IMG/VR virus record: IMGVR_UViG_3300032311_001250
Span: 1-64,000 of that record
Length of the DNA stretch: 64,000 bases
Reading direction: 5' to 3' (one strand)
Source of the DNA: a virus
The position numbers were made by a program, and so were the translations under genes. Within the stretch, counting starts at the first letter, position 1. Each line of letters opens with the position of its first letter. The notes below the pieces were generated by a model that was not told the origin of the DNA, did no database searches, and worked only from the letters and a program-made list of their open reading frames with translations. Below, one piece after another: positions 1 through 64,000 of the stretch.

Positions 1-182
1 GAAGATGTCGTCGGTCATACGTCGGTTTATAATGTCTTGCATCTCTGCTTTTGTGCAAGAGACGACCCGTCTACCGCCTCGGTAGCCATCTGTATATGGT
101 AGCAGATATTTGCCCCACCAGTCTGGCACGACCTGGCGCCCGTCCGTAAAGTCGACCTCGATGGTCGTGTGGATGGAGGGGG

Positions 183-599
183 TCAAATCTCGTCCTCTTC
201 GATTCCGTCCAGCTTGTCCAGCTCCCGGAACGCCTGATCAATGTCAATGTCGTGCTTGCGCTGCTGGGGAACGCTGCGCCGGGCGGCCTTTAGGTCGCTG
301 TAGCAGAACTCGCAGACCGAGTAGCGCTTCTGCCCCTTGGCTCGTGGCACCATAGGTTCCGGGACGGTATTGGAGATCCAGTGATGTGGCCCGGTCATAA
401 TCCCGCAGCAGGCACACTTGGGGTGAGAGCGCTTGATTTTTTGGTATTCCTCTAGGACTGGGGCAATAGTCTTTTGAAGGCGGATGAGGGCCGAGGCAAG
501 CTCCCGGACCTCTCGGCCGCGATCTCGGATCTCAGCGCAAAGCACGCACAGGCCGTGCTCCTCCAGATCCCCGGGTCGATGGTGCTTGTCGTGTTCCAT
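183..599 (-). CDS. Hypothetical Cys-rich (Zn-binding) protein, probably leaderless
   Basis: CxxC pairs (CVLC, CACC, CEFC). The ATG at 599 lies 7 nt downstream of a TATAGT -10 box, so this start is preferred over 656. Confidence 0.6.
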   Translation of the reverse strand: MEHDKHHRPGDLEEHGLCVLCAEIRDRGREVRELASALIRLQKTIAPVLEEYQKIKRSHPKCACCGIMTGPHHWISNTVPEPMVPRAKGQKRYSVCEFCYSDLKAARRSVPQQRKHDIDIDQAFRELDKLDGIEEDEI

Positions 600-818
600 A
601 GTCAATACTATAAAGGCTGACAGCAGGCATCTACTGTGGTACGTGCCGCAGAACATCCATGTATTGTCGTCTAGGCAGCTTGTTTGTTAAAAACTTGGGT
701 AAGGATTTCCGTTGAAATCCCAGCAGTTTGTGTAAACTGCAAAAGCAGATGAGATAATCGTCTCATTGACGAGATCAGTGATTGCAGGCAAGATCTCGCA
801 ATACCACTGGAGGTAACT

Positions 819-2924
819 GTGGATTTCAAGGTGTACACCAATGCCCTGAAGGCATATGAGGCGCCAGACGGCGAGCTTTATGTCACGGGGACGACCTCAT
901 CGACGATCCGAGACCTGCACGGCGACGAGATGACGCTGAACGCTATCCGAACGATGGCCGATACCGCCAAGCAGAATATGACGATCTTCCTTAACCATAA
1001 CTACAATGTGCCGGAAGACCTGTTTGGCTCCGTGACAGATGCTCGCGTCGTCAAGCGCTTTGACGCTGAGACCAGCCAGGAGGTCTATGACCTCGATATT
1101 GATGTCCTCGTCTGCAAAGAGGACGAGAACCCGGAGGCCATGCGCGCCTACAAGGCGATCAAGCGTGGCGTCAAGCTTGGCCTTTCCATCGGTGCTCGTG
1201 TTGACCGAGTTTCCAAGAAGAAGGACAACAAGACCGGTGAAGATACCTACGTTATTGATTCCGTCAAGTTGATGGAAGCGTCTGTCGTTGGCATCCCCGC
1301 CAATCAGCGTTCGTACCTCCAGAACGCCGTCAAGAGCCTGAAGGCTGCCGAGAAGGCTGGCGAGCTTACCCTTGAAGAGAAGGCCGCGACTGACCTCGCA
1401 GAAGGCGACTTTGTGTCGTGGTCATCCAGCGGCGGCACGGCCCGTGGTAGAATTGAGCACGTCATGCGCGAGGGCACGCTTGGCGTTCCCGACTCCGAGT
1501 TTAAGATTGAAGCTACCCCAGAAGATCCGGCTGCGCTTATCAGAATTTGGCGAGATGGTTCTGACGGCTGGGCAGAAACCGACAAGCTGGTTGGCCACAA
1601 GTGCTCCACCCTTCGAAAGATCGACTCACTGAAGGGTATTTTCGAATTTGACACCAAGGCTGTCGAGGTAGAGGGTCAGCCGGCCCCAGAGCGCGCCGTG
1701 CTCGTCAACGCGCTTCAAGATCTCCTTGCCGACACCGTGTCGTTCTACCTCAAGGCGCATGGCGCCCATTGGAACGTCGTTGGCGAAGAGTTTGCGCAGT
1801 ATCACGAGCTGTTCGGAGAGATTTATGAGGACGCTCAAGGGGCTATTGACCCAACTGCCGAACTGCTTCGAAAGCTTAACGCCCCGGCGCTTGGCGATAT
1901 TCGTGAGGTTGCCTCTCGTGCAGAGGGTGAGCCCGTCGCCGACGATAATGACGCAGAGAGCCTTGCCGAGGCGGTGTACTCCGCTAACGAGATGGTTCTT
2001 GATTGCATCGCCCATGCCATTGATGAGGCTACCCGCCTCAACATGCAGGGCATTTTGAACTTCCTGGCGGAGCGCCAGGACATGCATCAAAAGTGGTCAT
2101 GGCAGCTTCGCGCTTCTTTGGCCCCCGAAGAGTCTGAGCCGGAACCGGCTGAGACGCCAGAGGCCCCTGAAGCGGGCGATACTGAAGGAGACACTATCGT
2201 GGATACTGAAAAGGCCACGCGGGTCACCGTCACTGTCACGCAGAGCGATGACAAGGAGAAGGTTAAGCCCGCAGAAGAGAACGAGGCCGTTGAGGCCCAG
2301 AGCGCAGAGGCTCCTGCCGATGTCGCTAAGTCTGATACTGAGCCCGTAGCGGAGCCCGTGGTTGAGGAGCCGGCCGTTGAGCCTGCTGCTGAGCCCGTCG
2401 CTGAGCCCGCTGCTGAGGAGCCTGCTGCCGAGGAGCCCGTCAATGCGGGTCACCAGGCCCTGCAGGACCTTGGGGCTGTCCTTGTTCGCGCCAGCGCTGA
2501 TGAGCGCGCGCGAATCATTTCTAAGGTCGCTGAGCTCGTCTCTGATGGCGAGCCCGAGGCCGTTGTTCCCGAGGTTGCAGAGGAGCCCGCTGTGGCACCT
2601 GTGGAGCCAGAGGTCGAGGCACCCGTTGAGGCCCCAGCCCCTGAGGCTGCGGCAGTTGACGAGGTGACTGCTATCGCCAAGTCTGCGCTGGATGCAGCCT
2701 TTGCCGCTCAGCAGGAGGTCGCAGCCGTTAAGGCTCAGCTGACCGAACTGCTTAGCCAGAAGGCCACGGTCGAGGCTGATCTTGCAAAGGCACTTGATGT
2801 CGTCGGGCGACTGATGGATCTCCCATCGGGTCGCAAGTCGTATTCAGTTCCTACAAACAATTCCGGGACGAAGGCCCCTTGGCTTTCGCCCGTCATCCAG
2901 CGCATGCTGGACAGCGAGGAGTAA
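819..2924 (+). CDS. HK97-type prohead protease fused to a Tudor-like domain, a Dps/ferritin-like domain and an acidic scaffold
   Basis: Protease motifs RDLHGD, FLNHN, GLSIG, LMEASVVGIPAN. Tudor-like segment GDFVSWSSSGGTARGRI. Dps motif HWNVVG...YHELF...IDPTAE. Pro/Glu-rich linker and C-terminal coiled coil. Lies directly upstream of the capsid gene, with a GGAGG RBS. Confidence 0.9.
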   Translation: MDFKVYTNALKAYEAPDGELYVTGTTSSTIRDLHGDEMTLNAIRTMADTAKQNMTIFLNHNYNVPEDLFGSVTDARVVKRFDAETSQEVYDLDIDVLVCKEDENPEAMRAYKAIKRGVKLGLSIGARVDRVSKKKDNKTGEDTYVIDSVKLMEASVVGIPANQRSYLQNAVKSLKAAEKAGELTLEEKAATDLAEGDFVSWSSSGGTARGRIEHVMREGTLGVPDSEFKIEATPEDPAALIRIWRDGSDGWAETDKLVGHKCSTLRKIDSLKGIFEFDTKAVEVEGQPAPERAVLVNALQDLLADTVSFYLKAHGAHWNVVGEEFAQYHELFGEIYEDAQGAIDPTAELLRKLNAPALGDIREVASRAEGEPVADDNDAESLAEAVYSANEMVLDCIAHAIDEATRLNMQGILNFLAERQDMHQKWSWQLRASLAPEESEPEPAETPEAPEAGDTEGDTIVDTEKATRVTVTVTQSDDKEKVKPAEENEAVEAQSAEAPADVAKSDTEPVAEPVVEEPAVEPAAEPVAEPAAEEPAAEEPVNAGHQALQDLGAVLVRASADERARIISKVAELVSDGEPEAVVPEVAEEPAVAPVEPEVEAPVEAPAPEAAAVDEVTAIAKSALDAAFAAQQEVAAVKAQLTELLSQKATVEADLAKALDVVGRLMDLPSGRKSYSVPTNNSGTKAPWLSPVIQRMLDSEE

Positions 2925-2928
2925 AATC

Positions 2929-4158
2929 ATGAGCGAACTCAACGAGAAGTTGCAGGAAGTTGCAAAGGGTCTTGAAACCCTTGGCAATGCTCCGCACCTT
3001 GTCGGCCGTGTTGCCGACGAGTCCATTGATGTCGCCGAGGCCTATGCTACTCAGCGCGAGCTTCGCAAGAAGTTCTCGAAGATGAGCCGCATGGAACTTG
3101 GCGAGGCGCTCGACATCCAGGCCACCCGCGAAGCGGGCAAGCAGGCTTCGTCCGATGTTCTTAACCGCCTTGCGGTTGCGAACCCGAACATTGCCAAGCT
3201 GCTCGATGCCAGCGGCGGCGCGGCGCTTATCCGCCAGGATCTCGAGCCAATCCTTTACGCGATCTTTGTTAAGAAGTTCCCGTTCTTTGAGCGCCTTCGC
3301 AAGGAGCCGGCAAACGGCCTTGTGCATGCGTTCAATCAGCAGACTGCTTACGGCGACGCAGTGTTCCAGACTGAGACCGGCACGGTCACGGACGACGTGA
3401 ACACCTACGCCCGCCAGACGACCAACGTGGCCGTTTTGGCAACCCGCCGTGGTATCACCCTGAAGTCGCAGTTTGCGATTACCCAGGGCGGCGCCCCGGG
3501 GCAGCAGGGCCTTTCGACCGAGCTTGAGGGTGGCGTCACTGCCATCGCCCACAAGCTTCAGAAGACCCTCTTCCAGGGTAACGCCAACACCACTTCCGGT
3601 GCAGGCGCGACCACCGAGCTCGGTGCCTATGATGCGAACGGCTTTGACGGCCTCCGCAAGCTCCTCGGAGCTGCGGCCGGTACTGCCCAGATCGCAAACA
3701 AGGGTACCGCTGCTTACCTGAGCGTCATCAACAACAACGTTGCTGACATCCTCAGCGCTGGTGGTAACCCATCGGCAATCCTTGTGAACCCAGCCGACTA
3801 CGCCGGCTTGGTCAACGAGGTCACGAACCTTGTTCGCTACAACGGCTCAAGCCGCGCGAGCGAGCAGATGGGCCTTGGTCTTGGTTCCGTTGTCACGGCT
3901 GCCGGCGAGCTTCCGCTCCTGGCTGTTCCTGGCGACGCAATCGGGACGTACACCTATAGCTCGACGGCTTACCGCGACATGTATGTCGTGGACGAGTCGG
4001 TCTGGTCGATGCCGTACCTTGGTTCGGACTCGATCACGACGCTCGAGATTCCAGTTGGTGTGAACGGCGCTCTTTCGCGCCTCTACATCATGTACTGCAT
4101 GTACGGTCTTGCCAACAAGACCCCGCAGTTCAACGGGAAGATCCGCGTTTCGATCTAA
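2929..4158 (+). CDS. Major capsid protein (HK97 fold)
   Basis: Follows the protease/scaffold; 409 aa; ALIRQDL, TLFQGN and FDGLRKL motifs typical of capsid proteins; followed by a terminator. Confidence 0.88.
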   Translation: MSELNEKLQEVAKGLETLGNAPHLVGRVADESIDVAEAYATQRELRKKFSKMSRMELGEALDIQATREAGKQASSDVLNRLAVANPNIAKLLDASGGAALIRQDLEPILYAIFVKKFPFFERLRKEPANGLVHAFNQQTAYGDAVFQTETGTVTDDVNTYARQTTNVAVLATRRGITLKSQFAITQGGAPGQQGLSTELEGGVTAIAHKLQKTLFQGNANTTSGAGATTELGAYDANGFDGLRKLLGAAAGTAQIANKGTAAYLSVINNNVADILSAGGNPSAILVNPADYAGLVNEVTNLVRYNGSSRASEQMGLGLGSVVTAAGELPLLAVPGDAIGTYTYSSTAYRDMYVVDESVWSMPYLGSDSITTLEIPVGVNGALSRLYIMYCMYGLANKTPQFNGKIRVSI

Positions 4159-4183
4159 GAGACGCAGGTCTCTGAAATGCCTG

Positions 4184-4217
4184 GGGGGCGGGGTGAGTGA
4201 CCCCGCCCCCTTTGCTT
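4184..4217 (+). terminator. Intrinsic terminator after the capsid gene
   Basis: GGGGGCGGGGT-gagtg-ACCCCGCCCCC stem followed by TTTGCTTT. Confidence 0.75.
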
Positions 4218-4227
4218 TGAGGTATCT

Positions 4228-4458
4228 ATGGCAAAAAGACGGAAAAACAGAAAAATCCCGTACCACGAAATTATGGCCAAGAAAGCAATTGCTCATGCTA
4301 TTGCACGGAACCCCGAATACCTGGTAGAAATTACCTGGGACGGCGGAAAAACAATTATGCTTTCAGACGACTTGGTAGTCCGATTCGTCAATGGAAAGGC
4401 CAAAATCCCGCTTCGCCTCCTTCCAGAGGTCGAGCAACACGGATGCAAACGCATCTGA
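4228..4458 (+). CDS. Hypothetical protein (head region)
   Basis: GAGG RBS; collinear with the structural operon. Confidence 0.6.
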   Translation: MAKRRKNRKIPYHEIMAKKAIAHAIARNPEYLVEITWDGGKTIMLSDDLVVRFVNGKAKIPLRLLPEVEQHGCKRI

Positions 4459-4475
4459 GATAAGGAGACATTCTC

Positions 4476-4787
4476 ATGGTCGACATTAACGATATCCTGG
4501 GGATCAAGGACGCTAAGCCGGAGCCGGTTGTTGAGATCGAGCCGGTTGTTGCCCCTGAGCCGGTTGTTACACCAGCCGCCCCAGCTAAGGCTGTTGAACC
4601 GGTCAAGGTCGCTGCAGAGGCGGACGAGTTCGAAGTCGCTCCTGGCGTGTGGCAGATCAACGTTCCGGTTACGCAGTCGTTCACCCTTCCTGACGGCACT
4701 TGGGTTCGCCCAACACAGCTGGATGGCGCCACAAAGGCCGCTGTCCCCGCCAAGTGGGTTGACTGGGTCCGCGCACTCAAGGGTTAA
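4476..4787 (+). CDS. Hypothetical virion-associated protein
   Basis: AGGAG RBS; Pro/Val/Glu linker; collinear with the operon. Confidence 0.65.
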   Translation: MVDINDILGIKDAKPEPVVEIEPVVAPEPVVTPAAPAKAVEPVKVAAEADEFEVAPGVWQINVPVTQSFTLPDGTWVRPTQLDGATKAAVPAKWVDWVRALKG

Positions 4788-4827
4788 TCATTTACCGGCA
4801 CTGCCGGGAATAGCAAAGGGCAGATAA

Positions 4828-5760
4828 ATGGCCAGCCTCGTGACTCTTTCTGTACCGGGAATCATCTCCGATATTGCTACGTACAACCGTATCCAGGTTG
4901 GCCGTGCTGATACTGAGGATGACGCCACGGCAAAGTCTGGAACGTGGGAGCTGCTCGGATACGTCCCCCTCGTGGCCAACGTCTCTTCGTACACATATAC
5001 TGACGAAGGGGGGGACGCAACTCACTTTTATGCATACCGCCTGAACCACTCTGGAACAAGCGCCACAGGGTCGTGGAGCAGCAATGCTGTCGGCCGCGTG
5101 GAAGGGTATTTGACTGTTGCAGAGTTCCGAGAGTACGAGATCGGTGACCTCGGCTTGCCGGATGGCACAGAGGTAAGCAATCAAAAGATTCGGGCAATGG
5201 TCAAAATGGCCAGCTCCATGGTCGATTCATACGTCGGATATTCTTTCGACCACAGGCGTTCCGTAGAGCGCCATAAGTGGGACCAGCATACCCGACGCAT
5301 CTATCCGCGCCATAAGAACATTGAGTCGGTTGAGGCGGTTAGAATCTATGTGAGCGCCCAGCAATCTGCTGCGTTTACCGTCAATGATATTTTCATCAAT
5401 GACGACCGTGGCTATGTTGAGATCACCAGCCTGGCCAACGTTACCTACTCGCTCTTCCCGGCCATTGTCGCCCTCGGCATGATCGAGCCGGTGGCAGAGA
5501 TCACCTACACGCACGGCAAGACAAACGTCCCCCAGGACATCAAAGACGCAACGGCGCTTATCGCCGTTGACCTTCTTGCAAAGGACAATGTCGCCAAGCA
5601 GGGCCTGCAGGGCATTAGCCGCCTGCGCGTTGGCGAGATGGAGATCTACGCCGACCAATCCGGAGCTGGTGGCTCAAGGAATCGACGAGATCCGCTGGCC
5701 TCAATCCCGCTTGCCGCTACGCTTATGCTTGATGCCTACATTAGGACATCTATCCGATGA
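4828..5760 (+). CDS. Head-tail adaptor with an N-terminal FN3/Ig-like domain
   Basis: YLTVAEFREY...ASSMVDSYVG and ITYTHG...VPQDIKDATAL adaptor motifs; N-terminal SYTYTD...FYAYR...GSWS FN3-like pattern. Confidence 0.75.
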   Translation: MASLVTLSVPGIISDIATYNRIQVGRADTEDDATAKSGTWELLGYVPLVANVSSYTYTDEGGDATHFYAYRLNHSGTSATGSWSSNAVGRVEGYLTVAEFREYEIGDLGLPDGTEVSNQKIRAMVKMASSMVDSYVGYSFDHRRSVERHKWDQHTRRIYPRHKNIESVEAVRIYVSAQQSAAFTVNDIFINDDRGYVEITSLANVTYSLFPAIVALGMIEPVAEITYTHGKTNVPQDIKDATALIAVDLLAKDNVAKQGLQGISRLRVGEMEIYADQSGAGGSRNRRDPLASIPLAATLMLDAYIRTSIR

Positions 5761-6086
5761 GTCTTCCTGGCTTTATCAGCACAATCACGCTCAAGCGCCA
5801 AGGGTCACTGACCCAGGACGCTATCGGAGCTCCGGTCATCGTGGAATCGGAAATTTGGACCAAGCGTGGACACTATCAGCAAGTATATGGTAACGATCAG
5901 CCGAACCAGACTGGACGAAGCTCAAAGAGCATGTTCAAGTTCTGGTTGCCGTATCTCGACGACGCCGACCGACCGGCAATCAACGATACGCTGGTTACCG
6001 GCGGCAAAGAATTTACCGTTGCATCGATCAACGAGGAGTCCCTCAAGCACCACCTTTTGGTGGAGGCTTGGATTGTCGAGCGGTAA
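5757..6086 (+). CDS. Head closure/stopper protein
   Basis: 109 aa, beta-rich; QDAIGAP motif; ATGA overlap with the adaptor; synteny. Confidence 0.65.
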   Translation: MSLPGFISTITLKRQGSLTQDAIGAPVIVESEIWTKRGHYQQVYGNDQPNQTGRSSKSMFKFWLPYLDDADRPAINDTLVTGGKEFTVASINEESLKHHLLVEAWIVER

Positions 6087-6797
6087 ATGGCTCGCGGCTC
6101 TGTAAGTTTCAATATCTCCGTTGCCCAGCAGCAGCTCAAGGCTGTGGAAAATACCCTTAAGCAGGCACAACAGCAGATCGACCCAACGTTTGTTCAGGCC
6201 GCAACGCAGCTTGTTCAGTCTGAAGTGTATGGGGGACCACAGAGCCTTGCGGGCCTAGCCTCGCAGGCGGCCCCAGTAGACACCGGAGCGCTGGCCCATG
6301 GTCTTGAGGGGCCATACAACAGCGAGGCATTCCCCAAGCGACGACGATCTCAGAGCGTTTTTTCTGTTACCCCGGCCGGTAAGGGGAAGGTTGCCGCGAT
6401 CATGGTCAATTACGGTACAGACCCGCAGCAGGGGAGCTCGAATGGCGGCGAACATCCATACGTTGGATACGTAAAGCAGGACTTTCTCGGAGCGGCAATG
6501 CGCTCATTCCGCTCTCGTCTCAACGTAATTGGCAATGCGCTCTCCCAGGCAATCGCCTACGAAGTCACGCAGTCCCTCCGCTCTGCTGCGCAAGGAGCAG
6601 CAAGCTATGCTGCCGGGAAGTTGAAGCTCAGCCCCAAGGCCATCGCCGCACTAGCCGCAAAATTTGGTGCGGCACCTGTGGGCACAGCAAGCGGTCGTGG
6701 CTTTAAGTCGCGTAAGCTTGCATCGCTAAGCCAAGCGCATTACAAGAAAATCATGCGCCAGCGTCGGTACAAGCTTCGCAAAGCCGGACTAGCCTAA
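6087..6797 (+). CDS. HK97 gp10-like neck/tail component with a basic C-terminus
   Basis: APVDTGAL motif; position in the neck region. Confidence 0.65.
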   Translation: MARGSVSFNISVAQQQLKAVENTLKQAQQQIDPTFVQAATQLVQSEVYGGPQSLAGLASQAAPVDTGALAHGLEGPYNSEAFPKRRRSQSVFSVTPAGKGKVAAIMVNYGTDPQQGSSNGGEHPYVGYVKQDFLGAAMRSFRSRLNVIGNALSQAIAYEVTQSLRSAAQGAASYAAGKLKLSPKAIAALAAKFGAAPVGTASGRGFKSRKLASLSQAHYKKIMRQRRYKLRKAGLA

Positions 6798-8066
6798 ACG
6801 GATCAGGTACTCCGCTGTTACGCCGCTCTCATGCTGAAACAACAACCACTGGCACGGTTCACCAGCAGAAGCAAGCTGCTCCTGAGCGTACGTGTTTGAA
6901 CTTTCCGTAGATCCCCCGCTCCAGTGCGTAATGCCGTTCAGATACATCCGCGTTGGGGTGTGGAAGTGACCGGCAGCGCTGTAATCAAACCGCGCAACGG
7001 TCATATTCCATCCCTGCAGCTTCTTGCCGAACCCATACCAGGGGAAACCGGCAAAGCCGCCGGACACCTGATCGCCATGGAACAAGAACCACGTCTTACC
7101 CTTAACGACATCGGTTGCAAACCACGCACGTTCGCCGGCAGAGATAGTCTCTACCCACTCAACGTTCTTCTGCTCCTTCAACGCCATCGAGGCAATGCGG
7201 TACATCATGGCGTCGGCGTTGGATTCCGGGTGGAACGTGCCGCGACGACCAAGGCGGCCATGATTGCCAATGACGCCAACGACCCGCACCTTCTCGAAGA
7301 CGGATGCCAGGCGGCGAACAAGGTTAGCAAGGATCTCGCCACCATGGAAAATCTGATTGTACAGCGAGGCATCAATGAGGTGCGCCTGACCAGGGAAAAT
7401 GTCTTCCCCTTCAACCAGGTCGCCCAGCAGATACACGCGGAGCTCCTTGACCGGATGCGCCGCACGCTGGATTTCAACGAGGCGCTCTACCTTATCGGAA
7501 AGTGACTTGATGCGCTCTGCGGCGACATCGGAATTGTACGTCGGCGTAATCTTTCCGAGCTGCCAATCCGAAAGCAGCAGAATGGCCGTCTCATCGTCGG
7601 CCTTGCGCTTGTCTGCCTTTGCTGGAGCAACCGGTGCAATGTTCATTGCTGCCGAAGCCTCTCGCGCTGCCTGATAGACAGCCTCGACAAGCTCGTTTCG
7701 GTCTCGCTCCTTATCTTCCAGTTTCTTGAGTGCCTTGCGGTGGGCGGACTTGAGCCGCTCAATCTCACCGATTGCCTCGTATGAGGCAACTTCTTTTTCG
7801 GCAACTTCCTTCACGACTTCCACCTTTCCGCGAACAGACGCAATGGCCTCTCGCAATGTTCCTGGGATAATCTCCGGAGAACGGCCGTTGAAGGCCCTTC
7901 GGTCGATAAACGACTTTTCTCCCCGGAGTAGCTTGTTCCTCATAATGTTATACCCATTGATCGAACGATCTGGGTATGCCTTGCTGAACTCGCTGTACTC
8001 CATGTTCAGAGCGTCCTGCTTTTCCGCAGCGGACCACGGCCGCAGGTACTGATACTGTCCTGGCAT
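6789..8066 (-). CDS. Calcineurin-like metallophosphoesterase with an N-terminal coiled coil
   Basis: SDWQLG, GDLVEG, GNHG, FHGD and GHFH motifs; GGAGG RBS. Confidence 0.85.
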   Translation of the reverse strand: MPGQYQYLRPWSAAEKQDALNMEYSEFSKAYPDRSINGYNIMRNKLLRGEKSFIDRRAFNGRSPEIIPGTLREAIASVRGKVEVVKEVAEKEVASYEAIGEIERLKSAHRKALKKLEDKERDRNELVEAVYQAAREASAAMNIAPVAPAKADKRKADDETAILLLSDWQLGKITPTYNSDVAAERIKSLSDKVERLVEIQRAAHPVKELRVYLLGDLVEGEDIFPGQAHLIDASLYNQIFHGGEILANLVRRLASVFEKVRVVGVIGNHGRLGRRGTFHPESNADAMMYRIASMALKEQKNVEWVETISAGERAWFATDVVKGKTWFLFHGDQVSGGFAGFPWYGFGKKLQGWNMTVARFDYSAAGHFHTPTRMYLNGITHWSGGSTESSNTYAQEQLASAGEPCQWLLFQHESGVTAEYLIRLG

Positions 8067-8089
8067 TTAACCTCCGGGGAGACTAATCC

Positions 8090-8230
8090 CTACTTCTTGC
8101 CTGAAGCAGGCTTCTTGGCTGCCGCCTTTGCGGCAGGCTTTGCGGCTGGCTTGGCAGCCTTCTTAGGAGCAGCCTTCTGCGCCTTTAACGGCTTTGCCGT
8201 CTTTTTCGAGAACAGATCCTTCAAACCCAT
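8090..8230 (-). CDS. 46-aa Lys/Ala/Pro-rich histone-H1-like peptide (not in the ORF track)
   Basis: Translates as MGLKDLFSKKTAKPLKAQKAAPKKAAKPAAKPAAKAAAKKPASGKK*; AGAAGGAG RBS; upstream extended -10 box. Confidence 0.75.
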   Translation of the reverse strand: MGLKDLFSKKTAKPLKAQKAAPKKAAKPAAKPAAKAAAKKPASGKK

Positions 8231-8265
8231 GTTACAACTCCTTCTGGCCATTTTCGGCCAGAGGG

Positions 8266-8274
8266 ACTATATCA
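8266..8274 (-). promoter_or_regulatory. Extended -10 promoter (TGATATAGT) for the antisense two-gene insert
   Basis: The same TGnTATAGT motif recurs at about 48842 and 52570 on the - strand. Confidence 0.6.
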
Positions 8275-8361
8275 CACTTTGAACCACATATCCACAACAT
8301 CGTGTAGTCGCAGAAGAATTTATGGTAGATGATGGACATGTCAAGAAGTACAATCTTGGGC

Positions 8362-8760
8362 ATGTATGGCATCTACGAAGCCTTTTTCTCCGCGTTGAGC
8401 TCCGATACCCAGCTTCAGACGCTGCTGGGCGGTACTGCCACGGATAAAAAGGTCTACCCCGTTTACCACCCCGGAAAGTCCAGTTTGCCCTCCATCCGCG
8501 TGGCCATTTATGGCGGCGGAAGCGATGTGGCCCTGGGCGTTGACCGCCCCATTGTGGACGTGCTGATCGTGAGTAAAAACGGGGCCGCAGAGATGAATAC
8601 TATTGGCAACCGCGTGGATGTGGTGCTTAATAGGAAACGCCTCTCGGGGCCGAACGGGACAGTCTTGCATTTGTCGCATAAGGTGACAGAGCAGGACATC
8701 TACGACGACACGAGTCTGGAATACCGGCGAGTGATCCGGTATAGCGTCATCAAGACATAG
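8362..8760 (+). CDS. Tail completion/terminator protein
   Basis: Lies just before the tail tube; LQTLLG...KVYP motif; TACAAT 7 nt before the ATG at 8362 (leaderless). Confidence 0.7.
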   Translation: MYGIYEAFFSALSSDTQLQTLLGGTATDKKVYPVYHPGKSSLPSIRVAIYGGGSDVALGVDRPIVDVLIVSKNGAAEMNTIGNRVDVVLNRKRLSGPNGTVLHLSHKVTEQDIYDDTSLEYRRVIRYSVIKT

Positions 8761-8771
8761 GAGAAAACACA

Positions 8772-9434
8772 ATGCTTACACTTGGATCCGGTGTAGTCAA
8801 GGTGGCGTTCTGGAAGTCCGGAGCCGTCATCAACGCTGCTGCACCTTACTTTACTACTACCTCCGGATACGGCAACACGGGCGAGCTCGTGACTGTCGGT
8901 GAGATCGGTGGCGATGTCGAGTTCGACATCAACTTCCAGGAGCGAGAGTTCTACGGCCAGTCGAACTTCCCGATTGCTAAGGCGTTCTTCGGCGGCAAGG
9001 CCGATATTCGCGCTCGTGGCGTCGAGATTAACTGGGACAACGTCAAGAACCTCTTCCACGTTTCGCTCGGCGAGGGCACGAACCTCGACTCGACCGCGTA
9101 TGGCTACGCCCATGACGACTTCACCGGTGGTTCCTACTCGGTGAACTTCGATCCAGACGGCGGCCGCCCGAACAGCACCATCAGCAACGTGACGGCTCTC
9201 ATGGGCCTTCCACGCCCGCTGTATGTCAAGTTCGAGCACATCCGCTCGGATGACCCGTCAAAGTCGGTGATCATTCACCTTCCAAAGGCGTATAGCATGC
9301 AGCTCATGATGCCGTTCACCCGTGAAGACATCGCCCGTCAGGACCTTGACTTCTCGGCCGTTGTGGACCGCAATTGCAAGGTTACATCTGGCTCGTCGAG
9401 CACGACCCCTTCGGTCGTCCTCATCGAGGCCTAA
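8772..9434 (+). CDS. Major tail tube protein 1
   Basis: Synteny; AGGAG RBS; paralog of the next gene. Confidence 0.75.
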   Translation: MLTLGSGVVKVAFWKSGAVINAAAPYFTTTSGYGNTGELVTVGEIGGDVEFDINFQEREFYGQSNFPIAKAFFGGKADIRARGVEINWDNVKNLFHVSLGEGTNLDSTAYGYAHDDFTGGSYSVNFDPDGGRPNSTISNVTALMGLPRPLYVKFEHIRSDDPSKSVIIHLPKAYSMQLMMPFTREDIARQDLDFSAVVDRNCKVTSGSSSTTPSVVLIEA

Positions 9435-9457
9435 TAGCAGATTAGGGGGTCACGAAC

Positions 9458-10321
9458 ATGTTCACTCTCGGAAGTGGTCGTCTGAAGCTCGGTACGTGGC
9501 TCAACGGCGGCCTGTATACACAGGTGTCCGGCGTGTCCGTGACCCCCTCTACTGCTAGTGGTTCCGTTCCGGCTGGCACGTACTATGTGCGTGTCGCCGG
9601 GAAGAACTCCGCTGGCGTTGCAACGCCTTCGGAGACGTATATCGTCGTCCTGAGCGCAACCGGTAAGCTTGATGTGTCCTGGACCGCCCTTACTGGCGCA
9701 ACCTCCGGATACGACGTCTACGTCGGCACGGTCGACGGCTACGACTGGAAGCAGGGCTCAGTGAGCTCTGGCACAACGACACTCAGCGTTACTTCACTGG
9801 CCGATCCGGCCGGTGCCGACCTCGCCCGCTACAAAGGACTACTTGACATCGGTGAAATTGGTGGAGACGTTGAGTTTGACATTACGTTCCAGGAACGTGA
9901 ATTCTTTGGCCAATATAACTTCCCGATTGCCAAGGCTCACTTCGGTGGCAAGTCAAACATTCGCGTTCGCGGCATTGAGCTTGACCCAATGCGTTTCCAG
10001 CGAATCTTTAGCGTTACCGGTGGAAGCAATGCAAGCACAAGCATTTATCCTGGTACTCTAAATTACAAGGAAACCATTAACTTCGGCACTGCTGCTGTCA
10101 ATCCTCTTGACCTGTCAATGCTCCGCAACCGCCCGGTTCGCGCCGTTTTTACTCATACCCGCTCTGACGACCCGTCGAAGACGGTGGCGATCACGGCCTA
10201 CAAGGCGTGCATTTACCAGCACAACATCCCATTCACGCGCGAGGACATCATCAAGGTTGATCTTGAGCTCAACCTGCAGTATGATTCCAGCACGGCGCAG
10301 ATTGTGTCGATTGCAGCCTAA
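9458..10321 (+). CDS. Tail tube protein 2 (paralog with an FN3-like insertion)
   Basis: Shares GEIGGDVEFDIxFQEREF.GQ.NFPIAKA.FGGK and H.RSDDPSK...PFTREDI with tube 1; insert GTYYVRVAG...VSWTALTGATSGYDVYVG. Confidence 0.75.
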   Translation: MFTLGSGRLKLGTWLNGGLYTQVSGVSVTPSTASGSVPAGTYYVRVAGKNSAGVATPSETYIVVLSATGKLDVSWTALTGATSGYDVYVGTVDGYDWKQGSVSSGTTTLSVTSLADPAGADLARYKGLLDIGEIGGDVEFDITFQEREFFGQYNFPIAKAHFGGKSNIRVRGIELDPMRFQRIFSVTGGSNASTSIYPGTLNYKETINFGTAAVNPLDLSMLRNRPVRAVFTHTRSDDPSKTVAITAYKACIYQHNIPFTREDIIKVDLELNLQYDSSTAQIVSIAA

Positions 10322-10367
10322 TTAACAGGTTGTAGCTGGTAGGCCCCACAGGGGGCAAGGAGTTCAC

Positions 10368-10655
10368 ATGGCGAACCTTAATGAGGTGCGCGCTGCGCGC
10401 GTACTCAACCTCAATGATCTCGCTGACATTGAGGAGAAGTTTGGTGGCCTTGACAAGGTTGACCTGACACGTTTCACTGTCCTTCGCTACATTCTTTGGC
10501 TTGTCCTTCGTAAGGATGATCCCAAGGTCGATGAGCGCGCGGTTGGCGAGCGATTCTCGCTTGACACCATGCGCGAAGAGATCGATAAGGTGCTCCGTTC
10601 AAGCGGCCTCATTGGCAACGGTGAAGAGGGCATCGAGGGAAAAGCGGAGGCGTAA
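10368..10655 (+). CDS. Tail assembly chaperone (gpG-like)
   Basis: Lies between the tube genes and the TMP; slippery GGGAAAA near the 3' end. Confidence 0.8.
   Translation: MANLNEVRAARVLNLNDLADIEEKFGGLDKVDLTRFTVLRYILWLVLRKDDPKVDERAVGERFSLDTMREEIDKVLRSSGLIGNGEEGIEGKAEA
10637..10643 (+). other. Programmed -1 frameshift slippery site G GGA AAA
   Basis: XXXYYYZ heptamer in the correct phase; the -1 frame reads GKSGGVSWSEIDWGSI-MASYADAF without a stop into ORF 10685..10942. Confidence 0.85.
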
Positions 10656-10942
10656 GCTGGTCTGAGATCGACTGGGGGTCGATCATGGCGTCTTACGCAG
10701 ATGCCTTTGGTTATACCCCAAGCGATTTCATGCAACTCACGCTACCCCAGCTAAACGCATTCGCAAGATACATCGAACAGCGTGATAAGGAGATGAAGGA
10801 GGGTTCGTCCTCATCTTCATCTTCGAAGAGCTCTAAGAACCGAGCGAAGTTTGCCGAAGGTAGCAAGGGAATGAGCAACATCGGCTCACTTGAGCAGATG
10901 ATTTCCGTGTTCGGCAGGCCCGGTGGGCAGTCCGGCGGATGA
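10637..10942 (+). CDS. Tail assembly chaperone gpT part (frameshift product gpGT)
   Basis: FGYTPSDFMQLTLPQL motif typical of gpT; reached by the -1 frameshift. Confidence 0.8.
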   Translation, partial: GKSGGVSWSEIDWGSIMASYADAFGYTPSDFMQLTLPQLNAFARYIEQRDKEMKEGSSSSSSSKSSKNRAKFAEGSKGMSNIGSLEQMISVFGRPGGQSGG

Positions 10943-10955
10943 GTGGGGGTTTTGA

Positions 10956-13900
10956 GTGGCTGAGGGTCAGGGCGGGAATGTCGCAAGCGTAGGTCTATCT
11001 CTAGACTCGTCTGCGTTTAATTCTGGCGTAGCCCGCGCCCTTGCAGACATTTCCCGACTCCTCACCGGACTGCGCGAGCTTCAGGCTGCCAGCCAGAAAA
11101 CCAACCTCGGCCAACTCGGCGCTACTGGACGATCCGGAGCGGCTTCTGGCGCTTTTACCCCCGCAACATTTGCACGCGATATTCGTCGCCTTGCTATTCC
11201 GGCAATCCGTCAGCTTGATCGCGCCGCCTCCACGTCTCCGCTACTTACCGGAAGAATGGCTCGCGGTGCCGGGTTTGACCCTGCTGCCATGGCAGCGGCA
11301 ATCAATCGCCAGACAATTCCCGCAATCCAACGCCTCAACCGAACTATGGGGAGCTTCCGCGACTCCGACTTCATGAAGGAGTTTGAGGCTGGTCGAGCCG
11401 CCAGGGAGCGCGCTCACCGAGCAATGCTGGAGCGTGAGTCCAGGATTACGCAGGAAATTGCCAAGGGAACCACTAAGCGATTGGAGCGCGAGCAGGCGCG
11501 CATGATCCAGGCGCAGCAGGCTGAAAACCGCCGAGCGGCAGATCCAAACACCCAAGGCTCTCGACAGCTTCGTGCCGCAATTGAAATGCGCCGTCAACTT
11601 GCGGAGCAAAAGCGTTACGTTGAGGCGCACCCAACCCCAACGCAGACCCGCTATGCCGGAGGCGGAAGGGGCGGTGGCAGCCGTGAGGGTCGATGGGGTG
11701 ACGTTGCCGACCTGAAAGGCATTCCAAAGGACTGGCGCAAAGTCCTTATGCAGCTTGAGCAGCAGGGGTGGAGGATTGAGCCACGAAGTGGGGGCCATCC
11801 AGTTGCATACCCGACAAGCAAGCAATATAAGCCCATTACGTTCCCGAGCACGCCATCAGACCATCGTGACCTTCTAAACTTTATCTCGAAGGCACGACGA
11901 TCTGGCGGGGTTATCAATGGTCGTGGGTACCGAGATGAGGCCGGTCCATTTGTTGAGCGACAGCGTGGATTCTATGAAGACCCGTCAACCAAGAAACCGA
12001 CGCTTCGCGCCAACTATCGAATGGCTGCCCTTGAGGAACTTGTAACCTCTAACCTACCGAGCTATCCGCCGGTCATGCAACCGCGCCCTCGCGGCGTGTC
12101 TGGTGTCTCTGCGGCCGATCCTAACTCCCGGCAGCAAATTGAAAGAATGATCAAGGGCTTTGAGCGCGGCAAAGTGTTTGCCCCAAGCGCTAACCTTGAG
12201 GAAGGCCTCATTGCCACCGTGGCAAATGCTGCTGGACAGCAGTTCGTCGCATCCGGTAATGCCCGAACCATGGCGCTTCAAGCCATTGCAAAGCAAGGAA
12301 CTCCGCTTCGCAACGCCATTAGCGGCTTTAGCATGGAGTACCTAAAATCAAATCCAACAGAGTTTGGCCAGGGCGAGGTTGCCGCACTTAAAAAGGCTGG
12401 AGCATCTATTGCAAGGTCCGGCAAAACGCCAGTGCTCATCCGCGAGATTGCCGGTGGCGTAGAAGGCCTTGCTCCGCAGCGCCTTGGCCAGCTCGGTCTG
12501 CAACTCAATGCTCGAACCGGTCTTTCTGAGAGCGAGATCGCCATTGCTGCGTCGCGCATGCTTTCTAAGGTCCCGGCAGAGGTGCTTGCCGGAGATCCTC
12601 GTAAGATTGTCGCCGCAGGAAAGGGGCCAGCATATGAGGCCCTAAAGAGCGCCCTTTCTTCGGAAGTGCTCGGTGAGCATGTTATGGGGACAAGGTACAA
12701 GGGTGCCAGCGGTGGTGTTGCATTTAAGGGCATGATGGAGCAGATGCTGTATGCACGCGCGTACGGCAATAACCCGGCAACCGCCCAAATGCTCACCGCA
12801 GCGTTCTCCGGAGAGCCCTCAGAGATGAGTTCCTCTGTCAGGGCTGCACTTGGTCGTAGCCTTGGACCACAACTACGTCTCCGCGAACGAATCAATGCTG
12901 GAGAAGTTCCGGCAGGCATGGATCCAATCTTCAACTCGCTTCCTGGAGCATTGCAACTTATGCAAAGGGCACTCGGGACCGGCGGGCAGGGGCCAGGGTG
13001 GATTACCAACCCAGAAACACTTCGTGGAAACCCTGCCGGAGCGTTGCGTGCATTGCTTTCGCAGAAAACTATGTTTGGAGATCCGACTACAGCAATTGAG
13101 CGTCGTCTTGCCGCAAACATGCTTGCTGTCGGGCCTCAGGGTTTGTCTCCGTTCCTTTCCTCACTCGGCATGTACGGCTCCCGGGCAGAAGGTGCCCAGA
13201 TGGGCATGTTCGGCGCGTCTGAGGGTGGCCTGCTGCAAGCAACTAGCAACCCACGTCAGGCTATTGCACTGGCCCAGAAGGCAGCCGCACAATACCAAGA
13301 AGCACTAAAGACCGATCCGGCCCTGAAGGGCACCGGAAAGGCGGCCGTTACCGCCAGAGAGGCAGTGCTAACCTCCATTGTTGAGGGCGTCTATTCTGGC
13401 ATGCCTGCTCAAGCTGCGGCTGTGGCGCAGAAGGTGGCAACAAGCAGCCCACAGGCTGCTGCTGTCGGCCAAGAAATTGTGCAGGGGACCGCTGCGGCTG
13501 TCACTCAGGCTGCGGTAAATCCAAAGAGGAAGAAATTCACGTTTAAGCTTTCCGAGGAGGAGCAGGCTGCGTTCCTCAGTAAGCTTCGTGGACCAGTGGT
13601 TGCCCCCGCCTCACAGGGCGGCGGATATCAAATGTTCCCACCAGAAGAGCCAAGAACTGGGCTGCGCAGGCCAAATGCCCAGCGCATGACAGAGCTTGGT
13701 GGATACGGTATTTCTCCACGGGAAATCGGTGTTGCTGAGGGCAGCGTAAAGGCCCGTGCTGGTGGGTATCTGCCGTATAGCGAGTCTAGCCCACAGCGGC
13801 AAATGCAATACAACAATCGGCTTACACGCGGCTATGCAACGTTGATGGGTGAAATCGAGGGTCACCTCGCTCAACCAGGACCAAAGTCTACCGCCGCGCT

Positions 13901-16900
13901 TGCAGCAAAAATTCCAGAGGTTGAACGTCTATACAAGGTTGCTATGGAGCGTGGCGGCCTTGGCATGGACCCAATGAACGCCCATGCAGAAGTGGTTGCC
14001 AAGGCTCGAGCAATCCTTGGACCCGTAGCCATCCCGCAGTCAGAGCCCCAGCGGCCACCAATTGTTACCGCAACGCCGGTACCGACGACACCCGAAGGAA
14101 TTCCTTACATCAAGGTTCCAACTAGCGGAGAGTTGACTGAGGCCCAGATAAAAGCTGTCCAGGAGGGCCGAGCAAAGCTCTTAATGCCGCCTCCTCCACC
14201 TCGGCAAAAGACCGGAAGGAGCATTGGCGGTCCTATCCCGCCAACCAATGAGGGTTTGGCATCGCTCCTTGGCATTGGTCCGGCGCTGCAACTTGGTGCC
14301 GGATATCGTCCGTATCCTGGCGATCCAATGCTTGCCGCCCTTACGCGCGCTCAAGTAGAGCGACGCGCCCTCGCTCTGTCTCGTGGGCAGGTTGAGGGTC
14401 CCCTTATCGGGGCAAATCGTGGCGGCCTTGATCCGGTAACCGGTGCGTTTACTGTCAATCCGAAGATTCCAGAAGTCACCAGGATGCAAGGCGGAATGCT
14501 TCGTGCGCTTCTTACTAGCGAATCGCTGAGCGCAGCTGAAAAGGCACGACAGATCTCCCTTCTCAGCGGAAGCATTCCCGGCATGCGAGGGGTTCCAACG
14601 AGTATCCCAGAGGGCCAGTGGCAGAAGCTTGGGAGCGGGTCATATCGCGGACCAAAAGACCTCAAGCCAGTGTACGAGTCGCTCAAGCCGCTTATTGAGC
14701 AGTATGGTGCCGCTCGAACTATGGGCTACGTTGAACTTGCCAGGGGCTCTTCGCAAGGTTACGGGTATTGGGATCCAAAGAATAAAGGCCTGAATCTTTC
14801 TGGGCTTGAGGGACGAAGCTCTGGTGCAATCATGCGAACGTTGGTGCACGAGCTTGCGCATGGATCATTTGGCGAGGCAATGAGGACCGGCTACAAGCAG
14901 CCTGGTCAGGTTCAGATTTATGGCCCCAAGGGTGAAAGCATGGGCATGGCGCCGCATGGCGCTGCCTCTGCGCTTCTTGCCGGAGAGCCAACGAGAGTCG
15001 GCCACCTTGATCCAAAGTTCTACGAGATGCAGGCAAGGATTCTTAAGTCCGAGGGCGGGCTTTTCTCATCGTTGCTGTTCCATAACTTTGCGCAGGGTGG
15101 GTCGCTCCCAGGTGGGCTTGGGTTGCAGGGCACAGGCCCAGAATATGGTATTGGAAAGCTCGCCGCTCAACTGACTCCACAGCTAGAAAAACTTGCCTCG
15201 CCTCAGCAGCTTCTAGCCGCTCAGGCATTTACAAAGACTATGAACACCTTGGTAGGTGGTATTGAAGGATTTGCTAAGGGCAGGGGCAACCTCGAGCAGA
15301 CCAGCAACGGCATCGCAAAGGCGTTCAGAACGCTTGGAGAATCGTCCTCTGAATTCAAGCCAGAGTTTTTGCTCGGCGGTGCCGCCCGGCTATCCAACTT
15401 CATCCGGCAAAATGGCCAAGAAGGCCTGGCAAAGATGGCCCCAGAGCAGTTGCGTGCAGGAATCGTCAACTCCATCCTGTCTACCACGACCGGCGCACTC
15501 GGTCCGGGTCGGTTGCTGGGGCCAATGTCGCAGGTCAGTGGTGTTCATGGGCAGATCTCAGAGTTCCTCAAAAATGCCAGCGAAATGGAGAAGGGCTACC
15601 TGGCCATGGCGATCAACCCGCAGGCCTTTGTTAAGGAGCCCGGGGCAAAGCCATTCTACCAGCGTGGAGATGTAGATCATCTACAGAAGGCTCAGGAAAT
15701 CCTCTCAAACGTTGCGCAGGAGGCAGAACGCGCTGCAAGCGTCATCCCAGCAGCAACAAATGTTGCCGTTACGCGACGTGCCGGAATGCAGCTTCCTGTT
15801 ATCAATCGAGGACGCATGCTTCCGGCAGAACACTCGGTTGTTGTTTCCGGGCAGCGCTATGGGGCCGGTGGTGGTCAGTTTGTAGAAACAACTAATAGCG
15901 CCGGAGAGACTGTTCGGCAATTTGTTCCTGCTCAGCGCCTCCCAGAGGTAACCCCTGTACAGGGACCTATGTCTGGCTCCGGAGCCCTTGTCGTCTACGA
16001 CCCCCGCGTTGCTGCTCAATACGAGCAGAATAATCCACGCTTTGCCGGAAGGCCATATGGCGGTCGAGCAGAGACTCAACGCTTTACTCCGAATGCTGCT
16101 CTTCTCAACGAGGCATACATGCGCACGCTCAGCTACGGAGGACAGGGCTTCTTCGGTCGTGTAGGGTACGAGCGCCTGACAATGCCGGCACAAGAAATTG
16201 CAAGCCGGTACGCCGGATTCCGTGGCGCTGTTGGTCAGGCCGCATACAACAGCCCCCTCAGCCCAATTGGCGGCATGATGAGCCAGTTCCGACAGGCAAC
16301 AGGAACATATGCCGAGGCCGAAATGGGAAAGCAGCAGCTTCGCGCGGCGGCCCGCCAGCAATATCAAGGTCAAGTTGCCCAGGCTGATGCATTTGCCAAT
16401 GCCCAGACTCGATTGAATCGTGTTCTCGGTACTGGCACCGTAAACTTCCGAGAGCTTGGCAAGGTAATGAGCGAGGTCGGAAACGGCTTTACTTCTGGAG
16501 CTCTTTCTTCGCTGAGGTTCGCTGCAAACCTTGCCATTGGACAGCAGGCAGTGTTTGCGTTCGTCGGAATGATCAACCACCTCCGTGGCGGTATTATCGA
16601 GTTCAACGCAAAACTTGAGGCCGCTGCCGTAGGGTTTAACACACTCTTCCGAAACGCTGGATATACCGTCGAAGATGCGAGCGAGAAGACCAAGGCATTC
16701 ATTGGCGTTCTTCGTGACTTTGCCAACGTAACAAACTTCCGATTCGGCGACCTTGAGACCGCAGCCCTCCGCATGAAGGCATTCGGTTTCGAGGTGGATA
16801 ACGTTACCGCTGCCGCAAAGAACCAGATGCCAATCCTTGAGGAAATTCCTAATCCGTGGGCAAAACTGACCGGAGAGGCTAAGAGCTTCCGTGGCGCCCT

Positions 16901-19900
16901 CGTCAACATCGGCGATGCAGTTGCGGCACTCGGCGCAGAAGACGATAAACTCCGCCGTGTCACGTACGCCCTTGGCCAGATGAACTCAGCTGGTCGTGTC
17001 TATCAAAACGACATGATGCAGCTGGCAAACGCTGGTATTGCCGGATATGACATTCTTGCTAAGGCAGTTAAGAAGCAACTCGAGAATGACCCAGAGCTCA
17101 TGCGCGCAAATAAGGCCATCTATAACAAGTTGCTAAACCCAAGAACTGCCGTAGAGGAGATCCGCAAACTTGCCCGCGTTGGACGACTCGTTGGACCAGA
17201 GGCCGTGCAGGCCATTCTCCAGGGCCTTGGGCAGCAGTACGGCGGCGGCATGAAGGCGTTCTCCCGTACCTTCCAAGGAGCCATGACAACTCTTGCGGAT
17301 ACGTCGCAATCCCTTATTGCTACCGCGTTCAAGCCACTCTTCGATGTCACCCGAGATCTTGTCGTTCAGCTTGCCGACGCCTTCCAAACATCTGAGTGGA
17401 CGGGCAAGGCGGATAATGCCGCCAAGGTCATTCAGAAGGTTGCGGAAGCGCTCAGGTCAATGATCCCTGGAACGGCAGACACGATTATGAAGGTCCTTGG
17501 TAGCTTCTTTGAAACCTTTGCAAAACTTGGAAGCTCCCTTGGCAGTACCACAAATGGCTTGGGTAGCTTTGTTAATAACTTTGCTGCAGGAGTAAAGACC
17601 ATTGGAGATCTTCTTCAAAACAGCGTGATCCGCAACCTTTTGGTGGCCGGCGTTACCGCAAAACTCGTTATGGGAACAATTGCTTCCAACCCTCTCCTGG
17701 CAACCATTGGACTCATTGTGTCTTCCATTGGGGCAATCAGTAAGGCTATTGAGACAAACGCCTTTGGCTTTGGCGACCTTGCGGCAAAGGTGCAACCTGA
17801 ATTTGACAAGATCCTTGCAAATATCAGCGGAAACTTCATCCCGGGAGTAACGAGCGGCCTCTCCGACGGCCTGGGCGCGTTCTTTGCCATCATGGGGGCC
17901 TTCATCCGCGCAGTCACTCCGCTATTGGTCGCAATCCTGGACATCATTAGTAACGTTGGGTCTGCTATCAAGCCATTTGCCAGCGTTCTTGGCGTTGCGC
18001 TTGCGGCATTTGTTGGCAAGAAAGTCCTGATCGACGGCATGGCTGCCGCCATGGGTAAGTTTGCCGCCGCAACTGGCGCTGCCGTCGGCAGGGTCACATC
18101 GCTTAAGGAAAAGATGGCGCTGTATCAGGCGTTTGGAACCACCGGAAGGTACTACGGTGGCGACAAGCTAATGGCGATGCAAACTATGCAGCTGGCCAAT
18201 GGTCAAAGTCGAGCAGTTCTTGCCCCTGCCGAGCAGGGTGGAATTGGTATCGGCGGACCGACTGCCGTTCGCGCAGCCCTTGCCCTGGCGAATCAATTTG
18301 CCCTCCTGCAGACCGGAGCCCCACTCCAGACTGCCGGAGTCGTTCCGCCGCAAACGGTCCTTGACAAAAAGACCGGCCGCCAGGTCGCCAACCCAATGTA
18401 TCAACAGTTCCTTAATACCGCCGCATTTAATCCGCAGACAACTCTGGCCCAGTATCAAGCAATTCGCGGCGCACGAAAAGAAGAAATTATGCAGGAGTTG
18501 GCAATTCGAAGGAACAAGTCGCTGACCCCAGAACAGCGCCAGGCTGCTCTAGCAAATGTGTCAACTGCCGGACGCCAGGCATATCGACAATTCCGTGCAG
18601 ATACCGGAGGAGCTGGTTCTTCAAGCATGAAGGCCCTTGAGGCGTCATTTGCCTCAATGAGCCAGGGGATGATTGCCCAGCTCGGTCAGTTTATGGCCAA
18701 GATTCGATCCACTGGCCTCAGCTTGGAAACACTAAAGACTATTGCCAAGGCGGTTGGATCCCGACTTGCTGGCATGGCAACTGCTGCCATGGGCATGGGC
18801 ATGCTCTTTAGCGCTATCGGCGGAGCTTTGAATGTTAAGGAGCTTCAAGCAGTTGGAGATACGCTCACAACGATTGGGTTTGCAACAACAGGTTTGACCA
18901 TGATGTTTAACGCCTTGACTGTAGCTGTTGGCGCTGCCGCGCTGCCGCTTATGGCGCTTATGCTTGCAATTGGCGGCCTTATCGCGTTCATCAGTGCCAG
19001 CACAACTACCGAGCAGGATAAGAAAGGCGCAAAGCAAGTAAGCGAGATTATGGATCTCCGTGATCAGATGGTTGCAATGTACGGAGAGGAAGAGGCAAAG
19101 CGCAGGTTCCCGGACTACTTCCCAGAAAATCTTACGTTGCCGGAGAAAAAGTTGCGCATGGCCCTTCCCGGTGAAACCCCAGACTCTTATGATTGGATTA
19201 ACAATATCGCATTGAAACTTGATTATGACCCAAAGGATCTTGCCGCTGTCCGAAGTCAGTTCGGATTTACCGATGAGGATTTTGCAAAGACAAAAGCCTA
19301 TTTTGAGATGATGAATACCGATACCGGTCGAATTCTCTCCTTGTTCCAGGAAGGAAAAACGGCCGAGCAGATTGCTGAGATTACCGGTCTACCAATTGAT
19401 CGAATCAAGTTGCAGCTAAAGGAATTCTACGAGACAACTGGTTCTGACAATAAGGACTTTATTGCCAAGGTGCTTAGCGATAGCCTTGATGCAACCGGCG
19501 CTGCCCTGAAAGAAGCGCAGGAGGCTTACGAAAAGGCAATGGAGCCGTTCCAGAAGAACCTTAGCCGCCTGACTTCTCGAACCCAGGAAGTCATGCAGGC
19601 GCTCTTTGAGAGCGAGAAGAAGGCCCTGGAAGATGAGAAGAAGGCTGCGCTAGAAAATACGTTGGTAATGTACAACGGCGAGCAGGTCCGACTTGGCGTG
19701 CTGCAGCAGCAATATGATGCCATGAAGCTTCAGCGCGAAGAAATGGACCGCATGGCCGAACTTGAGAAACAGCGCACAGCTGCCGCAGAGGCCGCGCTCA
19801 ATATCTTTGACGCCAGTGTTGATCCGCTTGAGCGAGCTCGAGCGGCTCGAGAGTCCGCTCGAGATCTTTTCAATCAAGTTGGAACGTCAAGGCTTGACGA

Positions 19901-21560
19901 GATGCAGCGGGCGATTACCGCCGGCCAGGGGAATGTCGCCTATACAGAAACCGAGGCATTCTACAACGAGAAGATGGATGCCCTACAAAAGGATCAGGCC
20001 GAGCGAATGCGCACGGTCCAGGAGCAAATCGACGACTTGATGCAGAAGATCAAGGAAGGCAAGATTGGGACCGCCGCCGCACAGCAGCAGTTCAAGGATA
20101 TCTTTGCGCAAGCCGGTCTTGACCTCGACGTTGCCCAGACACAAGGGTACTCGTTTATGTCAGCCTTTGGCGATGGCTTCATGGATGCGATGAACACAAA
20201 TATTAAGGGCGTATTCTCCAAGCTGCCTGGACTTATCATGAAGGCGTTGGAAATGGTCAAGCAGGACAAGCTGTATCAGCAGGCCCTTGACGCCTATAAC
20301 GCCATCGTCACGATGGGTGACAAGATTACTGGCAAGGAATACAAGTCTAAGTATCTGCAGCCGCGCCTTGCTGGTTTGAACACTCTCTACAAAGATGCCG
20401 TTAAGTACCTTACCAGTGGCGAGGGCGTAAAGGCTGCCGGTGGCCTTGATAAGGCGCAAGCCATGATGGCCACACTGCTCAAGAAGAAGATCGAACTGGA
20501 AAACATGATCTCGGCAACTAGCGATACGGCTGTTATTGACAAGTCACTTGCATTGGCTGGAGACTCCTCATATCGCAGTGACATTATGGGTATCCAGTTG
20601 CCCGGCATGGGAAATCGCTCGCTTGTCGACTACCTCAGGCTTTACATGGGCTACGCTTCTCGTGACCGCGATAATTACATGAACAATCCGTATCTTGCCG
20701 GTGGCGCGGCTGGCGGTACAATCACGACTGCCGGTCAGTTCATGGTGGGCGAGCGCGGGCCGGAGATGATTGAAGTTGGGCCAAACGGCATTCGCGTCGT
20801 CCCAAACCACAAGCTTCCGTCCTGGCTGCGCTCGTCTGCCGGGGCTCTTGGCGCTGTCAATATGGGTCTGGGTGGCTATGCCTTTGGCACTGGTTCGGGC
20901 GACTCCGGAATGCGTGGACTGAAGTTTGACCCTAAACACATTAACCCGGAACACATTAGAAAATATGGCAACGTGTCAATGGCCGGAACCTGGCAGTCTG
21001 CCCTTGGCATGCTATTGATGCGTGCCGGGGCACCTATTGCCGCCCTTGCGTCAAGGGCCGGTAACGGACTTACTCGTGGAATGGAGTGGATGATTGGACC
21101 AGGACCACTTGGCAAGATGGCCGATAAGATTGTATCACTTGGCAGTAGCATCAATAATATTGATCCAGAAAATCTTGGACCAAAAATGAAGTTAATTAGC
21201 ACGCTCATGAAACCGCAAATGGACATGATGGCATTTGCGCAAGACGTTGGGTATACCAAGTATATGTCTACTGATTTCTTGAAAACTATGGCAGCTGCTG
21301 GTGGCACAATCGGCCTCACCGGGTTAGAAGCACAAGGCTTGATGGGTGCCCCTGGGTTCCTCATGAATCTTCTCAATGGTGGCCCACGATCAGTAACGCC
21401 ACCAAACGTGCATGCACACCCATCTCGATCACCAATTAGTGGTACAGTGAACATTCACAACCCGCAACTCAACTCTGCGGCCGACATTGACCGACTCGCC
21501 GAGCGCGTTGCGGAGGCTCAAGTGCGAGCACTTCGAAACTCCGGCTATGTAAAGAGGTAA
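10956..21560 (+). CDS. Giant tape measure protein with HicA-like, ddrB-ParB-like and zincin domains
   Basis: Follows G/GT. N-terminal LSLDSSAFNSG. Tape-measure domain about 16590-17350 (FANVTNFRFGDL...IGDAVAALG...ALGQM...QLANAGI). Hydrophobic helices. C-terminal AGG...VGERGPE...VVPN. Extra domains at about 11710-11925, 12010-12560 and 14660-15050. Confidence 0.92.
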   Translation: MAEGQGGNVASVGLSLDSSAFNSGVARALADISRLLTGLRELQAASQKTNLGQLGATGRSGAASGAFTPATFARDIRRLAIPAIRQLDRAASTSPLLTGRMARGAGFDPAAMAAAINRQTIPAIQRLNRTMGSFRDSDFMKEFEAGRAARERAHRAMLERESRITQEIAKGTTKRLEREQARMIQAQQAENRRAADPNTQGSRQLRAAIEMRRQLAEQKRYVEAHPTPTQTRYAGGGRGGGSREGRWGDVADLKGIPKDWRKVLMQLEQQGWRIEPRSGGHPVAYPTSKQYKPITFPSTPSDHRDLLNFISKARRSGGVINGRGYRDEAGPFVERQRGFYEDPSTKKPTLRANYRMAALEELVTSNLPSYPPVMQPRPRGVSGVSAADPNSRQQIERMIKGFERGKVFAPSANLEEGLIATVANAAGQQFVASGNARTMALQAIAKQGTPLRNAISGFSMEYLKSNPTEFGQGEVAALKKAGASIARSGKTPVLIREIAGGVEGLAPQRLGQLGLQLNARTGLSESEIAIAASRMLSKVPAEVLAGDPRKIVAAGKGPAYEALKSALSSEVLGEHVMGTRYKGASGGVAFKGMMEQMLYARAYGNNPATAQMLTAAFSGEPSEMSSSVRAALGRSLGPQLRLRERINAGEVPAGMDPIFNSLPGALQLMQRALGTGGQGPGWITNPETLRGNPAGALRALLSQKTMFGDPTTAIERRLAANMLAVGPQGLSPFLSSLGMYGSRAEGAQMGMFGASEGGLLQATSNPRQAIALAQKAAAQYQEALKTDPALKGTGKAAVTAREAVLTSIVEGVYSGMPAQAAAVAQKVATSSPQAAAVGQEIVQGTAAAVTQAAVNPKRKKFTFKLSEEEQAAFLSKLRGPVVAPASQGGGYQMFPPEEPRTGLRRPNAQRMTELGGYGISPREIGVAEGSVKARAGGYLPYSESSPQRQMQYNNRLTRGYATLMGEIEGHLAQPGPKSTAALAAKIPEVERLYKVAMERGGLGMDPMNAHAEVVAKARAILGPVAIPQSEPQRPPIVTATPVPTTPEGIPYIKVPTSGELTEAQIKAVQEGRAKLLMPPPPPRQKTGRSIGGPIPPTNEGLASLLGIGPALQLGAGYRPYPGDPMLAALTRAQVERRALALSRGQVEGPLIGANRGGLDPVTGAFTVNPKIPEVTRMQGGMLRALLTSESLSAAEKARQISLLSGSIPGMRGVPTSIPEGQWQKLGSGSYRGPKDLKPVYESLKPLIEQYGAARTMGYVELARGSSQGYGYWDPKNKGLNLSGLEGRSSGAIMRTLVHELAHGSFGEAMRTGYKQPGQVQIYGPKGESMGMAPHGAASALLAGEPTRVGHLDPKFYEMQARILKSEGGLFSSLLFHNFAQGGSLPGGLGLQGTGPEYGIGKLAAQLTPQLEKLASPQQLLAAQAFTKTMNTLVGGIEGFAKGRGNLEQTSNGIAKAFRTLGESSSEFKPEFLLGGAARLSNFIRQNGQEGLAKMAPEQLRAGIVNSILSTTTGALGPGRLLGPMSQVSGVHGQISEFLKNASEMEKGYLAMAINPQAFVKEPGAKPFYQRGDVDHLQKAQEILSNVAQEAERAASVIPAATNVAVTRRAGMQLPVINRGRMLPAEHSVVVSGQRYGAGGGQFVETTNSAGETVRQFVPAQRLPEVTPVQGPMSGSGALVVYDPRVAAQYEQNNPRFAGRPYGGRAETQRFTPNAALLNEAYMRTLSYGGQGFFGRVGYERLTMPAQEIASRYAGFRGAVGQAAYNSPLSPIGGMMSQFRQATGTYAEAEMGKQQLRAAARQQYQGQVAQADAFANAQTRLNRVLGTGTVNFRELGKVMSEVGNGFTSGALSSLRFAANLAIGQQAVFAFVGMINHLRGGIIEFNAKLEAAAVGFNTLFRNAGYTVEDASEKTKAFIGVLRDFANVTNFRFGDLETAALRMKAFGFEVDNVTAAAKNQMPILEEIPNPWAKLTGEAKSFRGALVNIGDAVAALGAEDDKLRRVTYALGQMNSAGRVYQNDMMQLANAGIAGYDILAKAVKKQLENDPELMRANKAIYNKLLNPRTAVEEIRKLARVGRLVGPEAVQAILQGLGQQYGGGMKAFSRTFQGAMTTLADTSQSLIATAFKPLFDVTRDLVVQLADAFQTSEWTGKADNAAKVIQKVAEALRSMIPGTADTIMKVLGSFFETFAKLGSSLGSTTNGLGSFVNNFAAGVKTIGDLLQNSVIRNLLVAGVTAKLVMGTIASNPLLATIGLIVSSIGAISKAIETNAFGFGDLAAKVQPEFDKILANISGNFIPGVTSGLSDGLGAFFAIMGAFIRAVTPLLVAILDIISNVGSAIKPFASVLGVALAAFVGKKVLIDGMAAAMGKFAAATGAAVGRVTSLKEKMALYQAFGTTGRYYGGDKLMAMQTMQLANGQSRAVLAPAEQGGIGIGGPTAVRAALALANQFALLQTGAPLQTAGVVPPQTVLDKKTGRQVANPMYQQFLNTAAFNPQTTLAQYQAIRGARKEEIMQELAIRRNKSLTPEQRQAALANVSTAGRQAYRQFRADTGGAGSSSMKALEASFASMSQGMIAQLGQFMAKIRSTGLSLETLKTIAKAVGSRLAGMATAAMGMGMLFSAIGGALNVKELQAVGDTLTTIGFATTGLTMMFNALTVAVGAAALPLMALMLAIGGLIAFISASTTTEQDKKGAKQVSEIMDLRDQMVAMYGEEEAKRRFPDYFPENLTLPEKKLRMALPGETPDSYDWINNIALKLDYDPKDLAAVRSQFGFTDEDFAKTKAYFEMMNTDTGRILSLFQEGKTAEQIAEITGLPIDRIKLQLKEFYETTGSDNKDFIAKVLSDSLDATGAALKEAQEAYEKAMEPFQKNLSRLTSRTQEVMQALFESEKKALEDEKKAALENTLVMYNGEQVRLGVLQQQYDAMKLQREEMDRMAELEKQRTAAAEAALNIFDASVDPLERARAARESARDLFNQVGTSRLDEMQRAITAGQGNVAYTETEAFYNEKMDALQKDQAERMRTVQEQIDDLMQKIKEGKIGTAAAQQQFKDIFAQAGLDLDVAQTQGYSFMSAFGDGFMDAMNTNIKGVFSKLPGLIMKALEMVKQDKLYQQALDAYNAIVTMGDKITGKEYKSKYLQPRLAGLNTLYKDAVKYLTSGEGVKAAGGLDKAQAMMATLLKKKIELENMISATSDTAVIDKSLALAGDSSYRSDIMGIQLPGMGNRSLVDYLRLYMGYASRDRDNYMNNPYLAGGAAGGTITTAGQFMVGERGPEMIEVGPNGIRVVPNHKLPSWLRSSAGALGAVNMGLGGYAFGTGSGDSGMRGLKFDPKHINPEHIRKYGNVSMAGTWQSALGMLLMRAGAPIAALASRAGNGLTRGMEWMIGPGPLGKMADKIVSLGSSINNIDPENLGPKMKLISTLMKPQMDMMAFAQDVGYTKYMSTDFLKTMAAAGGTIGLTGLEAQGLMGAPGFLMNLLNGGPRSVTPPNVHAHPSRSPISGTVNIHNPQLNSAADIDRLAERVAEAQVRALRNSGYVKR

Positions 21561-21563
21561 CTA

Positions 21564-24500
21564 ATGGCCAGCTATACTGGAACAATCACTGTCAAGATTC
21601 AACCAAAGCTGCTCGACTATACCTCGCTGTCCGATTTCGTTGATATCACTAACCGCGTGATCTTTTCCGAGGGAGGAGATTCGTCGTTTACGTTCACGCA
21701 GAGCTCTGAGGGGTCACAGGCAGGTGCTTCGTTCTCCCTGTTCACCATGTTCCCCATCTCAACAACGAAGTGGTCATCGTATACCGGAGCAACAGACTTG
21801 ATCAAGGCGCAAGCTGCGCTTAATGACCCTACCTTTGACTTCGAAGTGCCGGCTAGGTCTGAGGTGCAAATCTACGAGAACGGCAGCCTGATCTTCGGCG
21901 GCATCGTGACCGAAGTGTCTCGGGAGCGAACGGGTGGATCCATCACCACGCGCATTACCTGCCAAGACTATACTGCGCTCCTTGACGAGGTGGTAATTGA
22001 CCGGTACAAGGCCCCCTACGACGTAAAGGACTACCAGATCATCAAGGGCGGCTACGCCACCGACCCCGAAAAGAACGGCCTGTCGGTCATCAAGCTCGTT
22101 GATGGTGGCTCCGGCAGCACCCGAGAAATCACCGTTTCCCTGGAAGATGCGCACGACATGATTGTTGGGCAGCAGTTCACCATTGACCGATCTAGCTCAT
22201 ACAACGGGACATGGACTGTTTCTTCAATTCTTTCTGAGGTGTCAATTAAGGCAACAAAGTCTGGAACCGCTCCATATACCGCAGGCGATGAGACATCCGC
22301 CCGGCTAACGCCATATACGGCATCGATTTTTTCAGACATCCGAACGACCGATGCCTACAGCGGCCTATCGTTTAGCCTTGGAATCAATGCAACTAGTAGC
22401 TATGTCGAAGAGAATCTTAACGATACGCGCTTTAGCCCCATTTCGTATTTGCCGGACTCATCGTACCCAGATAAACTCGGGGCAAAGTTGTATCTGCCAT
22501 TTTCCGATTACAAAGTTAGCAACTATCGATTCTCTGCCGACCCCAAGGCGGCTGATCTTACCAATGAGCTGCGTCTCTTTGGTTTGCAAAGCACTATTAA
22601 TGAGCGAAACCTTGTCACCTCTATCAGTTCCTATAACACGACGAGCAATTATGTTGACGTCACAACTCTTGGTTCACACAACATTATCAGCGGCGAATAC
22701 GTCAGCGTTGTCAACCCGCTTCTTGATTCTGGAAAGACTTCTTTTTCATCGAGCTTCCAGGCAGATCGACAAAGTTCATCGGTGGTTCGCATGGCATCAC
22801 CTACTGATCCGGCGATTGACGTAAAGAAATACGCAATCACTGCGGCAAGTGGGGACGGAACATATATTACCTATACCTGCACAAATACATTTCTTCCTGG
22901 AGATGTGGTGGGAATCAGCGGGATTACGGAAACTAGCACCGCCGGATACGGCTCGCTTAACATTGTTTCCACCGTAGTGGAAGAAGCCACATCAACAACG
23001 TTCAAGATTAAAAACCCAGGAAATCAGACTGCCACCAGCTTTACAGGGGCCTATGCCTACACGACCTATATCCAACTGGCCAAGGATCGAGTGCAAAACC
23101 TTTATTCCGACTCTAAGGTGTATCAAATCCTTGCGGCAAACCGAGAAGGAAACGTTTCGCAAATTTGGTACAATTCAACCACACCGCAGTATGCAGTAAA
23201 TGAGTGCGTATTCATTGAGGGGCTTCCTGATTTTGACGCTCGCGTTATTGTTTCTGAGACGTCCGGTACCACCCCCGATGCTTTCACCGGAAGTCCATGG
23301 AGGATTTACAAATACGGTAGGTATAACAACGTCGGAGTAGTCGGCGTCGCTAAGAACAAAAGCCCCTATGTTCCTGGATACAAGAATGGAAATTACCTTT
23401 CCTCCGGGCACCCGTTTATTGTTGGGGCATCAATCGTTATCTCCGGACTAACCGGATCAGCTGCAACTGTCAACGGAACATTTACTATTACGAGGGTAAA
23501 AGGAAATTTGGTGTTCTTTAACAGTTCTGGAGGCAACACGGGGTCTTCCACAACCTATGTTAAAGATGTTTCCAGCAAGTCAGCCAGGCTTGCCAGCTCT
23601 ATCGTTTACAGCACCGGTGGTGTTTCTTGGATTAAATTTACCGATAGCCGGGCTGACGCAGAAAAAACACCAGAATCTATGCCTAAAACAGCGGCAATCC
23701 GTCAGTTTAATTTTGCCTGGCCAGCGATCTCTGGTGGTCGCTCGGCCGGAACCCCTAGCGCTTCCTTTATCACGGCCCCAGAAGATACGCTTTCGTACAT
23801 TGGCGGCAGGCAAGCTGTAAAGTTCACCTCATCGTCATACAGCGGCATTTCTTCAAGGATTAAGTCAGAAATTTCTTTTGTGGAAATTGCATCTAATGTG
23901 GTCACTATTACCACAAAAGCTGCTCATCGCTTCAGGGTTGGTCAGTTTGTTGTAGTGCAGGCGGCGACAAAAACTACCGTTCAGGGCGGCTATATCATTA
24001 CCGATGTCCCAACCCCAACAACGTTTACATATAGCCTTACTACTTCAAACTATTCAAAAACGGCGGATAGTGGTCCAACGTTTGTCATGGATACCGGTTT
24101 TGCCGCTCTATCAAAATCGTTCAGCGCAATCATTATGGTGCAGCCTAGCTCATTCCCGTCTTCTGGTAACTACAAGACCATTTGGCATCATGGCTCAATT
24201 GCGACGAGTCAGCGACGAGAGCTTATGATTGACTCTACCGGCCAGATTGTGTTTAGTACCGTTCATGGAACTTACTACAATACCGGCCTTACGCTTACCG
24301 CCGACGTTCCGGCATTGATCTACGTGTCCCTTGATTCCTCAACCGGAACCACTAACTTGGTCATTTCCAAGAATGACGAAACCGTGTACACGGCAAGTGC
24401 AACAAACTATGGAGGAACAACAAACGTAGATGGTGAGCCAAGGGCAAATCTCACTGTTGGCTACGGCTGGACAGATTCCAGCGCTGCCACCAGGTTCTAT

Positions 24501-26684
24501 GACGGCTTGATCGGCGACATGATTGTCATTGACCGTGTTCTTACCTCAACAGAACGTTCTCAGCTAATTTCTTGGATGGCGCATACCTTTACCCTTGCTG
24601 GATCGCTTTTGTCTAGCACCTCTACGTATAAACTTCTTGCCGACAATCCCGGGAAGGCCGAGGTTTCTAAGGTCAAAGAGCCATTTAACGGCATGACGCT
24701 ACGCCAGGCAATGGACTATATCTCGAAGAAAACTGGATGCCAGTATTGGGTTGACGCCAATAAGTACCTGCACTATATCAAGCGAGAGGTCCAAAACTTG
24801 GTAGAGAACCCAACTTTTGAAGATCAATTCGGCAATGCAAGCCTGACCGACTGGGATTTTGACGCAGGGTTCACTGTCTCCTCGAGGACAGAGGGGCCAT
24901 ACGGCTATGGATATGCCGCAACGGCCTCTGGAACCGCAGAGCTAATTGCTCGCTCAAAGTTTTTTACTGTTACCTCAGGAGAGAAGTATTTCGCTTCGGC
25001 AATGATGAAGACAAGCAATAAGTCGAAGTCCCGACTGGAAGTTCGCTTCTATAACTCTAGCGATGTGCAGGTAGGGGGAGAAAAGGAGATTGGGTCGGCA
25101 GTATCCACTAACAATTCTTGGGAAAAGATGTGGGGCATGGTTGCCGTTCCGGGAACTCCTGGCATCGTAAAAGCTGCGTTGATTTACCATCATACTTCGC
25201 ACAGCAGCACCTATACGGACTACTACGCTAATCCGCTTGTCGTGAAGCTTACCGGAGACTTTGGGTTTGCTGACTACGGCACCGCACCAGGTTCAACGGT
25301 AGAGATGCTGTTTGATACATCCCTAAACGCAATTATGCCACTCAAGACGTTTGAGGCGCCATCCAACATCTCTCAACACGGCAGCATGGCAAACCGTGTC
25401 TACATTTATGCTAAGCCGCTTGCAACGAATGCTACGGGTGATCTGATCTCGGCAAATGTCGTTACCGGACAAGTGCTGAAGTACACGTTTGACTATGTCC
25501 AGGGCGTCTGGAATACACATGGAAAAATCATTGAATCTTCAACCGTCAACAAGGATATTGAGACCGCTGAGGATGCGGCGTTGGCCGCAAGCGCAATCTT
25601 TAGCGATTCCGGCAAGACTATTGAATCTTACGACTTTGACCATCCAAACTCTGCCTCCGATGGACGACTGACTGTTGGAACCGTTATTCCATACTTCTGG
25701 AGCGAAGTCGGCGTTATTGAGCCGCTTGTAGTCAAGTCACAAACAACTAAATTCATTGGCGGAGAGGCCTACTACTCCGTGCAACTTGCCGGAGAGCCGG
25801 CACTGCAACGAAACGCAATTGTGCTTGTGCAGCGAGAAAACCTTACGGTCAATCTTGGCCCTGGCCAGCTTGCTTTGACTCGACCAACTAAGGTCAAAAA
25901 TATTGTTGTCAACTCTATTGATGTTGACGGAAAATCTCAGACAGTTGACTTGAACGCCAAGATTCAATGGAGCTTTGATACGACTGATCCAAGGAACAAG
26001 TTAGTAAAAAGGTTTGAAATTGAGCGACGTTCACAGGATTTGAACAAAAACATTCTTGGTAAAAAGGCACTTGCAAGTGGCACTGCTCTTTCTCGCGGGT
26101 CGGCTGTTGTTGGCGCAGAGTCTAGCTGCTATGTAAAGCTTGTTGGCTCTAACTCTATTAGCGCAGAGGACATCATCACTATTGCCAACTGGGTAAACCC
26201 AGCAAAAAAGAATTTGGCCGCCAATCCTACGCTTAACGGGAGCTGGGTTGTTGATCATGTGTCTTATAGCAAGACAAGTAAGGCAACAACCGTATACTTC
26301 AATATGTATGCATCGGAAACCTCGCCAATCGCAGCCTACAGCGCAGCAAAGGGTTCTGTCCCAACCAAATTTACTGTCAGCTGGTATGAGACTGTCAAGG
26401 CTGGTGTAACCGGGAACAAGTGGGCAGCGCTAGATACCGTTCTAATTGGGTCAACAAGCTACACGGATAGCAAGAGCGACTATAAGCACCGCTACCAGTA
26501 TAGAATCCGTGCTGTTGCAGAAACTGAAGATGGTGGTAAACTGTATGGCGATTGGTCATACGTTCCGGCAACGGCCATCAGCAGCCTGGCAGATACAGCA
26601 TGGCTGTATATCAATCGCAGCCTTGACCTTTCCTCTGATGGCGGAGCTGGGGCAGATGCGGTATTAACGGAGGCCACCACATGA
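21564..26684 (+). CDS. Large tail tip/hub protein with repeated beta modules, LamG-like and CBM-like domains
   Basis: IFGGIVTEV...ITCQDYT and GCQYWVDANKYLHY hub motifs; FYDGLIGDMIVIDRVLT (LamG-like); NLVENPTFE (CBM-like); C-terminal YQYRIRAV...YGDWS (FN3). Confidence 0.8.
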   Translation: MASYTGTITVKIQPKLLDYTSLSDFVDITNRVIFSEGGDSSFTFTQSSEGSQAGASFSLFTMFPISTTKWSSYTGATDLIKAQAALNDPTFDFEVPARSEVQIYENGSLIFGGIVTEVSRERTGGSITTRITCQDYTALLDEVVIDRYKAPYDVKDYQIIKGGYATDPEKNGLSVIKLVDGGSGSTREITVSLEDAHDMIVGQQFTIDRSSSYNGTWTVSSILSEVSIKATKSGTAPYTAGDETSARLTPYTASIFSDIRTTDAYSGLSFSLGINATSSYVEENLNDTRFSPISYLPDSSYPDKLGAKLYLPFSDYKVSNYRFSADPKAADLTNELRLFGLQSTINERNLVTSISSYNTTSNYVDVTTLGSHNIISGEYVSVVNPLLDSGKTSFSSSFQADRQSSSVVRMASPTDPAIDVKKYAITAASGDGTYITYTCTNTFLPGDVVGISGITETSTAGYGSLNIVSTVVEEATSTTFKIKNPGNQTATSFTGAYAYTTYIQLAKDRVQNLYSDSKVYQILAANREGNVSQIWYNSTTPQYAVNECVFIEGLPDFDARVIVSETSGTTPDAFTGSPWRIYKYGRYNNVGVVGVAKNKSPYVPGYKNGNYLSSGHPFIVGASIVISGLTGSAATVNGTFTITRVKGNLVFFNSSGGNTGSSTTYVKDVSSKSARLASSIVYSTGGVSWIKFTDSRADAEKTPESMPKTAAIRQFNFAWPAISGGRSAGTPSASFITAPEDTLSYIGGRQAVKFTSSSYSGISSRIKSEISFVEIASNVVTITTKAAHRFRVGQFVVVQAATKTTVQGGYIITDVPTPTTFTYSLTTSNYSKTADSGPTFVMDTGFAALSKSFSAIIMVQPSSFPSSGNYKTIWHHGSIATSQRRELMIDSTGQIVFSTVHGTYYNTGLTLTADVPALIYVSLDSSTGTTNLVISKNDETVYTASATNYGGTTNVDGEPRANLTVGYGWTDSSAATRFYDGLIGDMIVIDRVLTSTERSQLISWMAHTFTLAGSLLSSTSTYKLLADNPGKAEVSKVKEPFNGMTLRQAMDYISKKTGCQYWVDANKYLHYIKREVQNLVENPTFEDQFGNASLTDWDFDAGFTVSSRTEGPYGYGYAATASGTAELIARSKFFTVTSGEKYFASAMMKTSNKSKSRLEVRFYNSSDVQVGGEKEIGSAVSTNNSWEKMWGMVAVPGTPGIVKAALIYHHTSHSSTYTDYYANPLVVKLTGDFGFADYGTAPGSTVEMLFDTSLNAIMPLKTFEAPSNISQHGSMANRVYIYAKPLATNATGDLISANVVTGQVLKYTFDYVQGVWNTHGKIIESSTVNKDIETAEDAALAASAIFSDSGKTIESYDFDHPNSASDGRLTVGTVIPYFWSEVGVIEPLVVKSQTTKFIGGEAYYSVQLAGEPALQRNAIVLVQRENLTVNLGPGQLALTRPTKVKNIVVNSIDVDGKSQTVDLNAKIQWSFDTTDPRNKLVKRFEIERRSQDLNKNILGKKALASGTALSRGSAVVGAESSCYVKLVGSNSISAEDIITIANWVNPAKKNLAANPTLNGSWVVDHVSYSKTSKATTVYFNMYASETSPIAAYSAAKGSVPTKFTVSWYETVKAGVTGNKWAALDTVLIGSTSYTDSKSDYKHRYQYRIRAVAETEDGGKLYGDWSYVPATAISSLADTAWLYINRSLDLSSDGGAGADAVLTEATT

Positions 26685-28297
26685 GTGTTGAAAGCCTAAA
26701 AACTCCATCTATCACCACGCAGAGCGGCTCAACGTTTTCTCCTGTAGAAATCACCGCAGACGGGATTGCGCTGCTGAACGCCGCAGATGAGCGACGGTCA
26801 GATGGAGAGCTGATTCCGGCTGGATCTGAGGCAGTACTTTCCGTCAGCCGAGAGGGCGGCAGCAGCATCAATGCCAGCTATATTAAATCCGGCGTTATCG
26901 ACGCAAACCTTATGCGGGCTGGCCTTATTCAGACGGTGCCATCCTGGAACACTAAGTGGTACGGGGCGCCGGCAGACCATGCTGCGGTTCAAATGGGGTT
27001 CACCGGCGGTTCTATCGCCGCAACGGCCGTTTCAACCAGCAGCGGAACGGTTAGCCTCACGCTTCCAAGCGGGCACGGACTTATCACCGGCGACTACGTT
27101 CGAGTTTCTGGCTTGTACTTCACCACCGGGACGCTTCTTGGGGGAGTTGGCCTTAACCTCCCGACAAATGGACCGGTTGACTATGCCTCTGCTACCGTAT
27201 CAACAAACACGCTGACCTATAGCAAGTCTGATATTACCAGCGGCCTTACGGCCTCTACTGCCTCAACAGTCTATGTTGGCAAAGCATTTTCGATTAGCAG
27301 CATTTCCCGTGTTTATGACGACCCAGATAACCCGGCGGAGCTCAGCACAGTCACCGTAACGACAAGTGTTGCTCATGGATTTTCTGCCGGAGATTACGTT
27401 GAAATCACTGGAACCATTGAAACTCTTGACGGTGTCGCGTACATTACCGATGCCCCAAGCAGTACAACTTTTGTCTTTAAGCAGCGGTTTGGTGAAAATA
27501 TTGAGTTTGATGGAACCCTTGGTTTGACACTGCCAACTCTTGGCGCCCCAGCTGCAGTTAAGGTTCTTAAGGCATATACACAGAACTCCGACGGATCCAT
27601 CCACATTACCTCCGGAACAGTTGACTCTACGCTCATCGTCGGCGAGATTGCAGCGACTGAAATCACGATTGGCTCCGGTGAGTCCGTAGTCCGAGTCGGC
27701 AGCTACCCAGATGCTATCTCCCCGGAGTTCCAGGGTATCTGGGGTGGGGCAAGCAATCCAGATAATGCTGAATTCAAAGCAAGCGTAGCTGGCGAGCTTT
27801 ACGCAGCAAATGCCACGTTCCCCAACGCAGATATCGACGGCCTAGAAGTCACCTCGCTGAAGATGGCCGGGTCAATCTCGCTTGGCGCCGACCCTAACGG
27901 AAACATCGATGCGATCCGCGTGTATGACCGGACGTATGTTCCAGCTCGAGAGATTGCGCGGTGGGATACAAGTGGTATTCAAGTTTCCGACACTGGACTA
28001 TCAACCTCTCGGCGGATTTCTATTAGTGGCTCACAAATCACCCTTATTGACGCAGACGGAAATAGCATTGTTGCCATGAGCCCAGATGGAGTTAATGCAT
28101 CATCTATTACCAGCGGCGCGCTTCCTGGCGGATCAAACCTAATCCCCAACTCGTCATTTGAGCTGTCTCCGTTCCCTTCATCTGGTCTGACCTATATCCA
28201 GGCCACTGCAACCGGTACGGCTGTTAACGGCGACACACCTAGCATCAACGGATCAACTCCGTTTAGTGCATCTATGTCTATGTATACGTATAGCTAG
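26681..28297 (+). CDS. Tail fibre/minor tail protein
   Basis: INASYIKSGVIDANL and VNASSITSG fibre motifs; two HG[LF]xxGDxV repeats. Confidence 0.7.
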   Translation: MSVESLKTPSITTQSGSTFSPVEITADGIALLNAADERRSDGELIPAGSEAVLSVSREGGSSINASYIKSGVIDANLMRAGLIQTVPSWNTKWYGAPADHAAVQMGFTGGSIAATAVSTSSGTVSLTLPSGHGLITGDYVRVSGLYFTTGTLLGGVGLNLPTNGPVDYASATVSTNTLTYSKSDITSGLTASTASTVYVGKAFSISSISRVYDDPDNPAELSTVTVTTSVAHGFSAGDYVEITGTIETLDGVAYITDAPSSTTFVFKQRFGENIEFDGTLGLTLPTLGAPAAVKVLKAYTQNSDGSIHITSGTVDSTLIVGEIAATEITIGSGESVVRVGSYPDAISPEFQGIWGGASNPDNAEFKASVAGELYAANATFPNADIDGLEVTSLKMAGSISLGADPNGNIDAIRVYDRTYVPAREIARWDTSGIQVSDTGLSTSRRISISGSQITLIDADGNSIVAMSPDGVNASSITSGALPGGSNLIPNSSFELSPFPSSGLTYIQATATGTAVNGDTPSINGSTPFSASMSMYTYS

Positions 28298-28308
28298 GAG
28301 ATAATCTG

Positions 28309-31300
28309 ATGGCAACAAAGCGCATTTACGTCACCAAAGATGCAAGCGTAGCTCTCCGCGATGGGACTGACTCTCTTGGCCAGGGGGCTGGAGACAACCT
28401 TGTTGTTGGGTATGGAACATGGCTCTATCGTAGCTTACTGTATTTCCCTGTTGACTTTACCGACATGACGGCGATTAGCTCCGCCACAATTACGTTGTTT
28501 GCCTATAGCCGGTCTGGGCAGACCAATGCTAACTGGGAATACGGCTCCGGTATGAGGATTAAGCGCCTGACCTCATCTTGGTCCGAGGGGACCAAGGGGG
28601 CAGACGGTATTTGGTGGAACAATAACGCAGTTGCTTGGGCCAACCAACCAAGCGCAACAACGAGCAACCAGGTTACAGATACATCAACGGTTGGAAATTC
28701 TCGCCCATCGCATGGAAAGGCATACACCTTCACGATTACGGATATCGTAAAGCAGTGGGCGCCATCTACAACAGTAACAGGCGGTGGAGATCAGACTAAT
28801 CACGGCATTCGATTGGAGATGGTCAATGAGACCAGCACAAGCCCTGACAGCATCGAGTTCTGCTCCCGCGAGGATAACTCGATCAACGGCGGGACCTCCT
28901 ATGACGCATATATTGACATTACCTACACGGCGGCGGTCTCTGTTACAAATCCCATCAATGCTGCGTCAGCGCCAACTTCCTCTAAAATTGCAACCATCGT
29001 CAATCTTGATGATGCGAACAACTGGACTGGTGCAACAAAGCTGGCAAGGCCGCAGCTTTCCTGGACATTTACCCCGTCAACGTCAACTCCTGCGGCTCAA
29101 GATGAATGGCGCGTTCGGATCTACAGCGCCTCGAGCGCTGGCAATACCATCTTTGACTCTGGCTGGGTAACCGATGGCTCGCATGCTGCGGATACATCTG
29201 TTGACATCCCTCTGAATATTTCTTCTTCTGGCGCCCCACATATGCCTGGCGGTTTGACCGCTACCGTTAGCAACGTCACCTGGTCATCTAACACGGCGAC
29301 CTATACCACCTCAGCGGCACACGGTCTTGATACCGGGATGTACGTCAACGTTACTGGGCTTAATGAGTCGCAGTTGAACATCTCTAACGCTGAAATTACC
29401 GTCACTGGATCTACCACATTCACAGCGACAGCTAGCTACCCAGGAGCAATCACTGGGACAAGCGGAACGGTTTCAACAATCTGGGCATCCGGGTATAAAG
29501 GACTGGTTAATAACACAAACTATTGGTGGACCATTCAAACCCGAGATGTAAACGGCCTTGAGGCAAGCGAATCGAGCCGAACACAATTTAAAGTACTCTT
29601 TTCTAATCAGCAACTTCAGTACGCATACCCAGGCGGAACAGCCTCAACTTTTGTTCATAACATTGGGTCAACTCCGGCTGGAACTTCAGTTGAGCGCCTG
29701 TACGGAACAACAAACACGACCGGTGCGACTCCGTCAACGTGGTATTCCTCGCTTTCTGAGGCGCTGACAAATCGAGGCAGTAACGCATATATTGTCGTTG
29801 CGGTTCGCATGGGCGTGCTCAATAACAGCAATACAGCAATTTCTGACCCAACAGTCTCTGGCCTTTCACTGTCTTATGTGGCTGCTGTGGCCCGAACTCC
29901 AGACAAGTGGGCAACAAGTTCTGCAAATATTACTGCTGGGCTTTCTGACGAGATTCGTCGGTTTGGTACCCAAGCAGCCAAGATTACGGCAGTAACTGCC
30001 GCCACGCATTCAATTAAGGCCTATCGGGCTTCATCTGGCGACGGCGTCGGGGTTGTTCCGAATACAAACTACACGTTCTCTTTCTATGTGTATGCGGGCA
30101 GTGTCTCTGGAACGATTACTGGAAAGGTATACGCTGGAAGCACTCTTCTTGCTACATCTGATGTTCACACGGCTTTCGATACCGACAATGAGGGCTGGCG
30201 ACGCATGTACGTCAGTTTCCATTCCGGAGGAAATACGTCAGTTGAGCCATATATTTATATTGATGCCACTGCGACCAACACGTCGTTCTATGTCGATGGC
30301 TCCATGCTTGAAGAGGGAACTGTTATCCGCTCGTACACTCCTGGCCTCGTCAACTCCCCCGCGCTAGTTGAAGGCGGAGGCATCCAGGTTGATGCAAGCA
30401 AGGGTGGAACGTTCCGACTACGTGGATCTGCTGGTTTACCACGAGATGTAATTCAACTTGGTTCTAACGGCCTTGATTTTGGAACAACAAGCCCTGTTTC
30501 TATTTATCAAACTGCAGATGGCAGCAATTCTCTAACCGTTTCTGGCGCGCTTTCTGCTACTAGCACTGTGTCGGGCGCAACACTTTCTGCAACTGGGGCT
30601 GTTTCTGGCGCAACACTTTCTGCAACTGGGACATTGACACTTGGCTCCTCAATTATCCATCAAGCGACAGACAACGTTCAAGAGTTCATAATTGCTGAAG
30701 CAGTATCACTGGCTGGACGTACAGCAAGCTTAGCTACCATAACCACTACATATGATCATCAGCTTCTTTCTGGTCAGCTTGTTACCGTAGCCTTAACGTC
30801 TGGACCAACCGGATATGCCGCGCTTAATGGGTCTTGGACTATTGCGGTAACTGGTACAACAACGTTTACCTATACGACTGGCACGAGCGGCACGATCACC
30901 TCTGGCGCGGCAGTCGGGACCGTTACAACAGTTGCTGCTGGTGTACAGCCACATGGACTTTATATTCCGACTGCCAAAGCCGTTGTGTTTGAGGGAACAA
31001 CAGATAATGTGCTGGAAACGTTCCTTGTTGCTGCTGAAGCAACCACCACAGACAAAACTATTACGCTTCCAGATGCCACTGGAACAGTTCAATTAACTGG
31101 GCAAACAATCACTCTTGGAACTGACTTAACTGGTAGCGTAACCCTGGCAAATGGCGCAATGACACTCAACGCTTCAGTTACCGACAATAGTCATAACCAC
31201 ACAAGTTCTACTATTTCTGGACTTGTACTTGGAACTGACGTTAGCGGAACGTATGTAGCCGGAATTACTGCCGGCACCGGAGTCTCTATTTCCGGAACTG

Positions 31301-31866
31301 CTGGTGCTGGATGGTCTCCAATTGTCTCTATTGGTCAGGCAGTCGCAACGACATCAAACGTCACGTTTGCCAACCTGTCAGCAACCGGAACAGTAACATT
31401 TACTACCCCAGGCACTGTGACGCTCGGAACGGTGGTGGGTGATAACGTCCGAATTACAAACTTGTATCAGACAACAACCATTACTAACTCATTTAACCCA
31501 CGCATGTATAACGGTTCTGGCGCATTCCCTTGGCGCTTCTTCTACGATACGTCGTCCGAGCGATTCAAAACCAACATTGTCTATATGGAAGACACCGACG
31601 CCATTCTTGACGTGAACCCGGTCTCCTACCACGACAAAGCCGACTACGAAGCAAACGGCGAGGAATCACCGCGACAATATGGTTTCCTTGCGGAGGATAT
31701 GGCCTCAAATCCAGAAGGTATTTCGTTCGTGGTGCATAACGGAGCGGATGCTGAAACAATTCAATATGAACGCCTTGTTGTGCCGTTGTTCTCGGCTATG
31801 CGCAAGCTTCGCTCGCGGATTGACGAGCTTGAAGCCAGGCTCGCAGAACTCGAAACCGGTGCCTAG
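28309..31866 (+). CDS. Tail fibre/spike with DNRLRE-like N-terminus, CBM-like domain and C-terminal peptidase S74 chaperone
   Basis: RSLLYF...ISSATITL...SSWSEG...ITDIVKQW...NHGIRL; SSERFKTNI...PVSY...YGFLAED...IQYERLVVPL followed by a coiled coil. Confidence 0.85.
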   Translation: MATKRIYVTKDASVALRDGTDSLGQGAGDNLVVGYGTWLYRSLLYFPVDFTDMTAISSATITLFAYSRSGQTNANWEYGSGMRIKRLTSSWSEGTKGADGIWWNNNAVAWANQPSATTSNQVTDTSTVGNSRPSHGKAYTFTITDIVKQWAPSTTVTGGGDQTNHGIRLEMVNETSTSPDSIEFCSREDNSINGGTSYDAYIDITYTAAVSVTNPINAASAPTSSKIATIVNLDDANNWTGATKLARPQLSWTFTPSTSTPAAQDEWRVRIYSASSAGNTIFDSGWVTDGSHAADTSVDIPLNISSSGAPHMPGGLTATVSNVTWSSNTATYTTSAAHGLDTGMYVNVTGLNESQLNISNAEITVTGSTTFTATASYPGAITGTSGTVSTIWASGYKGLVNNTNYWWTIQTRDVNGLEASESSRTQFKVLFSNQQLQYAYPGGTASTFVHNIGSTPAGTSVERLYGTTNTTGATPSTWYSSLSEALTNRGSNAYIVVAVRMGVLNNSNTAISDPTVSGLSLSYVAAVARTPDKWATSSANITAGLSDEIRRFGTQAAKITAVTAATHSIKAYRASSGDGVGVVPNTNYTFSFYVYAGSVSGTITGKVYAGSTLLATSDVHTAFDTDNEGWRRMYVSFHSGGNTSVEPYIYIDATATNTSFYVDGSMLEEGTVIRSYTPGLVNSPALVEGGGIQVDASKGGTFRLRGSAGLPRDVIQLGSNGLDFGTTSPVSIYQTADGSNSLTVSGALSATSTVSGATLSATGAVSGATLSATGTLTLGSSIIHQATDNVQEFIIAEAVSLAGRTASLATITTTYDHQLLSGQLVTVALTSGPTGYAALNGSWTIAVTGTTTFTYTTGTSGTITSGAAVGTVTTVAAGVQPHGLYIPTAKAVVFEGTTDNVLETFLVAAEATTTDKTITLPDATGTVQLTGQTITLGTDLTGSVTLANGAMTLNASVTDNSHNHTSSTISGLVLGTDVSGTYVAGITAGTGVSISGTAGAGWSPIVSIGQAVATTSNVTFANLSATGTVTFTTPGTVTLGTVVGDNVRITNLYQTTTITNSFNPRMYNGSGAFPWRFFYDTSSERFKTNIVYMEDTDAILDVNPVSYHDKADYEANGEESPRQYGFLAEDMASNPEGISFVVHNGADAETIQYERLVVPLFSAMRKLRSRIDELEARLAELETGA

Positions 31867-31923
31867 ATCGAATGTTTACCGTATCCTTTCATTGCCGTAA
31901 AGGCATAACAAAGGGGGTATTCC

Positions 31924-32667
31924 ATGCGATACAAGGTAAAGTCCCAGCTCTATTCTGACGCTGAGGCAATTAAACAGGGAATCTTGGACGATTGTGGCCC
32001 GTCCTCTATGGCCGCAGCCGTGTCATGGGTGTTTCAGTACACCCCAGGTCACGATTTCAGCGCTTCCGACGGGGTTGCCGCTAAGGCAAAGGCAACCGGA
32101 AAGGTTGAGAAGCAGGGTGTTTCCGATAACGGTTCGTCACTTGGTGACCTTATCAAGACTGCCCGAGTTCTTGGGGCCGAAGCTCGGTTTGCCAAGAGCT
32201 GGGAGGATGTTGTGGCTTCTGCAAAAGCCGGATCGGCACTTGGCGTCTGGGTTCAGCAGCCAGTGGGTTTCCCGCCTGAGGTAGAGATCAGCGCTTGGCA
32301 TCGAAAGTGGGCCAAGTGGTGGGGCAAGGGTGGCGGCGGCTACAAGAAGGACCCAAAGCACCTTGGTGAGGGGTACGGCCACATGACCTCTGCAGCTTGG
32401 TGTGAGGATCATGGATGGCAGTGGGCATGCCCAACCCGAGAGGGCAAGGGAGCTGAGGAGTTTGGTGTTCAGGTAACTGAGGCCCAGCTTAAGGCCATTG
32501 CCGACAGCAAGCGTGTAAGTGGTTCTCACAAGGCGCCACCGCATGCGCATGTTATTATTATCTCAGCGCCAAAAGGCTGGGTTGCGCCTAAGCCTGCGGC
32601 AGCGCCGGTAGCCCCTGTGGCTCCTGCACCCGCTAAGCCGGCCAAGTGCCCAACTTGCGGTAAGTAA
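31924..32667 (+). CDS. Putative endolysin, papain-like (C39-like) peptidase
   Basis: SQL...DCGPSS (Gln/Cys) and YGHM (His); lies between the tail genes and a holin-like gene. Confidence 0.65.
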   Translation: MRYKVKSQLYSDAEAIKQGILDDCGPSSMAAAVSWVFQYTPGHDFSASDGVAAKAKATGKVEKQGVSDNGSSLGDLIKTARVLGAEARFAKSWEDVVASAKAGSALGVWVQQPVGFPPEVEISAWHRKWAKWWGKGGGGYKKDPKHLGEGYGHMTSAAWCEDHGWQWACPTREGKGAEEFGVQVTEAQLKAIADSKRVSGSHKAPPHAHVIIISAPKGWVAPKPAAAPVAPVAPAPAKPAKCPTCGK

Positions 32668-32681
32668 TAGAAGGAGAAAAC

Positions 32682-33095
32682 ATGAGCGCCATTAAGAACG
32701 CGGTTCTTTGGATCATGGCTAACACGGGTATCGATGAGATGCTCTTGGAGGCCGCACGCGCCTTTATCGCAACGTCAATCGCCGTTGCGCTCGGTCTCGG
32801 CATCCCGCTGCTTGATATTTCAGGCAACGACTTCCGAACCGTGATCTCCGCCGGACTGGCCGCCTGCTTGCAGGTAGTCGTCCGCGCCCTGAACCCTGAG
32901 GATGCCAAGTTCGGCGTCGGCAAGGCGAAGGTCGCTAAGGCTGAGGAGAAGGCAGCTGCCGAGAGCACGGCTCACATTACCGGCAGCGCAATCGACACGG
33001 ATGGAGACGGAATTGCAGATGAGCTCGCTGGCAGCCTTGCCAACGAGGGTCATGCTGAGTTCCAGGATCTTGAGGACGACGGCCACAAGGGCTGA
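32682..33095 (+). CDS. Putative holin
   Basis: Two hydrophobic helices, VRALNPEDAKFG motif, acidic tail; follows the endolysin candidate. Confidence 0.7.
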   Translation: MSAIKNAVLWIMANTGIDEMLLEAARAFIATSIAVALGLGIPLLDISGNDFRTVISAGLAACLQVVVRALNPEDAKFGVGKAKVAKAEEKAAAESTAHITGSAIDTDGDGIADELAGSLANEGHAEFQDLEDDGHKG

Positions 33096-33112
33096 TCGTA
33101 ATCGGGTACAAT

Positions 33113-33152
33113 AAAAAAGAGGAGGGGTCCCGCGAGGCCCCTCCTCTTTTTT
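33113..33152. terminator. Bidirectional intrinsic terminator
   Basis: AAAAAAGAGGAGGGGTC-loop-GGCCCCTCCTCTTTTTT between convergent operons. Confidence 0.9.
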
Positions 33153-33167
33153 ATGCCCTGCGGGCGA

Positions 33168-33344
33168 TTAGTCGTCTTCGCGCCAGCGAAGTGGTCCGGT
33201 AATAAGCCAGGCCCCAGTAAGAGCAAGCAGGATCGAGCCCACCACGTCGCGGGTCTCACCCTCCGGAAGTACAGCCCAGGCGATGGCCAAACCAAAGATT
33301 GTCCATCCACCTGCAATAATGTCGTTTACAGCGTTTTTAATCAT
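33168..33344 (-). CDS. 58-aa two-TM membrane protein (not in the ORF track)
   Basis: [58 protein letters not shown]; ATGA overlap with the upstream gene. Confidence 0.7.
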
Positions 33345-34825
33345 TTACGGATTCTCCTTGGCTTATCTCCACCGCCAGACGACGTTGGGCCGCCCCCACC
33401 GGTCGTTCGAGCAGTGCTTGCCGCGCTTGCAGCAGCTGCTGCAGCTTGGGCTACTTGTGTCACCACAACGGCTGCAACCACGACTGGAGCAGCTTTTTCC
33501 TTTTCCTCCGGCGAGAGGTCCTTGCCGAGATTGGTAATTGCAGTGACGGCTTTACCAACGTTTTCTACACTATCACCGAGTGTTTCGGCAATAGCTGCGG
33601 CAGCTTCTCCAATAGCCTCTGTCACAGCTCCCACAGCAGCGCCCGGATCAATTGGTCCAGGTGTGTCAGTAGGTACAGGGTTGGGATCAACAGAAGGGGT
33701 CGGAGATTCCGTAGGGGTGGCCGTTGGCTCGGGCGTCGGATCGGGTGTGGCAGACGGGGTCGGTTCATGTGTTACCTCCGGGCTAGGGCTGGGACGGGGC
33801 GTCGGAGACGGCGTCACAGAAGGCTCTGGCGTGGGGCTAGGAGCCACGCTAGGGCTTGGCGTTGGTGGTTCTGGTGTCGGAGTAGGGGTGGGGCTTGGCG
33901 TGGGCTCTGGGGTTGGCGTTGGAGTTGGCTCAGGTGTAGGGCTTGGGGTTGGCGGTGGCGGTGCTGGAACAAACACGGAAACGGCTACTGAGGCTGGTGA
34001 GTAAACGCTTAGGGTGTCATTGTCAGCCCTGACCCAGAACGTATACGTCTGATCTAGGCCGCCAGTAATAATAAAAACGTCGTTGTTAATGCCCATGTTG
34101 GTTTCGCCGGAAGCAGCGCCCCAGCCCACGAGATCCCCAGTGGTCCAGAACACCCCGTACCGCTCAATGTCGGTTCCGCTTGCCTCTGGGGCATTCCACG
34201 TGAGGTAGACGTTCCCATTGCTATAAACAGTAACCATTAAACCGGTTGGCGCGTTTAGGTATGGGTCAGGCACGGGCGTTGGGGTTGGCTCAGGAGTTGG
34301 CGTAGGCGTTGGCTCAGGAGTTGGTGTGGGAGTAGGCGTCGGAGTAGGCGGTGGCGTTGGTGTCCACGTAGCTGATGGCGTTCCTGGGGCAAGCTCGGCC
34401 GCAAAGTTGCTGATCAAATAGTAGTGATTGCCACCAAAGCGGTCAGCCGTTGGGTCACCGCAGCAGACGCCAGCTCGGACTCGATAATCGCCAGCGGGCA
34501 GGGAAATGCGAATCGTTGAAGCAAGTGAGTATCCGCCAGTGTGCTCCGTAAAGGAGTCGTCGTTGGCGGCAAGAAGCAACCCATTGCCATCATAGAGCCA
34601 AAGCATGGAGTCGACCGTTCCAGGGCACCAAGGAGATGTGGTGTTATCGCACAGGTCCGTCCAAAGGTGAAGTTCGCCCTGCTCCGGCAGATTAATCCAG
34701 AAATCCTGTGTGCGATTAACGTAATTGTTTTGGCTTCCAGAAACCGGTCCGGCAACAACACCATATACAAGCGTTGCAAAAATAAGCCAAAGGGTTGCGG
34801 CAATAGTGGCAAGCTTAGTACTCAT
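33341..34825 (-). CDS. Exported surface protein: signal peptide, PPC-like domain, Pro/Thr linkers, FN3, C-terminal anchor
   Basis: Hydrophobic N-terminus; DSMLWLYD...LLAANDDS...LPAGDYRV; APTGL...LTWNAP...YTFWVRA; (PT)n repeats; hydrophobic segment followed by basic residues at the C-terminus. Confidence 0.8.
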
Positions 34826-35007
34826 TTGCCCTGCCCTGCCATCCAGGCGACAAAACTACTGATGCCTGTAAGGCCAAGAATGCCAATAATGAATTTTGCA
34901 AGTCGGTAGGCACCACGAGTCTCTGCCATCTCAACACGCATGGCAGCAATTTCTCCCTCGATCTTGTCGAGGCGTTCAAGGATTTTGTCGACCTGGCTGG
35001 ACGTCAC
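34822..35007 (-). CDS. Small coiled-coil plus TM protein
   Basis: ILERLDKIE coil followed by a C-terminal TM helix; overlaps the start of the next gene. Confidence 0.65.
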
Positions 35008-35084
35008 ATCGGCACCCCATCATGCTATGCGCAAGTAAAATTGACAGGTGCAATATATGTGATGAAAGCTTAACGTTCAATAAA

Positions 35085-35116
35085 TAAAAAGTCTGCCGGC
35101 AAAAACCGACAGACTC
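35085..35116 (-). terminator. Intrinsic terminator for the second fibre cassette
   Basis: On the - strand: AGTCTGTCGG-loop-CCGGCAGACT followed by TTTTATTT. Confidence 0.7.
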
Positions 35117-35139
35117 TTTAATACAAAACGATGAACTAA

Positions 35140-35316
35140 TTAATCGCTGATGCTTTTGAAGCTTACCGTTGTTGCTGGATAAACGTGCGCTTCCGGCTTT
35201 GTAAGCTCTGCAACTTGCTTTTGCAGCTGCTCAATCTGCGCGCGCAAGATATCGTTTTCAAGCGTAAGCGCGCCAATCTTGTAGATAAGCTGCTCAGTTG
35301 TTACTCGCTGTTCCAT
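35140..35316 (-). CDS. 58-aa coiled-coil protein (not in the ORF track)
   Basis: MEQRVTTEQLIYKIGALTLENDILRAQIEQLQKQVAEL...; AAGGAG RBS. Confidence 0.7.
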   Translation of the reverse strand: MEQRVTTEQLIYKIGALTLENDILRAQIEQLQKQVAELTKPEAHVYPATTVSFKSISD

Positions 35317-35318
35317 AA

Positions 35319-35483
35319 TTACTCCTTTGGCCTTGCTGTGACGTCTTCAATGACGTTCTGACACTGCCCGCAGTGTACCACAAAATCAATACCATCCTCT
35401 CGCTCGTATACGTTTGGAATGCCGCTTGCTGCGCACCCGTTCGTTTGGCAAATTGCAGTAATAATAAAAACAGTTTCGCTCAT
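35319..35483 (-). CDS. 54-aa Cys4 protein after the fibre gene (not in the ORF track)
   Basis: MSETVFIITAICQTNGC...VHCGQCQNVIEDV...; AGGAG RBS. Confidence 0.65.
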   Translation of the reverse strand: MSETVFIITAICQTNGCAASGIPNVYEREDGIDFVVHCGQCQNVIEDVTARPKE

Positions 35484-35492
35484 GGCTTCTCC

Positions 35493-36425
35493 TTATGTTA
35501 GCGGTACGGCGTTCAAACGGCCGTAATATGTGCTCACGGTAACGTTTGTAGTCGTTTGGGTGCGAACGCCCACCTTGCACACAACGGCGCTTGTGCCAAC
35601 AGATGTATAGACATCCATTCCGCTGACACTAGTTGAGTAGTTAATTCCGCTTTCAATGTTTACTGTTCGGACGTAAAAAAGGTTTGCGCCGTCAACGAAT
35701 ACTTGATAGATCATATATTGGTCAGTGTTTGTATTTGTTACGCATGCGGCGTTATAAGTGATTAGCCAGCGCTGGCCAACATAGTTTGGCGTAAAGGTTA
35801 CTGTGTGCCCGGAAATATCAGAGTACCCCGTGCCAACCCCCGTGGTATCAACTACGCTTCCGCCGTTGCTATAGCGTTGAGCCGTCATGCCGCTTTTAAT
35901 ATAACCCGGGACGGTAAGGTCTCCGTCGTTATCAAGAGTGAAAAGATTTGTTGTGTAGGCGTTGTTGATAATCTCAATTGCCCCAGAGGAGTTGAGCCTA
36001 AAGAACTTCTTTGGATTCGTTGCAGATCCATAAGTATTCTTAACATCAAGGAATCCGTGATAGCCAACACCGCCGCGCTGGTTATACCCAACGGCGTTAA
36101 TGCTCGCGGTATCGGTGGCTGTGGTGGTGTCTCCGCCTGTGGCAGTAACCTGACTAAAAGATGGCGTGCTTGAAGTAGCGATAGACTGAGGCAAACTTAG
36201 TGTCACTGCGCCGGTGCTAGCGCTGGCTGTTACCTGATCTGTAGTTCCCGTGATTGATGCTACGCCTTGATGCGCATGGTCCGACGCAGAGGCGGTTGCT
36301 GCTGATCCGGACGTCGCCGTTGAAGAAACTGCAGCTGGGGTTGAGCCGCCAATAGACGCGTTGGTTCCGGTTCCAGTTGCCGGAACCCATGCAGAGCCAT
36401 TCCAAACGTTTACTTGCTTACCCAT
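35493..36425 (-). CDS. Fibre-like virion protein
   Basis: VWNGSAWV, ASASDHAH and TGAVTLSLPQSIATSSTPSF fibre motifs; beta-sandwich C-terminus. Confidence 0.7.
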   Translation of the reverse strand: MGKQVNVWNGSAWVPATGTGTNASIGGSTPAAVSSTATSGSAATASASDHAHQGVASITGTTDQVTASASTGAVTLSLPQSIATSSTPSFSQVTATGGDTTTATDTASINAVGYNQRGGVGYHGFLDVKNTYGSATNPKKFFRLNSSGAIEIINNAYTTNLFTLDNDGDLTVPGYIKSGMTAQRYSNGGSVVDTTGVGTGYSDISGHTVTFTPNYVGQRWLITYNAACVTNTNTDQYMIYQVFVDGANLFYVRTVNIESGINYSTSVSGMDVYTSVGTSAVVCKVGVRTQTTTNVTVSTYYGRLNAVPLT

Positions 36426-36426
36426 G

Positions 36427-38019
36427 CTACCTCCCTACAACCATCCAGGAAAACTGCGTGGCCGTAGTGTTTGAGCGAAGAATATAAATACTAAATCCAG
36501 TCAACGTAGTTCCTGAAAACGTTGGATCTTCGTAGGCCCACCAACTAATGTTGGAGCTTTTTGCTTCTGGGGTAACCAGAATGGAAAAGTCAGCAATTGT
36601 TGCCGTTGTCGCTTGCGAAGATTGCACGGAGAGACCCGTAACTGCGTACGAGGTGACAGTGTTTGCTACGGGAGTAATGCTTACTCGTCCAGAAGCGATA
36701 TTTGAAGAAGTAAGCATTCCGCGACTGCTAACTGACGCAAGAACTGTTCCCGAGCTGTTCTGCCAATCTTGCAGGTTAGCCGTTTGACTTGCCGCCGCCT
36801 TGACAATCAATCCTTTATTGGACGCAGAATTAACAGTGACCTGTTGCGGCGCCACGGTGAACGTATTGGCTGCAGCTTTTAGCGCTGCTGCATCGTATGC
36901 TGTCTTAACGCTATTTGCCGTTGCGGCAGCAGTTGTGCTGCTTGAAGAAACTGAGTCGACAAGCGCAACGTCAGGAGTTGTTGTGGAGCTATCAATCCAT
37001 ACATCACCCGAATTTGGCGAGGTCGGTGCCGTTCCGGCATACGTCACTTTTGCTTTTCCGGTAACAGCGCTTGGGACTGCTCCGGACAGTTTTGAAGCGT
37101 CGAGCGTGCTGGCGGTGGTAACAACATCAACACCCTCTACCGCAAGGGTTCCTGCTGCTGATCGAGAGAGGGTAGTATCGCTGGCATGACCAAGCTGAAT
37201 CGTACCAACACCAATTACAGCAGATGTTGATACCACAAACACGCCGAGGTTGTCAGATTTTAGCGGTACGGTTGCGGTGTCAATGGCAATGATAGGAGTT
37301 GAGGCATTACCAGTCCCGCCAGTTACCGTAACCCCTGTCCCTCCAGATACGGTTGCTGCGAAGTTTCCGCTGGTGATGTTTGCTGTTGAGTGGGAGTGGC
37401 CAGAAAGACTTACTGCTGTGCCACCCTGTGAGAGTGTTCCAGATGTTACGTTAAGACCGGTTGTAGCAACAGTTGCTCTCTCTGTTCCTCCAATATCAAA
37501 TGACAACGTGTCGTCAGAGGTAATGTAGTTTTTTCCTGCTTGCCCAACAAGTTCTAGCTCAGCAAATCCCGCCCCGCCAGCACTAACTCCAACTGTTACG
37601 CTCGCTGGACCAACTACTTCAAGTTGATGGGATGGTGCGTTGGTTCCAATACCAAACTTACCAGCGGGAGTAATACGCGCTCGTTCTGCACCACCTGTGC
37701 CAAACACAAGAGCACCGTTGGTCTCTGCGTTCCACAAATATCCGACATCGGTATCTGCCATAAGCAGGTACATACCGTCTTCGGCTCCAGACCCAGATGT
37801 GGTGTTCAAAAGTTGAACTTTGGAATTTGCCTTATTAATTTGGAGGTTATTTGTAAACGATCCAGTAGCCCCAGTCGCCGCAAGGTCTACCCAGGCGCCG
37901 TTGATGCGCGCATACACCTTGTTGTCGGTGGTGTCGTAATAAGCGTCACCGTTTACTGGCGACGACGGGGCCGTTGCCAGTGTTGGAAGGGTAATAGTAT
38001 TGCCTACAAACTTTGTCAT
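36427..38019 (-). CDS. Fibre-like virion protein
   Basis: APSSPVNGDAYYD, ERARITPAGKFGIGTNAP, GTAPTSPNSGDVWID, AATANSVKTAYD. Confidence 0.75.
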   Translation of the reverse strand: MTKFVGNTITLPTLATAPSSPVNGDAYYDTTDNKVYARINGAWVDLAATGATGSFTNNLQINKANSKVQLLNTTSGSGAEDGMYLLMADTDVGYLWNAETNGALVFGTGGAERARITPAGKFGIGTNAPSHQLEVVGPASVTVGVSAGGAGFAELELVGQAGKNYITSDDTLSFDIGGTERATVATTGLNVTSGTLSQGGTAVSLSGHSHSTANITSGNFAATVSGGTGVTVTGGTGNASTPIIAIDTATVPLKSDNLGVFVVSTSAVIGVGTIQLGHASDTTLSRSAAGTLAVEGVDVVTTASTLDASKLSGAVPSAVTGKAKVTYAGTAPTSPNSGDVWIDSSTTTPDVALVDSVSSSSTTAAATANSVKTAYDAAALKAAANTFTVAPQQVTVNSASNKGLIVKAAASQTANLQDWQNSSGTVLASVSSRGMLTSSNIASGRVSITPVANTVTSYAVTGLSVQSSQATTATIADFSILVTPEAKSSNISWWAYEDPTFSGTTLTGFSIYILRSNTTATQFSWMVVGR

Positions 38020-38028
38020 AGGCGTATC

Positions 38029-39996
38029 TTACCCGATAACGACGACTCTGTACGTCCCCGCAAGGCTAATTGTGACCGTCAGGGTATTTGTCGTGGCCGT
38101 TACAATGTCACAGAAAACCTGGGCATCTGTTGAGTCATAAACAGAAACGACAACTGCCTTTGTCCCAAGGAGGTGGGTGACCGTCTTGGCCTCACCGGCA
38201 GTCCAGGTGGCGCTGGTGTTGTAGCGAAGCGCGCCGCCGCGGGTCGAGTCAATTGCCGTACCCTGCCACGTACCAGCAGAGATCGTGCCAACGGTCGTGA
38301 TGCTGTCGTCACCGCTGTATGTTCCGCCAGCCACTGCCGCTAGTGTCGCGTTGTATGCCTGCACGTTTGAGCCAATTGCAAGCCCAAGGTTAGTTCTTGC
38401 CGTCGCAGCATCACTTGCGCCCGTACCGCCATCGGCAACTGCAATATCGGTGCCATTCCAAACGCCAGCAACAATTGTTCCAACAGATGTTAGGCTTGAT
38501 CCGATAACTCCGCTGCCAAGCGCGCTTCCGCTAAGAACCGTAGTGCCTGCAACCTTAAAGGTCTTGCCGGTAGCGAGATCAAGGTGCTCGGATGATGTCC
38601 ACGAGTCAGTTGCGTCAACCCAGTTAAGTGTCTTGTCCGTTGTGCCCTTCAGGGTAATACCGCCGCCGTCAGCAGTTGTATCGGTTGGGCTTGCAACAGA
38701 GCCAAGCTCGATGTTCTTGTCGTCAACGGTAAGCGTCGTCGAATTGAGCGTCGTGGTTGTTCCGTTAACCGTAAGGTCGCCAGAAAGCACAAGGCTTGTA
38801 CCAGTTGCTGCGCCAATGTTTGGCGTGACCAGGGTTGGTGTATTGGCAAAGACCAGCGCACCAGTGCCCGTCTCGTCAGAGATGACACCAGCAAGTTCGC
38901 TGGACGATGTTGCAGCAAACGCGCTAAGCTTGTTATTGGTAAGCGCAATCGTACCGCTTGCATCAGGTAGGGCAATGGTGCGATCCGCTGTTGGATCTGT
39001 TGCTTCAAGTCGTGTTTCGTAGGCGTCGTCTGTTGCTCCTTCAAACTCAATCCCATGAGTAACCGGAAGACGAATTCCGTGAATAACTGGCGTGCTGGCA
39101 GTAGCGGTAAGCGTTACTCCGTCAAGAGTTGCGCTTGTCCCAAATACCAATGCCCCAGTTCCGGTTTCTCCAGTAACCGCGCTTGCAAGGTTTGCCGACG
39201 TTGGCGTGGCAAGGAAGGTGGCAACGCCAGTGCCAAGTCCAGAAACACCTGTGCCAATTGGGAGGCCAGTGGCATTTGTGAGGACACCGCTTGCCGGAGT
39301 GCCAAGTGCAGGAGTAATGAGGGTTGGGCTATTTGCAAAAACCAACGCGCCAGTGCCAGTTTCGTCAGAAATTACCCCGGCAAGCTCAGAAGAGGATGTT
39401 GCAGCAAATACGCTAAGCTTGTTTCCGGTCAGTGCAACCGTACCAGTTGTGGCCGGAAGCGTAATGACGGTGCCGGTTCCGGCAATAGCGGTAGGGATAA
39501 TTTGAGCGCTGCCAGAGGTAGATCCAGGAAGGGTGATGCTCGAAATGCCGGTAAGGGCAAGGTTTGCAGAGGCGCGATTAAGAGCAACGCTCGTCGTACC
39601 AATGTAATGCACATCTGACGGATTGGCCTTAGCAGCGGCTGTGTCGTAGGCAGTCTTTACGCTGTTTGGTGTAGCAGCGGTGCTTGTACTGGTGCTACTT
39701 GTTGAATCCGTGAGCTGAACGGCGCCCTTCTGGGTAGTCGAGGCATCCTGAATGCTGATGGTTGGCGTATTCCCGCCAGTAGATGCAAGCGGGCTAGAGG
39801 CGCTAACAGAAGTGACGGTGCCGCCGCCAGTTGCGAGTGTAACCCAGGCAGCTCCGTCATAGACCTTGATAGCATCAGAAACGGTATTGTAATAAATCTG
39901 GCCCTGAACCGGAGAGGCAGGATCGGTGGCAAGGTTCTGGATTGCCGCGTTTTGCAGCTCATTTTTCTGGAGGTCTAGGTTGGTTAGAAACTTCAC
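38029..39996 (-). CDS. Fibre-like virion protein with internal repeats
   Basis: ASTTQKGAVQL...AATPNSVKTAYD fibre repeat; repeated SSELAGVISDETGTGALVFAN; GDLTVNGTTTT; GGTGASDAATARTNLGL. Confidence 0.8.
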   Translation of the reverse strand: MKFLTNLDLQKNELQNAAIQNLATDPASPVQGQIYYNTVSDAIKVYDGAAWVTLATGGGTVTSVSASSPLASTGGNTPTISIQDASTTQKGAVQLTDSTSSTSTSTAATPNSVKTAYDTAAAKANPSDVHYIGTTSVALNRASANLALTGISSITLPGSTSGSAQIIPTAIAGTGTVITLPATTGTVALTGNKLSVFAATSSSELAGVISDETGTGALVFANSPTLITPALGTPASGVLTNATGLPIGTGVSGLGTGVATFLATPTSANLASAVTGETGTGALVFGTSATLDGVTLTATASTPVIHGIRLPVTHGIEFEGATDDAYETRLEATDPTADRTIALPDASGTIALTNNKLSAFAATSSSELAGVISDETGTGALVFANTPTLVTPNIGAATGTSLVLSGDLTVNGTTTTLNSTTLTVDDKNIELGSVASPTDTTADGGGITLKGTTDKTLNWVDATDSWTSSEHLDLATGKTFKVAGTTVLSGSALGSGVIGSSLTSVGTIVAGVWNGTDIAVADGGTGASDAATARTNLGLAIGSNVQAYNATLAAVAGGTYSGDDSITTVGTISAGTWQGTAIDSTRGGALRYNTSATWTAGEAKTVTHLLGTKAVVVSVYDSTDAQVFCDIVTATTNTLTVTISLAGTYRVVVIG

Positions 39997-40006
39997 GTTT
40001 TCCCCC

Positions 40007-40459
40007 TCAGTTCAGGTAGGCTTTTCCGCCGAAGGCGGCAACAAACGTCAACCGCAGGCTATTATTGTCAAGATACTCAATGTTGCCGTAGACCACACTA
40101 CCCGCAGAATCTACAACCATTACGGAGGGAAAACAGTTCAAGTTGTGCGTAATTGTCCAAGTGGCAGATGAGGTATTCTGATTATGCGTGTAGGTTGTAT
40201 GAGATGCTCCAGTTCCCTGCGGGCCCTGCGGTCCGGTTGCGCCCTGTGGTCCTTGCGGGCCCTGCGGGCCGTTTGATCCGACAAAACCATCATCGCCTTT
40301 ATCGCCTTTTGGTCCCTGCAGCCCAACAGAGGCCACGGTTACGCTATTGGTGGTTTGGCTGGCTGTAATGGTGTTGGCGGATGGAGAGACGGTAACCGTG
40401 TTATCCGCCTCTTCGGTGACCGTTAGATTAATGTCGACAATATTTACATCAGGGCTCAT
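40007..40459 (-). CDS. Collagen-repeat virion protein
   Basis: (GPQ)n repeats; C-terminal WTITHNL...FPSVMVVD. Confidence 0.8.
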   Translation of the reverse strand: MSPDVNIVDINLTVTEEADNTVTVSPSANTITASQTTNSVTVASVGLQGPKGDKGDDGFVGSNGPQGPQGPQGATGPQGPQGTGASHTTYTHNQNTSSATWTITHNLNCFPSVMVVDSAGSVVYGNIEYLDNNSLRLTFVAAFGGKAYLN

Positions 40460-40803
40460 CGGGTAACTTCTCCGGTGACAATGAAGTCTCCGGAGATCAG
40501 CTTCGTAACGACGCCAGCACCAGAGACGAGCTCAAGATCGTAAACATAATTTCCGGCAGCAACAACTGTCAAAGCTGCCGCAGGAATAGCAATGGCAACT
40601 GTCCCAGCTGCTCCGCCAAGCGTAATCCCGCTTGCACTGGTCAGGGTTATAACGGCATCTGCGGACCCGGCTGATCGTCGCACCTGCATCCGGGCTGAAT
40701 ATCCCGTAATATTAATAGCCGTTCCGGAGGAATTGGCGTATGTGAGCGTGGCGGTATAGTCTGTGCCCTGCTCAGCGGCGATATCATATGTCGATGCGGC
40801 CAT
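40456..40803 (-). CDS. Fibre attachment/beta-sandwich protein
   Basis: EQGTD...INITGYSARMQVR...YVYDLEL...G.F.V..EVT pattern; first gene of the fibre cassette. Confidence 0.7.
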   Translation of the reverse strand: MAASTYDIAAEQGTDYTATLTYANSSGTAINITGYSARMQVRRSAGSADAVITLTSASGITLGGAAGTVAIAIPAAALTVVAAGNYVYDLELVSGAGVVTKLISGDFIVTGEVTR

Positions 40804-40892
40804 ATTGGGCTCCCTTGCTATCAGGCATCTAGGGGATGCTCTGTCCTGTGAATCCTATGGTTTCCCCATCTAGCCGACAAGATTGACCAGTT

Positions 40893-41234
40893 CTACCCGT
40901 TGAGATCGACTCTAAGCTTGCGGAGCGACGCCGCTGCGGCCTCAAAGGCCCTAACTTGCAAATCAATAGCCTCTGAAAGCTTTTTGGTTGCCACGGTAAC
41001 GGTAACCATTGCCTCGGCCTCTTCTTGATCAATAGCCATGAGCCTAGACTTAATCTTGTTATACGCTCGACTTCGCATAGGAACTCCTGCGGCTGCATAG
41101 CAGCGCATAGTCTCCGGCGTAAGGCCAAAATCTGGCGAAGCGACGCGACACGCCTCCGTTACGCTGCGATACTCTGGGTAGTCTTTGGCAAGGAGTCGCT
41201 GCAGATCTCCGCCGGTAATTCTTGTTCGGTTCAT
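40893..41234 (-). CDS. Hypothetical, possible HTH DNA-binding protein
   Basis: GAGG RBS before MNRTRI; FGLTPETMRCY helix-turn-helix-like segment. Confidence 0.5.
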   Translation of the reverse strand: MNRTRITGGDLQRLLAKDYPEYRSVTEACRVASPDFGLTPETMRCYAAAGVPMRSRAYNKIKSRLMAIDQEEAEAMVTVTVATKKLSEAIDLQVRAFEAAAASLRKLRVDLNG

Positions 41235-41514
41235 CTGCACCTCAGTAGTAGTCTGAGCATGAGGCAAAGTAGCCACATGAGCATACAAGCTTGCACTTTT
41301 GATCAGAAAGTTCCTGCCCGCAATTCAGGCATGTCCTGACAAGAGCTTCTTGCTGGCCACAATTGTAGCAAGTTTCCCTGGAGAGTGCGTGCTTTTGGCA
41401 CGACCATTGGGCCTGTTTGCACTTTGCACATGCCTGTGTCAAGAATAGATTTTCTGTTTGTGCGCAGAAGTAGCAACGGATGCTGTGTGGCATGCGGGTC
41501 AGTATACTATCTTT

Positions 41515-42033
41515 ATGGCAAAGCGTGGGCGCGTAGGCGCCGAGCAGCTTACTGCTCTACGGGAAAAGATCAAGGGACTGCACCTTCAGGGCGTCCCTTT
41601 GCCGGAAATCGCCACGGCATTGCAGCTATCGCCGGAAACTGTCCGCAAGCATATTTACGTCATCCGTAAGCAGTGGTCGGAAGAAGGCCCTGACGCCGCC
41701 CAGTCCAGGATGGAGCTTCTTCAGCGTGTCAACCTAATTGGGAAGATGGCAGCTGCTGGCGCTGCACGAGCTCGTGGATCAAAAGAAGAGGCGACGTTTC
41801 TAAAACTCCAGCTTGAGGTGGTTGATCGCCTTGCCAAGTTAACCGGCGCGTACATGGGCGAAGGAATCCAGAGCATTAAAAACACCACAAATATGGCCAT
41901 TCAGATCAACCAGGCCACGCATGAAATTGATAATCTGCCTCCGGAAGAGCTGGCCAAGAGGTTGCAGATGTGGGCGGATGAGGTTACGGAGAATCTACGG
42001 GTGATTGATGGAACAGCAGAAGAGCGTAAATAG
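41515..42033 (+). CDS. terS: Terminase small subunit
   Basis: HTH LPEIATALQLSPETVRK; LAKLTG motif; overlaps the terminase large gene; TATACT 6 nt before the ATG. Confidence 0.75.
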   Translation: MAKRGRVGAEQLTALREKIKGLHLQGVPLPEIATALQLSPETVRKHIYVIRKQWSEEGPDAAQSRMELLQRVNLIGKMAAAGAARARGSKEEATFLKLQLEVVDRLAKLTGAYMGEGIQSIKNTTNMAIQINQATHEIDNLPPEELAKRLQMWADEVTENLRVIDGTAEERK

Positions 42034-43435
42034 CAGCTACCGGGATTGGCTTCGGGTCAAGGCCCAGACATCCGATGCGGCATTTGCCGAATACGTTAGC
42101 GGCTTGGTGTTTCCGCGACATCTTCGTGAGATGGAGCAATTCTTGGACAAAAACGACCGTGGGCTTGTGCTCATGCCCCGTGGACACGCCAAGACAACGC
42201 AGTTGATCCATCGGGCCGCCCGAATGATTGGCCTGACCAAAGGGAAAGTAAGGATTGGCGTGCTAACTGCCGTTATGTCTGATGCCCTTGCGCGTTCTCG
42301 AGCCATCAAGGCCCTCATTGAGTCGCCCTTCTTTGCCGAGGTATTTCCCTGGGCACAAGATGGCGTCATTGGCTCAAAGTGGACCGATGAGGTCTGGACG
42401 GTGAAGGGGGCCAACCTTGGAAAGGACTCCACTTGCTTTGCCGATGGTCTTGGTTCGATCAAACCTGGTGCCCGTCTTGACATTCTTTTTGCGGACGACA
42501 TGGTTGGACTGAAGGAAAATGCCACGTCCGGGCAAAGGCAAAAGGCAAGCGAGACTTATTGGCAGGTTGTTGACCCAATGCTTGTCCCCAAGGCAAAACG
42601 CTGGTACATCGGCACGCGATGGCACGAGGATGACTTTTACGCAGAGCTGATTAATAAAGGTGTCCAACACTATCAGCGACGGGCCCTAGAAGATGACAAG
42701 GTGCTTTGGCCAGAAATGTATACGGTTGCCGATATGGAGCAGAAGAAACAGGAGCTCGGCACGCCGATCTTCATGCTGCAGTTTCAAAACGATGTGACCT
42801 CCATGGGCGGCAATATCTTCCGGTACGACTATTTCCAGCGTGTTGATCGTGTGCCGGAAGGCGCTCGTAGGATTGGCGTCGACCTTGCTTCTTCCTCGAG
42901 CGAAAGAAGCGACTACACCGCTGCCGTAGAGATTCTGGAAGACTCTGAGCACAACCTATACATTGTGGGTGCTTGGAGGGCTCGACTCCAAGAGGGACAC
43001 CGGGCCTGGCTTACCGGAATTAACAACGATGGCAGCATCAATGAGGAGCGCGGACCCCGGATGCTTTGGCCCCAGCGACTCGTCGGCCTCAAGGGGCTAG
43101 ACCCAGAGCTCGATGACGTGCGATTCTTCGAGTCTATGAACATCGAGGCCGTTCAGCACCAAAGTACGTTTGTGCGAGAAATCCTGTCGACAACAAGCTT
43201 GCCTGCTCGCGCCGTTCGACCGGACAAAGACAAGGTGTCAAGAAGCCGGGCGCTGGCCGCCAGGTACGAGGCAGGAAAAGTGTTTCACGTGAATAATGCC
43301 CCAGGGATTTCCGACCTGGAGTCCGAGATGCTGGCATTTCCCAATGGTCAGCATGATGACATGGTAGATGCCTTGGTGTATGCCTCAGACCTTGGGGGAT
43401 CTGGTTTTTACTTTACCTCAGCCAAGAGGTATTAG
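42005..43435 (+). CDS. terL: Terminase large subunit
   Basis: Walker A MPRGHAKTT, Walker B ILFADD, GTRWHEDD; nuclease motifs GVDLA, SDYTA, HDDMVDA. Confidence 0.95.
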   Translation: MMEQQKSVNSSYRDWLRVKAQTSDAAFAEYVSGLVFPRHLREMEQFLDKNDRGLVLMPRGHAKTTQLIHRAARMIGLTKGKVRIGVLTAVMSDALARSRAIKALIESPFFAEVFPWAQDGVIGSKWTDEVWTVKGANLGKDSTCFADGLGSIKPGARLDILFADDMVGLKENATSGQRQKASETYWQVVDPMLVPKAKRWYIGTRWHEDDFYAELINKGVQHYQRRALEDDKVLWPEMYTVADMEQKKQELGTPIFMLQFQNDVTSMGGNIFRYDYFQRVDRVPEGARRIGVDLASSSSERSDYTAAVEILEDSEHNLYIVGAWRARLQEGHRAWLTGINNDGSINEERGPRMLWPQRLVGLKGLDPELDDVRFFESMNIEAVQHQSTFVREILSTTSLPARAVRPDKDKVSRSRALAARYEAGKVFHVNNAPGISDLESEMLAFPNGQHDDMVDALVYASDLGGSGFYFTSAKRY

Positions 43436-44421
43436 TAGTCGGTGCACCAAATCCAATCGCAGAAATCAGGTGTCCCAAGGTCTTCACTCGTATAAAGCTG
43501 AAGTAGCGACGATGTCGTATTGGGCCTACGTGCGATGTCAATGCTGTCTGAGGTATAGGACATCATCTCGTAAAATCCTTCCTCTGTAGTTCCCTCAATA
43601 TGTTCTGCAAAGGCGATGATGGCCCCAGAAACAAAAGGCGCAGCAAAAGATGTTCCGCTTGAAATCTGCGGACCGGAAAAACCAAACGGTTCAACCTGGG
43701 CCCCCGGGGCGTAGAGCGCGACACACTCCCCAAAGTTTGAGCTGGTCCACGGCAAGTCATAGATTGTGCTTGCTGCGACGGTTACGGCAAGGTCTTCTGT
43801 GCAGCCGAGCCTGGCTGGCGAGTACCTGATTGAGTCTCGGCGGTCGTTTCCGGCAGCGATGACTACCGGAATCCCGAGATTTGTTAGCGCACGGACTGCG
43901 TTGTCAATTGCAGTTGAAATCTTTCCGCCAAAACTGAGGTTAACAACGCTCCTGGCCGGATCTGCGTTCTGCGCAATCCAATTAAGTCCGGCAATGATTT
44001 TTGAGTTCACGCCCCGGCCGGTACAGGCAAGCACCCTCACGGAAACAACTGCTGCCTTTTGGGCAATCCCAACCCCGGCGCCGGCAACAAGCGAAGCAAC
44101 TCGTGTTCCGTGGCCGCTTCCGCAGTCCTCAAATGTACCGCCGACAAATGACTTTCCGGTAACCCCGCCAGGAAACTCTTCGGTGTCCTCAACGCCAGTA
44201 TCTACAACGTATACCGTATATCCAAAACCAACGTTTTCTCCGTCCCACGAGTATCCATCGGTAATCCTTCCGCCGATCCAGAAATCTTCTGGTTCGACAA
44301 TGCGGTCCAATGCCCAATCGGTCGCCTCCATATACCCTTCTGCTGCTGTGCCAAACGATGGGAACAGAAAAGAGGCAGAGGCGATGATTGAAAGGATCAG
44401 GCGCACGAATTGCACCCGCAA
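43432..44421 (-). CDS. Secreted subtilisin-like (S8, proteinase K-like) serine protease
   Basis: Signal peptide; catalytic triad VVDTG / GHGT / SGTSFAAP; oxyanion motif AAGN. Confidence 0.92.
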   Translation of the reverse strand: MRVQFVRLILSIIASASFLFPSFGTAAEGYMEATDWALDRIVEPEDFWIGGRITDGYSWDGENVGFGYTVYVVDTGVEDTEEFPGGVTGKSFVGGTFEDCGSGHGTRVASLVAGAGVGIAQKAAVVSVRVLACTGRGVNSKIIAGLNWIAQNADPARSVVNLSFGGKISTAIDNAVRALTNLGIPVVIAAGNDRRDSIRYSPARLGCTEDLAVTVAASTIYDLPWTSSNFGECVALYAPGAQVEPFGFSGPQISSGTSFAAPFVSGAIIAFAEHIEGTTEEGFYEMMSYTSDSIDIARRPNTTSSLLQLYTSEDLGTPDFCDWIWCTDY

Positions 44422-44735
44422 ATAGTTACCGGAGAAAAATTAACGCGCTCATCAAAAGTTGCAAATACCGGCATACCGGGCTGCAGGTACGCGCCTTCTA
44501 CATTGAAGGAGATGTACTCATCGGCCTCAAGGTATGGGTCAAATCCATCCTCCTGATCCTGGTCGCGGCTTTGCTCCTGCTCAATAATTTCTTGCGCCAT
44601 CTTTTTAACCATCTTGTCTCGGTCGTAAATTGCAACCACTTTTTGCCCATCAGATCCAAGAAAAATGTTGCCGTGACCAACCAGGCAGTCATCCCATCCG
44701 TCCGCATAGAGAACGTCGTCAATCTTTTCGATCAT
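44397..44735 (-). CDS. Hypothetical phage protein
   Basis: ADGWDDCLVG...AIYD...EADEYISFNVEGAY pattern; collinear with neighbours. Confidence 0.7.
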   Translation of the reverse strand: MIEKIDDVLYADGWDDCLVGHGNIFLGSDGQKVVAIYDRDKMVKKMAQEIIEQEQSRDQDQEDGFDPYLEADEYISFNVEGAYLQPGMPVFATFDERVNFSPVTICGCNSCA

Positions 44736-44737
44736 GC

Positions 44738-45109
44738 TTAGCTACCTCGCAGTTCAAACAAACTCTTTTTACGGCACTGAACGCAGTAATTGTTCGAGTG
44801 CTTGGGCGAGAGGGTATTCGACTCCATCCTGCCCGACTCAATTACGTTCTGACACTTTGTGCATACCCACCCGGTAAGAGTGGAGATCTTCACCGTGCTC
44901 AGCTTATATTCCACAAGCGGCGTTGCGTCATTGCTCATTCGCTGTGCAATGACATTTCCCTCGTTGCGCAGCTCGTTGATGAGTGCGGACCATCGAGGAA
45001 GTCCGAGCTGCGACGACAACAACTTTTGACTGACCCACGTATCTGCGTGCTTCAGCAGGAATTCCTTCAGGCGCTTCTTATCTTGCGGGTCAGACACGCT
45101 TGCCTCCAT
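44738..45109 (-). CDS. Winged-HTH plus Zn-ribbon protein
   Basis: WSALINELRNEG; CTKC...CVQC. Confidence 0.55.
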   Translation of the reverse strand: MEASVSDPQDKKRLKEFLLKHADTWVSQKLLSSQLGLPRWSALINELRNEGNVIAQRMSNDATPLVEYKLSTVKISTLTGWVCTKCQNVIESGRMESNTLSPKHSNNYCVQCRKKSLFELRGS

Positions 45110-45374
45110 ATGCAATAACCATCTGATTGGCCCATGCATAAGCCTGCATCTCGCACTCCTCGATGTTGGTGTGGCTTGTTGTAATTTGTTTCATATCTTC
45201 TCCGAGAATCATACCGGCATGCATCATGAGCTTTCCGGTCTTCTTGTTTTTTGCAATCACGCAAAATCCGCTGTGCTTTTCCTGGTTGCGCTTTGCCCCA
45301 ATAACCTTGGCCATAAGGCCAACGAAGTCGTCAAGCTCATTAGTCGCCTGTTGGATGTCGCGCTGGCTAACCAT
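45090..45374 (-). CDS. Hypothetical protein
   Basis: GAGG RBS; tightly packed operon. Confidence 0.6.
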   Translation of the reverse strand: MVSQRDIQQATNELDDFVGLMAKVIGAKRNQEKHSGFCVIAKNKKTGKLMMHAGMILGEDMKQITTSHTNIEECEMQAYAWANQMVIAYGGKRV

Positions 45375-45552
45375 TATCTACCTCATCAATTGATTTACGG
45401 GCCGCTTCTACTGCGGAAAACCAATCCTCGTTGAATCCGCTGGAAACCATCTGACGCCTTTCTCGGTCAAACACCGACCAGATGTTTACGCCACTTTCGC
45501 GGTCGCGTTCAAGGACAAGAAAGAACCGATCCGGAAAACTCAGGTCGCTCAC
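45367..45552 (-). CDS. Hypothetical protein
   Basis: Overlapping start/stop packing with neighbours. Confidence 0.55.
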   Translation of the reverse strand: MSDLSFPDRFFLVLERDRESGVNIWSVFDRERRQMVSSGFNEDWFSAVEAARKSIDEVDNG

Positions 45553-45986
45553 TTTTCACCCCTATTTCTTGGCGGATACTTGGAAAAAGGAGCAAGTGGG
45601 CATCCAGTGCTGTCCCAGCACGTTCCGCCCTCTTCAACCGTTTCCCCAGCACAACTGGCGCACATCTTATCGATAGATCGCTCGTACATCAAGAGGTCGC
45701 GCTTATACTCCTGGGCCACCTCACTTGTGGACTGCAAAATTGTTGATTGCGAAAGCTTGTATGCGCGTTCCGGATGACGTTCGTTGAGCATGACCAAAAA
45801 GTCGCTGCAAAACTTTGTGGCTGGTGGTCGCTCGCCCATGATGTAGCCAACAATAGTTCGCGCGGTAATTGTCCCAAGATCCTGAGCACAGGCCTGTGCT
45901 CGATCTCGTGGAGTGAGCTCCGGATACAAGACTGCAAGTTCCTCGCTCAGCTCCTCCTTGGTGAGGATGACTTCCCTAATTGGCAT
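45549..45986 (-). CDS. Hypothetical protein with a C-terminal Cys4 motif
   Basis: CASC...C....CPLAPF; tightly packed operon. Confidence 0.6.
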   Translation of the reverse strand: MPIREVILTKEELSEELAVLYPELTPRDRAQACAQDLGTITARTIVGYIMGERPPATKFCSDFLVMLNERHPERAYKLSQSTILQSTSEVAQEYKRDLLMYERSIDKMCASCAGETVEEGGTCWDSTGCPLAPFSKYPPRNRGEK

Positions 45987-46332
45987 TAATCTCGAGCTCC
46001 TCCGTCAGTGGCTTTCCCCATACATTCCTTCGCAGTGCTACAGCAATCAGTGCGTAGTTTGCGATGTCGAGTAGCGTATCTTCCAGCGACTCGTCGCTCG
46101 CACCGTCGATTGGGTCAAGGATGACCTTGCCATCAACAACGCGGCCCTGCATGAACTTCAACGCGCGGGAAATCTTGTCGAATGAGATTCTGCTGATGAC
46201 GCCATGCACGCCAAGGTTTTCGATGTTGCTGTTCCCGTACCGGCGCTGCTTTTGTACCAGCAGCTCAAATGCCTCGCTGTAAATTTTTTCAAACTCTGCT
46301 TCAAAGCTTCCTGCTGGAAAATTGTTCTTCAC
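45976..46332 (-). CDS. Nucleotide-modification-associated (DUF1599-like, alpha-helical NTP-PPase-like) protein
   Basis: LVQKQRRYG...RISFDKISR...ESLEDTLLDIANYALI. Confidence 0.8.
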   Translation of the reverse strand: MKNNFPAGSFEAEFEKIYSEAFELLVQKQRRYGNSNIENLGVHGVISRISFDKISRALKFMQGRVVDGKVILDPIDGASDESLEDTLLDIANYALIAVALRRNVWGKPLTEELEINAN

Positions 46333-46333
46333 C

Positions 46334-47209
46334 CTACCTCCTTGCGCTTAACGCGCGCTTCACTCCTGTCTCAAGATCAATCTTCGGCGTGTACACCTGC
46401 AGCATAGCAGAGATGTCCGCGACTCTCCAGTTGACGCCTTCGGGCTTATCAGTTAAAAATTGAAACTTAGGAAAATACCCCTCGGCCTTGGCAACCATCT
46501 CCCCAAGTTGCTGAAAGCTTGTGGCATGACCTGTGCCAATGTTGAGCGGCCCACGATAATCCTGCTTCACCGCCGCATCAACACAACCAACGACGTCACT
46601 GATGTGCACGAAGTCGCGGGTTTGCGTGCCGTCACCCCAGATCACGAACGGATTTTCGCGGTTTCGTCCTCGCTCGATGAACGATGGGAACGGATAGTCC
46701 AGCGCCTGATCCTCGCCGTACCCAGAGAATGGGCGGAAGATATGCGTCCGAACACCCTCGGCTTCGGCAAACTTGGCCAGATACTCACCGGTGAGCTTAG
46801 ACCAGCCATAGGTGAGGTCTGGGTTGCGGATGTCGTCCAGGTTGATGTCGGCTTCGGTAAGCTTCTTGTGCGACTGCTTAGTTTGCAGGTGCACTGGGTA
46901 GGCCGCCGATGAGGAGAAATACACCACACGGGGCTGCTTGGTCCTAATCGCCCACTGCCACATTTCTGCGTCAATAGACAAGTCTACGGCGACGGAGAGC
47001 GGGTTGCCTTCGATCTTTGCTCGACCACCCACCACAGCGGCGAGATGAATCACCAGGTCAAACTGGGTGTGATTGGCCATCTGGAAGAACTTGCGAACAT
47101 CCATACTATCGACGATATCTACGCCAAGAATCTGATGCCCCTGCTGTTCATAGAACTTATGAAAGTGCCGCCCCACAAACCCCTTGTGGCCGGTGATCAA
47201 GATGTTCAC
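46334..47209 (-). CDS. NAD-dependent nucleotide-sugar epimerase/dehydratase
   Basis: TGHKGFVG, HLAAVVGG, SSSAAY, YGWSK, WGDGTQTRDFVHI. Confidence 0.92.
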   Translation of the reverse strand: MNILITGHKGFVGRHFHKFYEQQGHQILGVDIVDSMDVRKFFQMANHTQFDLVIHLAAVVGGRAKIEGNPLSVAVDLSIDAEMWQWAIRTKQPRVVYFSSSAAYPVHLQTKQSHKKLTEADINLDDIRNPDLTYGWSKLTGEYLAKFAEAEGVRTHIFRPFSGYGEDQALDYPFPSFIERGRNRENPFVIWGDGTQTRDFVHISDVVGCVDAAVKQDYRGPLNIGTGHATSFQQLGEMVAKAEGYFPKFQFLTDKPEGVNWRVADISAMLQVYTPKIDLETGVKRALSARR

Positions 47210-47952
47210 TAGTACTCCTCCAACAAATCAAGGTCGTATTCAAAACGACCGCTTCCACCATTCAGCACCGAAAGGCCTTCGTCTGTTGGGTACCGAAAGA
47301 AATCATTTTCGTCCAGCGCCGCTCCGACATGATTGGCAGGGTTCCTGAGTTTTGTCGGAAACCGCTTTCTAACGCTTGGACGTTTCAGTTCGGTTTCAAA
47401 GTAGCTATCATGCATCATGCAGCTTCGCAGAATCTTTTCCGCCAATTTGTCTTGAACAAACAGTTCGTCTGCACCGTATGCTGGTTGCTCTCCGCGCTCC
47501 TGAATAAACATGCCCATCAGCGTCGACATGTTGCGCACCTTATCTGCCCATCCGCTCCACATGCCGGCAGGAACGAGCTGCTTGTGATTTGGGTGATCTT
47601 TCATAACGTGAAAGTCAAGCTCGCTCTCCATCCACTCATCATGCGCCTGGCGCTCCCGCACGGTCAGTCGAGCATCTACATCCCGGACCAGCACGATATC
47701 GACCTCTGGGTCGGCGAAAGCCAGAAAACGCCAGGCCGAAGAGAACCACCGGTTGTTTTGCGGGGACTTCTTAATCTCTACGTTTTGGTGCAGCTCAAGC
47801 GTATCGACAAGCCACTGCGGCACGTCCTCGGAAACGTAGAATCGCACGGTGTACTCAGGGTAGATCTTCTCGGCCAGAGCGACATTCTTGAGCGCTCCGA
47901 CCAGGTACTTCTGGTCTGATCCATACAGGCTGTACGAGATGACTTGTTTCAT
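47209..47952 (-). CDS. Putative glycosyltransferase-like protein
   Basis: VISYSLYG...WRF...RDVDARL (DxD)...MKDHPNH...AGMW; located in a sugar gene cluster. Confidence 0.6.
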   Translation of the reverse strand: MKQVISYSLYGSDQKYLVGALKNVALAEKIYPEYTVRFYVSEDVPQWLVDTLELHQNVEIKKSPQNNRWFSSAWRFLAFADPEVDIVLVRDVDARLTVRERQAHDEWMESELDFHVMKDHPNHKQLVPAGMWSGWADKVRNMSTLMGMFIQERGEQPAYGADELFVQDKLAEKILRSCMMHDSYFETELKRPSVRKRFPTKLRNPANHVGAALDENDFFRYPTDEGLSVLNGGSGRFEYDLDLLEEY

Positions 47953-48620
47953 CCTTCGAGGTCGACGTTCTGAATCTTTCCGAGATCTGAGAAGAGCCTC
48001 TCCGTCAGATATTTGTGGTAGGCCTCGGAATCCTTCATGAAAACCTCTGGCGCATTCACCTCGATGTAGCCGGCGTCGCGCTCCGCCTTGCCGTTGATGA
48101 AGTGCATATGCTCAATGATGCAGTCGGCATCATAAAAGGCGTTGCCGAGCCCTTTGCCAATCGTCAGCCAGAAATTGTCCATGTACATGTGTACAAGCTC
48201 GGGCGGAGCCATATAGCCGATTGCGCGGACAATTGACGACGAGAGCAGCACCGCAGTTGGGAGGCGCTCGCCCTGCAAAAGATCGTTCCCCCAGGCCACG
48301 CCTGGGTTTGAACCAATGCCAAGCATCAACCTGGTATCCCACCCCTTGGTGCGCGGCCGGTGATCATCGCCCATAAACGAAAGGAACTCGTACTTGTCGG
48401 CATATTGATTTGCGATCAGGTTGAGCGTGCCGCACATGCGCAGACGTGGGTTGACTACCGACTTTGCTCGCACTTCAGCGGAATAGTCGCTGGTATCGTC
48501 ATCGTCCAGCCCAAAGATAATGTCGGAGTCTTCTGCTGTGCTGTTGAACTCATGCAAAAGCTCCAGGGCCTTTTCCGGCCGGTTTCTCGTAGGAACGATA
48601 AGCAGATTCTTTTTAGTCAT
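47949..48620 (-). CDS. GT2-like glycosyltransferase
   Basis: IVPTRNRP, FMGDD, HMYMD...IEHMH. Confidence 0.8.
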   Translation of the reverse strand: MTKKNLLIVPTRNRPEKALELLHEFNSTAEDSDIIFGLDDDDTSDYSAEVRAKSVVNPRLRMCGTLNLIANQYADKYEFLSFMGDDHRPRTKGWDTRLMLGIGSNPGVAWGNDLLQGERLPTAVLLSSSIVRAIGYMAPPELVHMYMDNFWLTIGKGLGNAFYDADCIIEHMHFINGKAERDAGYIEVNAPEVFMKDSEAYHKYLTERLFSDLGKIQNVDLEG

Positions 48621-48834
48621 GCTGAACCTTCACTTTCTGGTCAATCAACCATTGCGCTTCTCGCTCATCCAGGCGAACAAACTCGCCGGTGTCGTAGGTC
48701 TTGGGGAACTGCACCGCATACGGCTCAACGTCGCCTGGCCACCGTGGGGCATAGACAAGAGACACGGCAAAGGAGGATGACCATAGGTACCAAATTGCCG
48801 CAGCTCGAGGGCTAGGCGGTACGTTCATTTCCAT
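48613..48834 (-). CDS. Hypothetical protein (leaderless)
   Basis: TGGTATAGT extended -10 box 7 nt upstream of the ATG. Confidence 0.55.
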   Translation of the reverse strand: MEMNVPPSPRAAAIWYLWSSSFAVSLVYAPRWPGDVEPYAVQFPKTYDTGEFVRLDEREAQWLIDQKVKVQHD

Positions 48835-48938
48835 GGGTAGGACTATACCACACAGTTTGTAGATTTGTGTGAGATTGACCTTGCCGGTAACAATCTAATA
48901 CTTTAGTCATGCGTCACCTTCCGAACGTGGCGCGGCGC

Positions 48939-49052
48939 GCTGTGGCGTTACACCGCAGCTGAGGCGGGGGGTTAAGACCCGTCGGAGGGTTACGCCGGGT
49001 GGCCAAGGCACGTCGACGGACGAGCTGCCGGGCCAGCGGTGGCCCCCCGCCA
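48939..49052 (+). ncRNA. Candidate structured RNA or 5' leader (three-way junction)
   Basis: 11-bp closing stem GGCGGGGGGTT/GGCCCCCCGCC with two internal arms; downstream of TTGACC-N18-TACTTT. Confidence 0.45.
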
Positions 49053-49066
49053 ACATTGGAGGGAAC

Positions 49067-49258
49067 ATGGCACCTAAAGGAAAAACTGCGGTTAGCAAGG
49101 AGAAAAAGGCTCCGGTTATGACTGCGCGAAAGTGCACTGCATGCGGCCAAACGATGCGTTCTGATCAAATTTCTACTGTGCTGACGGTTTCCATTGCCGA
49201 CAGTGGCGCGGCAGCAAAGCGATTTTCTCACCGCCACAAGACTTGCCCGGTGAAATGA
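49067..49258 (+). CDS. Small basic Zn-finger-like protein
   Basis: GGAGG RBS; CTAC...HKTC. Confidence 0.6.
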   Translation: MAPKGKTAVSKEKKAPVMTARKCTACGQTMRSDQISTVLTVSIADSGAAAKRFSHRHKTCPVK

Positions 49259-49414
49259 TGGGCGATTATCCTCTGGAGTTTTTGGACTGGGAACAGCCAC
49301 AAGGCTGTACAGAGGAGTGTTCGTTTAGCCTTGTCGAAACTGTATGCACCAGTTGCTCTACCTTGTTCATGATCTGTGAAATCCATGAATCTAGCGTAGA
49401 GGAGTGCTCGGACT

Positions 49415-49861
49415 GTGCCTAATGTCAAACATCAAAGGAACCAGGAAATCGGCGAGCTGTTTCTCGATGGCTACACGGCAAACGAAATCGGCCGGATGTT
49501 CGGTATCAGCAAGCAGCGCGTCTCGTTCATCCTGCACAACCTGGGTATCCGGGCTGAAGAGGAGTTCACAACTGTCATCCTTCCTGAGCCATACGTGGTT
49601 GTCCTTGACTTTGGCGACCCGGCGTCTCACACGCTCCAGGGCCTGATTGAGCTGGGCTTTATTCCAAAGCCTGACGAAGTAGTTGCGTGCACAAAAGAAA
49701 CTGCGCACAACACCCTGAGGTCATTTTCAAAGCTTGAACACGTTCTGGCGTACGTGCCGGTTGTTGAGGACGAAAATCTCCCCGGACGAGAGATCAGGTC
49801 AAACTGGCTGGTATATGCCTACCCGCTAAAAGAGGCTAGGCTTTCTTCTTTGCAGATTTAG
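49415..49861 (+). CDS. HTH DNA-binding protein
   Basis: GYTANEIGRMFGISKQRVSFIL helix-turn-helix. Confidence 0.7.
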   Translation: MPNVKHQRNQEIGELFLDGYTANEIGRMFGISKQRVSFILHNLGIRAEEEFTTVILPEPYVVVLDFGDPASHTLQGLIELGFIPKPDEVVACTKETAHNTLRSFSKLEHVLAYVPVVEDENLPGREIRSNWLVYAYPLKEARLSSLQI

Positions 49862-50600
49862 ACGCCTTGTTGGCGACACTGGCATTGAAGACGAAATTTA
49901 CAAATCCGGTGTGCAGGGTTGCTGCGTCAACTTTCATGCGCAGTGGAACGCCACATGCTCGTGCCAGCTGGCAGAACGATACATCTTCACCGGAGTATCC
50001 GTTTTCCTGGTCGTCCCACTCGTACTTAAAGAACTCGGTGACCTTCCTGCCGGCTGTGCAGTAGTACTTTCGCACATCGGTCTTGTTAATGGTGTCAAGT
50101 GCCCCACGGGATACCAGCATCATGCCGGTGCCAATCCAGTCAACCTTCACCAGGCCGTTGTCATCCGGTCGGACAATATCGCTTGTGATTGAAAAGTTTG
50201 CATCTCCAAGAAGCGCCACGATAGATTCTGCCGGAGCGTCTGGATAGTCGCGCATGAACTGAACGGCACGATCCCACTTCGGAAACTTTTTTGAGCAGGG
50301 GAAGCCAATAATTCCGTCGCCAAGCTGTGGAAGTGCGTTCACTACATCCTCTGGTCGGAACGAGATGTCAGAGTCAACCAGCAAAGCCACATCGGCATCA
50401 CTTTTGAGGAAGTCGTCCATAAGCTGGTTCCTGGCGTTAAACAAGATTGAGTTGCCGGTCATAAAAGTGCTTCGAAGATGGACGCGCTGCATGTACAACG
50501 CATTCTTGAGCGCCATTAGTGACTGAACAAACTCAACGCTGACCTTTCCGTCAAGCGAAGGTGTCAGCAGCATAACTGCCGGATGTTTGACGCCCGACAT
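49836..50600 (-). CDS. GT-A fold glycosyltransferase-like protein
   Basis: TP...GNS...ARN...VDSDI...GTGMM...GEDVSFC. Confidence 0.75.
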   Translation of the reverse strand: MSGVKHPAVMLLTPSLDGKVSVEFVQSLMALKNALYMQRVHLRSTFMTGNSILFNARNQLMDDFLKSDADVALLVDSDISFRPEDVVNALPQLGDGIIGFPCSKKFPKWDRAVQFMRDYPDAPAESIVALLGDANFSITSDIVRPDDNGLVKVDWIGTGMMLVSRGALDTINKTDVRKYYCTAGRKVTEFFKYEWDDQENGYSGEDVSFCQLARACGVPLRMKVDAATLHTGFVNFVFNASVANKASKSAKKKA

Positions 50601-50806
50601 TAGTTGACCTTCTTTCCAAAGATCGGTGCCTTTTCTACGTCAATCTTTTCCTGCTCTTGCTTTAGGACTGACAGCAGTTGCGCAAAGTCATTCATGCCAT
50701 TCTGCCAACCCTCGTGCTTGGCATCCGAAATTTTTCCGGACATCAATGATCCGCCAACTCCAACGCCAAGAAGCAACCCAATTGCAAACGCGATGATGAT
50801 TTCCAT
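50600..50806 (-). CDS. Small membrane protein
   Basis: N-terminal TM helix; GGAGGAG RBS. Confidence 0.6.
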   Translation of the reverse strand: MEIIIAFAIGLLLGVGVGGSLMSGKISDAKHEGWQNGMNDFAQLLSVLKQEQEKIDVEKAPIFGKKVN

Positions 50807-51621
50807 TACTCCTCCGATGCAAGCGCTTTGAGCGCAGCAAGATCATACCGCAAGTTCACTTGCCCTGCGTGTGTTGAGCGACCATCGACCTTGACGTGGA
50901 TCTTTCCGCCCATAGCGCGGATGTCGTCGCAGAACGTGTAGTCCTCTCCGATGAAATGATTGTCCCGACGGCCGTATCGGAAATACTCAACGGTTCGATG
51001 CGTCACGCCGCGAACATCCTCCATGTACCAGCGGTCCGGATAGGCCTTCTGATATTTCTCGAATGTTCGCCGAGCAATAATCATGGCGCCGGTTCCAGCG
51101 TGCGTTGCCTCCATGATACCGAACTCCTCGTCTTCTTTGCTGGGGGCCGGAGCATTTTTGTCCAGAATAAAGTTTGGCATGCCAATGACCGACTCGATTG
51201 CATGCGCCGGAACCTCCGGGTGTTTGCGCATCATCCCGACGCTTCGATCCCAGTCGATAGCTCGCTTCAAGCATGGAATGGCAACCACATCCTTGTTGGC
51301 AACCAGGGCCACCATTACGTCCTCCCAACGCACCGAAATATCAGCGTCCAGAAACAGCATGTGCGTCGCCTTAGTGCTGGTCATGAACTGGGCTACGCAG
51401 CGGTTCCTGGCCGCCACTAACATTGAGTTTCCCACCACAAACGACCAGGAAAACGGGATGCCAACCGACAGGCAGGCCTGCTGAATCCCCAAAAGTGAGT
51501 GCACGTATCCATGATTTACGTTGCCGTCAATGATGGGCGTGATCGCAAAAAGGGAGATCGGCGACTCTTGGGGGGCAAGCTTCACCTGGGGTTGCTGCTG
51601 ACGGAACTTCTTCTTGGCCAT
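50806..51621 (-). CDS. GT-A fold glycosyltransferase-like protein (paralog of 49836..50600)
   Basis: TP...GNS...ARN...LDADI...GTGAM...GEDYTFC; TTGGCA-N17-TATGAT-N6-ATG leaderless start. Confidence 0.75.
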   Translation of the reverse strand: MAKKKFRQQQPQVKLAPQESPISLFAITPIIDGNVNHGYVHSLLGIQQACLSVGIPFSWSFVVGNSMLVAARNRCVAQFMTSTKATHMLFLDADISVRWEDVMVALVANKDVVAIPCLKRAIDWDRSVGMMRKHPEVPAHAIESVIGMPNFILDKNAPAPSKEDEEFGIMEATHAGTGAMIIARRTFEKYQKAYPDRWYMEDVRGVTHRTVEYFRYGRRDNHFIGEDYTFCDDIRAMGGKIHVKVDGRSTHAGQVNLRYDLAALKALASEE

Positions 51622-51665
51622 GCCGGGATCATACACGAAAATTTTCGGCGTGCCAACCCGATTTT

Positions 51666-51926
51666 GGGGGAAGGGGGGGAGAACCTTTAAGGAGAGGGGG
51701 GGATGGGGGGAATCAGGGCTCCGGGCGGCGAGGGTTCCGGGGTATGAGTATGTTGTTAATACTTCTGTTTAGAAAATTGGGGCGATTTCGTGCTTAAAAT
51801 TGGGGCGCTGCGCAGAAACACAAAGCAGTTGGCACTCCAGATTTTGGTGTGCTAGGATGCGCAGTCCAGACCTGGGGGGGGATGGATGGGGATGACGGGC
51901 GACGGGGGCAGGGTATACGGGGTAGG
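51666..51926 (+). other. G-run-rich intergenic region (G-quadruplex potential)
   Basis: Two clusters of four or more G3-G8 runs at about 51666-51742 and 51874-51926. Confidence 0.4.
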
Positions 51927-51932
51927 AGTTTG

Positions 51933-52289
51933 ATGGACTCAAAAGAGCTGAAACTGGTGAGCCAAAAGGCCGAGTGTCTCCACTCATCGGCACTCATCCA
52001 AACACCAGACGGGTTGAAGTCGTATGGTCTTCCGGTTGACACCGATGATTGCATGCAATGCGCATGGCGAGATTTTGAGCAGTCGGTCGGCAAGCGGGTT
52101 GAGCTCCCTTCGATGCAGATCTTCTGGTGGAATTACAGCGACGACAAGGAACCACATTGGGTTGCCGAAATCATGCCGCTCGACTTGCTCCCGGATGTTG
52201 CGTCAATTGTTGGACGCGGGGAAACGCCCGGTAAAGCCATCCGAGATATGTCTCGTCAGCTCAGGACTTTTTTGAGTCAGCACCAATAA
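51933..52289 (+). CDS. HicB-like domain protein
   Basis: GTAGGAG RBS; C-terminal WVAEIMPLDLLPDVASIVGRGETPGKAIRDMSRQL resembles the HicB antitoxin N-domain pattern (LP...GET..EA). Confidence 0.55.
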   Translation: MDSKELKLVSQKAECLHSSALIQTPDGLKSYGLPVDTDDCMQCAWRDFEQSVGKRVELPSMQIFWWNYSDDKEPHWVAEIMPLDLLPDVASIVGRGETPGKAIRDMSRQLRTFLSQHQ

Positions 52290-52482
52290 CGACGTGCGTC
52301 TCCTGAGGAATCTTCTCCTGGAATGCCCAGCCTGATCCTTTGTAGGTAATCTTTGGTGCGTTGAAGACAACGCGCATCTCGCCGTTGCATACCAGGCACA
52401 ACTCCTTCGAGTCGTCGCTCATCTTGCGAACGGTCTCACGAACGATGTCGCATTTTTCACACTTGTAGTCGTACGTTGGCAT
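52261..52482 (-). CDS. FmdB-like zinc-ribbon protein
   Basis: MPTYDYKCEKC...CLVC...MRVV...ITYKGSGW. Confidence 0.88.
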   Translation of the reverse strand: MPTYDYKCEKCDIVRETVRKMSDDSKELCLVCNGEMRVVFNAPKITYKGSGWAFQEKIPQETHVVIGADSKKS

Positions 52483-52492
52483 GATTCTCCTT

Positions 52493-52564
52493 TGGTGGAG
52501 CCGGGCGGGAGTTTCACCCGCCGTTACCCTTGGGCATGATGACCCTTGGCGTGTACGCGGCCCC
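52493..52564 (-). ncRNA. 72-nt tRNA-like RNA with an Ala-type acceptor stem and ACCA end
   Basis: GGGGCCG/CGGCTCC-ACCA (G3.U70, A73); T-arm GGCGGG-TGAAACT-CCCGCC; no canonical D or anticodon arm; TGATATAGT 5 nt upstream. Confidence 0.7.
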
Positions 52565-52580
52565 GGCAGACTATATCAGA

Positions 52581-52940
52581 TTATAGGCCGAGAGTTACCT
52601 CTCCGGGTACTGCGTTATCCCTTCGCGCCTGGTCTTCCTGGACCTTCCATCGCTTGGCAATCTTTCGAACCGCCCACGACGAGCGGAGAAGGCTCCTAGC
52701 GCGTTCTCGCTGCATGTTGGCCCACGATTCCAGCTCTTCTGAGCTTGTGGCGATATACACGCCGGCAGGGCTGTCAGAGGCAGAGCAGATCGGCTGCTCC
52801 CAGACGTTTCGGAGCTCTTCGACGGCAAGCTGAATTGCCCTGCTATTCCATCGGGTAGTCTTGGCCAGCTCTTTGTAGGTAATAGCGTTTTCTCGACCAA
52901 CACGAATCTGCGAAAGTAAATAAATTAACTCTGGACCCAT
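52581..52940 (-). CDS. Winged-HTH protein
   Basis: GRENAITYKELA...RAIQLAVEELR...PICS...GVYIA. Confidence 0.7.
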   Translation of the reverse strand: MGPELIYLLSQIRVGRENAITYKELAKTTRWNSRAIQLAVEELRNVWEQPICSASDSPAGVYIATSSEELESWANMQRERARSLLRSSWAVRKIAKRWKVQEDQARRDNAVPGEVTLGL

Positions 52941-52948
52941 AATTCCTC

Positions 52949-53710
52949 CTACGGCAAAAACCGCACTTCAATAGTATTCTTCCAGCCCTTAACATTCTGA
53001 CCATTACGGCCGTTTTTATAGGCCCCCAGGGCTGCCCATACCTGTGGTGACAAGTCTACCAGAGACCAGGCAGAGGCCGGTCCATCCGGGTGGCGCTGAC
53101 GGCAGTCGCAGTAGTCAACGACCCACACCTCAACCGATTTATGAGTGACGAGTGAGGTGATTAGCAACTTGTGGGTTGGGATTTGATGCCAAAGAGGCAT
53201 CTGTTCGGCAATCCTCTTGCGAAGGGCCGGGCCAATGGCGGCGTACATGTTGTCAACGTACTCAAGGCCATTCCACGGCCGGACCAGCTTGCTCCAACTG
53301 CCCATGTCGCGGTAGTAGCAGCCCCACTCGGGATGACTCTTGCACTTACTCTTGCTGAGGTACTTGTTTTCCGGGTCAACTGATACCCACGTCTTCGGGT
53401 GGTCATACCACGACTTGGCGTGGTTATAAGCGTCGTAGGTTGTGCCAAAGCCAATCATTTTGTGAGCAGGGGCCCAATAGGCGCGGTCAAACGTCACGTC
53501 AACATTGGGGGTTTTTGGGTAATCATAGGACTGGATACCCGGAGCAGTAGCCGTCTCTACGCAAGGCGCGGGGGCGACGAGGAGTGCTCCCGCTACGGCC
53601 AGCGCAACGAGCACTGTCCACAATCGTCGGTGAGCTCTGCGTGCCGGTAGCTTCATGCGAGCCTCCTCCGGGTACGGTAGCAGCGCGCTAGACACGTGTC
53701 CACTAGACAT
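52949..53710 (-). CDS. Exported RlpA-like double-psi beta-barrel protein (lytic transglycosylase/expansin-like)
   Basis: Signal-like hydrophobic segment; GFGTTY, YAAI, SVEVWVVDYC, LVDLSPQVWAALG. Confidence 0.7.
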   Translation of the reverse strand: MSSGHVSSALLPYPEEARMKLPARRAHRRLWTVLVALAVAGALLVAPAPCVETATAPGIQSYDYPKTPNVDVTFDRAYWAPAHKMIGFGTTYDAYNHAKSWYDHPKTWVSVDPENKYLSKSKCKSHPEWGCYYRDMGSWSKLVRPWNGLEYVDNMYAAIGPALRKRIAEQMPLWHQIPTHKLLITSLVTHKSVEVWVVDYCDCRQRHPDGPASAWSLVDLSPQVWAALGAYKNGRNGQNVKGWKNTIEVRFLP

Positions 53711-53819
53711 TTAACTACCTCCTCGCCAGCATTGCCGGCGCTTGTTTCCAAGACGAGTATACGCTATCCTCACTAGTGAGGCCATTGCCTACCACGAGCA
53801 TATCATATCAGGGGGAACC

Positions 53820-54278
53820 ATGCCAGAAATCAGCACAGAAAATATCGACGATCTGATCCTTCACCCGGATAATCCTCGTGAGGGGGATATTGGTGCGATT
53901 GTTACAAGCATCAAGAAGAACGGGTGGTTTGGCACGGTCGTAGCTCAGAAATCAACCGGCTATATTCTTGCAGGGAACCATCGCGTGCAGGCCGCTCGAA
54001 TCTGCGGCATCAAAGAGGTCCCGGTATTCTGGGTGGACTGCGACGATGAGCGTGCAAAGGCAATCCTTCTTGCGGATAACAAGACAGCGGAGCTGGCAAG
54101 CTGGAACGATGATACCTTGCTTGCGCTACTTCAGGAGGCAGATGCCGGGAACTACCTTCTCGACACAGCATTCGATCAGGACGATATTCAGAAGCTTCTA
54201 GCCAAGCTTAATAGCGCAGATGGCGACGACGGGGACGTGTGCCCAACATGCGGCTCGAAGCGAAAGAAGGGCCGATGA
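53820..54278 (+). CDS. ParB/Srx-like domain protein
   Basis: LILHPDNPR...SIKKNGW...ILAGNHRVQAA...LADNKTAELASW. Confidence 0.88.
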   Translation: MPEISTENIDDLILHPDNPREGDIGAIVTSIKKNGWFGTVVAQKSTGYILAGNHRVQAARICGIKEVPVFWVDCDDERAKAILLADNKTAELASWNDDTLLALLQEADAGNYLLDTAFDQDDIQKLLAKLNSADGDDGDVCPTCGSKRKKGR

Positions 54279-54279
54279 G

Positions 54280-54717
54280 GTGGCATGGTATGAGGATCTT
54301 CCATTCGAGCTGGTCATTCCTGTCCAGATGCCTAAGCGTGACCTTACCCGCTGGCGCAAATCGCTGACGGTTGTTGCGGCAATTGCAGAATCGCGGAAGA
54401 TTGACCTGACGGTTGTCCGGCTGCACTACCACAACCCACCGAAGAGCCGATCAAGCTATGGCGATCATCATCCCATGGGTGAGGCAGAGACGGATTTTGG
54501 CGAAATTACCCTTTGCGCCAACGATGTAGATACTGCGGTGCACGAGCTTGCGCACATCATCACTAAGGAAAACCACACAAGAAAGTGGGCGGAGACATAT
54601 ATCAAGCTTGCAACGGAGTATATGCCGATTGGCGTTGCAAAGCGCGCGCTTCGGCACGCATCAAAATTTTATAAGACGGTGCAGAAGCAGTCAATCAGCC
54701 TTGGGTTGATCGACTGA
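54280..54717 (+). CDS. Zincin-like (HExxH) metallopeptidase
   Basis: AVHELAHII...NHTRKW. Confidence 0.7.
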   Translation: MAWYEDLPFELVIPVQMPKRDLTRWRKSLTVVAAIAESRKIDLTVVRLHYHNPPKSRSSYGDHHPMGEAETDFGEITLCANDVDTAVHELAHIITKENHTRKWAETYIKLATEYMPIGVAKRALRHASKFYKTVQKQSISLGLID

Positions 54718-54912
54718 CGAGTTGCCCCAGTCCCCATACCGCCTCTTACGGTCTTTCTTAGGCGGACTTGGTTGATCAACAACGGCGCCAATGCATTCGT
54801 GGCAGATGTACTTCTGCCGGCCAGGTTCGTCCGGCCCATACTCCCAAATGCGGCCAATGCGACCACAGTGGTTGCAAACGCCAAGCGGCCTGATCGGGCG
54901 GCCGTACTTCAC
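54691..54912 (-). CDS. Small Cys4 Zn-finger protein
   Basis: CNHC...CHEC; start position uncertain. Confidence 0.45.
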   Translation of the reverse strand: MKYGRPIRPLGVCNHCGRIGRIWEYGPDEPGRQKYICHECIGAVVDQPSPPKKDRKRRYGDWGNSSVDQPKAD

Positions 54913-54913
54913 G

Positions 54914-55369
54914 CTAGGCAGGATCGTCCTCCGTATGGCCTTCCCACAGTACGTCCCATCGCCACATATTGTGACCAATGCGATAGAGGCCGCAGCAGCT
55001 GCTTGCGTCCACTCGGACGACAGCAGTCTCCGGGTTTTTGTCACTTGGGTCGATGAGGTAGACCGCAGGGAGAAGTACATCAAACGAGATAATTGGCGAG
55101 TTTGGCCAGGCGCTCTTCAGTCGTCCATCCAGGAAAAGCTTGAGCCGTTCTACCTCGGAAATTGGAAAGGCCGGATTGACGTATTCCTCCTTGCCGAGCT
55201 CGTCAACGATGTGCCGTCCAATCATAGGAATCCAGTCGCCATCCGGGATGGTGAAAAGCGCCTCTTCGCTGCGCTCCGGGTCACACAGACCACAACGCAA
55301 AAAATCCATTCCCTGCTCAGTAACACGCCTCTCCTGCTCGTCTACGTAAAATGTGGTGATGCTAGACAT
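54914..55369 (-). CDS. Hypothetical protein
   Basis: AGGAGG RBS before MSSITT. Confidence 0.6.
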   Translation of the reverse strand: MSSITTFYVDEQERRVTEQGMDFLRCGLCDPERSEEALFTIPDGDWIPMIGRHIVDELGKEEYVNPAFPISEVERLKLFLDGRLKSAWPNSPIISFDVLLPAVYLIDPSDKNPETAVVRVDASSCCGLYRIGHNMWRWDVLWEGHTEDDPA

Positions 55370-55670
55370 GGGTACCTCCTGTCTTATCCGTGCCGTTATC
55401 AAGGCCGGCAATATACGCCCAAACTAGGTTATAAAACTCCCGCTTGCTTTTAGCCGAGAGCTTCAGAACCGTACGATGACCGCCACGGTCGTTGACGGTC
55501 TGGACAAGCTGCAGGCCGCTACCGTTGTTCCATGTGTGGTAGTAGCCGACCTGCGAAACTTGCTTTCCGTCAATAGTGCTCCACAACTTGGACCCAGGCT
55601 CAAACCCACAGCGCCGATTTAGCGCGTCGACCCCGTCCTGGATGTCCTTCTTTGTGTAGGTGTAGCTCAC
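55362..55670 (-). CDS. Hypothetical phage protein
   Basis: Tightly packed operon; plausible composition. Confidence 0.6.
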   Translation of the reverse strand: MSYTYTKKDIQDGVDALNRRCGFEPGSKLWSTIDGKQVSQVGYYHTWNNGSGLQLVQTVNDRGGHRTVLKLSAKSKREFYNLVWAYIAGLDNGTDKTGGTHV

Positions 55671-55876
55671 TTCTTCTTCCCGGTCTTTGCGTAGCGAGTC
55701 GCAGCGTTGCTGCGAAGATGCCGGCGATACTCGGTAATGCCGGTGACCAAGATGGCGAGGAACGCGATCCCAAAGAAAATTGTACCCATGATTACTCCTT
55801 CTACAATACGCCGACCGCGCTGGCCAGCAACCAGATTAACCCACCGACCAATGCGGTGATAATCAGATCATACACC

Positions 55877-56089
55877 CTACCAGTCCTCATCGCACCCTCC
55901 GGCGCACCAGTCGCTGCCGCACCCGGGGCAAAGACCCTGCTCTTGGGCGGATTGCTGCAGCTCATACACATTAGATTTAACCTCGTCAAGGAACCCGTTG
56001 CAGCATTCGCAAGCAGAATATTGCGTCGCCTGGGCGCTGTCTTCGCAGTCAACGTGAATATGCCCGTCAATATGGCCGCTATGCGCCAT
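55877..56089 (-). CDS. Small Cys-rich acidic protein
   Basis: CECC, CPGC...C...C; overlaps the upstream stop. Confidence 0.5.
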   Translation of the reverse strand: MAHSGHIDGHIHVDCEDSAQATQYSACECCNGFLDEVKSNVYELQQSAQEQGLCPGCGSDWCAGGCDEDW

Positions 56090-56417
56090 GGATTTCCGCC
56101 GTGAATGTCTTTGGCTTCAGCTTGGCCGCCCGGCAAACTACGTACCCGGTGGGCTCCATTGCGCTTTCATGAAGTTCAAGGATGCCCTGATCGAGGAGGG
56201 CCTGAACAAACGGCTCATTTTCGCTCCAATGCTTGAGCCAGAACCAGCCACGCGGCGGCTGCGTATCAAGATCGACGCTTAGCCGACAGTACGGTTCATG
56301 CGTCACTGCAACCTCGCCGATGCACTTGCTTCCAACCTGATGCAAGACGATACGGTCTCCGTTGAACTCCACGGTTCGAAATGCCTCCGGTGGCAGCTCA
56401 GAAATCTTTTCCATCAT
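56079..56417 (-). CDS. Hypothetical phage protein (DUF4313-like)
   Basis: LSVDL...LKHWSENE...ALLDQGIL...TGYV. Confidence 0.55.
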   Translation of the reverse strand: MMEKISELPPEAFRTVEFNGDRIVLHQVGSKCIGEVAVTHEPYCRLSVDLDTQPPRGWFWLKHWSENEPFVQALLDQGILELHESAMEPTGYVVCRAAKLKPKTFTAEIHGA

Positions 56418-56714
56418 ACCCCACATATCAGATGCCCTCATGCTCACAGCAATTCCCCGCAGAGCATCCAACGCACGCGCACACATCGCACGCATCGAAT
56501 ACCGGGGGCTCAACCGGGTGCGGCTCCTCCACAAAGGCCAAGCTCATCACCCTTCTCCATTCGTGATGATCCGAGTTAAAGCAACTAAAGCCATCAGAGT
56601 TGCCGCACTCGCACGGAGCATTTGAGGAAAACCATAACGCGCTGCTCGGGCTTAACAGCCCAAGACGATACCGCTGCCAGGCCTGCTCGAGCGACCAGCG
56701 CATGTCGTCTCCGA

Positions 56715-56909
56715 TCATTGAATATTCCTCCCGACATCTACGTACAAAGCGACAAGACCAAAGAGTAGGAACAAGCCAGATAGCACGATGTTAAGGGGGT
56801 CCTTGGCGACAACGCCAGCCCACATCAAAAACGCTCCGCCTCCGATAATGACGAGATCCTCCGCAAACTCAAGCTTCATGTAACGCCTCCTGAATGTAAT
56901 GCTTGGCAA
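56715..56909 (-). CDS. Small two-TM membrane protein
   Basis: Two hydrophobic helices; AGGAGG RBS before the internal MKLEF, which is the likelier start. Confidence 0.55.
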   Translation of the reverse strand: MPSITFRRRYMKLEFAEDLVIIGGGAFLMWAGVVAKDPLNIVLSGLFLLFGLVALYVDVGRNIQ

Positions 56910-57195
56910 TCTCGTGCCATTCTACCTTAGGTAGATAGCTGCTGTAAATGGCATCAGCAGCCGGACCGCGCAAGTCGTCCTGGTTTAAATGGCCCAGATA
57001 CATTTCTTCGCAATACGTCTGTAGCCATTCTGCCAGCGAGCAGGTAGCTCCGGCGATGTCCATTTCCGTTTCGCCCGTAAAATCTTCAAGCTCTCGGTTT
57101 GCCTGACTCAAAATGCTCTCGTCATTGCTTTCTCCAATCCAGAGCGCCATGTTCCAAGTTTCCCAGTTTACCCAGCCGTTGTATTCACTGCACAT
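56869..57195 (-). CDS. Hypothetical acidic phage protein
   Basis: YNGWVNWETWNMALWI...VEWHEIA motif. Confidence 0.7.
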   Translation of the reverse strand: MCSEYNGWVNWETWNMALWIGESNDESILSQANRELEDFTGETEMDIAGATCSLAEWLQTYCEEMYLGHLNQDDLRGPAADAIYSSYLPKVEWHEIAKHYIQEALHEA

Positions 57196-57210
57196 GGTTA
57201 TCCTTCCCGC

Positions 57211-57768
57211 CTAGAACGGCAGATCTGTCCAGCTGCTGACCTTGTGGCCGCAGCACTCCGGAACCTTTGCAAAGTCGCCAATGCTTCGCTTATTCTTGAG
57301 CTCGACCATCATGCGCTCGCAGCAGAGGCTGCACTTGCATGACCTGCACAGGTAATCGTCGTTAGCAATCAGGCGATCCCAGTGCGCGACCTCCATTGAC
57401 GCCGCAGCTCCAAGCACCTCAATAAATGCCTTGTCTTCCGGGAGTACGCCGACATGGTCACGCCGCAGGAATACGGTGCATGACTGGCTAATGGCCTGTA
57501 GGCGCTGCTCAAGTGCTTTGATGATTTTATTGCGATATTCGATCTCGTTGCGCAGATCATCGATCTGGTAGCGTGCAGGCTTGCCGTGCGCACTGTTCCA
57601 GTATTCAAGATGCTCGCAGCACTTGTCTGACAAGCATCCGGCACACGCGCACAGCTGGCACGCATCCAGGGAAATCTTTGGAACCTTGGCAAGGTACTCA
57701 TCTCCCACTTCTTCGTCGTACCGAACGACCTCAATGTACTCAACTTTTGACTTCTTCTTGACCATCAT
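57211..57768 (-). CDS. Cys-rich coiled-coil hypothetical protein
   Basis: AAGGAG RBS; two Cys clusters. Confidence 0.6.
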   Translation of the reverse strand: MMVKKKSKVEYIEVVRYDEEVGDEYLAKVPKISLDACQLCACAGCLSDKCCEHLEYWNSAHGKPARYQIDDLRNEIEYRNKIIKALEQRLQAISQSCTVFLRRDHVGVLPEDKAFIEVLGAAASMEVAHWDRLIANDDYLCRSCKCSLCCERMMVELKNKRSIGDFAKVPECCGHKVSSWTDLPF

Positions 57769-57778
57769 TACTCCTTCT

Positions 57779-58192
57779 TTATCCTTCAAGCGGCAGCGTT
57801 GCCGTGAACTGCGGATCGTCGCCAAGCTCTGGCATATCTTCAACCCATGTCCAGTTCATTGAGCCAATATCATAGCGCCCACAGCACGGGGTTGCGGGAA
57901 TCTCCACAAGATCATCGTCAAACGAACGACCACCGCCACTCATGACAAACACATCATCACGGGCGTTATATGAGGCGAACTCCACTGCGTCGCCCTTGTC
58001 GTTGTGCTCGGCTGCGAGCAGGTGCGTATCCGCCGCAACGCGCAGGGCGGTCTGGAAATCAAAGGCCGGGCAGACCCAGCCGTTCCAGCGGTAATCGGTG
58101 CGGATGCGTGCGGTATACACGCCCATTGTGCCCTCGCCGAGGGTCACCTTAATCTCCGTGCTCGTTGCCGGATCGCAATGCTTGCAGCTCAT
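57779..58192 (-). CDS. Hypothetical phage protein
   Basis: RWNGWVCPAF...YDIGSMNWTW; preceded by a promoter cassette and GTAGGAGG RBS. Confidence 0.7.
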   Translation of the reverse strand: MSCKHCDPATSTEIKVTLGEGTMGVYTARIRTDYRWNGWVCPAFDFQTALRVAADTHLLAAEHNDKGDAVEFASYNARDDVFVMSGGGRSFDDDLVEIPATPCCGRYDIGSMNWTWVEDMPELGDDPQFTATLPLEG

Positions 58193-58197
58193 TTACT

Positions 58198-58264
58198 GCC
58201 TCCTACTACTAGGCGGGACATCCCCGCTAACTGCATCTTAAGGTATGGGGTATTAGGTTGTCAA
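58198..58264 (-). promoter_or_regulatory. Promoter-hairpin-RBS cassette
   Basis: TTGACA-N18-TAAGAT, hairpin GCGGG/CCCGC, GTAGGAGG. Confidence 0.75.
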
Positions 58265-58500
58265 ATCTTCCGCTTAAGCTCTTTGGCCATTTCGGTCACC
58301 GGATCGGGGTTGATCGGCCGAAGGAACTTAAACCGGGCAGCTTGCTCTAGCCGGTCGTCCAGAATCTCATCCAGGGAACGGCGCTCAGTGGCGGCTGCCG
58401 CCTGTTCGCACTCTGGGCTGCAGCACTTGCTTTCTGGCTGCTCATCCATGGTCTTACCGCAATAGAAACACCACGGGCGAAAGCATTCAGTCACGTTCAT
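58261..58500 (-). CDS. Small Zn-finger protein
   Basis: CFYC...CCSPEC. Confidence 0.55.
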   Translation of the reverse strand: MNVTECFRPWCFYCGKTMDEQPESKCCSPECEQAAAATERRSLDEILDDRLEQAARFKFLRPINPDPVTEMAKELKRKI

Positions 58501-58728
58501 CTATCGGATTCTCCTAATTTTCCAGCTGCGCGTGCCGTACGGACGGCGCATAATCCACCCATCATGCTCGAGCTTATTGACAGCACGCTGCACCGTACTC
58601 CGGCCGCAGTTCAGGATTTCGGTCATTTCCTGGAACGTCGGGGATCGATTCCAGGTATCCATGTATTCCCGCATGGCAATAAGCACCTCATCCGGGGTTG
58701 GGGCGCCCTCGGGTCGATTAGCCTTCAT
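58501..58728 (-). CDS. LexA-type winged-HTH DNA-binding protein (no peptidase domain)
   Basis: SPTFQEMTEILNCGRSTVQRAVNKLEHDGWIMRRPYGTRS. Confidence 0.8.
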   Translation of the reverse strand: MKANRPEGAPTPDEVLIAMREYMDTWNRSPTFQEMTEILNCGRSTVQRAVNKLEHDGWIMRRPYGTRSWKIRRIR

Positions 58729-59126
58729 CCTGCCACCGAATACGCGCGCATCTTGCGCATCCTGCTTGGGTGCCGGAGTGTCGTCAGGGCGGCGTTTTCG
58801 ATCTGGCGCACACGCTCTCGGCTCAGGTTGTACTTTTGTCCAACCTCTTCCATCGTCATTGGGCGGTTCAGGCCAATCCCGTAGCGCATAGAGAGGATGT
58901 CCCGGTCGCGTTCAGGCAGACTTTCGAGCATTTCGTGGATTAACCTTACCATATCGGATGTCAAACTCAGCTCTTCCGGAGATGGCTCCGGTGACTCAAT
59001 GAGATCCCCCAAGGTTGCTTCGTTGTCTTCCCCATAGGTTTTATCCAAGGACGACAGCGTGACCATATCGAGCATCGCTCTCATTTCCCGCACATCGTCG
59101 GCGGTAATGACCTTCTTTTTTGTCAT
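58725..59126 (-). CDS. Stand-alone RpoD-like sigma-70 region 3.2/4 protein
   Basis: SLDKTYGEDNEATLGDLI...LPERDRDILSMRYGI...TMEEVG...LSRERVRQIENAAL..LRHPSR; own AAGGAG RBS; no region 2. Confidence 0.88.
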   Translation of the reverse strand: MTKKKVITADDVREMRAMLDMVTLSSLDKTYGEDNEATLGDLIESPEPSPEELSLTSDMVRLIHEMLESLPERDRDILSMRYGIGLNRPMTMEEVGQKYNLSRERVRQIENAALTTLRHPSRMRKMRAYSVAG

Positions 59127-59326
59127 CGTCGCTTCTCCTTTCCTACTGTGTGCCACCGCTCTCGCTGGTAGGCTTTTCGCCGCTCAATTGCCTCCGAACT
59201 TCGGAGCTTTTTCCAATAGGGCTTTTCTTTTTCGCAGGCAATACACCGATCAGCCTCCGGAGTCTCATAAAACTCCGTATCCGGCGGCCACTGCTCGTTG
59301 CACCCCTTGCAGGTTTTTAGATTCAT
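59123..59326 (-). CDS. Small Zn-finger protein
   Basis: KTCKGC...FY...CIAC; overlaps the start of the sigma-4 gene. Confidence 0.55.
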   Translation of the reverse strand: MNLKTCKGCNEQWPPDTEFYETPEADRCIACEKEKPYWKKLRSSEAIERRKAYQRERWHTVGKEKRR

Positions 59327-59724
59327 CAGAACTCCCCACACGTCAGAGGCAGCTTGTCCAGTGTTTCTTTCCAGCGCCGCTCGACTCCCGCAATGTCGGC
59401 GGGGTTGGTGGCGAGCCACGGCCAGTCGGAGATCACGATAGCACGAGCTTTATTGGCACAGGGACTATCGGGGGCTCGGTCAAGCTCCGTCTGAAACTTC
59501 TCGATCTTCCCCTGCAAGTCCATGTACCAGTGCCAGTCGGGCTTCCACTCAATGGCCGGCCCCATGATGTACATACTCTCGTGCCAGTAGAAGACCTCGG
59601 AGTAAAGCTCCGTCAACTGGCTAGAGAATCGGGATGAGTCCGTCCCCTTGGCGGGGGTGTTGATCAGGATGGCTGCGGTGACTCCAAACCAGAGGCCCAA
59701 AAAAGCGGCAATCTTTAAAGCCAT
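59326..59724 (-). CDS. Exported hypothetical protein
   Basis: N-terminal signal or TM segment. Confidence 0.6.
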   Translation of the reverse strand: MALKIAAFLGLWFGVTAAILINTPAKGTDSSRFSSQLTELYSEVFYWHESMYIMGPAIEWKPDWHWYMDLQGKIEKFQTELDRAPDSPCANKARAIVISDWPWLATNPADIAGVERRWKETLDKLPLTCGEF

Positions 59725-59941
59725 ACTTATAACCCCTCTGGGGATGCCTTCCGACTTTCCCCTACTTTCTTGCCGGTCTGAGTTTCATACTTACCCTTGG
59801 CTTTTTGCATGCACTCCTTGCAGAGTCGGCTCCACCATCGATGTTCATTGATGTAATACCCAACGGAGTTTCCTCGGCACTCGTTACACGCATAGTACTT
59901 CAGGCTAGGCCGCCACATGATATAGGGCTCAATAGGCGCGC

Positions 59942-60130
59942 TCATCCGGGCATCCCGGCATACTTGCGGCGGTATACCTTTCGTCGCGCCTCTACGCACG
60001 GATCGCATAGTGGCACCGCACCGCCATCATCAAGCCAGACGGCGCGAGCCTTATCGTCGCAGTCGCGGCACTTCAGATCTGTCGTTGGGGTTTCGTCCTT
60101 GCGGATCACCATCGGCTCCATTAGCGGCAC
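59942..60130 (-). CDS. Small Zn-finger protein
   Basis: CRDC...LCDPC. Confidence 0.5.
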   Translation of the reverse strand: MPLMEPMVIRKDETPTTDLKCRDCDDKARAVWLDDGGAVPLCDPCVEARRKVYRRKYAGMPG

Positions 60131-60333
60131 CCGACGGCTACGGCCTCACCGGCAATGTCAATGCCATTTGGGGCAGGGTCGGGATAGACGGCAACATCAA
60201 CGCCGCACTTGGTGCAGATCGCAACGCTATGGGCGTTCCACCCGGTGCCGATGAGATGGGTGAACTTTCCGAGCTGGTGGCCGCGCATCTTGGCGGCCTT
60301 GCGTGCCTGCTTCCTAAGGTTTCGTGTTTTCAT
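60121..60333 (-). CDS. Small basic Zn-binding protein
   Basis: GTAGGAGG RBS; RGHQL...CTKC. Confidence 0.7.
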   Translation of the reverse strand: MKTRNLRKQARKAAKMRGHQLGKFTHLIGTGWNAHSVAICTKCGVDVAVYPDPAPNGIDIAGEAVAVGCR

Positions 60334-60393
60334 CTTAACCTCCTACTATGGTGCCGGGAGGCGGGGTAGGAGTCCCACCTCAACCGGCATAGA

Positions 60394-60502
60394 TGACACC
60401 ACCGGGTTATGGCGAACCGTCCTACTTCCGAAAGCAGAAGAACCACACAAGCTTTCGCTTACTCTTCTTTTCCCGGTTGATAGGTGTTCCCCGGTGATGC
60501 CA
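60394..60502 (-). ncRNA. Candidate 109-nt rod-shaped structured RNA with a GAAA tetraloop
   Basis: Six nested helices; begins at the predicted TSS of TTGACA-N18-TAGGCT (60508-60537). Confidence 0.6.
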
Positions 60503-60545
60503 AGAGGAGCCTAGCAGGCCTGATATTTGTCTGTCAAATTTCAGG

Positions 60546-60665
60546 TCAACGCCGTTTATTCTTGCGGCTTTCCTTGATCTCATACCGTGCTTGTTCAATG
60601 ATGATGAGCACCCCAATAGCAATCGCCACCGCCCATGCCCAATCTCCATAGCTCATGTGATTCAT
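60546..60665 (-). CDS. 39-aa single-TM peptide (not in the ORF track)
   Basis: MNHMSYGDWAWAVAIAIGVLIIIEQARYEIKESRKNKRR*; GGAGGGAG upstream. Confidence 0.5.
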   Translation of the reverse strand: MNHMSYGDWAWAVAIAIGVLIIIEQARYEIKESRKNKRR

Positions 60666-60933
60666 TGTTCATCTCCCTCCGGTCGATTACTGTATCACGT
60701 GGTTATTACATTTTGGCACTAAGGACTTCTACGCCAGTGAGCCTCGGGCTCGGCCCGAAAACGCCGAAGGCGGTTGAGCCGTGAGGCGAGGGTCACGGTG
60801 CCGTGAGGCAGGCGCCGTACAAGCTCCATAGGGATAGAGAACGACTAAGAGAACGTAGTAGGGAACAACGCCTTCATTCATGGCTAATTCTTCCTGTGCT
60901 GGGGACTACTTGCTCCTGCCTGTGCTATGACCA

Positions 60934-61260
60934 GTTATTCCCTGCGCTGGTACTTTGTTTGAGGTTGTGGCGTGTGGGTGGTGGTTTGGTGTCTGAAACG
61001 GGAAGATGATATTTGGCTGGTGGATTTGGGTGGTTGCCACGGCGGGGGGTTATTCCAGGCCGTTTATGCCCCTCTTCACAACCATCATATCTAAGGTTAT
61101 TCCAGCCCTTTTCCGCACGAGTTATTCCCCCAGCTCCAGTTATTCCGGGGTTATTCCAGGGTTATTCCGGAGTTATTACGGAGTTATTCAGGAATAATTA
61201 CGGCTTCTTAACCAAATCGACCCACAGGCAACGCGCTGGGCAGATTAAGGCTTCTTAACC
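60934..61260. repeat. Iteron-like GTTATTCC repeat array (putative origin or packaging site)
   Basis: Copies at 60934, 61049, 61096 and 61121, then 61139/61150/61161/61172/61183 (11-bp period); inverted copy at 61191; GGCTTCTTAACC direct repeat at 61202 and 61249. Confidence 0.8.
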
Positions 61261-61270
61261 TTCGCTGGGT

Positions 61271-61332
61271 TTGACAGCTGGCTCTCTATCCCCTATGGTG
61301 GTACTGCCCTCTTTGGGGTATGTAGTAGGAGG
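61271..61332 (+). promoter_or_regulatory. Promoter-hairpin-RBS cassette
   Basis: TTGACA-N17-TATGGT, hairpin TGCCCT-cttt-GGGGTA, GTAGGAGG. Confidence 0.75.
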
Positions 61333-61339
61333 TACCGGT

Positions 61340-61591
61340 ATGGCAACAGGCCAGAAGTACGAGAACGGAATGCTCGAGGGGTTCTTGGCCGCTCGGGGTG
61401 CCTATGCGTTTATGCAGGCACAGCAGACCCAGAATCCAGAGGCGATGCGGAGCTACCTTGATGCGTGCATTGCCTATGGGGATGCGCTCAGGATTTATCA
61501 GGCAGAAGGCGATGGCCCCGAGGTGCAGCGGCTTACCGGTGTCGGTATGGACGCGACCGACAAGGCGCACGAGCTTGAGAAGGCCTCATGA
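61340..61591 (+). CDS. Hypothetical early protein
   Basis: GTAGGAGG RBS before MATGQK. Confidence 0.7.
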   Translation: MATGQKYENGMLEGFLAARGAYAFMQAQQTQNPEAMRSYLDACIAYGDALRIYQAEGDGPEVQRLTGVGMDATDKAHELEKAS

Positions 61592-61908
61592 GCAACTTTA
61601 AGACCTATCTCCATAAGGGGTGCTCGGGGAAGTCCCGGGCGTCGAATGAATGGTGGGATGGCATCTACTTCTATGGGCTGCTTGAGGTCGTCTGCTCGAT
61701 TATGGGCGAAGGCGACAAGACGCAGATTGGCGTCGTCCAGAACCCGGAGGAGTACGCCTATCCGGAGATTACCGAGATTCGCTGCCACGACTGCGGTGAG
61801 AGCGTCCGGAAGGTCAGTATGCCGGCCTTGAAGCTTGAGACCCGCATCGGCCACGACCCAGAGTCGTATGGTCTGGTATACTGCGAATCTACCATTCAGC
61901 AGCCGTAG
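61588..61908 (+). CDS. Hypothetical Zn-binding protein
   Basis: ATGA overlap; HKGC...CHDC. Confidence 0.6.
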   Translation: MSNFKTYLHKGCSGKSRASNEWWDGIYFYGLLEVVCSIMGEGDKTQIGVVQNPEEYAYPEITEIRCHDCGESVRKVSMPALKLETRIGHDPESYGLVYCESTIQQP

Positions 61909-61979
61909 TAGTTAGGAGGGTTTATGGATAGCTTGTGGTTTTGGGTTATTTTCTTCCTCGTTTGCGGAGCCATCTTTTA

Positions 61980-62249
61980 ATGAAGGCGTGGGCAGTTCAG
62001 GCGTATCAGTACGATGCGGCCGTTCACTGCGTTGGATGCGCCAAGTCCCGGTTCGGCGAGGAGCTTGATTCATCGGCCGTGGATTCGGAGGGTAATCCCC
62101 CGTTCCCCATCTTTGCGTCAGATGACTTCTGCCCCTGCGGGGAGTGGTGCCTTTCTTGTGGCGCGGTTATTAGCGAGCCGTACAAGCATGAGCCGGGGAT
62201 GTGCTCTCGTGGCTTCGACAACTGCCGTCTGGTGGTTGTGAATGAGTGA
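61980..62249 (+). CDS. Cys-rich hypothetical protein
   Basis: AYQYDAAVHCVGC...DSEGNP...CLSC. Confidence 0.6.
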   Translation: MKAWAVQAYQYDAAVHCVGCAKSRFGEELDSSAVDSEGNPPFPIFASDDFCPCGEWCLSCGAVISEPYKHEPGMCSRGFDNCRLVVVNE

Positions 62250-62472
62250 GATGAGCGAACAGGAGATCCGGGAGAACTTTCAGATTATTTCGATTACGGT
62301 CAAGTGGACGGCGGAGGATATCCGTCGGCGCAGGCCGAACTGGTCAATCGAGGAGTGCGAACACTTCATCGACAGCTCCTATCCGGAGATTGCCGCTGAA
62401 GCGCAGGAGGCCGGCGACCGGATGATCGATTCAGTATTGGAGGCAATGGGAGATGAGCCGGAAACGAACTAG
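62242..62472 (+). CDS. Hypothetical acidic protein
   Basis: KWTAEDI...PNWSIEEC; overlapping packing. Confidence 0.6.
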   Translation: MSEMSEQEIRENFQIISITVKWTAEDIRRRRPNWSIEECEHFIDSSYPEIAAEAQEAGDRMIDSVLEAMGDEPETN

Positions 62473-62618
62473 CTCGTGGGAGTCAGGCAAGTGGCCAACC
62501 TGCCCGAATAACATCAGGCACACACTTGTACCAGATCCGAACGGCGCGTGGGTATGCGAGGAGTGTAAGGCCGCCCACAAGCCCAGGAGCAAGACACCAT
62601 TCCGGTTCGCCTTTGCGC

Positions 62619-62681
62619 TTGACAAGATGACATCAGAAGGAGATACTCAGTAGTACGGCAGTTGCCGTGTAGTGTAGGAGG
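62619..62681 (+). promoter_or_regulatory. Promoter-hairpin-RBS cassette
   Basis: TTGACA-N17-GATACT, palindrome ACGGCAGTTGCCGT (62655-62668), GTAGGAGG. Confidence 0.8.
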
Positions 62682-62686
62682 AAATT

Positions 62687-62956
62687 ATGGCAGTCGATCA
62701 TGACGCACTGGTGAAGGAGCGCGAGAAGCTTCTGCCAGAGGATCGGGAAGTTCATTACATCATCAGTGAGATGCTTGAGCCGCTGCGCGGCGCGCGGATT
62801 ATTGGTGGCCGGGTTGAGGAAAGCGACGATTATTTCCCACCATTCCCGGTTCTTATTATTGAGGACATTCACGGCGACAAGTTCGAGGTGATTGTCTCGG
62901 CGGACGACGAGATGAACGGCGGCGGTCGTCTTATCTTTCAGGTCGCCGATAGGTGA
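62687..62956 (+). CDS. Hypothetical acidic protein
   Basis: Strong RBS; VSADDEMNGGGRL. Confidence 0.7.
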   Translation: MAVDHDALVKEREKLLPEDREVHYIISEMLEPLRGARIIGGRVEESDDYFPPFPVLIIEDIHGDKFEVIVSADDEMNGGGRLIFQVADR

Positions 62957-63020
62957 TTGACAAGTTGCGACCGACCATTTAGTATCGTTAGCACGGCAGT
63001 TGCCGTATTGTTGTAGGAGG
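62957..63020 (+). promoter_or_regulatory. Promoter-hairpin-RBS cassette
   Basis: TTGACA-N17-TAGTAT, identical palindrome ACGGCAGTTGCCGT (62993-63006), GTAGGAGG. Confidence 0.8.
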
Positions 63021-63024
63021 CAGT

Positions 63025-63591
63025 ATGGATAAGTTCAGGACACGAATCGAGCAGGACACAGCCGACGGCTACGATGTCCTTGGCGACCGCGCAGGTCAGT
63101 TCTATACCGGAGAGAAGGCCGCAAACTACGGCTTCCCGTGGGATGTCAAGCTTCCGGTCAATGACGAGAATGTCGCCACTTTCGCGCCACCGGCAGACGC
63201 GGTGTATGTCAGCAAGGTCTACGGATTCTCACACTCTGGCATGAGCATCAGTCTTACGCCGTTCACGGATAAGTGGGATTCCGCGCAGATTGGGTTCTAT
63301 GTGATTGAGAAGGATCAGGCGAAGTTCTGGCTCGGTGATTCGTATACCGAGGAGGAGCTTGCGGCGAAGGCCGAGGCCGAGATTAGCGTCGTAGACTCCG
63401 TGCTTCGTGGCGAGGTCTATTGCGTCATCTTGGAGAAGTCCGTCGATTGCGGCACAGCAGGACACGAGAACACTTGGGAGGTAGAGGAGTCGTTGGGCGG
63501 CATCATTGGCTACGACCAAGCAGAAGCCGAGGCCGACGCAATGATTCGCTACAAGAAGGGCATCGTGGACTATGAGGGGGAGCGAGTATGA
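63025..63591 (+). CDS. Hypothetical acidic phage protein
   Basis: Strong RBS; HSGMSISL...WDSAQIG...GEVY...ESLGG pattern. Confidence 0.75.
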   Translation: MDKFRTRIEQDTADGYDVLGDRAGQFYTGEKAANYGFPWDVKLPVNDENVATFAPPADAVYVSKVYGFSHSGMSISLTPFTDKWDSAQIGFYVIEKDQAKFWLGDSYTEEELAAKAEAEISVVDSVLRGEVYCVILEKSVDCGTAGHENTWEVEESLGGIIGYDQAEAEADAMIRYKKGIVDYEGERV

Positions 63592-63839
63592 GCGGTCAGA
63601 TGGATAAGTGTATTGCGTGTGGCGCAGTGGTGTTCTACGACGACGAGAAGCTCGTCGGTACTTGGAACGGCATGCCATTCGACCGGTTTGATGTGCTTGA
63701 GCCGGAGCATTATGCCGAGGGTGTACCAGAAGGGTATCTGGTGTATTGCTTGGACTGCGCTCCGTGCGAGTGTGGCGACCACGAGCGGTTCGCCCCCCAC
63801 CGAGCTTCGGAGATTGACAAGGGGAACGCAGGGGTATAG
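63588..63839 (+). CDS. Small Zn-finger protein
   Basis: ATGA overlap; CIAC...CLDC. Confidence 0.55.
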   Translation: MSGQMDKCIACGAVVFYDDEKLVGTWNGMPFDRFDVLEPEHYAEGVPEGYLVYCLDCAPCECGDHERFAPHRASEIDKGNAGV

Positions 63840-63878
63840 TATTGTCGTGCTCCACTTGGAGTGAGGAAGTGTAGGAGG
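63814..63878 (+). promoter_or_regulatory. Promoter-hairpin-RBS cassette
   Basis: TTGACA-N17-TAGTAT, hairpin CTCCA-ct-TGGAG, GTAGGAGG. Confidence 0.75.
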
Positions 63879-63882
63879 AAGT

Positions 63883-64000
63883 ATGCCAAACTGGTGTGTG
63901 AATCAGGTAGACATTAGCGGTGATGAGGCGGAGATTGTCCGGCTCATTGCGTTGGTGAAGGGTAGCGATAGCGACTTCGACTTCGCCAAGATTGTGCCGC
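63883..64000 (+). CDS. DUF1281/YubB-like protein (truncated by the window end)
   Basis: MPNWCVNQVDISG...FDFAKIVP. Confidence 0.7.
   Translation, partial: MPNWCVNQVDISGDEAEIVRLIALVKGSDSDFDFAKIVP

Follow-up and report, generated by a model that had tools for sequence, protein, structure and literature searches.

The window (the whole stretch of 64,000 nucleotides that was analysed) comes from an uncultured tailed phage of 78 kb and carries a long polyprotein gene immediately ahead of the gene for an SU10-type major capsid protein, which begins 4 nt past the polyprotein stop codon (Table 1). The polyprotein starts with a GTG codon preceded by GGAGG, and its homologs start at the same residue. 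From the N- to the C-terminus, its modules are an S78 prohead protease, a Tudor-like barrel, a Dps domain, an acidic Pro/Glu linker, and a helical C-terminal part read as a scaffold. The first-pass annotation had described the same 701-aa frame and domain order, and both are borne out by the uninterrupted frame, by Pfam and PHROG matches, and by an AlphaFold2 model. There is only a negligible chance that a misassembly or frameshift joined separate genes, since numerous contigs of independent origin (JGI, ENA, Logan, and NCBI) carry the same 701-aa frame, and conserved module junctions across relatives contradict such an artefact as well. Genes for a terminase large subunit (terL), an adaptor, and an ORF of tape-measure size lie elsewhere in the window, a portal gene lies upstream in one relative (L084), and no tRNAs were found in the window. 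Against cultured phages, a blastn search with positions 819-4158 gave no match and tblastn gave partial Tudor or Dps matches only, while a scan of genome contigs returned a single distant, protease-only match in an Actinomycetes MAG.

Table 1. Features of the polyprotein locus and further head and tail genes in the window.
Feature	Position	Strand	Basis
Protease-Tudor-Dps-linker-scaffold polyprotein	819..2924	+	one uninterrupted 701-aa ORF
S78 (HK97-family) prohead serine protease domain, aa 1-180	819..1358	+	PF04586
Tudor-like beta-barrel (Hva1_TUDOR/DUF2945 type), aa 194-270	1398..1628	+	PF11160
Dps (mini-ferritin) domain, aa 288-436	1680..2126	+	Pfam, PDB, Foldseek, conserved flanks
Ferroxidase-centre motif H317-x11-H329-x14-D344-x3-E348	1767..1862	+	direct reading
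Acidic Pro/Glu-rich linker, mostly disordered	2127..2642	+	model, composition
Internal ribosome-binding site GAAGGAG (2184-2190), 8-nt spacer, in-frame GTG (2199-2201)	2184..2201	+	
Predicted nested gene for a 241-aa scaffold-only protein, sharing the frame of the C-terminal third	2199..2924	+	conserved internal start
Helical scaffold core (aa 609-667) and conserved C-terminal end (aa 686-701)	2643..2924	+	model, conservation
Major capsid protein, SU10 type	2929..4158	+	Pfam PF17236, E 3.4e-10; PHROG 752 major head protein, E 1.4e-10
Adaptor	4828-5760		
Tape-measure-size ORF, 3534 aa	10956-21560		
terL	42005-43435		

The N-terminus of the polyprotein is an S78 prohead protease: it matches the Peptidase_S78 profile PF04586 above the cut-off (aa 103-177, E 4e-7, 30.7 bits versus a cut-off of 21) and adjoins the capsid gene. 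Four PHROG families of head maturation proteases also match (E 6e-10 to 3e-5), the domain is folded in the AlphaFold2 model (pLDDT 75-90), and H60 and S123 (the latter within GLSIGAR), putative equivalents of the catalytic pair of HK97 gp4, are invariant in 47 homologs. The following domain is an all-beta barrel in the model and matches Hva1_TUDOR (PF11160, aa 196-242, E 7e-5) with 23.3 bits, slightly below the cut-off of 24.1. Among relatives this Tudor-like domain is variably present, missing, or relocated.

The third module matches the Ferritin profile PF00210 over aa 297-434 (nt 1707-2120) with an E-value of 8.7e-13 and 48.8 bits (cut-off, 24.5), rising to 53.7 bits in a six-frame search, and PHROG 3636 over aa 295-434 (E 1e-22). 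Solved Dps proteins were recovered as well, namely, that of Pseudomonas aeruginosa (8ff9, E 1.1e-16) and 3iq1 (E 1.7e-12). In the AlphaFold2 model, aa 290-434 fold into a four-helix bundle whose BC loop contains a short helix (helices at 290-319, 325-352, 361-366 [the short one], 379-406, and 410-434; pLDDT >90), for which Foldseek ranks Dps structures at the top (TM 0.85-0.89, rmsd of about 1.9 Å over about 145 residues). Profile and fold thus agree with the Dps domain that the first-pass annotation had proposed within this region. In every architecture the module is flanked by conserved sequences of its own, [KR]AVE[VIL]EGQ and SWQLRASLAPEE.

The ferroxidase-centre ligands H317, H329, D344, and E348 match the HWNV..H..D..AE motif of solved Dps proteins column for column. 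The spacing that had been noted at the outset, i.e., His, His(+12), Asp(+27), and Glu(+31) in a segment starting at aa 317, is exact, and its reading as that of a Dps ferroxidase centre is upheld by this alignment. The four ligands persist in 211 of the 214 fused domains (184 unique sequences) and in all 119 of the short phage-type Dps domains; their persistence in the fused set points to selection on catalysis. Judged by profile, fold, and alignment, the embedded domain is a genuine Dps with its ferroxidase ligands intact, and catalysis is predicted. In Dps proteins the ferroxidase centre is formed across the dimer interface; retention of the ligands would therefore also imply selection on dimerisation, and assembly of the domain into a 12-mer is implied indirectly, via a ferroxidase site that requires this interface. 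Direct DNA binding by this Dps is unlikely, because the domain is acidic (pI 4.42, with 26 acidic versus 10 basic residues) and lacks a basic tail: its N-terminal flank, KAVEVEGQPAPER, is not basic and does not resemble the Lys-rich tail of the E. coli type. At the positions aligned with the acidic pore-lining residues D/E/D of P. aeruginosa Dps (8ff9), this domain has M/Q/N, and iron entry may therefore deviate from the canonical case.

Downstream of the Dps domain, aa 437-541 and 577-608 of the linker are disordered (pLDDT of about 30, pI of about 4.05), with short helices at aa 543-575 in between. The C-terminal part then forms a long helix (609-667) and a terminal helix (691-700) in the AlphaFold2 model. 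Its residues A620-D625, W688, L689, P691, and L697 are invariant, and the end is 82-97% identical even in relatives that are devoid of Dps. By its position and modelled shape, this part is likely a capsid-docking scaffold; the predicted nested scaffold had no family match in PHROG. A nested scaffold-only gene within the polyprotein frame is likely as well. The internal Shine-Dalgarno sequence and start codon are conserved in the DNA although neighbouring codons vary, the start codon being ATG in distant relatives. In 27 of 27 unique homolog ORFs that have the TRVTVTV motif, a Shine-Dalgarno sequence with ATG/GTG lies at most 14 codons upstream of it, as compared with a background rate of 0.003 per codon, and these ORFs are related and therefore not independent. 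The predicted scaffold-only product is probably more abundant than the full-length chain; given the conserved internal start, Dps would then be borne by a minor, scaffold-targeted species and not by every scaffold molecule.

Fusions of this kind recur widely. A profile built from stand-alone phage Dps identified no fewer than 906 protein clusters that carry phage-type Dps and have a length of at least 299 aa; among the 120 matches listed, 96 contain the PF04586 protease and one contains PF14550. Across 36 clusters drawn from as many 50%-identity groups, Dps is mostly partnered by head maturation proteases, minor head proteins, or MuF, and replication or metabolic fusion partners were found in none of the long Dps proteins sampled. 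A 116-kb phage whose capsid protein differs from the present one represents a second lineage; immediately upstream of its capsid gene it encodes a 1740-aa protein that contains a protease-like region and then Dps. Gene neighbourhoods were read from IMG/VR loci. Relatives abound in environmental metagenomes. In the literature searched for protease-Dps or scaffold-Dps fusions, only stand-alone phage Dps was found.

On the capsid tree, we counted a minimum of 11 changes in architecture and of 5 in the presence of Dps, the Dps and Tudor modules having been repeatedly gained, lost, and reordered. Sister phages whose capsid proteins are 86-93% identical, and whose scaffold ends are 82-97% identical, have no Dps. 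Judging from these relatives, Dps is an optional accessory cargo and not a part of assembly. This comparison also bears on the earlier suggestion that Dps serves as an oligomeric scaffold core, which is unlikely; as an essential core it was rejected as the main reading on account of its absence from the sister phages. A related account, in which a Dps 12-mer mainly bundles twelve protease-scaffold chains into a capsid nucleus and its iron chemistry is incidental, draws on the fact that scaffolds act as oligomers, on the strong nucleation expected of a 12-mer that bears twelve long tethers, and on the tandem Dps domains of some relatives (P0255, P0385). We regard it as quite improbable, as the sister phages have no Dps and the ligands kept in nearly all fused domains would be unneeded for a purely structural role.

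The explanation that we favour, and that as a whole we hold to be slightly more likely than not, is that the gene yields two in-frame products and that Dps is loaded into the procapsid, retained as a cage, and protects the packaged DNA. The minor, full-length chain would carry the protease, the Tudor-like domain, and a Dps with an intact catalytic centre on a long acidic tether to the scaffold end, while the 241-aa scaffold-only protein would be made from GTG 2199. The C-terminal helical part, common to both products, would dock inside the assembling SU10-type shell, so that protease, Tudor domain, and Dps would be co-assembled within the procapsid. The protease would subsequently degrade the tethers and the scaffold, and the freed, compact Dps would form its usual dimer-based 12-mer, which it should be able to do since both of its ends lie outside the cage; in engineered cages, Dps is reported to tolerate fusions at both ends (PMC12967773, PMC6712498). 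As such a cage would exceed the capsid pores in size, it would stay with the DNA, oxidise and store Fe2+ using H2O2 or O2, and thereby limit Fenton damage to the packaged genome in the free-living phase.

The steps of this explanation differ in strength. Loading into the procapsid is highly probable: Dps follows the protease and precedes the conserved scaffold end at the C-terminus, in the gene located directly before that of the capsid, and this position, together with the repeated fusions to head proteases and head proteins in different lineages, strongly supports what the first-pass annotation had inferred, with the modification that probably only a minor species carries the cargo. Retention in the virion is an evenly balanced matter, and a protective or iron-storing role is plausible yet somewhat doubtful. 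The protease could destroy Dps or release it prior to assembly. In an alternative reading, the fusion would only secure late, high expression, the protease would release Dps, and Dps would act as a cytoplasmic helper that lowers free iron and peroxide stress in the infected cell during replication and packaging, without becoming a virion component. A cytoplasmic role is known for the clade, since the nearest stand-alone phage Dps genes (45-54% identical) lie in replication modules of other phages, next to replication initiator and DnaB genes, and the published view is that phage Dps confers oxidative-stress tolerance during infection (PMC8008677). Against this, the fusion partners are overwhelmingly head-internal among the long proteins sampled, and the placement between protease and docking end forces co-assembly unless cleavage precedes assembly. 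S78 proteases, moreover, generally become active inside the procapsid, and the cytoplasmic role is considered improbable for the fused domain.

Two further alternatives also place Dps in the capsid, as does the preferred reading, and assign it a different purpose. Related polyproteins bear Zeta-toxin, polynucleotide kinase/HAD phosphatase, MuF, and WGR domains, which are typical of head-packaged 'polyvalent' proteins, and Dps could by analogy be an injected effector that travels with the DNA into the next host and blunts an oxidative burst or an iron-dependent defence early on. This is very improbable, as a folded 12-mer of about 9 nm would be too big for the tail channel, ejection would require unfolding and refolding, and no ejection signal was found. 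Marginally less probable again is that the encapsidated Dps mainly hoards iron of the dying host, either for the next infection or as a by-product. The intact ferroxidase centre and the abundance of relatives in environmental metagenomes are in line with such a carrier, and one Dps cage can hold up to about 500 Fe. If this account were true, virions would represent a measurable iron pool in lake water. However, iron caged in a capsid that remains outside the cell would go undelivered, and the domain has fewer acidic pore-lining residues.

If Dps is truly enclosed in virions, phage heads would hold a working antioxidant and iron-storage enzyme alongside their DNA. This would bear on the survival of free virions exposed to peroxide and iron in sunlit water, on the amount of iron in the viral size fraction, and on the evolutionary tie between phage scaffolds and the loading of encapsulin cargo. 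The modular slot and the nested scaffold start suggest a natural, engineerable way of loading proteins into HK97-type capsids. A far broader proposal, which we hold to be unlikely, is that phages act as encapsulin-like iron compartments: many environmental tailed-phage virions would enclose one or more active, scaffold-loaded Dps cages that mineralise iron and shield the genome from Fenton chemistry, and the protease-scaffold slot would be a general, undescribed route of enzyme loading and an extant intermediate linking phage scaffolding to the targeting of encapsulin cargo.

Compared with cellular Dps proteins, e.g., those of P. aeruginosa (8ff9), Vibrio cholerae (3iq1), and Listeria innocua, the phage domain is alike in fold, length, H/H/D/E ligands, and HW motif. 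It is, however, just 28-30% identical to them, is acidic and devoid of a basic DNA-binding tail, has M/Q/N at the pore-aligned positions, and is set in a 701-aa virion-assembly polyprotein. In Gratiaviridae, other gut phages, and Lactobacillus phages, Dps stands alone as a gene of its own (145 aa) that lies in a replication or accessory region, and it is read as a cytoplasmic stress helper (PMC8008677). The nearest of the stand-alone forms have the phage-type signature NEQGI.NFLAER.DMHQKW.WQL in common with the fused domain, whereas the domain described here belongs to a head-assembly protein.

With a protease at the N-terminus and a probable scaffold at the C-terminus of a single frame, the gene resembles lambda C/Nu3, Mu I/Z, P2 gpO, and herpesvirus UL26/UL26.5, in which the layout is nested; it likewise has a conserved in-frame internal start and a predicted scaffold-only product. 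To our knowledge, the known examples have no enzyme cargo between protease and scaffold, whereas here the middle slot holds Dps and/or a Tudor-like domain in variable order. For lambda, the C-Nu3 complex has been described (PMC3224144). T4 internal proteins and MuF-fused effectors are similar in that accessory domains are directed into the capsid through their fusion with a head-assembly element, but the carrier here is a protease-scaffold and not MuF or a short targeting peptide, and the cargo is expected to form a large cage, which makes ejection unlikely.

Encapsulin loading likewise combines an iron-oxidising enzyme of the ferritin superfamily, a flexible linker, and a C-terminal element for the interior of an HK97-fold shell, binding being predicted in the present case. 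The description of the locus as encapsulin-like therefore holds for its cargo layout, which is analogous, and does not extend to membership: the tailed phage has terminase, adaptor, and tape measure genes and is thus not an encapsulin system, whose HK97-fold shell holds nothing but protein cargo and lacks portal, terminase, and tail. The cargo is Dps rather than EncFtn or Flp, targeting would rely on an entire scaffold domain, which the predicted nested gene encodes too, and the shell is the DNA-packaging capsid of a phage.

The first-pass annotation had described a single 701-aa ORF comprising a protease, a Tudor-like domain, Dps, a linker and a scaffold, and this architecture was borne out by Pfam (see table), PHROGs and an AlphaFold2 model. 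PHROGs matches included head maturation protease families and the phage Dps family phrog_3636 (E 1e-22). In the AlphaFold2 model, built from an input alignment of 47 homologs, a folded protease (aa 1-180) is followed by a beta-barrel (aa 196-268), a four-helix bundle with a short BC-loop helix (aa 290-434, pLDDT >90), disordered stretches (aa 438-541 and 576-608), a 59-residue helix (aa 609-667), and a terminal helix (aa 691-700). The profile and structure comparison that had been proposed for the Dps segment yielded a Pfam Ferritin match (E 8.7e-13) and, in the top Foldseek ranks, Dps structures only (TM 0.85-0.89, rmsd ~1.9 Å), and a PDB sequence search picked up P. aeruginosa Dps (E 1e-16). 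All sequence and fold criteria tested place the domain in the Dps family; the 701-aa protein itself falls into the S78 protease class and has a predicted nested scaffold layout.

Together with its neighbours, this gene forms the head module of a tailed phage. The source record is linear, 78,442 bp long and an estimated ~90% complete, and the window covers its bases 1-64,000. In L084, a close relative, a portal gene lies directly upstream of the protease gene in divergent orientation; the window's record ends short of that point. The ORF directly upstream of the large terminase gene (41458-42033, +) is a small-terminase candidate by position, its sole match being an 'RNase E' PHROG (E 1.8e-7), and a 425-aa ORF (6789-8066, -) lies on the opposite strand within the otherwise plus-strand head-tail module. 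Nucleotide and translated searches against cultured phages found no cultured close relative, and the sole hint of a host is one distant match in an Actinomycetes MAG.

Head-module genes in the window and Pfam domains of the 701-aa protein (aa, protein numbering)
Feature	Position	Strand	Remarks
701-codon ORF	819-2924	+	GTG start five bases after GGAGG; uninterrupted by stops
Major capsid gene, SU10-type	2929-4158		start four bases past stop of ORF 819-2924
Head-tail adaptor	4828-5760		downstream of capsid gene
Tape-measure-size ORF, 3534 aa	10956-21560		
Large terminase	42005-43435		
Peptidase_S78	aa 103-177		Pfam
Hva1_TUDOR	aa 196-242		Pfam, slightly below cut-off
Ferritin	aa 297-434		Pfam, E 8.7e-13

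The ferroxidase spacing claimed for the Dps segment is matched exactly by H317, H329, D344 and E348. Of 214 fused domains (184 unique sequences), 211 keep the motif H-x11-H-x14-D-x3-E complete, as do all 119 short ones; the exceptions are P0262 and extra copies in the multi-Dps protein P0385. Two or three Dps domains stand in tandem in some relatives (P0255, P0385), and the ferroxidase ligands are lost in two P0385 copies. In Dps, two subunits contribute to each ferroxidase centre across the dimer interface, so retention of the ligands speaks for a domain that is still able to dimerise and catalyse. Acidic (pI 4.4) and lacking a basic tail, it is unlikely to bind DNA as E. coli Dps does. In the alignment with 8ff9, the P. 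aeruginosa Dps structure, three acidic residues (D, E and D) that precede its last helix correspond to M, Q and N in the window's protein (2040-2066, aa 408-416), and the iron-entry pore may therefore be lined differently; NEQG is found in most phage-type Dps.

A database survey for protease-Dps fusions, as suggested by the first-pass annotation, returned many. A word-indexed search gave 988 relatives, many of them ~700 aa long with both PF04586 and PF00210, and the gene is present at 62 IMG/VR loci. That misassembly or a frameshift fused separate genes is scarcely credible, since the relatives lie on independent 70-90 kb contigs from four data sources. With E 1e-10 as the threshold, a profile of stand-alone phage Dps matched at least 906 clusters of proteins 299 aa or longer; among the matches listed, 96 of 120 carried an S78 protease and one an XkdF-type protease. 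When 1.84 billion representatives were searched exhaustively with phmmer, this Dps type turned up at varied positions in 38 proteins 300 aa or longer. Two belong to the window's own family; in the other 36, scanned for partner domains, head maturation protease families were the commonest partners, alongside minor head protein and MuF, and occasionally Zeta-toxin, kinase/phosphatase, WGR or Tudor. In L018, a 116-kb phage contig with a capsid protein unrelated to the window's, a 1740-aa protein (3699-8921, +) contains a head-maturation-protease-like region (aa 1018-1368) and then Dps (aa 1433-1569), and its gene lies directly upstream of that for a phrog_777 major head protein. The link of this Dps type to head-internal assembly proteins is thus recurrent. 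Members of an alignment of long Dps proteins (A2) carry Zeta-toxin (2), HAD phosphatase / kinase (3), MuF (1) and WGR (1), and such partners point to a wider range of head-loaded enzymes.

What lies between protease and scaffold, and in which order, differs among relatives (protease-Tudor-Dps, protease-Dps, protease-Dps-Tudor or protease-Tudor), and the flanks of the Dps module, [KR]AVE[VIL]EGQ and SWQLRASLAPEE, accompany it wherever it occurs. A tree built from the neighbouring capsid protein of 27 loci implies at least 11 changes of architecture and at least 5 of Dps presence, and it pairs L084, which has Dps, with L094, which lacks it, as sisters. Dps-free relatives are still 86-93% identical in the capsid protein and 82-97% in the scaffold end, so on sequence grounds Dps is taken to be an optional cargo, dispensable for head building. 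This argues against a purely structural hub, in which Dps would mainly bundle scaffold chains, and against the earlier option of an oligomeric scaffold core; as relatives without Dps keep both capsid and scaffold end, we consider such a role quite unlikely.

The acidic linker contains an in-frame GTG (2199, aa 461), preceded by GAAGGAG with an 8-nt spacer. Both are invariant in close relatives, Dps-free ones included, while the intervening codons vary; ~50%-identical relatives have ATG at the same place, preceded by CAGGAGA or GAGGAGA. Among 32 unique homolog ORFs, 27 have a conserved K(K/A)TRVTVTV motif and five lack it. A Shine-Dalgarno sequence plus start lies at most 14 codons upstream of the motif in 27 of 27 ORFs, which are related by descent and hence not 27 independent events (background 0.003 per codon in the same ORFs), and at the equivalent linker position in four of the five motif-free ORFs; the remaining one, L136, a distant protease-only relative, has none there. 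Because start codon and Shine-Dalgarno variant differ across diverged members, the pattern argues that the nested start is maintained. It is read as giving a predicted scaffold-only product of 241 aa, and the Dps-bearing chain is therefore probably a minor species. Immediately after the predicted start, EKATRVTVTV (2208-2237, aa 464-473) is conserved within an otherwise variable disordered linker.

Related modules are found elsewhere. The Tudor-like domain also occurs in cultured phages (44-49% identical): it lies within an 816-aa 'major capsid protein' adjoining the portal gene of Roseobacter phage CRP-811 (L139:2114-4564), and Limnohabitans phage DC31 has it in a 405-aa protein (L140:2012-3229) whose gene precedes the capsid gene by two. 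The 724-aa portal protein of L084 (2964-5138, -) is extended at its C-terminus by further domains, one of them polynucleotide-kinase/HAD-phosphatase-like and the other a phrog_2859 domain; thus a second head protein of the lineage bears enzyme-like cargo too. Dps of this phage type also occurs as a stand-alone protein of 144 aa (L010:8001-8435, +) on a 94-kb myovirus-like contig, with replication genes (initiator, DnaC-like, DnaB-like) on one side and baseplate genes on the other. Stand-alone phage Dps genes are already published, and no paper on Dps within a protease-scaffold protein was found in the literature searched. That Dps acts as a cytoplasmic helper in the infected cell agrees with the location of stand-alone relatives in replication modules and with the published reading of phage Dps (PMC8008677); for the fused domain we regard this as unlikely.

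In the reading we prefer, Dps would enter the head as accessory cargo on the protease-scaffold chain, the common scaffold end bringing the Dps-bearing chain into the shell. The protease would then free Dps, whose cage would be retained, being too large for escape, and would scavenge Fe2+ and peroxide beside the DNA. Loading into the procapsid is likely, retention is an even call, and a protective role is tentative; the full chain of loading, release, retention and scavenging, a function we infer beyond sequence and fold, is slightly favoured. Delivery of Dps with the DNA into the next host, as an injected effector, is improbable, and so is hoarding of host iron by capsid-enclosed Dps. Nested protease/scaffold arrangements are familiar from lambda C/Nu3 and herpesvirus UL26/UL26.5, and the window gene shares this layout, as predicted here from its sequence. 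The lambda C-Nu3 complex has been described (PMC3224144). Lastly, the 701-aa protein would work in a way similar to encapsulin cargo loading, yet it is not an encapsulin system.

Follow-up and report, generated by a model that had tools for sequence, protein, structure and literature searches.

The 64,000-nucleotide window analyzed here belongs to a 78-kb uncultured IMG/VR phage, and its plus strand carries, from position 10956 to 21560, a single ORF with a GTG start whose 3,534-aa product is a genuine tail tape measure protein (TMP). The gene is about twice as long as those of plain TMP relatives because ~1,700 residues of exchangeable enzyme-like modules, which are absent from those relatives, precede the ruler part. 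The modules are predicted to form a cargo array composed of an N-terminal head, a HicA-superfamily domain, a ParB module with its helical partner, Pro- and Gly-rich linkers, an HExxH block, and two further regions (Table 1). We put the chances at about even that this array, which resembles phage polyvalent proteins and stands ahead of the ruler and channel part (approximately aa 1760 to 3534), is cargo delivered to the host.

Table 1. Features of the TMP gene and of the genes directly upstream (amino acid positions refer to the TMP)
Feature	Position (nt)	Strand	Basis
Putative major tail protein gene, 287 aa	9458..10321	+	Position only, upstream of the TMP gene
Two small genes (95 aa and 85 aa) at the tail-assembly-chaperone position	10368..10942	+	Putative chaperone role, from position
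Conserved N-terminal head of giant TMPs, aa 1-190	10956..11525	+	jackhmmer, E = 1e-38 to 1e-83
Gly-rich linker GGGRGGGS, aa 235-242	11658..11681	+	Composition
HicA-superfamily (dsRBD-like) domain, aa 251-323; His281 and D302/R304 conserved	11706..11924	+	Homologs, fold match
DdrB-like ParB/Srx domain, aa 347-523	11994..12524	+	Pfam scores of homologs, fold matches
All-helical domain always behind the ParB domain, aa 524-833	12525..13454	+	Co-conservation, AF2
Region aa 840-1160, including the Pro-rich linker at aa 1021-1120	13473..14435	+	Partial conservation in L004-L011 and L022
HExxH block (candidate zincin), aa 1235-1435	14658..15260	+	Motif conservation
Region aa 1436-1759; with the tail of the HExxH block, predicted to form a four-helix bundle at ~aa 1414-1516	15261..16232	+	AF2
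Conserved tape-measure core, aa 1760-2440, including TMP_3 and the hydrophobic segments at aa 2237-2360	16233..18275	+	Family homology, hydrophobicity
C-terminal TMP region, aa 2441-3534; hydrophobic segment at aa 2647-2686; conserved GERGPE motif at aa 3265-3270	18276..21560	+	phrog_1686, family homology

In the ruler part, the Pfam family TMP_3 matches aa 1973 to 2122 with 42.3 bits, which passes the cutoff of 41; TIGR02675 (tape_meas_nterm) matches aa 1985 to 2037 with 21.0 bits, marginally below its cutoff of 21.35; and phrog_1686 (tail length tape measure protein) matches aa 2282 to 3034 (E = 1.6e-17). The core homology common to the family, traced through 67 giant homologs and in a survey of 79 loci, starts at approximately aa 1760, and the short relatives (1,500 to 1,900 aa) begin near this boundary. 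A preliminary description of the window had placed the start of the tape-measure domain at approximately aa 1880, which is roughly correct given the positions of the core and of TMP_3. Two stretches of the core and C-terminal regions, the hydrophobic segments listed in Table 1, are of the membrane-insertion type (Kyte-Doolittle values of >1.6), and the C-terminal region is homologous to the C-terminal parts of family members. The nearest cultured matches of the core in a tblastn search were Arthrobacter and Bacillus phage TMPs only, at ~24% identity. For the whole gene, neither a DNA nor a protein match was found among cultured phages, and no prophage copy was found in 185,579 species genomes.

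The gene also lies where a TMP gene is expected, downstream of the tail tube and chaperone genes and upstream of those for the distal tail. The gene order is the 287-aa ORF, the 95-aa ORF, the 85-aa ORF, the TMP gene, and then tail genes of 1,706, 538, and 1,185 aa, the last of which encodes a product bearing a Peptidase_S74 chaperone domain. The 287-aa ORF, for which no family match was found, precedes the TMP gene in L001 too, where the gene order around the TMP is identical. The 95-aa product (positions 10368 to 10655) matches phrog_2115, "tail protein" (E = 3.8e-6), and the second small gene spans positions 10685 to 10942. The unusual length of the gene is the sole point in favor of an artifact in which a misassembly, which the preliminary description had allowed for, or a sequencing frameshift joined two genes into one ORF, and this explanation, which retains practically no probability, is refuted by the homologs. 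The ORF is collinear over its full length with P0003 (3,448 aa) and P0004 (3,397 aa, on an 85.7-kb contig), which lie on independent contigs, and it is therefore not misassembled; dozens more giants of 3,000 to 5,600 aa share the layout.

In the front half, a HicA-like domain, a ddrB-ParB-like domain, and an HExxH zincin had been proposed in the preliminary description, and fold matches were obtained for the first two and not for the zincin. The HicA-like domain is real, as judged from its fold match and homologs, although the Pfam family HicA_toxin (PF07927) scores below threshold in the TMP itself (14.4 bits against a cutoff of 27; E = 0.04 to 0.06). It has ~60 stand-alone small homologs of 65 to 85 aa, 16 of 36 relatives match HicA_toxin at an E value of <0.1 (best, 5e-5), and two longer, profile-linked homologs, P0145 and P0146, carry PF07927. 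The domain is also matched by phrog_2089 (E = 1.9e-10), and one relative was annotated by JGI as "YcfA (HicA-like mRNA interferase family)." Structural comparison with VIA aligned 57 of 58 residues with the HicA chain 5yrz_D (Z of 5.0; rmsd of 2.8 Å), and a Foldseek search of BFVD gave a match described as "HicA-like toxin" (TMt of 0.57). His281 is retained in all TMP-embedded copies and lies at the catalytic position, in strand 2, where it may be catalytic. The likeness to HicA toxins of type II toxin-antitoxin systems (PF07927; PDB entries 5yrz, 4p78, and 6g26) consists of the small α/β fold and a Gly-His where the toxins have their catalytic His, whereas the copy in the TMP forms part of a 3,534-aa virion protein, belongs to a family with its own motif, [ST]xxDxR...N, and stays below the Pfam cutoff. 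The HicA-like module is a new element relative to known systems and would represent the recruitment of a toxin-type fold into a virion protein. The profile of this family also weakly resembles RyR-domain chains (E = 0.03 to 0.9).

The ParB module appears to be of the kind found in phage polyvalent proteins. The ddrB-ParB family (PF18763) scores below its cutoff of 27.6 bits in the TMP itself, with 13.6 bits for the whole protein and 20.9 bits for the isolated segment, but the homologs P0007 and P0008, which match aa 340 to 833 with E values of 9e-49 and 1.4e-45, exceed the cutoff at 39.4 and 40.9 bits, respectively, and the folds agree, which bears out the proposed domain. VIA gave moderate Z values for the ParB domain with KorB (8qa8; Z of 6.6, rmsd of 2.9 Å, 96 aa), PadC (6ryk; Z of 6.6), pNOB8 ParB-N (5k5d; Z of 6.3, 180 aa), and Srx (6ky4; Z of 5.7, 88 of 89 aa). 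Together with its helical domain, it matched viral proteins described as "DdrB-like domain-containing" in a Foldseek search of BFVD (E = 2.7e-9 to 2e-4; best probability, 1.0). A Foldseek search of the PDB with AF2 model 1 returned nothing at an E value of <1e-3, with ParB-N, Noc, and Srx among the top-ranking entries. G434, N435, and R437, which form a GNxR motif, are invariant or nearly so across 12 homologs and are predicted to map to the pocket. The helical domain is co-conserved with the ParB domain in all ParB-bearing giants, and most of its 10-residue blocks were modeled by AF2 with pLDDT values of 73 to 93. A three-helix bundle resembling sigma region 2 at aa 726 to 816 (Z of ~6) was discounted as a nonspecific match between helices. 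No match to the ParB module was found among cultured phages, tblastn included.

The HExxH motif occurs once, as HELAH at aa 1298 to 1302 (nt 14847 to 14861), and is invariant in 10 homologs, in which H1298, E1299, H1302, H1350, D1352, and H1376 are the invariant residues of the block. No downstream Glu ligand is conserved in these 10 homologs, and H1350, D1352, and H1376 are candidate ligands. The invariant motif, which AF2 places on a helix (model residues 130 to 151), upholds one part of the zincin proposal, whereas the zincin fold and family were not confirmed. The AF2 model of aa 1160 to 1700 was poor (mean pLDDT of 44.5; 50 to 71 locally), VIA and Foldseek searches with it recovered generic helical bundles only and no zincin fold, and the Pfam matches were marginal (WLM, E = 0.06; DUF6782, E = 0.035). 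The HExxH profile gave no usable match among solved structures in the PDB, nor did the region in the ESM Atlas, and no match to the block was found among cultured phages, again including tblastn. Most giants have the HExxH motif, and the ~25 short relatives all lack it.

The Gly- and Pro-rich linkers described between the domains are present, with a further Gly-rich stretch at aa 1381 to 1400 besides those in Table 1. For aa 840 to 1160, no family match was found, and the predicted four-helix bundle (AF2 model 2, residues 240 to 350; blocks with pLDDT values of 55 to 83) has generic helical fold matches only. A search of aa 1 to 1900 against PDB sequences gave no match, and neither internal repeats nor a recurring linker peptide nor a conserved linker or cleavage peptide was found.

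Among 79 related loci, the segment before the core ranges from ~60 to 2,940 aa and varies in module content, and a search for TMP homologs with variable N-terminal cargo, as had been suggested, thus returned relatives bearing different front halves. Short relatives with the same core are 720 to 1,925 aa in total, with only ~60 to 540 aa before the match, and the giants have 1,200 to 2,940 aa ahead of it. The ParB domain with its helical domain was found in L004 to L012 and L022, and the HicA-like domain occurs in three contexts, namely, the clade of the TMP studied here, the L007 type, and the L018 type. L018 also has a PI3/PI4-kinase-like stretch (34.3 bits against a cutoff of 27.1), and the front halves of L013, L046, and L059 match no Pfam family at all. 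Sequence identity among P0001, P0003, and P0004 is mosaic, with breakpoints at approximately aa 300, 1000, and 1800, and the pattern indicates that modules are exchanged by recombination among the giants. The N-terminal head is kept at the extreme N terminus in L004 to L012, L013 to L015, L018, L021, L041, L074, and L075, with differing modules behind it. That one head caps giants with differing cargo argues for cargo that remains between two parts functioning in the tail. An N-terminal cap common to giant and short TMPs was unsupported (hhalign probability, 23%).

The front half might instead serve mainly to lengthen the tail, to ~530 nm if the full 3,534 residues contribute, with the HExxH block acting as an envelope or peptidoglycan peptidase, a type long familiar from TMPs, and the ParB- and HicA-like folds persisting as structural relics without a cytoplasmic role. 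The largely helical character of aa 524 to 833 and 1414 to 1516 and the hydrophobic conserved core on the same polypeptide would suit such an extended ruler equipped with envelope tools, but the front modules were modeled as compact globular folds (pTM of 0.69) and not as long coiled coils, residues at active-site positions (H281 and GNxR) are conserved across lineages, and modules are exchanged rather than merely lengthened. We regard this explanation as unlikely. It seems compatible with cargo delivery, by analogy with Thermus phage P23-45, which shows both.

If the front half is delivered, the entire polypeptide would be stored in an extended, non-native state in the tail lumen with its C terminus at the tail tip. 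Since folded globular domains cannot fit side by side in a lumen that holds at least three copies, unfolded storage must be assumed. Upon adsorption, the TMP would be expelled with the tip end leading, the hydrophobic segments at aa 2237 to 2360 and 2647 to 2686 would enter the membrane and provide a DNA conduit, and the N-terminal half would exit last, directly before the DNA, and would arrive at the cytoplasmic face and refold there. In lambda, the TMP gets as far as the cytoplasmic side of the inner membrane (PMC13190303). The ParB module may bind or hydrolyze NTP and act on DNA, to counter restriction or to nick host DNA, the roles proposed for DdrB-type domains; the HicA-like domain may bind or cleave RNA; and the HExxH block may separate the modules by cutting or act on envelope proteins or peptidoglycan. 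We infer that the front half is present in virions, that it is translocated, and that the modules have enzymatic activities.

Alternatively, the HExxH block or a host protease could remove the front half before tail assembly, so that only approximately aa 1700 to 3534 would enter the tail, and the DdrB-like part would enter the head, as P1 DdrB does, or act late in the infected cell. P1 DdrB undergoes proteolytic processing and head packaging, and polyvalent proteins usually travel with head proteins such as MuF (PMC5512222). The co-occurrence of HExxH with long front halves also favors such a co-expressed polyprotein, as does the finding that ~1,800 aa are enough for a TMP in the short relatives. 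However, a head kept beyond very different cargo sets would be hard to explain if it were discarded, and neither a conserved internal start nor a cleavage motif was found near aa 1700; an ATG preceded by a weak SD exists at aa 1722 but is not shared by P0003. In P23-45, virions contain a protein seen by an antibody to the N-terminal 1,050-residue fragment (PMC10770324). The front half is, moreover, free of Cys, as virion proteins are, and there is none in all 3,534 aa, as in the rest of the TMP family and unlike in the phage's non-structural genes; this is weak evidence because the phage's structural genes are Cys-poor as well (0.2%; P of ~0.03 for 1,700 residues). Removal before assembly is considered improbable.

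The ~84-kb genome of P23-45 is similar in size to that of the phage studied here. Its TMP, gp96 (5,002 aa), has an N-terminal virion RNA polymerase (RNAP) and is present in virions, and metallopeptidase motifs have been called characteristic of many TMPs (PMC10770324). The two proteins are alike as giant TMPs with an N-terminal enzyme acting, or predicted to act, in the cytoplasm, followed later in the chain by a metallopeptidase motif and transmembrane segments, whereas the cargo here consists of a DdrB-type ParB, a HicA-like domain, and other regions instead of an RNAP. The RNAP motif DxDGD is absent from the TMP, and no sequence relationship to Thermus phages emerged from tblastn searches in which the core, the ParB module, and the HExxH block served as queries. 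Because the gp96 fusion has been published (PMC10770324), a TMP fused to an enzyme is not categorically new. The ranking of this gene as the best candidate for a new system in the window was thus overstated; what stands of the polyprotein reading is the real TMP, its added modular front half, and the presence of the ParB, HicA-like, and HExxH parts.

Phage-type polyvalent proteins such as P1 DdrB resemble the TMP in combining a DdrB-like ParB, an HExxH peptidase-like block, and large uncharacterized domains on one chain, in being encoded among late virion genes, and in their extensive domain shuffling (Iyer et al. 2017, PMC5512222), an account that mentions neither TMPs nor HicA. The TMP likewise carries ParB, HicA-like, HExxH, and further domains on one late-gene product. 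Known carriers are head associated (MuF and the Dar system) or conjugative, whereas in this case the TMP itself carries the domains, and this implies that they are stored inside the tail lumen. Phage T5 pb2 is a TMP with an embedded envelope-acting motif. Such a motif is also embedded in the TMP of mycobacteriophage TM4 (Piuri and Hatfull 2006, as cited in PMC13277306). In both, as proposed here, extra functional parts of the TMP leave the tail at ejection, but their motifs are small and act on peptidoglycan, whereas ~1,700 aa with nucleic-acid-type folds precede the ruler here. Tme and Sle1 are TMP-related effectors of contractile injection systems (PMC11126660, PMC13277306), in which a TMP-like protein in the tube lumen is the ejected effector and has an exchangeable modular globular domain. 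These belong to phage-tail-like particles of Actinobacteria and not to an infectious phage, and their modules are C-terminal and different.

A broader and more tentative possibility, to which we give somewhat less than even credence, is that a widespread, uncultivated siphophage lineage with genomes of ~60 to 90 kb employs the lumen of its tails as a general compartment for effector delivery. A recombination-prone slot between the fixed head and the ruler core would accommodate up to ~2,900 aa of interchangeable modules (ParB, HicA-like, PI3/PI4-kinase-like, HExxH, and others), which would be stored unfolded, injected just before the genome, and refolded for host takeover or anti-defense at time zero, and P23-45 would be one instance of a general strategy. 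If delivered, the front half would extend the sole published case of an enzyme fused to a tail ruler, that of P23-45, and TMPs would constitute a second route, besides head-internal proteins, by which ready-made enzymes arrive at DNA entry, with up to ~2,900 residues per TMP available for cargo in the lineage. Such delivery would be relevant to the ways in which phages forestall restriction and abortive-infection systems and to the storage of unfolded proteins in a tube ~4 nm wide and their refolding after ejection. The TMP family would also offer a natural template for using phage tails to deliver proteins, and the annotation "tape measure protein" conceals thousands of residues of uncharacterized domains.

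The window comprises the initial 64 kb of an IMG/VR virus record of 78,442 bp (estimated completeness, ~90%) and contains a late structural operon that begins with a prohead protease, an SU10-type major capsid protein, and a head-tail adaptor. These are followed by a 287-aa ORF, two small ORFs, one of which matches phrog_2115 ("tail protein"), and the giant ORF of the tape measure protein (TMP). Three large tail genes lie 3' of the TMP gene, the last carrying an endosialidase-chaperone domain. The TMP gene occupies the tape-measure position in a tail module of siphovirus type, and its product matches the Pfam TMP_3 family and three TMP PHROGs. TIGR02675 ("tape_meas_nterm"), which models the region that is normally N-terminal in TMPs, matches the protein almost 2,000 residues from its N terminus. 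The gene directly 3' of the TMP gene presumably encodes a distal tail or hub protein, and its product has no match in Pfam, PHROGs, or NCBIfam. In addition, a 701-aa ORF joins prohead serine protease, Tudor-like, and ferritin/Dps domains and looks like a Dps-like cargo joined to a capsid protease/scaffold.

Features of the window TMP (aa positions) and of neighboring genes (nucleotide positions in the window)
Feature	Location	Description or score
TMP gene	10956-21560 (+)	single ORF; GTG start; 3,534 codons
HicA-like domain	aa 251-323	Pfam HicA_toxin, E ~0.05 (sub-threshold)
DdrB-type ParB module	aa 347-523	Pfam ddrB-ParB, 20.9 bits (sub-threshold)
Helical partner	aa 524-833	
HExxH motif (HELAH)	aa 1298-1302	single HExxH in the protein
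Ruler core	aa 1760-2440	
Pfam TMP_3 match	aa 1973-2122	42.3 bits (cutoff, 41)
TIGR02675 match	aa 1985-2037	21.0 (cutoff, 21.35; slightly below)
Hydrophobic segments	aa 2237-2360; aa 2647-2686	
Gene directly 3' of TMP	21564-26684 (+)	1,706 aa
Protease/Tudor/ferritin ORF	819-2924 (+)	Peptidase_S78, 30.7 bits; Hva1_TUDOR, 23.3 bits (cutoff, 24.1; slightly below); Pfam Ferritin, 48.8 bits at aa 297-434; phrog_3636, E = 1e-22

Full-length collinear homologues of the window TMP (P0001) are present on separate contigs (P0003, 3,448 aa; P0004, 3,397 aa, whose IMG/VR contig of 85.7 kb shares the gene order of the window), which excludes an artefactual origin of the giant ORF. Searching with the ruler core retrieved 67 further proteins of 1,950 to 5,545 aa and led on to 79 viral loci, whose core-bearing ORFs range from 720 to 5,594 aa. 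The segment ahead of the core match spans ~60 to 540 aa in ~25 short relatives and 1,200 to 2,940 aa in the giants. Short relatives such as the 1,536-aa protein of locus L038, which starts at the equivalent of ~aa 1766 of the window TMP, begin near the core; therefore, the ruler part alone is a complete TMP elsewhere, and the front half is a modular add-on.

The content of this add-on varies among the loci. The ParB and helical domains occur in L004 to L012 and L022, and the HicA-like domain occurs in the window clade, the L007 type (aa 131-198), and the 5,400-aa L018 type (aa 388-460). The L018 type also has a PI3/PI4-kinase-like stretch (34.3 bits; cutoff, 27.1), and the front halves of L013, L046, and L059 contain no Pfam family. 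In the 5,495-aa TMP encoded by L018:1220-10000, the kinase-like stretch lies at aa 686-731, within the front half, and precomputed PF00454 assignments exist for four homologous proteins (P0086, P0088, P0089, and P0092). The N-terminal ~150 aa are conserved between giants whose cargo differs. The protein may alternatively be a polyprotein that is cut prior to assembly, its DdrB-like part entering the head as P1 DdrB does; this conserved N-terminal head speaks against such processing, as does the finding of no conserved internal start or cleavage motif.

Pairwise comparison of P0001, P0003, and P0004 reveals a mosaic pattern of identity along the gene. Every pair shares ~83 to 100% identity over aa 1-300 and 77 to 94% over aa 1800-2100. 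Over aa 300-1000, P0001 and P0003 are 83 to 97% identical, and P0004 mostly shows ~45 to 65%, with a minimum of ~17% near aa 800-900; over aa 1000-1800, P0003 and P0004 share 41 to 85%, and P0001 shows ~20 to 44% to either. This pattern indicates recombination breakpoints within the TMP gene at module borders.

The preliminary description proposed HicA-like, ddrB-ParB-like, and HExxH zincin domains as injected cargo. The HicA-like assignment is borne out by homologues, predicted fold, and a conserved histidine, although the Pfam match in the window TMP is sub-threshold. When 1.8 billion representatives were searched exhaustively with phmmer, ~60 stand-alone proteins of 65 to 85 aa aligned to precisely this domain. 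HicA_toxin is matched by 16 of the 36 aligned relatives, one of them labeled a YcfA/HicA-like protein by JGI, and two longer, profile-linked relatives carry PF07927. AF2 modeling of aa 240-840 (mean pLDDT, 73; pTM, 0.69) gives the HicA-like stretch a fold that superimposes over 57 of 58 residues on the 5yrz HicA chain (Z 5.0; rmsd, 2.8 Å). All TMP-embedded copies, from three lineages, retain a Gly-His (His281 in the window TMP) where HicA has its catalytic histidine, accompanied by a family-specific D302-x-R304...N motif. The same domain is found at aa 405-470 of P0038 (980 aa; 82-kb contig), which has a RadC-like JAB domain at its C terminus (111.6 bits); such domains are listed for conjugative-element polyvalent proteins. 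In P0161 (260 aa), Xre-type HTH domains (PF12844, PF01381, and PF13560) accompany a member of this HicA-like family, a layout that recalls a fused toxin-antitoxin.

The ParB module is likewise sub-threshold in the window TMP, yet homologues and fold matches agree on its identity. The giants P0007 and P0008 align to aa 340-833 (E = 9e-49 and 1.4e-45) and exceed the ddrB-ParB cutoff (39.4 and 40.9 bits). The modeled domain matches KorB, PadC, pNOB8 ParB-N, and sulfiredoxin (Z 5.7 to 6.6) and, over near full length, predicted viral structures annotated "DdrB-like domain-containing" or "large polyvalent protein associated domain" (probability, 1.0; E = 2.7e-9 to 2e-4). The GNxR arginine R437 is invariant, and the helical domain is a constant companion of the ParB domain.

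For the zincin, the conserved motif stands, but no fold or family match extends beyond it. HExxH lies in a block, RT-x-[IV]-HE-[LI]-[AS]-HG, that is invariant in ten homologues and is followed by a second invariant block, [GS]H-x-DP-x-FY..QA, and then FH. Fold searches with a poor-quality AF2 model of aa 1160-1700 returned only helical bundles, and profile-to-PDB, Pfam, and ESM Atlas searches of the region gave nothing above noise; the block is a candidate minimal zincin. Most giants have one to three HExxH motifs, and short relatives have none. A second cassette (HE[IVF]GH or HETGH) lies near the TMP C terminus in many relatives (L004, L005, L007 to L012, L018 to L020, L041, and L045), with a SprT-like match in the homologue P0010 (21.8 bits), and is absent from the window TMP.

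The C terminus of a TMP lies at the tail tip, and TMPs are expelled upon infection to form a DNA conduit. An N-terminal add-on would therefore be head-proximal and exit last, just ahead of the DNA. During lambda injection, a TurboID-ManZ fusion on the cytoplasmic side labelled only one phage protein robustly, the TMP (PMC13190303). Beyond the encoding of the domains by the ORF, we infer every step of the following mechanism. By analogy with gp96 of Thermus phage P23-45, the entire TMP would be stored in an extended state in the tail lumen; its hydrophobic segments may form a channel, and refolding of the front half would take place at the cytoplasmic face. There, DNA or NTPs may be the targets of the ParB module, in line with a proposal for DdrB-type domains (PMC5512222), and RNA that of the HicA-like domain; the HExxH block may process the polypeptide or act against targets in the envelope.

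The published precedent, the 5,002-aa gp96, is a TMP that is found in virions, has metallopeptidase and transmembrane domains, and devotes its N-terminal ~1,200 aa to an active virion RNA polymerase (PMC10770324). The window TMP similarly carries an N-terminal enzyme-like part. Alternatively, the front half may add ruler length and supply an envelope peptidase, a reading that agrees with the long tail of P23-45, and this role and cargo delivery could both hold. Polyvalent proteins have been described (PMC5512222), as has an enzyme fused to a TMP (PMC10770324), so naming the TMP the best candidate for a new system overstates its novelty. What the window TMP adds is its HicA-like module, together with a family that is broad and mosaic. 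The polyvalent-protein paper names neither TMPs nor HicA (PMC5512222), full-text literature searches found no link between TMPs and ddrB-ParB, and titles and abstracts among the matches listed for TMPs with HicA contained nothing relevant.

Cysteine is absent from all 3,534 residues of the window TMP. Across the TMP family (P0001 and L002 to L080; up to 5,594 aa), most members have none and a few have one to four, and this near-absence extends to the enzyme-like front halves; cysteine averages 0.49% in the other genes of the phage and 0.2% in its structural genes.

Follow-up and report, generated by a model that had tools for sequence, protein, structure and literature searches.

Near the N-terminus of the tape measure protein (TMP) encoded in the window, the 64,000-nucleotide stretch of viral DNA that we analysed, lies a domain that, judged by its predicted model, is folded and belongs, as a divergent member, to the HicA (dsRBD-like) superfamily, and its most likely role, to which we would give a probability of roughly one half, is that of an effector that cleaves or binds RNA and is delivered by the virion as part of a polyvalent N-terminal cassette. 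Sequence comparison places the domain (aa 254-323) in a divergent, phage-borne "TPSDxR" subfamily of the HicA superfamily (phrog_2089), a module of which has been captured into the non-ruler N-terminus of the TMP in the source phage and in two known relatives.

The original prediction of a HicA-like domain embedded in a TMP was borne out. The peptide quoted in its support, YAGGGRGGGSREGRWGDVADLKGIPKDWRKVLMQLEQQGWRIEPRSGGHPVAYPTSKQYKPITFPSTPSDHRDLLNFISKARRSGGV, is found letter for letter in the translation of the 3,534-aa frame (Table 1). This protein matches Pfam TMP_3 with 42.3 bits against a cut-off of 41 bits and phrog_1686 (TMP) with an E-value of 1.6e-17, contains hydrophobic segments at aa 2237-2359 and aa 2649-2684, and is encoded downstream of head, adaptor and tail genes and of two chaperone-sized ORFs, the first of which matches phrog_2115 ('tail protein', E 3.8e-06). 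With the family signature, the synteny and the hydrophobic segments expected of this class, the product is a true TMP of the siphovirus type. When an alignment of the TMP N-terminus was used as the query, one related complete phage was found in IMG/VR (G001), encoding a 3,397-aa TMP homologue, and no relative was found in 185,579 species genomes; a DNA-level search of phage records with the 5' part of the TMP gene gave no match. Identity to the homologue P0003 rises to 80-92% from aa 1851 on, and the recognisable ruler part begins at about aa 1850, which leaves the N-terminal ~1,850 aa as non-ruler sequence; outside the ruler, the best-conserved stretch is the N-terminal 350 aa.

Table 1. Features of the tape measure gene and of other parts of the window discussed in the text (positions are those of the window; residues are those of the TMP).
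Feature	Position	Strand	Residues	Basis
Two small ORFs (95 + 85 aa) in tail assembly chaperone position, directly 5' of the TMP gene	10368..10942	+		ORF list
TMP gene, 3,534 aa, GTG start, HicA-like domain near N-terminus	10956..21560	+		one uninterrupted frame
Gly-rich linker GGGRGGGS, ahead of HicA-like domain	11658..11681	+	aa 235-242	translation
HicA-like domain, TPSDxR subfamily / phrog_2089	11715..11924	+	aa 254-323	family-profile match, E 2.5e-32
G-x-H hallmark, putative catalytic His at beta2 start	11790..11798	+	G279-G280-H281	
Signature at beta3/alpha2 junction	11850..11881	+	T299-P300-S301-D302-x-R304...N308	
ddrB-ParB-like segment (weak), directly after HicA-like domain	12006..12302	+	aa 351-449	PF18763
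HELAH (HExxH) zincin-like motif	14847..14861	+	aa 1298-1302	
Pfam TMP_3 core	16872..17321	+	aa 1973-2122	
118-aa ORF, candidate orphan HicB-like partner, unsupported	51933..52289	+		

The limits first proposed for the domain, 11710-11925, were right and are refined slightly by the family profile, and the glycine-rich linker said to precede it is present, with residues G237-S242 identical across three TMP homologues. The domain is matched by phrog_2089 with an E-value of 3.4e-12 and has 191 relatives at E<=1e-3 among 1.84 billion representative proteins, so that its existence as a family member is beyond chance; most of these relatives are free-standing proteins of 63-90 aa. The suggested comparison with the HicA_toxin HMM gave a divided answer: the direct match fell under the Pfam cut-off (E 0.037, 14.6 vs 27 bits, covering profile positions 1-27, the N-terminal half), while 26 of 108 relatives matched PF07927 at E<=0.01, the best with an E-value of 1.9e-6. 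Pfam likewise gives no match for Adephagia gp90 or gp91, both of them validated by experiment, and the model thus appears insensitive to phage variants. Alignment by hhalign with an E. coli-type HicA profile gave P = 4.2e-5 at a probability of 69.5%, and a search of the PDB with the family profile ranked 1whz, 6g26, 4c26, 4p78 and 5yrz at the top. Names already given to the relatives point in the same direction, three of them (P0007, P0011, P0012) being listed by IMG as 'YcfA (HicA-like mRNA interferase family)', some being called HicA-like by SEA-PHAGES, and Sour gp71 and Indlovu gp82, which belong to the subfamily, being annotated as 'HicA-like toxin'. We consider the homology of the domain to HicA, as judged from these comparisons, well supported despite the weak direct Pfam evidence. 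Searches with the domain alone returned, from Pfam, only a chance-level Mu-transposase HTH besides the sub-threshold HicA_toxin match; nothing useful came from NCBIfam or PDB sequences, no candidates from a word-indexed homologue search and no related loci from viral contigs. The subfamily is marked by the signature GW...G-x-H...TPSDxR...N...RRxG, and it also occurs within other multidomain proteins, including a fusion to RadC-JAB (P0020) of a kind typical of polyvalent proteins (PMC5512222).

An AlphaFold2 (AF2) model built on a 108-sequence alignment reached a pLDDT of 81.6 and superseded the single-sequence model (pLDDT 54.7). In the numbering of this model, its secondary structure comprises a helix at 19-30, strands at 34-36 and 44-46, a short third strand, and a helix at 64-76, that is, the small dsRBD-like alpha-beta-beta-beta-alpha arrangement of the HicA superfamily. 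Foldseek placed HicA chains first among PDB entries, and in a VIA comparison with 48,161 chains HicA accounted for four of the top five, with Z of 4.0-5.0 over 57-62 residues, modest values considering the tool's own warning that Z<8 can reflect a common arrangement, and lower than the 5.7-9.0 found among bona fide HicAs (PMC6159526). The best BFVD match was the 'HicA-like toxin' of Mycobacterium phage Thonko (E 4.2e-4, TM 0.76, rmsd 1.8).

The hallmark of HicA is a single conserved histidine of beta2 together with a glycine of the beta1-beta2 loop (PMC6159526, PMC11594946), represented by H23 in EcHicA, G22/H24 in BpsHicA, G26/H28 in YpHicA3 and H36 in StpHicA (PMC11594946, PMC6159526). Both residues are the same in all three TMP copies. 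In the hhalign alignment H281 (codon 11796-11798) pairs with His23, the catalytic residue of E. coli HicA, in the profile alignment it falls on KGGH of 1whz, and across the family the G-x-H histidine is present in 93 of 108 members (86%) as well as in all three TMP copies. The dsRBD-like description with a G-x-H histidine given in the original prediction thus holds on profiles, predicted fold and residue conservation. The TPSDxR signature columns are occupied by T in 94, P in 93, S in 92, D in 87, R in 102 and N in 103 of the 108 sequences, whereas H303 is not conserved, being Ala in P0003. R304 and N308 are therefore kept more strictly than His281, and it is G271/W272 and R304/N308/G317, not His281, that are the most conserved positions of the family. 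The domain carries a net charge of +6 and is under strong purifying selection, with a dN/dS of 0.09 vs 0.20 for the whole TMP.

No HicB lies beside the domain, its neighbours being the tail chaperone-like ORFs and the remainder of the TMP, and a six-frame search of the 78-kb genome with PF15919 returned nothing at E<=10; having neither an adjacent nor a detectable HicB, the locus is better described as a HicA-superfamily domain than as a HicAB module. The one candidate for a distant partner, the 118-aa ORF of Table 1, showed no HicB similarity in Pfam (which also misses the validated Adephagia gp90), reached E 0.27 with an unrelated family in PHROGs, matched nothing in the PDB as a single sequence or as a profile, obtained no support from hhalign against Adephagia gp90, and in the ESM Atlas scored at best 0.85, with unnamed viral clusters. 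The same ORF is 94% identical in the related phage G001. By eye, its C-terminal ...GRGETPGKAI... recalls HicB N-domains.

Two further segments of the TMP N-terminal region might belong with the HicA-like module. The segment that follows it directly matches PF18763 (ddrB-ParB) with E 0.0025 in a segment scan and E 0.0013 in homologue P0003; both scores lie below the Pfam cut-off, and the assignment is for that reason only suggestive. Further downstream, HELAH is replaced by HELSH in the G001 TMP, with flanks also conserved, and the region has WLM (E 0.15) as its sole Pfam match and no match to an MPTase family. We propose that the HicA-like module, the adjoining ddrB-ParB-like segment and the downstream HExxH motif might together constitute a polyvalent cargo cassette. 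Being built into the front part of the TMP, the domain probably enters the host cell with the DNA. The TMP, packed in the tail lumen, would be expelled through the envelope upon infection, and its N-terminal cassette would reach the cytoplasm just before the DNA, a route demonstrated for the RNA polymerase that Thermus phage P23-45 carries on its TMP. Once inside, the HicA-like module, which is basic, would bind host RNA, and probably cleave it via His281, ahead of all phage gene expression, resulting in host shut-off or perhaps in the loss of an RNA-dependent defence. The 'injected RNase' reading of the original prediction is thus plausible and is the one we prefer, on reasoning of this kind and on one precedent, P23-45 gp96, whose TMP-fused virion RNA polymerase provides the parallel for a TMP-borne effector (PMC10770324). 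A more elaborate version, which strikes us as rather unlikely, would make the TMP a polyvalent injection platform whose His281-dependent RNase, released perhaps by the HExxH zincin into the cytoplasm in advance of the genome, destroys host transcripts or defence RNAs before phage genes are switched on, with a separately encoded immunity protein that shields the producing cell and completes a virion-borne, physically split toxin-antitoxin system.

The likeliest alternative to delivery of an effector is that the domain is a non-catalytic nucleic-acid- or protein-binding module, which either holds the leading DNA end or RNA in concert with the ParB-like segment, or docks the TMP N-terminus to a chaperone, terminator or portal while the tail is assembled and the DNA piloted, in either case leaving RNA uncut; we regard it as possible, if somewhat unlikely. 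The higher conservation of G271/W272 and R304/N308/G317 over His281 would be natural for such a module, as would the tandem and His-less copies of the domain seen in other proteins (P0036, P0009, P0071, P0093), which are usual for binding modules; the failure to find an antitoxin, the conservation of the TMP N-terminal 350 aa, and the non-toxicity of LeBron gp82, an orphan phage HicA-like protein, fit as well. The retention of G-x-H in every TMP copy and in most of the family argues against it, as do the free-standing homologues, which are found among early or non-structural genes of lytic actinophages and not among tail genes, and we know of no assembly role for HicA-fold domains. The likeness to HicA could also be convergent, with the domain a member of a different small alpha/beta family, for instance the bacterial RyR-repeat domains; this appears very improbable. 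The family profile does also match 6ug5, 6uag and 4n05 over the whole domain length (E 0.17-0.7), and each HicA score is modest on its own, but no RyR chain is among the first 50 in either Foldseek or VIA, both of which HicA leads, no family member matches an RyR Pfam model while 26 match PF07927, and the hhalign P value of 4.2e-5 was obtained with HicA.

Toxin action need not await a new host, and the domain could instead work late in the producer cell, in host shut-off or as half of an addiction-like split toxin-antitoxin pair whose inhibitor, such as the 118-aa ORF, would be encoded separately. Large amounts of the TMP are produced late in infection, and that ORF has the conservation in G001 and the HicB-like C-terminal pattern described above; its lack of detectable HicB similarity nevertheless makes this improbable, and we see no reason why an RNase for late shut-off should be attached to a virion protein. 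The original prediction had offered, besides an injected RNase, a decoy for host HicB antitoxins, which would be an inactive HicA mimic, and here we differ from it, for this appears to be the least credible of the readings and hardly probable at all. The His face of HicA is indeed the face that binds HicB (PMC11594946, PMC6159526), and it is conserved in the TMP domain. However, sequestration of HicB would free the host HicA and lead to abortive infection, to the detriment of the phage; the domain, sub-threshold in Pfam, is too far from canonical HicAs to mimic any host toxin in an obvious way; and it keeps a His of the catalytic type and a basic surface of the kind that binds RNA, in place of the decay expected of a decoy. 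Delivery of an RNase or RNA-binding effector with the virion remains the reading that we favour.

Tape measure proteins are usually seen as rulers and channel formers, at times with cell-wall hydrolase motifs, and P23-45 offers one experimentally proven case of a TMP N-terminus that brings an enzyme into the cell. If our preferred reading is true, a toxin-type RNase in a TMP would extend this precedent to host take-over or anti-defence by siphoviruses before expression of their genes, would link toxin-antitoxin domains with virion-delivered 'polyvalent' effectors, and would give a function to the widespread phrog_2089, labelled 'HicA-like toxin' by annotation pipelines. The size of HicA, ~8 kDa, suggests in addition a rule for the cargo that is able to pass a tail lumen of ~4 nm.

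How far the domain resembles known systems can be considered at several levels. With HicA toxins (PF07927 / COG1724; 1whz, 4p78, 4c26/6g26, 5yrz, 6hpb) it shares a module of ~65 aa predicted to adopt the alpha1-beta-beta-beta-alpha2 dsRBD-like fold, the glycine of the beta1-beta2 loop, a histidine that opens beta2 and aligns with the catalytic one, a basic character, and a C-terminal helix followed by Gly. It departs from them in scoring under the Pfam cut-off, in having a conserved TPSDxR...N where canonical members have a P-x-H region, in being built into a 3,534-aa virion protein where they are free proteins of 6-10 kDa, and, compared with HicAB, in standing without a HicB partner. Closer are the free-standing phrog_2089 proteins (Gordonia phage Sour gp71, and those of Mycobacterium phages Indlovu (gp82) and Thonko), with the same signature, ~31-38% identity and a TM of 0.76; these too are orphans lacking a recognisable antitoxin in the actinophage records, but they are products of small early or non-structural genes, whereas the TMP domain is fused into a tail protein. 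A search of the literature returned no RNase or toxicity data for phrog_2089 members. Adephagia gp91 and Amelie gp73 are phage HicA-like proteins shown to be toxic; as canonical-type HicAs outside the TPSDxR subfamily, they were rejected as direct support.

At the level of the whole polypeptide, the proposed combination of several conflict-type domains recalls polyvalent proteins (PMC5512222) and MuF-fused polymorphic toxins (PMC3482391), which are co-delivered with DNA and carry RNase domains derived from TA toxins (PBECR/RelE-like), ddrB-ParB and zincin domains. Their carriers are packaged in the head (MuF, DarB-like) or delivered by T4SS, unlike a TMP, and the ddrB-ParB and zincin assignments in the TMP are sub-threshold. 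Neither of these two papers (PMC5512222, PMC3482391) mentions HicA or tape measure proteins, and our literature search found no report of a HicA-TMP fusion or of HicA in polyvalent or polymorphic toxins. A TMP-like platform with exchangeable functional domains is also seen in the Sle1-type TMP-related effectors of actinobacterial contractile injection systems (CIS), which are modular, with one domain being a toxin with an antitoxin (PMC13277306); those effectors, however, serve as cargo for an intracellular CIS of bacteria, have their functional domains at the C-terminus and are not the working TMP of an infectious siphovirus. A further parallel is gp96 of Thermus phage P23-45, a TMP that bears a virion RNA polymerase at its N-terminus; the enzyme is present in virions and is active on nucleic acid in the newly infected cell (PMC10770324). 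Both are giant TMPs whose N-terminal part is unrelated to length measurement, with a metallopeptidase motif and transmembrane segments downstream. The cargo of gp96 is a two-barrel RNA polymerase of proven activity, while here it is a small toxin-type, RNase-like domain known from its sequence, together with the ParB-like and zincin-like segments; in both, an enzyme-type domain lies N-terminal to the ruler, here at aa 254-323 vs a ruler that starts at about aa 1850.

The HicA-like domain lies, as the original prediction had it, inside a genuine tape measure protein (TMP), encoded in a viral record of 78,442 bp that is ~90% complete in IMG/VR and of which the window covers the first 64 kb. The predicted peptide is found letter for letter in the translation of a single open frame of 3,534 aa, and the product of this frame is a true TMP, matching Pfam TMP_3 above the family cut-off as well as the PHROG TMP families. 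The protein carries two hydrophobic stretches. Upstream of its gene come those for protease/scaffold, capsid, adaptor and tail, together with two ORFs of the size of chaperones; downstream of it lie very large genes for the distal tail. Its recognisable ruler part starts only at ~aa 1850. Compared with the TMP of a related phage, G001 (IMGVR_UViG_3300032269_001670; 85.7 kb, complete, with terminal repeats), identity is 68–98% over aa 1–350 and 20–60% over aa 350–1800. The first 50 residues, at 94–98% identity across three homologues, stand far above the remaining protein and are probably a docking segment for chaperone, terminator or portal. Elsewhere in the head gene block, the 701-aa prohead protease matches phrog_80 and related families at aa ~100–190 and phrog_3636 ('DNA binding protein', E 1e-22) at aa 295–434, the latter pointing to an accessory domain fused to the head maturation protease/scaffold.

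Coordinates of the TMP features and of two other ORFs considered in the text
Feature	Residues (aa)	Window position	Strand	Basis
TMP	1–3,534	10956–21560	+	translation
TMP N-terminal segment	1–50	10956–11105	+	identity among homologues
GGGRGGGS linker	235–242		+	translation
HicA-like domain	~254–323	11715–11924	+	translation, profile
ddrB-ParB-like segment, directly after HicA-like domain	351–449	12006–12302	+	PF18763, E 0.0025, sub-threshold
HExxH motif (HELAH, zincin-type)	1298–1302	14847–14861	+	conserved in G001 TMP
TMP_3	1973–2122			Pfam
Hydrophobic segments	2237–2359; 2649–2684
Prohead protease	1–701	819–2924	+	PHROG
Cysteine-containing ORF	1–118	51933–52289	+

Several independent comparisons place the domain in the HicA superfamily as a divergent member. 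Taken alone it reaches Pfam HicA_toxin at only E 0.037, where it scores 14.6 of the 27 bits required and aligns with the N-terminal half of the model; its match to phrog_2089 (E 3.4e-12) is to a family of 'unknown function'. Searched exhaustively with phmmer, 1.84 billion representative proteins yielded 191 matches at E<=1e-3, three of them TMPs: the window's own, P0003 (3,397 aa, domain 80% identical) and P0004 (an 841-aa fragment, domain 66% identical). The remaining relatives are mostly free-standing proteins of 63–90 aa, the size of HicA; PF07927 is matched at E<=0.01 by 26 of 108 small relatives (best 1.9e-6), among which no other family recurs. Three of ten relatives looked up bear the JGI/IMG name 'predicted RNA binding protein YcfA (HicA-like mRNA interferase family)', and the actinophage proteins Sour gp71 and Indlovu gp82, which share the signature described below, are annotated 'HicA-like toxin'. 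When the 108-sequence profile was compared with PDB sequences, 1whz, 6g26, 4c26, 4p78 and 5yrz were among the best six, each at E ~0.1–0.2, with the GGH of the family aligned to the KGGH of 1whz. An alignment of E. coli-type HicA, compared profile to profile (P 4.2e-5, probability 69.5%), placed His281 on E. coli HicA His23. A weak profile similarity to bacterial RyR-repeat domains (E 0.17–0.7) was supported neither by Pfam nor by either structure search.

The AlphaFold2 model, built from the 108-sequence alignment (mean pLDDT 81.6, above 90 over most of residues 20–80), runs from a helix through two clear strands and a short third one to a second helix, in agreement with the HicA-like fold originally proposed. 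Foldseek ranked HicA chains 1, 2, 3, 6, 8 and 10 in the PDB (E 0.3–1.1, target-normalised TM up to 0.67). In VIA-align, run independently against 48,161 cluster representatives, they make up four of the top five: 1whz (Z 5.0), 5yrz (4.6), 6g26 (4.4) and 4p78 (4.0), with 6hpb at 3.2, each alignment covering 57–62 residues. The best BFVD matches are models of phage 'HicA-like toxins', such as that of Mycobacterium phage Thonko (E 4.2e-4, TM 0.76, rmsd 1.8 Å over 65 columns). Single Z-scores are modest for so small a domain; the case for the fold is made by two aligners agreeing with each other and with the sequence profiles.

The HicA family is recognised by one conserved His, in beta2, together with a Gly in the loop joining beta1 to beta2, and mutants of this His lose their RNase activity or toxicity (PMC6159526, PMC11594946). 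In the model, G279-G280-H281 occupy this place directly before strand 2, so that the predicted G-x-H histidine sits at the hallmark position; His is present there in 93 of the 108 relatives and in all three TMP copies. Even stronger across the 108 is a subfamily signature, G271, W272, T299-P300-S301-D302, R304, N308, R314 and G317, while H303 varies (Ala in P0003). The TPSDxR part of the signature sits at the beta3/alpha2 junction, whose counterpart in S. pneumoniae HicA belongs to the HicB-contacting, active-site face (PMC6159526); by this correspondence, the signature would lie on the same face. The domain is basic (11 K+R versus 5 D+E), and its dN/dS between the window phage and G001 is ~0.09, as low as that of the TMP_3 core (0.10) and half that of the whole TMP (0.20), values that are approximate because synonymous sites are near saturation.

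Between the HicA-like domain and the ruler lie a weak ddrB-ParB-like segment, also sub-threshold in P0003 (PF18763, E 0.0013), and the HExxH motif, whose flanks are shared with the G001 TMP (RSSG..RT..HEL.HG.F.E.MR.GY). WLM, at E 0.15, is the only Pfam match to the HELAH region, too weak to assign a family; the motif may mark an autoprocessing peptidase of the kind present in polyvalent proteins and in P23-45 gp96. In other multidomain proteins, domains of the TPSDxR subfamily take N-terminal, C-terminal and tandem positions. Among metagenomic proteins, P0020 (980 aa) has one at aa 404–472 and a RadC-like JAB domain (E 2.8e-32) at its C-terminus, and P0007 and P0070 each carry two full tandem copies, indicating that the module moves between multidomain proteins of phages and MGEs. 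P0009, P0071 and P0093, also metagenomic, repeat the N-terminal half only, three or four times in tandem, with the pattern ..RGWRVE[RK]..G[ND].L[LV][FY]P.. in which Asn or Asp replaces the catalytic-position His; these look like a degenerate repeat derivative of the family.

The domain is not part of a HicAB module, since nothing HicB-like adjoins it and PF15919 (HicB) has no match in the phage genome. The window phage and G001 each have one copy of the family, in the TMP only. The ORF at 51933–52289 was considered as an orphan HicB and found no support in Pfam, PHROGs, ESM Atlas, single-sequence and profile searches of PDB sequences, or hhalign against the Adephagia antitoxin gp90, a weak negative, as Pfam also misses gp90 and gp91 of Adephagia, both validated by experiment. 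Its product is 94% identical in G001 and 64–65% in two other metagenomic contigs, with invariant C15, C40 and C43 and no detectable family.

Considering these features together, the best-supported reading, to which we give roughly even odds (about 0.5) and which draws on known virion-delivered enzymes, makes the HicA-like module a cargo of the virion. The module would enter the cytoplasm along with the TMP N-terminus and there bind, and probably cleave, host RNA ahead of phage gene expression. The main rival, a non-catalytic role in nucleic-acid binding or docking, we regard as rather unlikely; in its favour are R304 and N308, which are more conserved than His281, and the His-less and tandem copies that occur in other proteins. 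Unlikely, too, is the suggested decoy for host HicB, because titrating the antitoxin would activate the host toxin. Among phage HicA-like proteins with toxicity data, Adephagia gp91 and Amelie gp73 are of the canonical type, outside the TPSDxR subfamily, and LeBron gp82, an orphan also of canonical type, is non-toxic; in searchable papers we found no toxicity or activity test of a TPSDxR member.

The architecture is restricted to a small clade, with three TMP representatives among the 1.84 billion proteins and one other complete phage, G001, in IMG/VR; it was not found in GTDB species genomes, nor described in the literature searched. Phages are known to have HicA-like proteins, and enzymes fused to a TMP are known as well; what seems new, judged by that literature, is the combination of the two, whose function is putative. 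The multidomain placements of the module match the pattern of polyvalent proteins of phages and conjugative elements, which are co-delivered with DNA and combine TA-toxin-derived RNase, ddrB-ParB and zincin peptidase domains, although HicA and tape measure proteins are absent from that paper (PMC5512222). Actinobacterial contractile injection systems are reported to have TMP-related modular effectors, one of them in a toxin-antitoxin pair (PMC13277306). Experimental precedent for an enzyme at a TMP N-terminus comes from Thermus phage P23-45, in whose 5,002-aa TMP the N-terminal part is a virion RNA polymerase transcribing pre-early genes, with metallopeptidase and transmembrane domains downstream (PMC10770324).

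Follow-up and report, generated by a model that had tools for sequence, protein, structure and literature searches.

Nucleotides 12000-12770 (plus strand) of the window, a 64,000-nucleotide stretch of viral DNA (positions 1 to 64,000 of IMG/VR record IMGVR_UViG_3300032311_001250), encode a genuine, divergent member of the DdrB-type ParB/sulfiredoxin (ParB/Srx) superfamily. The module forms a discrete unit, flanked by Gly/Pro-rich linkers, within the N-terminal third of a tape measure protein (TMP) of 3534 aa. The ddrB-ParB family is known; what is new is an architectural variant in which it is placed in a TMP. The explanation that best accounts for the observations jointly, to which we assign a probability of roughly 0.6, is that this divergent DdrB-type ParB domain is a cargo ejected through the tail that would bind its ligand without efficient turnover.

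The TMP gene occupies 10956..21560 (+), a single uninterrupted frame of 3534 codons with a GTG start in a phage record of ~78 kb, and the N-terminus of its product matches the Met starts of relatives in alignment. Pfam TMP_3 matches aa 1973-2122, the tape-measure core (nt 16872..17321, +), with 42.3 bits where the cut-off is 41 bits, and the match to phrog_1686 ("tail length tape measure protein") has E 1.6e-17; both bear out the earlier description of the carrier, made from the sequence alone, as a TMP. The surroundings are those of a tail locus: two small ORFs lie upstream, one of them with a tail PHROG match, and large tail-protein ORFs lie downstream. Hydrophobic segments are present at aa 2237-2359 and 2647-2685. 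The ddrB-type ParB module is thus located inside the structural gene block, in a virion and late-gene context.

The core of the domain spans aa 349-536 (nt 12000..12563, +), as seen by hhalign, Pfam, the AF2 model and fold searches. A C-terminal extension homologous to P1 DdrB in hhalign continues to aa 605 (nt 12564..12770, +) and carries an ARAYGN motif at its end. The range in which the earlier note had placed a ddrB-like ParB domain, 12010-12560, nearly equals the profile-profile span of the core; it is not codon-phased, and translation from its first base gives a different frame, with stops. The strings quoted for the domain (YRMAALEELVTSN, SYPPVMQPRPR, SRQQIERM, VASGNARTMAL, PVLIREI and LNARTGLSESEIA) all occur in the TMP frame, in that order, at about aa 353-531.

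Searching with the Pfam ddrB-ParB profile, as had been suggested, gave an answer that depends on the level at which it is asked. The gathering cut-off of PF18763 is 27.6 bits, and the window TMP remains below it, with 13.6 bits for the whole protein (aa 351-449) and 19.5 bits for the excised piece. Across all six frames of the 78-kb record the profile matched once, at the module (18.1 bits, E 1.3e-4 per genome). At the level of the small TMP clade, however, PF18763 is matched by all 13 of 13 members and no other family is matched consistently; the best score, 40.9 bits, is above the cut-off and belongs to P0007, a 3824-aa TMP relative that matches the window region with E 1.6e-25. Profile-profile comparison by hhalign aligned the clade profile with canonical ddrB-ParB at a probability of 98.8% (E 7e-17) and with P1 DdrB at 95.5% (E 1.4e-8, over DdrB aa 63-172); in a further comparison (A6 against the DdrB family), TMP aa 367-605 aligned with DdrB aa 63-267 (probability 94.8, E 4.9e-8). 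All 30 of 30 feature matches in the ESM Atlas were ddrB-ParB clusters, with values of up to 0.92. Membership therefore rests on clade-level and profile-profile evidence, the window TMP by itself scoring below the Pfam threshold. The motif pattern had been ascribed to "DarB-like and polyvalent" proteins, which holds in part: some methylase-bearing polyvalent proteins do carry the domain, but P1 DarB has no ddrB-ParB domain (hhalign probability 0.2%), the prototype being P1 DdrB.

A phmmer search against 1.84 billion representatives returned only six proteins, all giant TMP-like proteins or their fragments, and the alignment-based scan of viral contigs found 12 loci. No loci came from the single-protein scan of viral contigs or from the clade-alignment scan of genome contigs, tblastn found no match among GenBank phages, and a word-indexed search for shorter relatives of the P0007 domain found none. 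One relative, P0005, is 91% identical. Complete ORFs from independent metagenomes (3231-3613 aa) carry the ParB domain near the N-terminus and an invariant HExxH motif downstream. Source databases call the clade proteins just "hypothetical" or "tape measure domain-containing".

The AF2 model of the module (pLDDT 86.1, pTM 0.83) has the structure expected of ddrB-ParB, with predicted strands at model residues 10-16, 77-81, 87-91 and 150-156 and helices at 47-58 and 93-103. Because the alignment behind this pLDDT of 86 included canonical ddrB-ParB sequences, the sequence homology and the fold match are not independent lines of evidence; from a 7-sequence alignment, pLDDT reached just 45. In a PDB fold search (VIA-align) the best 8 of 48,161 representative chains were ParB/Srx, and among the re-aligned PDB chains the best 31 were all ParB/Srx (Z 3.5-7.9), the first unrelated chain having Z 2.6. 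For this model the absolute Z values are middling: pNOB8 ParB-N (5k5d_B) aligns with Z 7.9 over 119 residues at 3.2 A, and Caulobacter crescentus ParB (6t1f_B) with Z 6.8 and an rmsd of 2.4 A over 89 residues at 22% identity. The best matches in BFVD are named DdrB-like domain proteins (E 9.6e-7 to 8e-4). Sequence searches of the PDB, whether with the piece alone, a profile of the whole TMP or one of the clade, returned no ParB/Srx chain, only designed repeats and chance matches.

These results bear on whether the likeness could have arisen by chance, or whether the module could be a classical partition-type ParB, a CTP clamp with an HTH. Such a reading could call upon the sub-cut-off Pfam score of the window and on Foldseek, which found nothing in the PDB at E <= 1e-3, although its list is nonetheless mostly ParB/Srx. 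It is contradicted by the strong clade-level and profile-profile statistics, and we rejected it on the PF18763 matches across the clade, the profile-profile E of 7e-17 and the PDB and BFVD fold searches, leaving it a negligible probability. The features of partition ParBs were sought at the module and not found: PF02195 (ParB_N) has no match there at E <= 1 and matches a separate gene at 53871-54080, the motif reads GNAR and not GERR, and no HTH family was detected in aa 320-600. The earlier note had named the lack of any significant ParB/Srx profile or structural match as the outcome that would speak against its proposal; matches of both kinds were found, and the proposed ddrB-like ParB domain is supported by the clade matches, the profile-profile comparison and the fold searches.

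The module has kept one set of family residues and lost another. In the QPRPR motif (aa 375-379, nt 12078..12092, +), the Q, the P and both R are family-invariant, and the canonical D of the fourth position is P. In the SGNAR motif (aa 433-437, nt 12252..12266, +), at a helix N-terminus, S, G, N and R are conserved, and the Glu that precedes them in 99% of canonical members (VESGN) is Ala. Twelve columns are invariant in 100 aligned family members, the window included. Canonical members show at least 96% conservation in the columns of eight residues, S433, G434, N435, R437, Q375, P376, R377 and R379, which do not vary within the TMP clade; six of these eight are invariant in 100/100 rows. Both the pocket Arg (SGN[GA]R) and the QPRxR loop of the ddrB-ParB family are therefore present in the window TMP; among canonical members, GNAR occurs in 37/80 and GNGR in 39/80. 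By contrast, the clade is missing residues that are near-invariant in canonical ddrB-ParB, namely five acidic ones, a Tyr and three Arg. Besides the VESGN Glu, these include the YPxE Glu (94% in canonical members), two Asp (92% and 99%) and the Tyr (98%). The Asp conserved at 92% precedes the VESGN strand and is replaced by a gap or Ala. Published features of ddrB-ParB include a lineage-specific Asp/Asn where strand 2 ends and a conserved Tyr in a family-specific helix (PMC5512222). The Tyr position is S459 in the window and V or Q elsewhere in the clade; three positions further on there is an aromatic residue, Y462 in the window and Phe in most of the clade.

In C. crescentus ParB, CTP binding needs R60, R103 and R104, while Q58, E102 and E135 are required only for hydrolysis (PMC8367383). 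From motif order we infer that QPR and GNxR are equivalent to the ParB motifs, and where the lost acids would have stood with respect to the pocket. As the Arg, Gln and Asn residues are kept and the acids lost, and as in the ParB CTPase Arg serves binding and acids hydrolysis, the module would most likely bind a nucleotide or the phosphate backbone of a nucleic acid, with inefficient turnover. The clade-wide loss of near-invariant acids likewise favors binding over canonical catalysis. The module might instead retain the full activity of a canonical DdrB-type enzyme, as an NTP-regulated nicking DNase or an NTPase that, upon entry, attacks the DNA of the host or of a competitor or degrades a nucleotide. 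It has the same fold and the same invariant Arg, Gln and Asn residues, and some acidic positions vary among canonical members too, with QPR[QNA]R in 7/80. Such an activity was proposed for the ParB family of polyvalent proteins by Iyer et al. (PMC5512222). We nevertheless consider this unlikely, as the entire TMP clade is without the VESGN and YPxE Glu, the two Asp and the Tyr, and even P1 DdrB is not known to have a demonstrated activity. In the family tree, moreover, the 11 TMP-type rows all fall on one side of a long branch (SH-aLRT 99), which suggests changed constraint in this clade.

The ParB domain is not the only additional module in this TMP. Directly upstream of it, after a Gly-rich linker, lies a small HicA-like domain (aa 255-327, nt 11718..11936, +) that matches phrog_2089 with E 1.9e-10 and Pfam HicA_toxin with only E 0.053. 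The same HicA-like and ParB pair is found in the fragment P0009, and a motif search detects the HicA-like domain in about half of the relatives. Further downstream, HELAH (aa 1298-1302, nt 14847..14861, +) stands in an invariant T..HE..H block and is followed ~50 aa later by a DP.F...Q block. This HExxH motif does not vary among 11 sequences with identities of 26-36%, and is found 770-900 aa past the ParB start in every relative long enough to show it. The region is a candidate zincin peptidase. Pfam gave nothing for it beyond weak WLM and DUF6782 matches, and no family could be assigned; its alignment with DdrB was limited to the ten-residue HExxH stretch, at a probability of 0.9%. Capture of a whole DdrB, from ParB through zincin, was considered and ruled against, since only DdrB aa 63-267 align and the HExxH regions share the motif alone.

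This arrangement also bears on a possible structural or assembly role in the virion, in which the module would grip the leading DNA end, mediate TMP oligomerisation or contact chaperones. In lambda and T5, the N-terminal end of the TMP is head-proximal, and by this analogy a module near the TMP N-terminus would sit beside the DNA end. The loss of acids suits pure binding, and nucleotide binding makes ParB N-domains self-dimerise (PMC8367383). Yet the neighboring modules, HicA-like on one side and HExxH on the other, together with the Gly/Pro linkers resemble a cargo array and not a ruler, and the canonical relatives of the domain are found in polyvalent effector proteins, so that a structural role seems to us quite improbable.

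We therefore favor tail-ejected cargo. A divergent DdrB-type domain residing in a TMP makes it probable that a module binding nucleotides or DNA is delivered to the host through the tail. The earlier note had likewise supposed that a nucleotide-binding or DNA-protecting activity arrives with the genome. The TMP would exit the tail and enter the cell envelope before the DNA, and the module, being ejected ahead of the DNA, would reach the host at ejection. It would be the tail-route counterpart of the head-packed P1 DdrB, which is ejected together with the anti-restriction proteins of the Dar system. Cleavage by the conserved HExxH region ~860 aa downstream could plausibly release the cargo. Once bound to its ligand, the module would protect or accompany the DNA as it enters, or else sequester a nucleotide.

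A more specific scenario, which we put forward only tentatively and hold to be rather doubtful, is that in a clade of environmental siphophages a Dar-like module moved from the capsid to the TMP and was stripped of its acids, becoming a non-catalytic, zincin-released pilot that protects the genome. From the DNA-proximal end of the TMP, this pilot domain would bind the end of the DNA as it enters, or else a nucleotide signal, and so guard the genome against restriction or exonuclease attack. If true, it would provide a tail-borne route for cytoplasm-directed anti-defense cargo.

We know of no activity demonstrated for any DdrB-type ParB domain. The change of context in the TMP clade, which keeps Arg, Gln and Asn and drops acids, offers a natural separation-of-function set for binding versus hydrolysis. 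The domain is a hub of the polyvalent-protein network, an arsenal injected with phage DNA (PMC5512222), and the TMP clade provides a different delivery vehicle for it. This suggests that TMPs may carry cytoplasm-directed cargo.

Among the closest known counterparts is P1 DdrB, the prototype of PF18763. This component of the P1 Dar system is present in the virion and is co-ejected with DNA (PMC12810830). DdrB has an N-terminal ParB domain and a C-terminal zincin (PMC5512222), and the zincins of DdrB and other polyvalent proteins were proposed to cut cargo free. The TMP and DdrB share their motif order (Y/F..L..S, YPxxxQPRxR, SGN[GA]R, EFG, PVLxR, N....E.A and an AxAYG[ND] tail), the spacing of an HExxH motif ~750-870 aa downstream of the ParB motif, and the status of virion-associated late proteins. 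They differ in that DdrB is a 995-aa internal head protein whereas the module described here is inserted in a TMP, in that the TMP clade is without several canonical acids and the conserved Tyr, and in that their HExxH regions are alike in motif only. Polyvalent proteins (Iyer et al., 2017; PMC5512222) likewise combine unrelated effector-type domains, linkers and a zincin-like motif in one virion-delivered polypeptide. The canonical examples that we examined, however, pair ddrB-ParB with LPD37, LPD38 or a methylase and have no tape-measure domain, and TMPs are unmentioned in that study. Nor does the TMP HExxH region demonstrably belong to the MPTase family of polyvalent proteins.

With the solved ParB/Srx proteins (pNOB8 ParB-N, KorB, Noc, ParB, PadC, sulfiredoxin, SerK, SbnI and Atu1540), the module shares the core fold (Z 4.5-7.9), a loop of the QPR type and, at the N-terminus of a helix, a G-x-x-R motif. 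It differs from them in having no HTH or dimerisation domain, GNAR in place of GERR and no sequence-level match in the PDB. Finally, TMPs with enzymatic inserts also serve as vehicles that bring an additional globular domain along during infection. The annotation of P1 Sit describes a tail ruler with an SLT domain, and T5 Pb2 and the motifs of mycobacteriophage TMPs are further examples. To our knowledge, the known inserts all target peptidoglycan, whereas the module described here comes from a nucleotide- and DNA-directed superfamily.

The tape measure protein (TMP) of this virus contains a member of the ParB/Srx superfamily at nt 12000-12563 (+ strand; aa 349-536), in which the QPRxR and SGNxR motifs are retained. 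The host gene (10956-21560, +) is one frame that begins with GTG and stays open for 3534 codons. Its N-terminal residues line up with the N-termini of relatives, which begin with Met, so this start is right. Its product is a TMP on several lines of evidence: Pfam TMP_3 matches aa 1973-2122 at 42.3 bits (cut-off 41), phrog_1686 ('tail length tape measure protein') matches with E = 1.6e-17, there are hydrophobic segments at aa 2237-2359 and 2647-2685, and the neighbouring genes fit. Prohead protease, major capsid protein and head-completion genes lie upstream, then two small ORFs, one matching a tail PHROG; large tail-protein ORFs follow downstream. The source IMG/VR record is 78,442 bp long with an estimated completeness of 90%. 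The 1706-aa ORF directly after the TMP gene (21564-26684, +) has no PHROG match at E ≤ 1e-3. Near the start of the window, a 701-aa ORF (819-2924, +) combines Peptidase_S78, the prohead serine protease family (E = 4.1e-7), with TUDOR-like (E = 6.9e-5) and ferritin-like (PF00210, E = 8.7e-13) domains, an unusual cargo for a protease or scaffold protein.

The peptide strings from which the earlier note had read a ddrB-like ParB domain all lie in one TMP frame, in the order given, at about aa 353-531. Its interval, 12010-12560, is accurate in position but not in codon phase, as translation from 12010 yields another frame. Searches with PF18763 (Pfam ddrB-ParB; cut-off 27.6 bits) bear out its assignment for the group rather than for the single copy. 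The whole TMP scores 13.6 bits (E = 0.075), an excised 243-aa piece 19.5 bits (E = 0.0011), and, when the full phage record is scanned in six frames, the TMP site is the single match, at 18.1 bits. All these scores fall below the cut-off, so that the window copy taken alone suggests a ddrB-ParB domain but is not sufficient to establish one. Relatives are few: phmmer, run exhaustively on 1.84 billion cluster representatives, returned six, all giant TMP-like proteins or their fragments, and scans gave 12 IMG/VR and 6 metagenome loci. A 3824-aa relative, P0007, is 34% identical to the window region (E = 1.6e-25) and passes the PF18763 cut-off at 40.9 bits. The family is matched by 13 of 13 aligned clade members (best E = 9.1e-12), and no second family recurs. 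Evidence from sequence is thus much stronger for the clade than for the single copy. In profile alignments, the clade profile matched phage P1 DdrB (aa 63-172) with 95.5% probability (E = 1.4e-8) and, over TMP aa 349-536, a canonical-domain profile built from prophages and IMG/VR contigs scoring 95-143 bits on PF18763 (98.8%, E = 7e-17). Longer alignments extend the DdrB homology to TMP aa 605 (nt 12770) through a common AxAYG[ND] motif, so the DdrB-like unit spans about 255 aa, twice the Pfam model length. An ESM Atlas feature search returned ddrB-ParB clusters for 30 of 30 matches (scores up to 0.92). Two antisense ORFs of 80 and 280 aa over the ParB region (12054-13120, -) are without support and are probably shadow ORFs, since all homology is carried by the + frame. 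A separate second ParB-type gene, a 178-aa ORF at 53742-54278 (+) whose position is unrelated to the TMP domain, matches PF02195 ParB_N at 53871-54080 (24.5 bits, E = 1.5e-6; slightly below the cut-off of 26.3).

The ParB/Srx fold proposed earlier was recovered in structural comparisons, with middling Z values. A model from a 7-sequence alignment was unusable (pLDDT 45), while one from a 100-sequence alignment (the window with 10 members of its clade, plus 89 other ddrB-ParB domains) reached pLDDT 86.1 and pTM 0.83, with four strands, the expected helices and SGNAR at a helix N-terminus. Foldseek found nothing in the PDB at E ≤ 1e-3; its list, all above that value, is headed by pNOB8 ParB-N, Noc, sulfiredoxin, SbnI, PadC, ParB and KorB. 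VIA-align against 48,161 representative chains placed ParB/Srx proteins at ranks 1-8: 5k5d_B (Z 7.9; 119 residues, 3.2 Å), PadC (6.3), plant Srx (5.7), KorB (5.6), SerK (5.0), Atu1540 (4.9), human Srx (4.7) and SbnI (4.5). When the Foldseek list was re-aligned, 31 ParB/Srx rows came in succession before a fall to Z 2.6, and C. crescentus ParB gave Z 6.8 (2.4 Å rmsd over 89 residues, 22% identity). The best BFVD matches are UniProt 'DdrB-like domain-containing proteins' (E = 9.6e-7 to 8e-4, probability 1.0), with ParB-like nucleases and GmrS-type domains next. The fold results back up the sequence homology without being independent of it, because the model alignment included family members.

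Twelve columns do not vary across the 100-sequence alignment, and at every one of them the window carries the family residue (S365, P371, Q375, R377, R379, G417, G434, N435, R437, N518, E527 and A529). A column-by-column comparison revealed that none of the 11 TMP-type sequences has certain residues that are near-invariant among the other 89: the Glu of YPxE (94% of the 89; V, I, A or Y in the TMP clade), the Asp of QPRD (79%; P, A or N), the Asp before the third strand (92%; gap or A), the Glu of VESGN (99%; A, L or I), a further Asp (99%; A, V or I), the Tyr of the family-specific helix (98%; S, V or Q) and three further Arg (89-98%; S/D, I/L and variable). A quick maximum-likelihood tree places the 11 on one side of a long branch (SH-aLRT 99). 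Canonical members readable in full are polyvalent proteins that carry an LPD37, LPD38 or methylase domain but no tape-measure domain. On the canonical side, the earliest branch and the one closest to the TMP clade is a metagenomic 2725-aa ORF (JACCDR011211403.1:876-9050, +) with ddrB-ParB mid-protein (aa 1390-1519, 103 bits) and no other Pfam domain.

In C. crescentus ParB, CTP binding needs R60, R103 and R104, whereas Q58, E102 and E135 are needed only for hydrolysis (PMC8367383). As the TMP clade has kept Arg, Gln and Asn and lost the acids, the module is, by this analogy, more likely to bind nucleotide or nucleic-acid backbone than to hydrolyse it. That it is an active canonical NTPase or DNase, for all its retained family motifs, seems unlikely to us given these losses, and we would rate a structural role within the virion, for instance in DNA-end binding or assembly, slightly lower still.

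Both the ddrB-ParB family and the part it plays in polyvalent proteins are already known. The searchable literature documents neither a ddrB-ParB insertion in a TMP, nor a separate long-branch clade of TMP-borne copies, nor clade-wide loss of the canonical acidic residues; Iyer et al. (PMC5512222) nowhere mention tape measure proteins, and none of the papers containing both terms describes the TMP-borne architecture. Source databases name the clade's proteins 'hypothetical' or 'tape measure domain-containing'. UniProt already names the best BFVD match (33% identical) DdrB-like, which puts close relatives within reach of automatic annotation.

In every relative with an ORF of 3200-3800 aa, the start of the ParB unit falls within aa 136-321; four of these ORFs are complete (3231-3613 aa, from independent samples). 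In the window, Gly/Pro-rich stretches flank the unit (aa 224-259 and 671-698). Directly upstream, after the Gly-rich linker, lies a HicA-like small domain (11718-11936, +; aa 255-327) that matches phrog_2089 (E = 1.9e-10) and, weakly, Pfam HicA_toxin (E = 0.053); by motif search, roughly half of the relatives have it, and the HicA-like and ParB pair recurs in P0009, a 322-aa fragment. All relatives long enough to show it have an HExxH motif 770-900 aa downstream of the ParB start. The surrounding region, a candidate zincin peptidase (14367-15176, +; HELAH at 14847-14861), matched no Pfam family, and its T..HE..H and DP.F...Q blocks are invariant in 11 sequences only 26-36% identical.

The protein that hosts the ParB domain leaves the virion at infection, and the TMP would thereby deliver the ParB module, which the HExxH region may then release. 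The prototype of the domain, P1 DdrB, is a virion protein of the Dar anti-restriction system; it is co-ejected with DNA and counters type I restriction (PMC12810830). Its ParB domain is N-terminal and its zincin, thought to process DdrB, C-terminal (PMC5512222); the likeness of the HExxH region to that zincin is limited to the motif itself.
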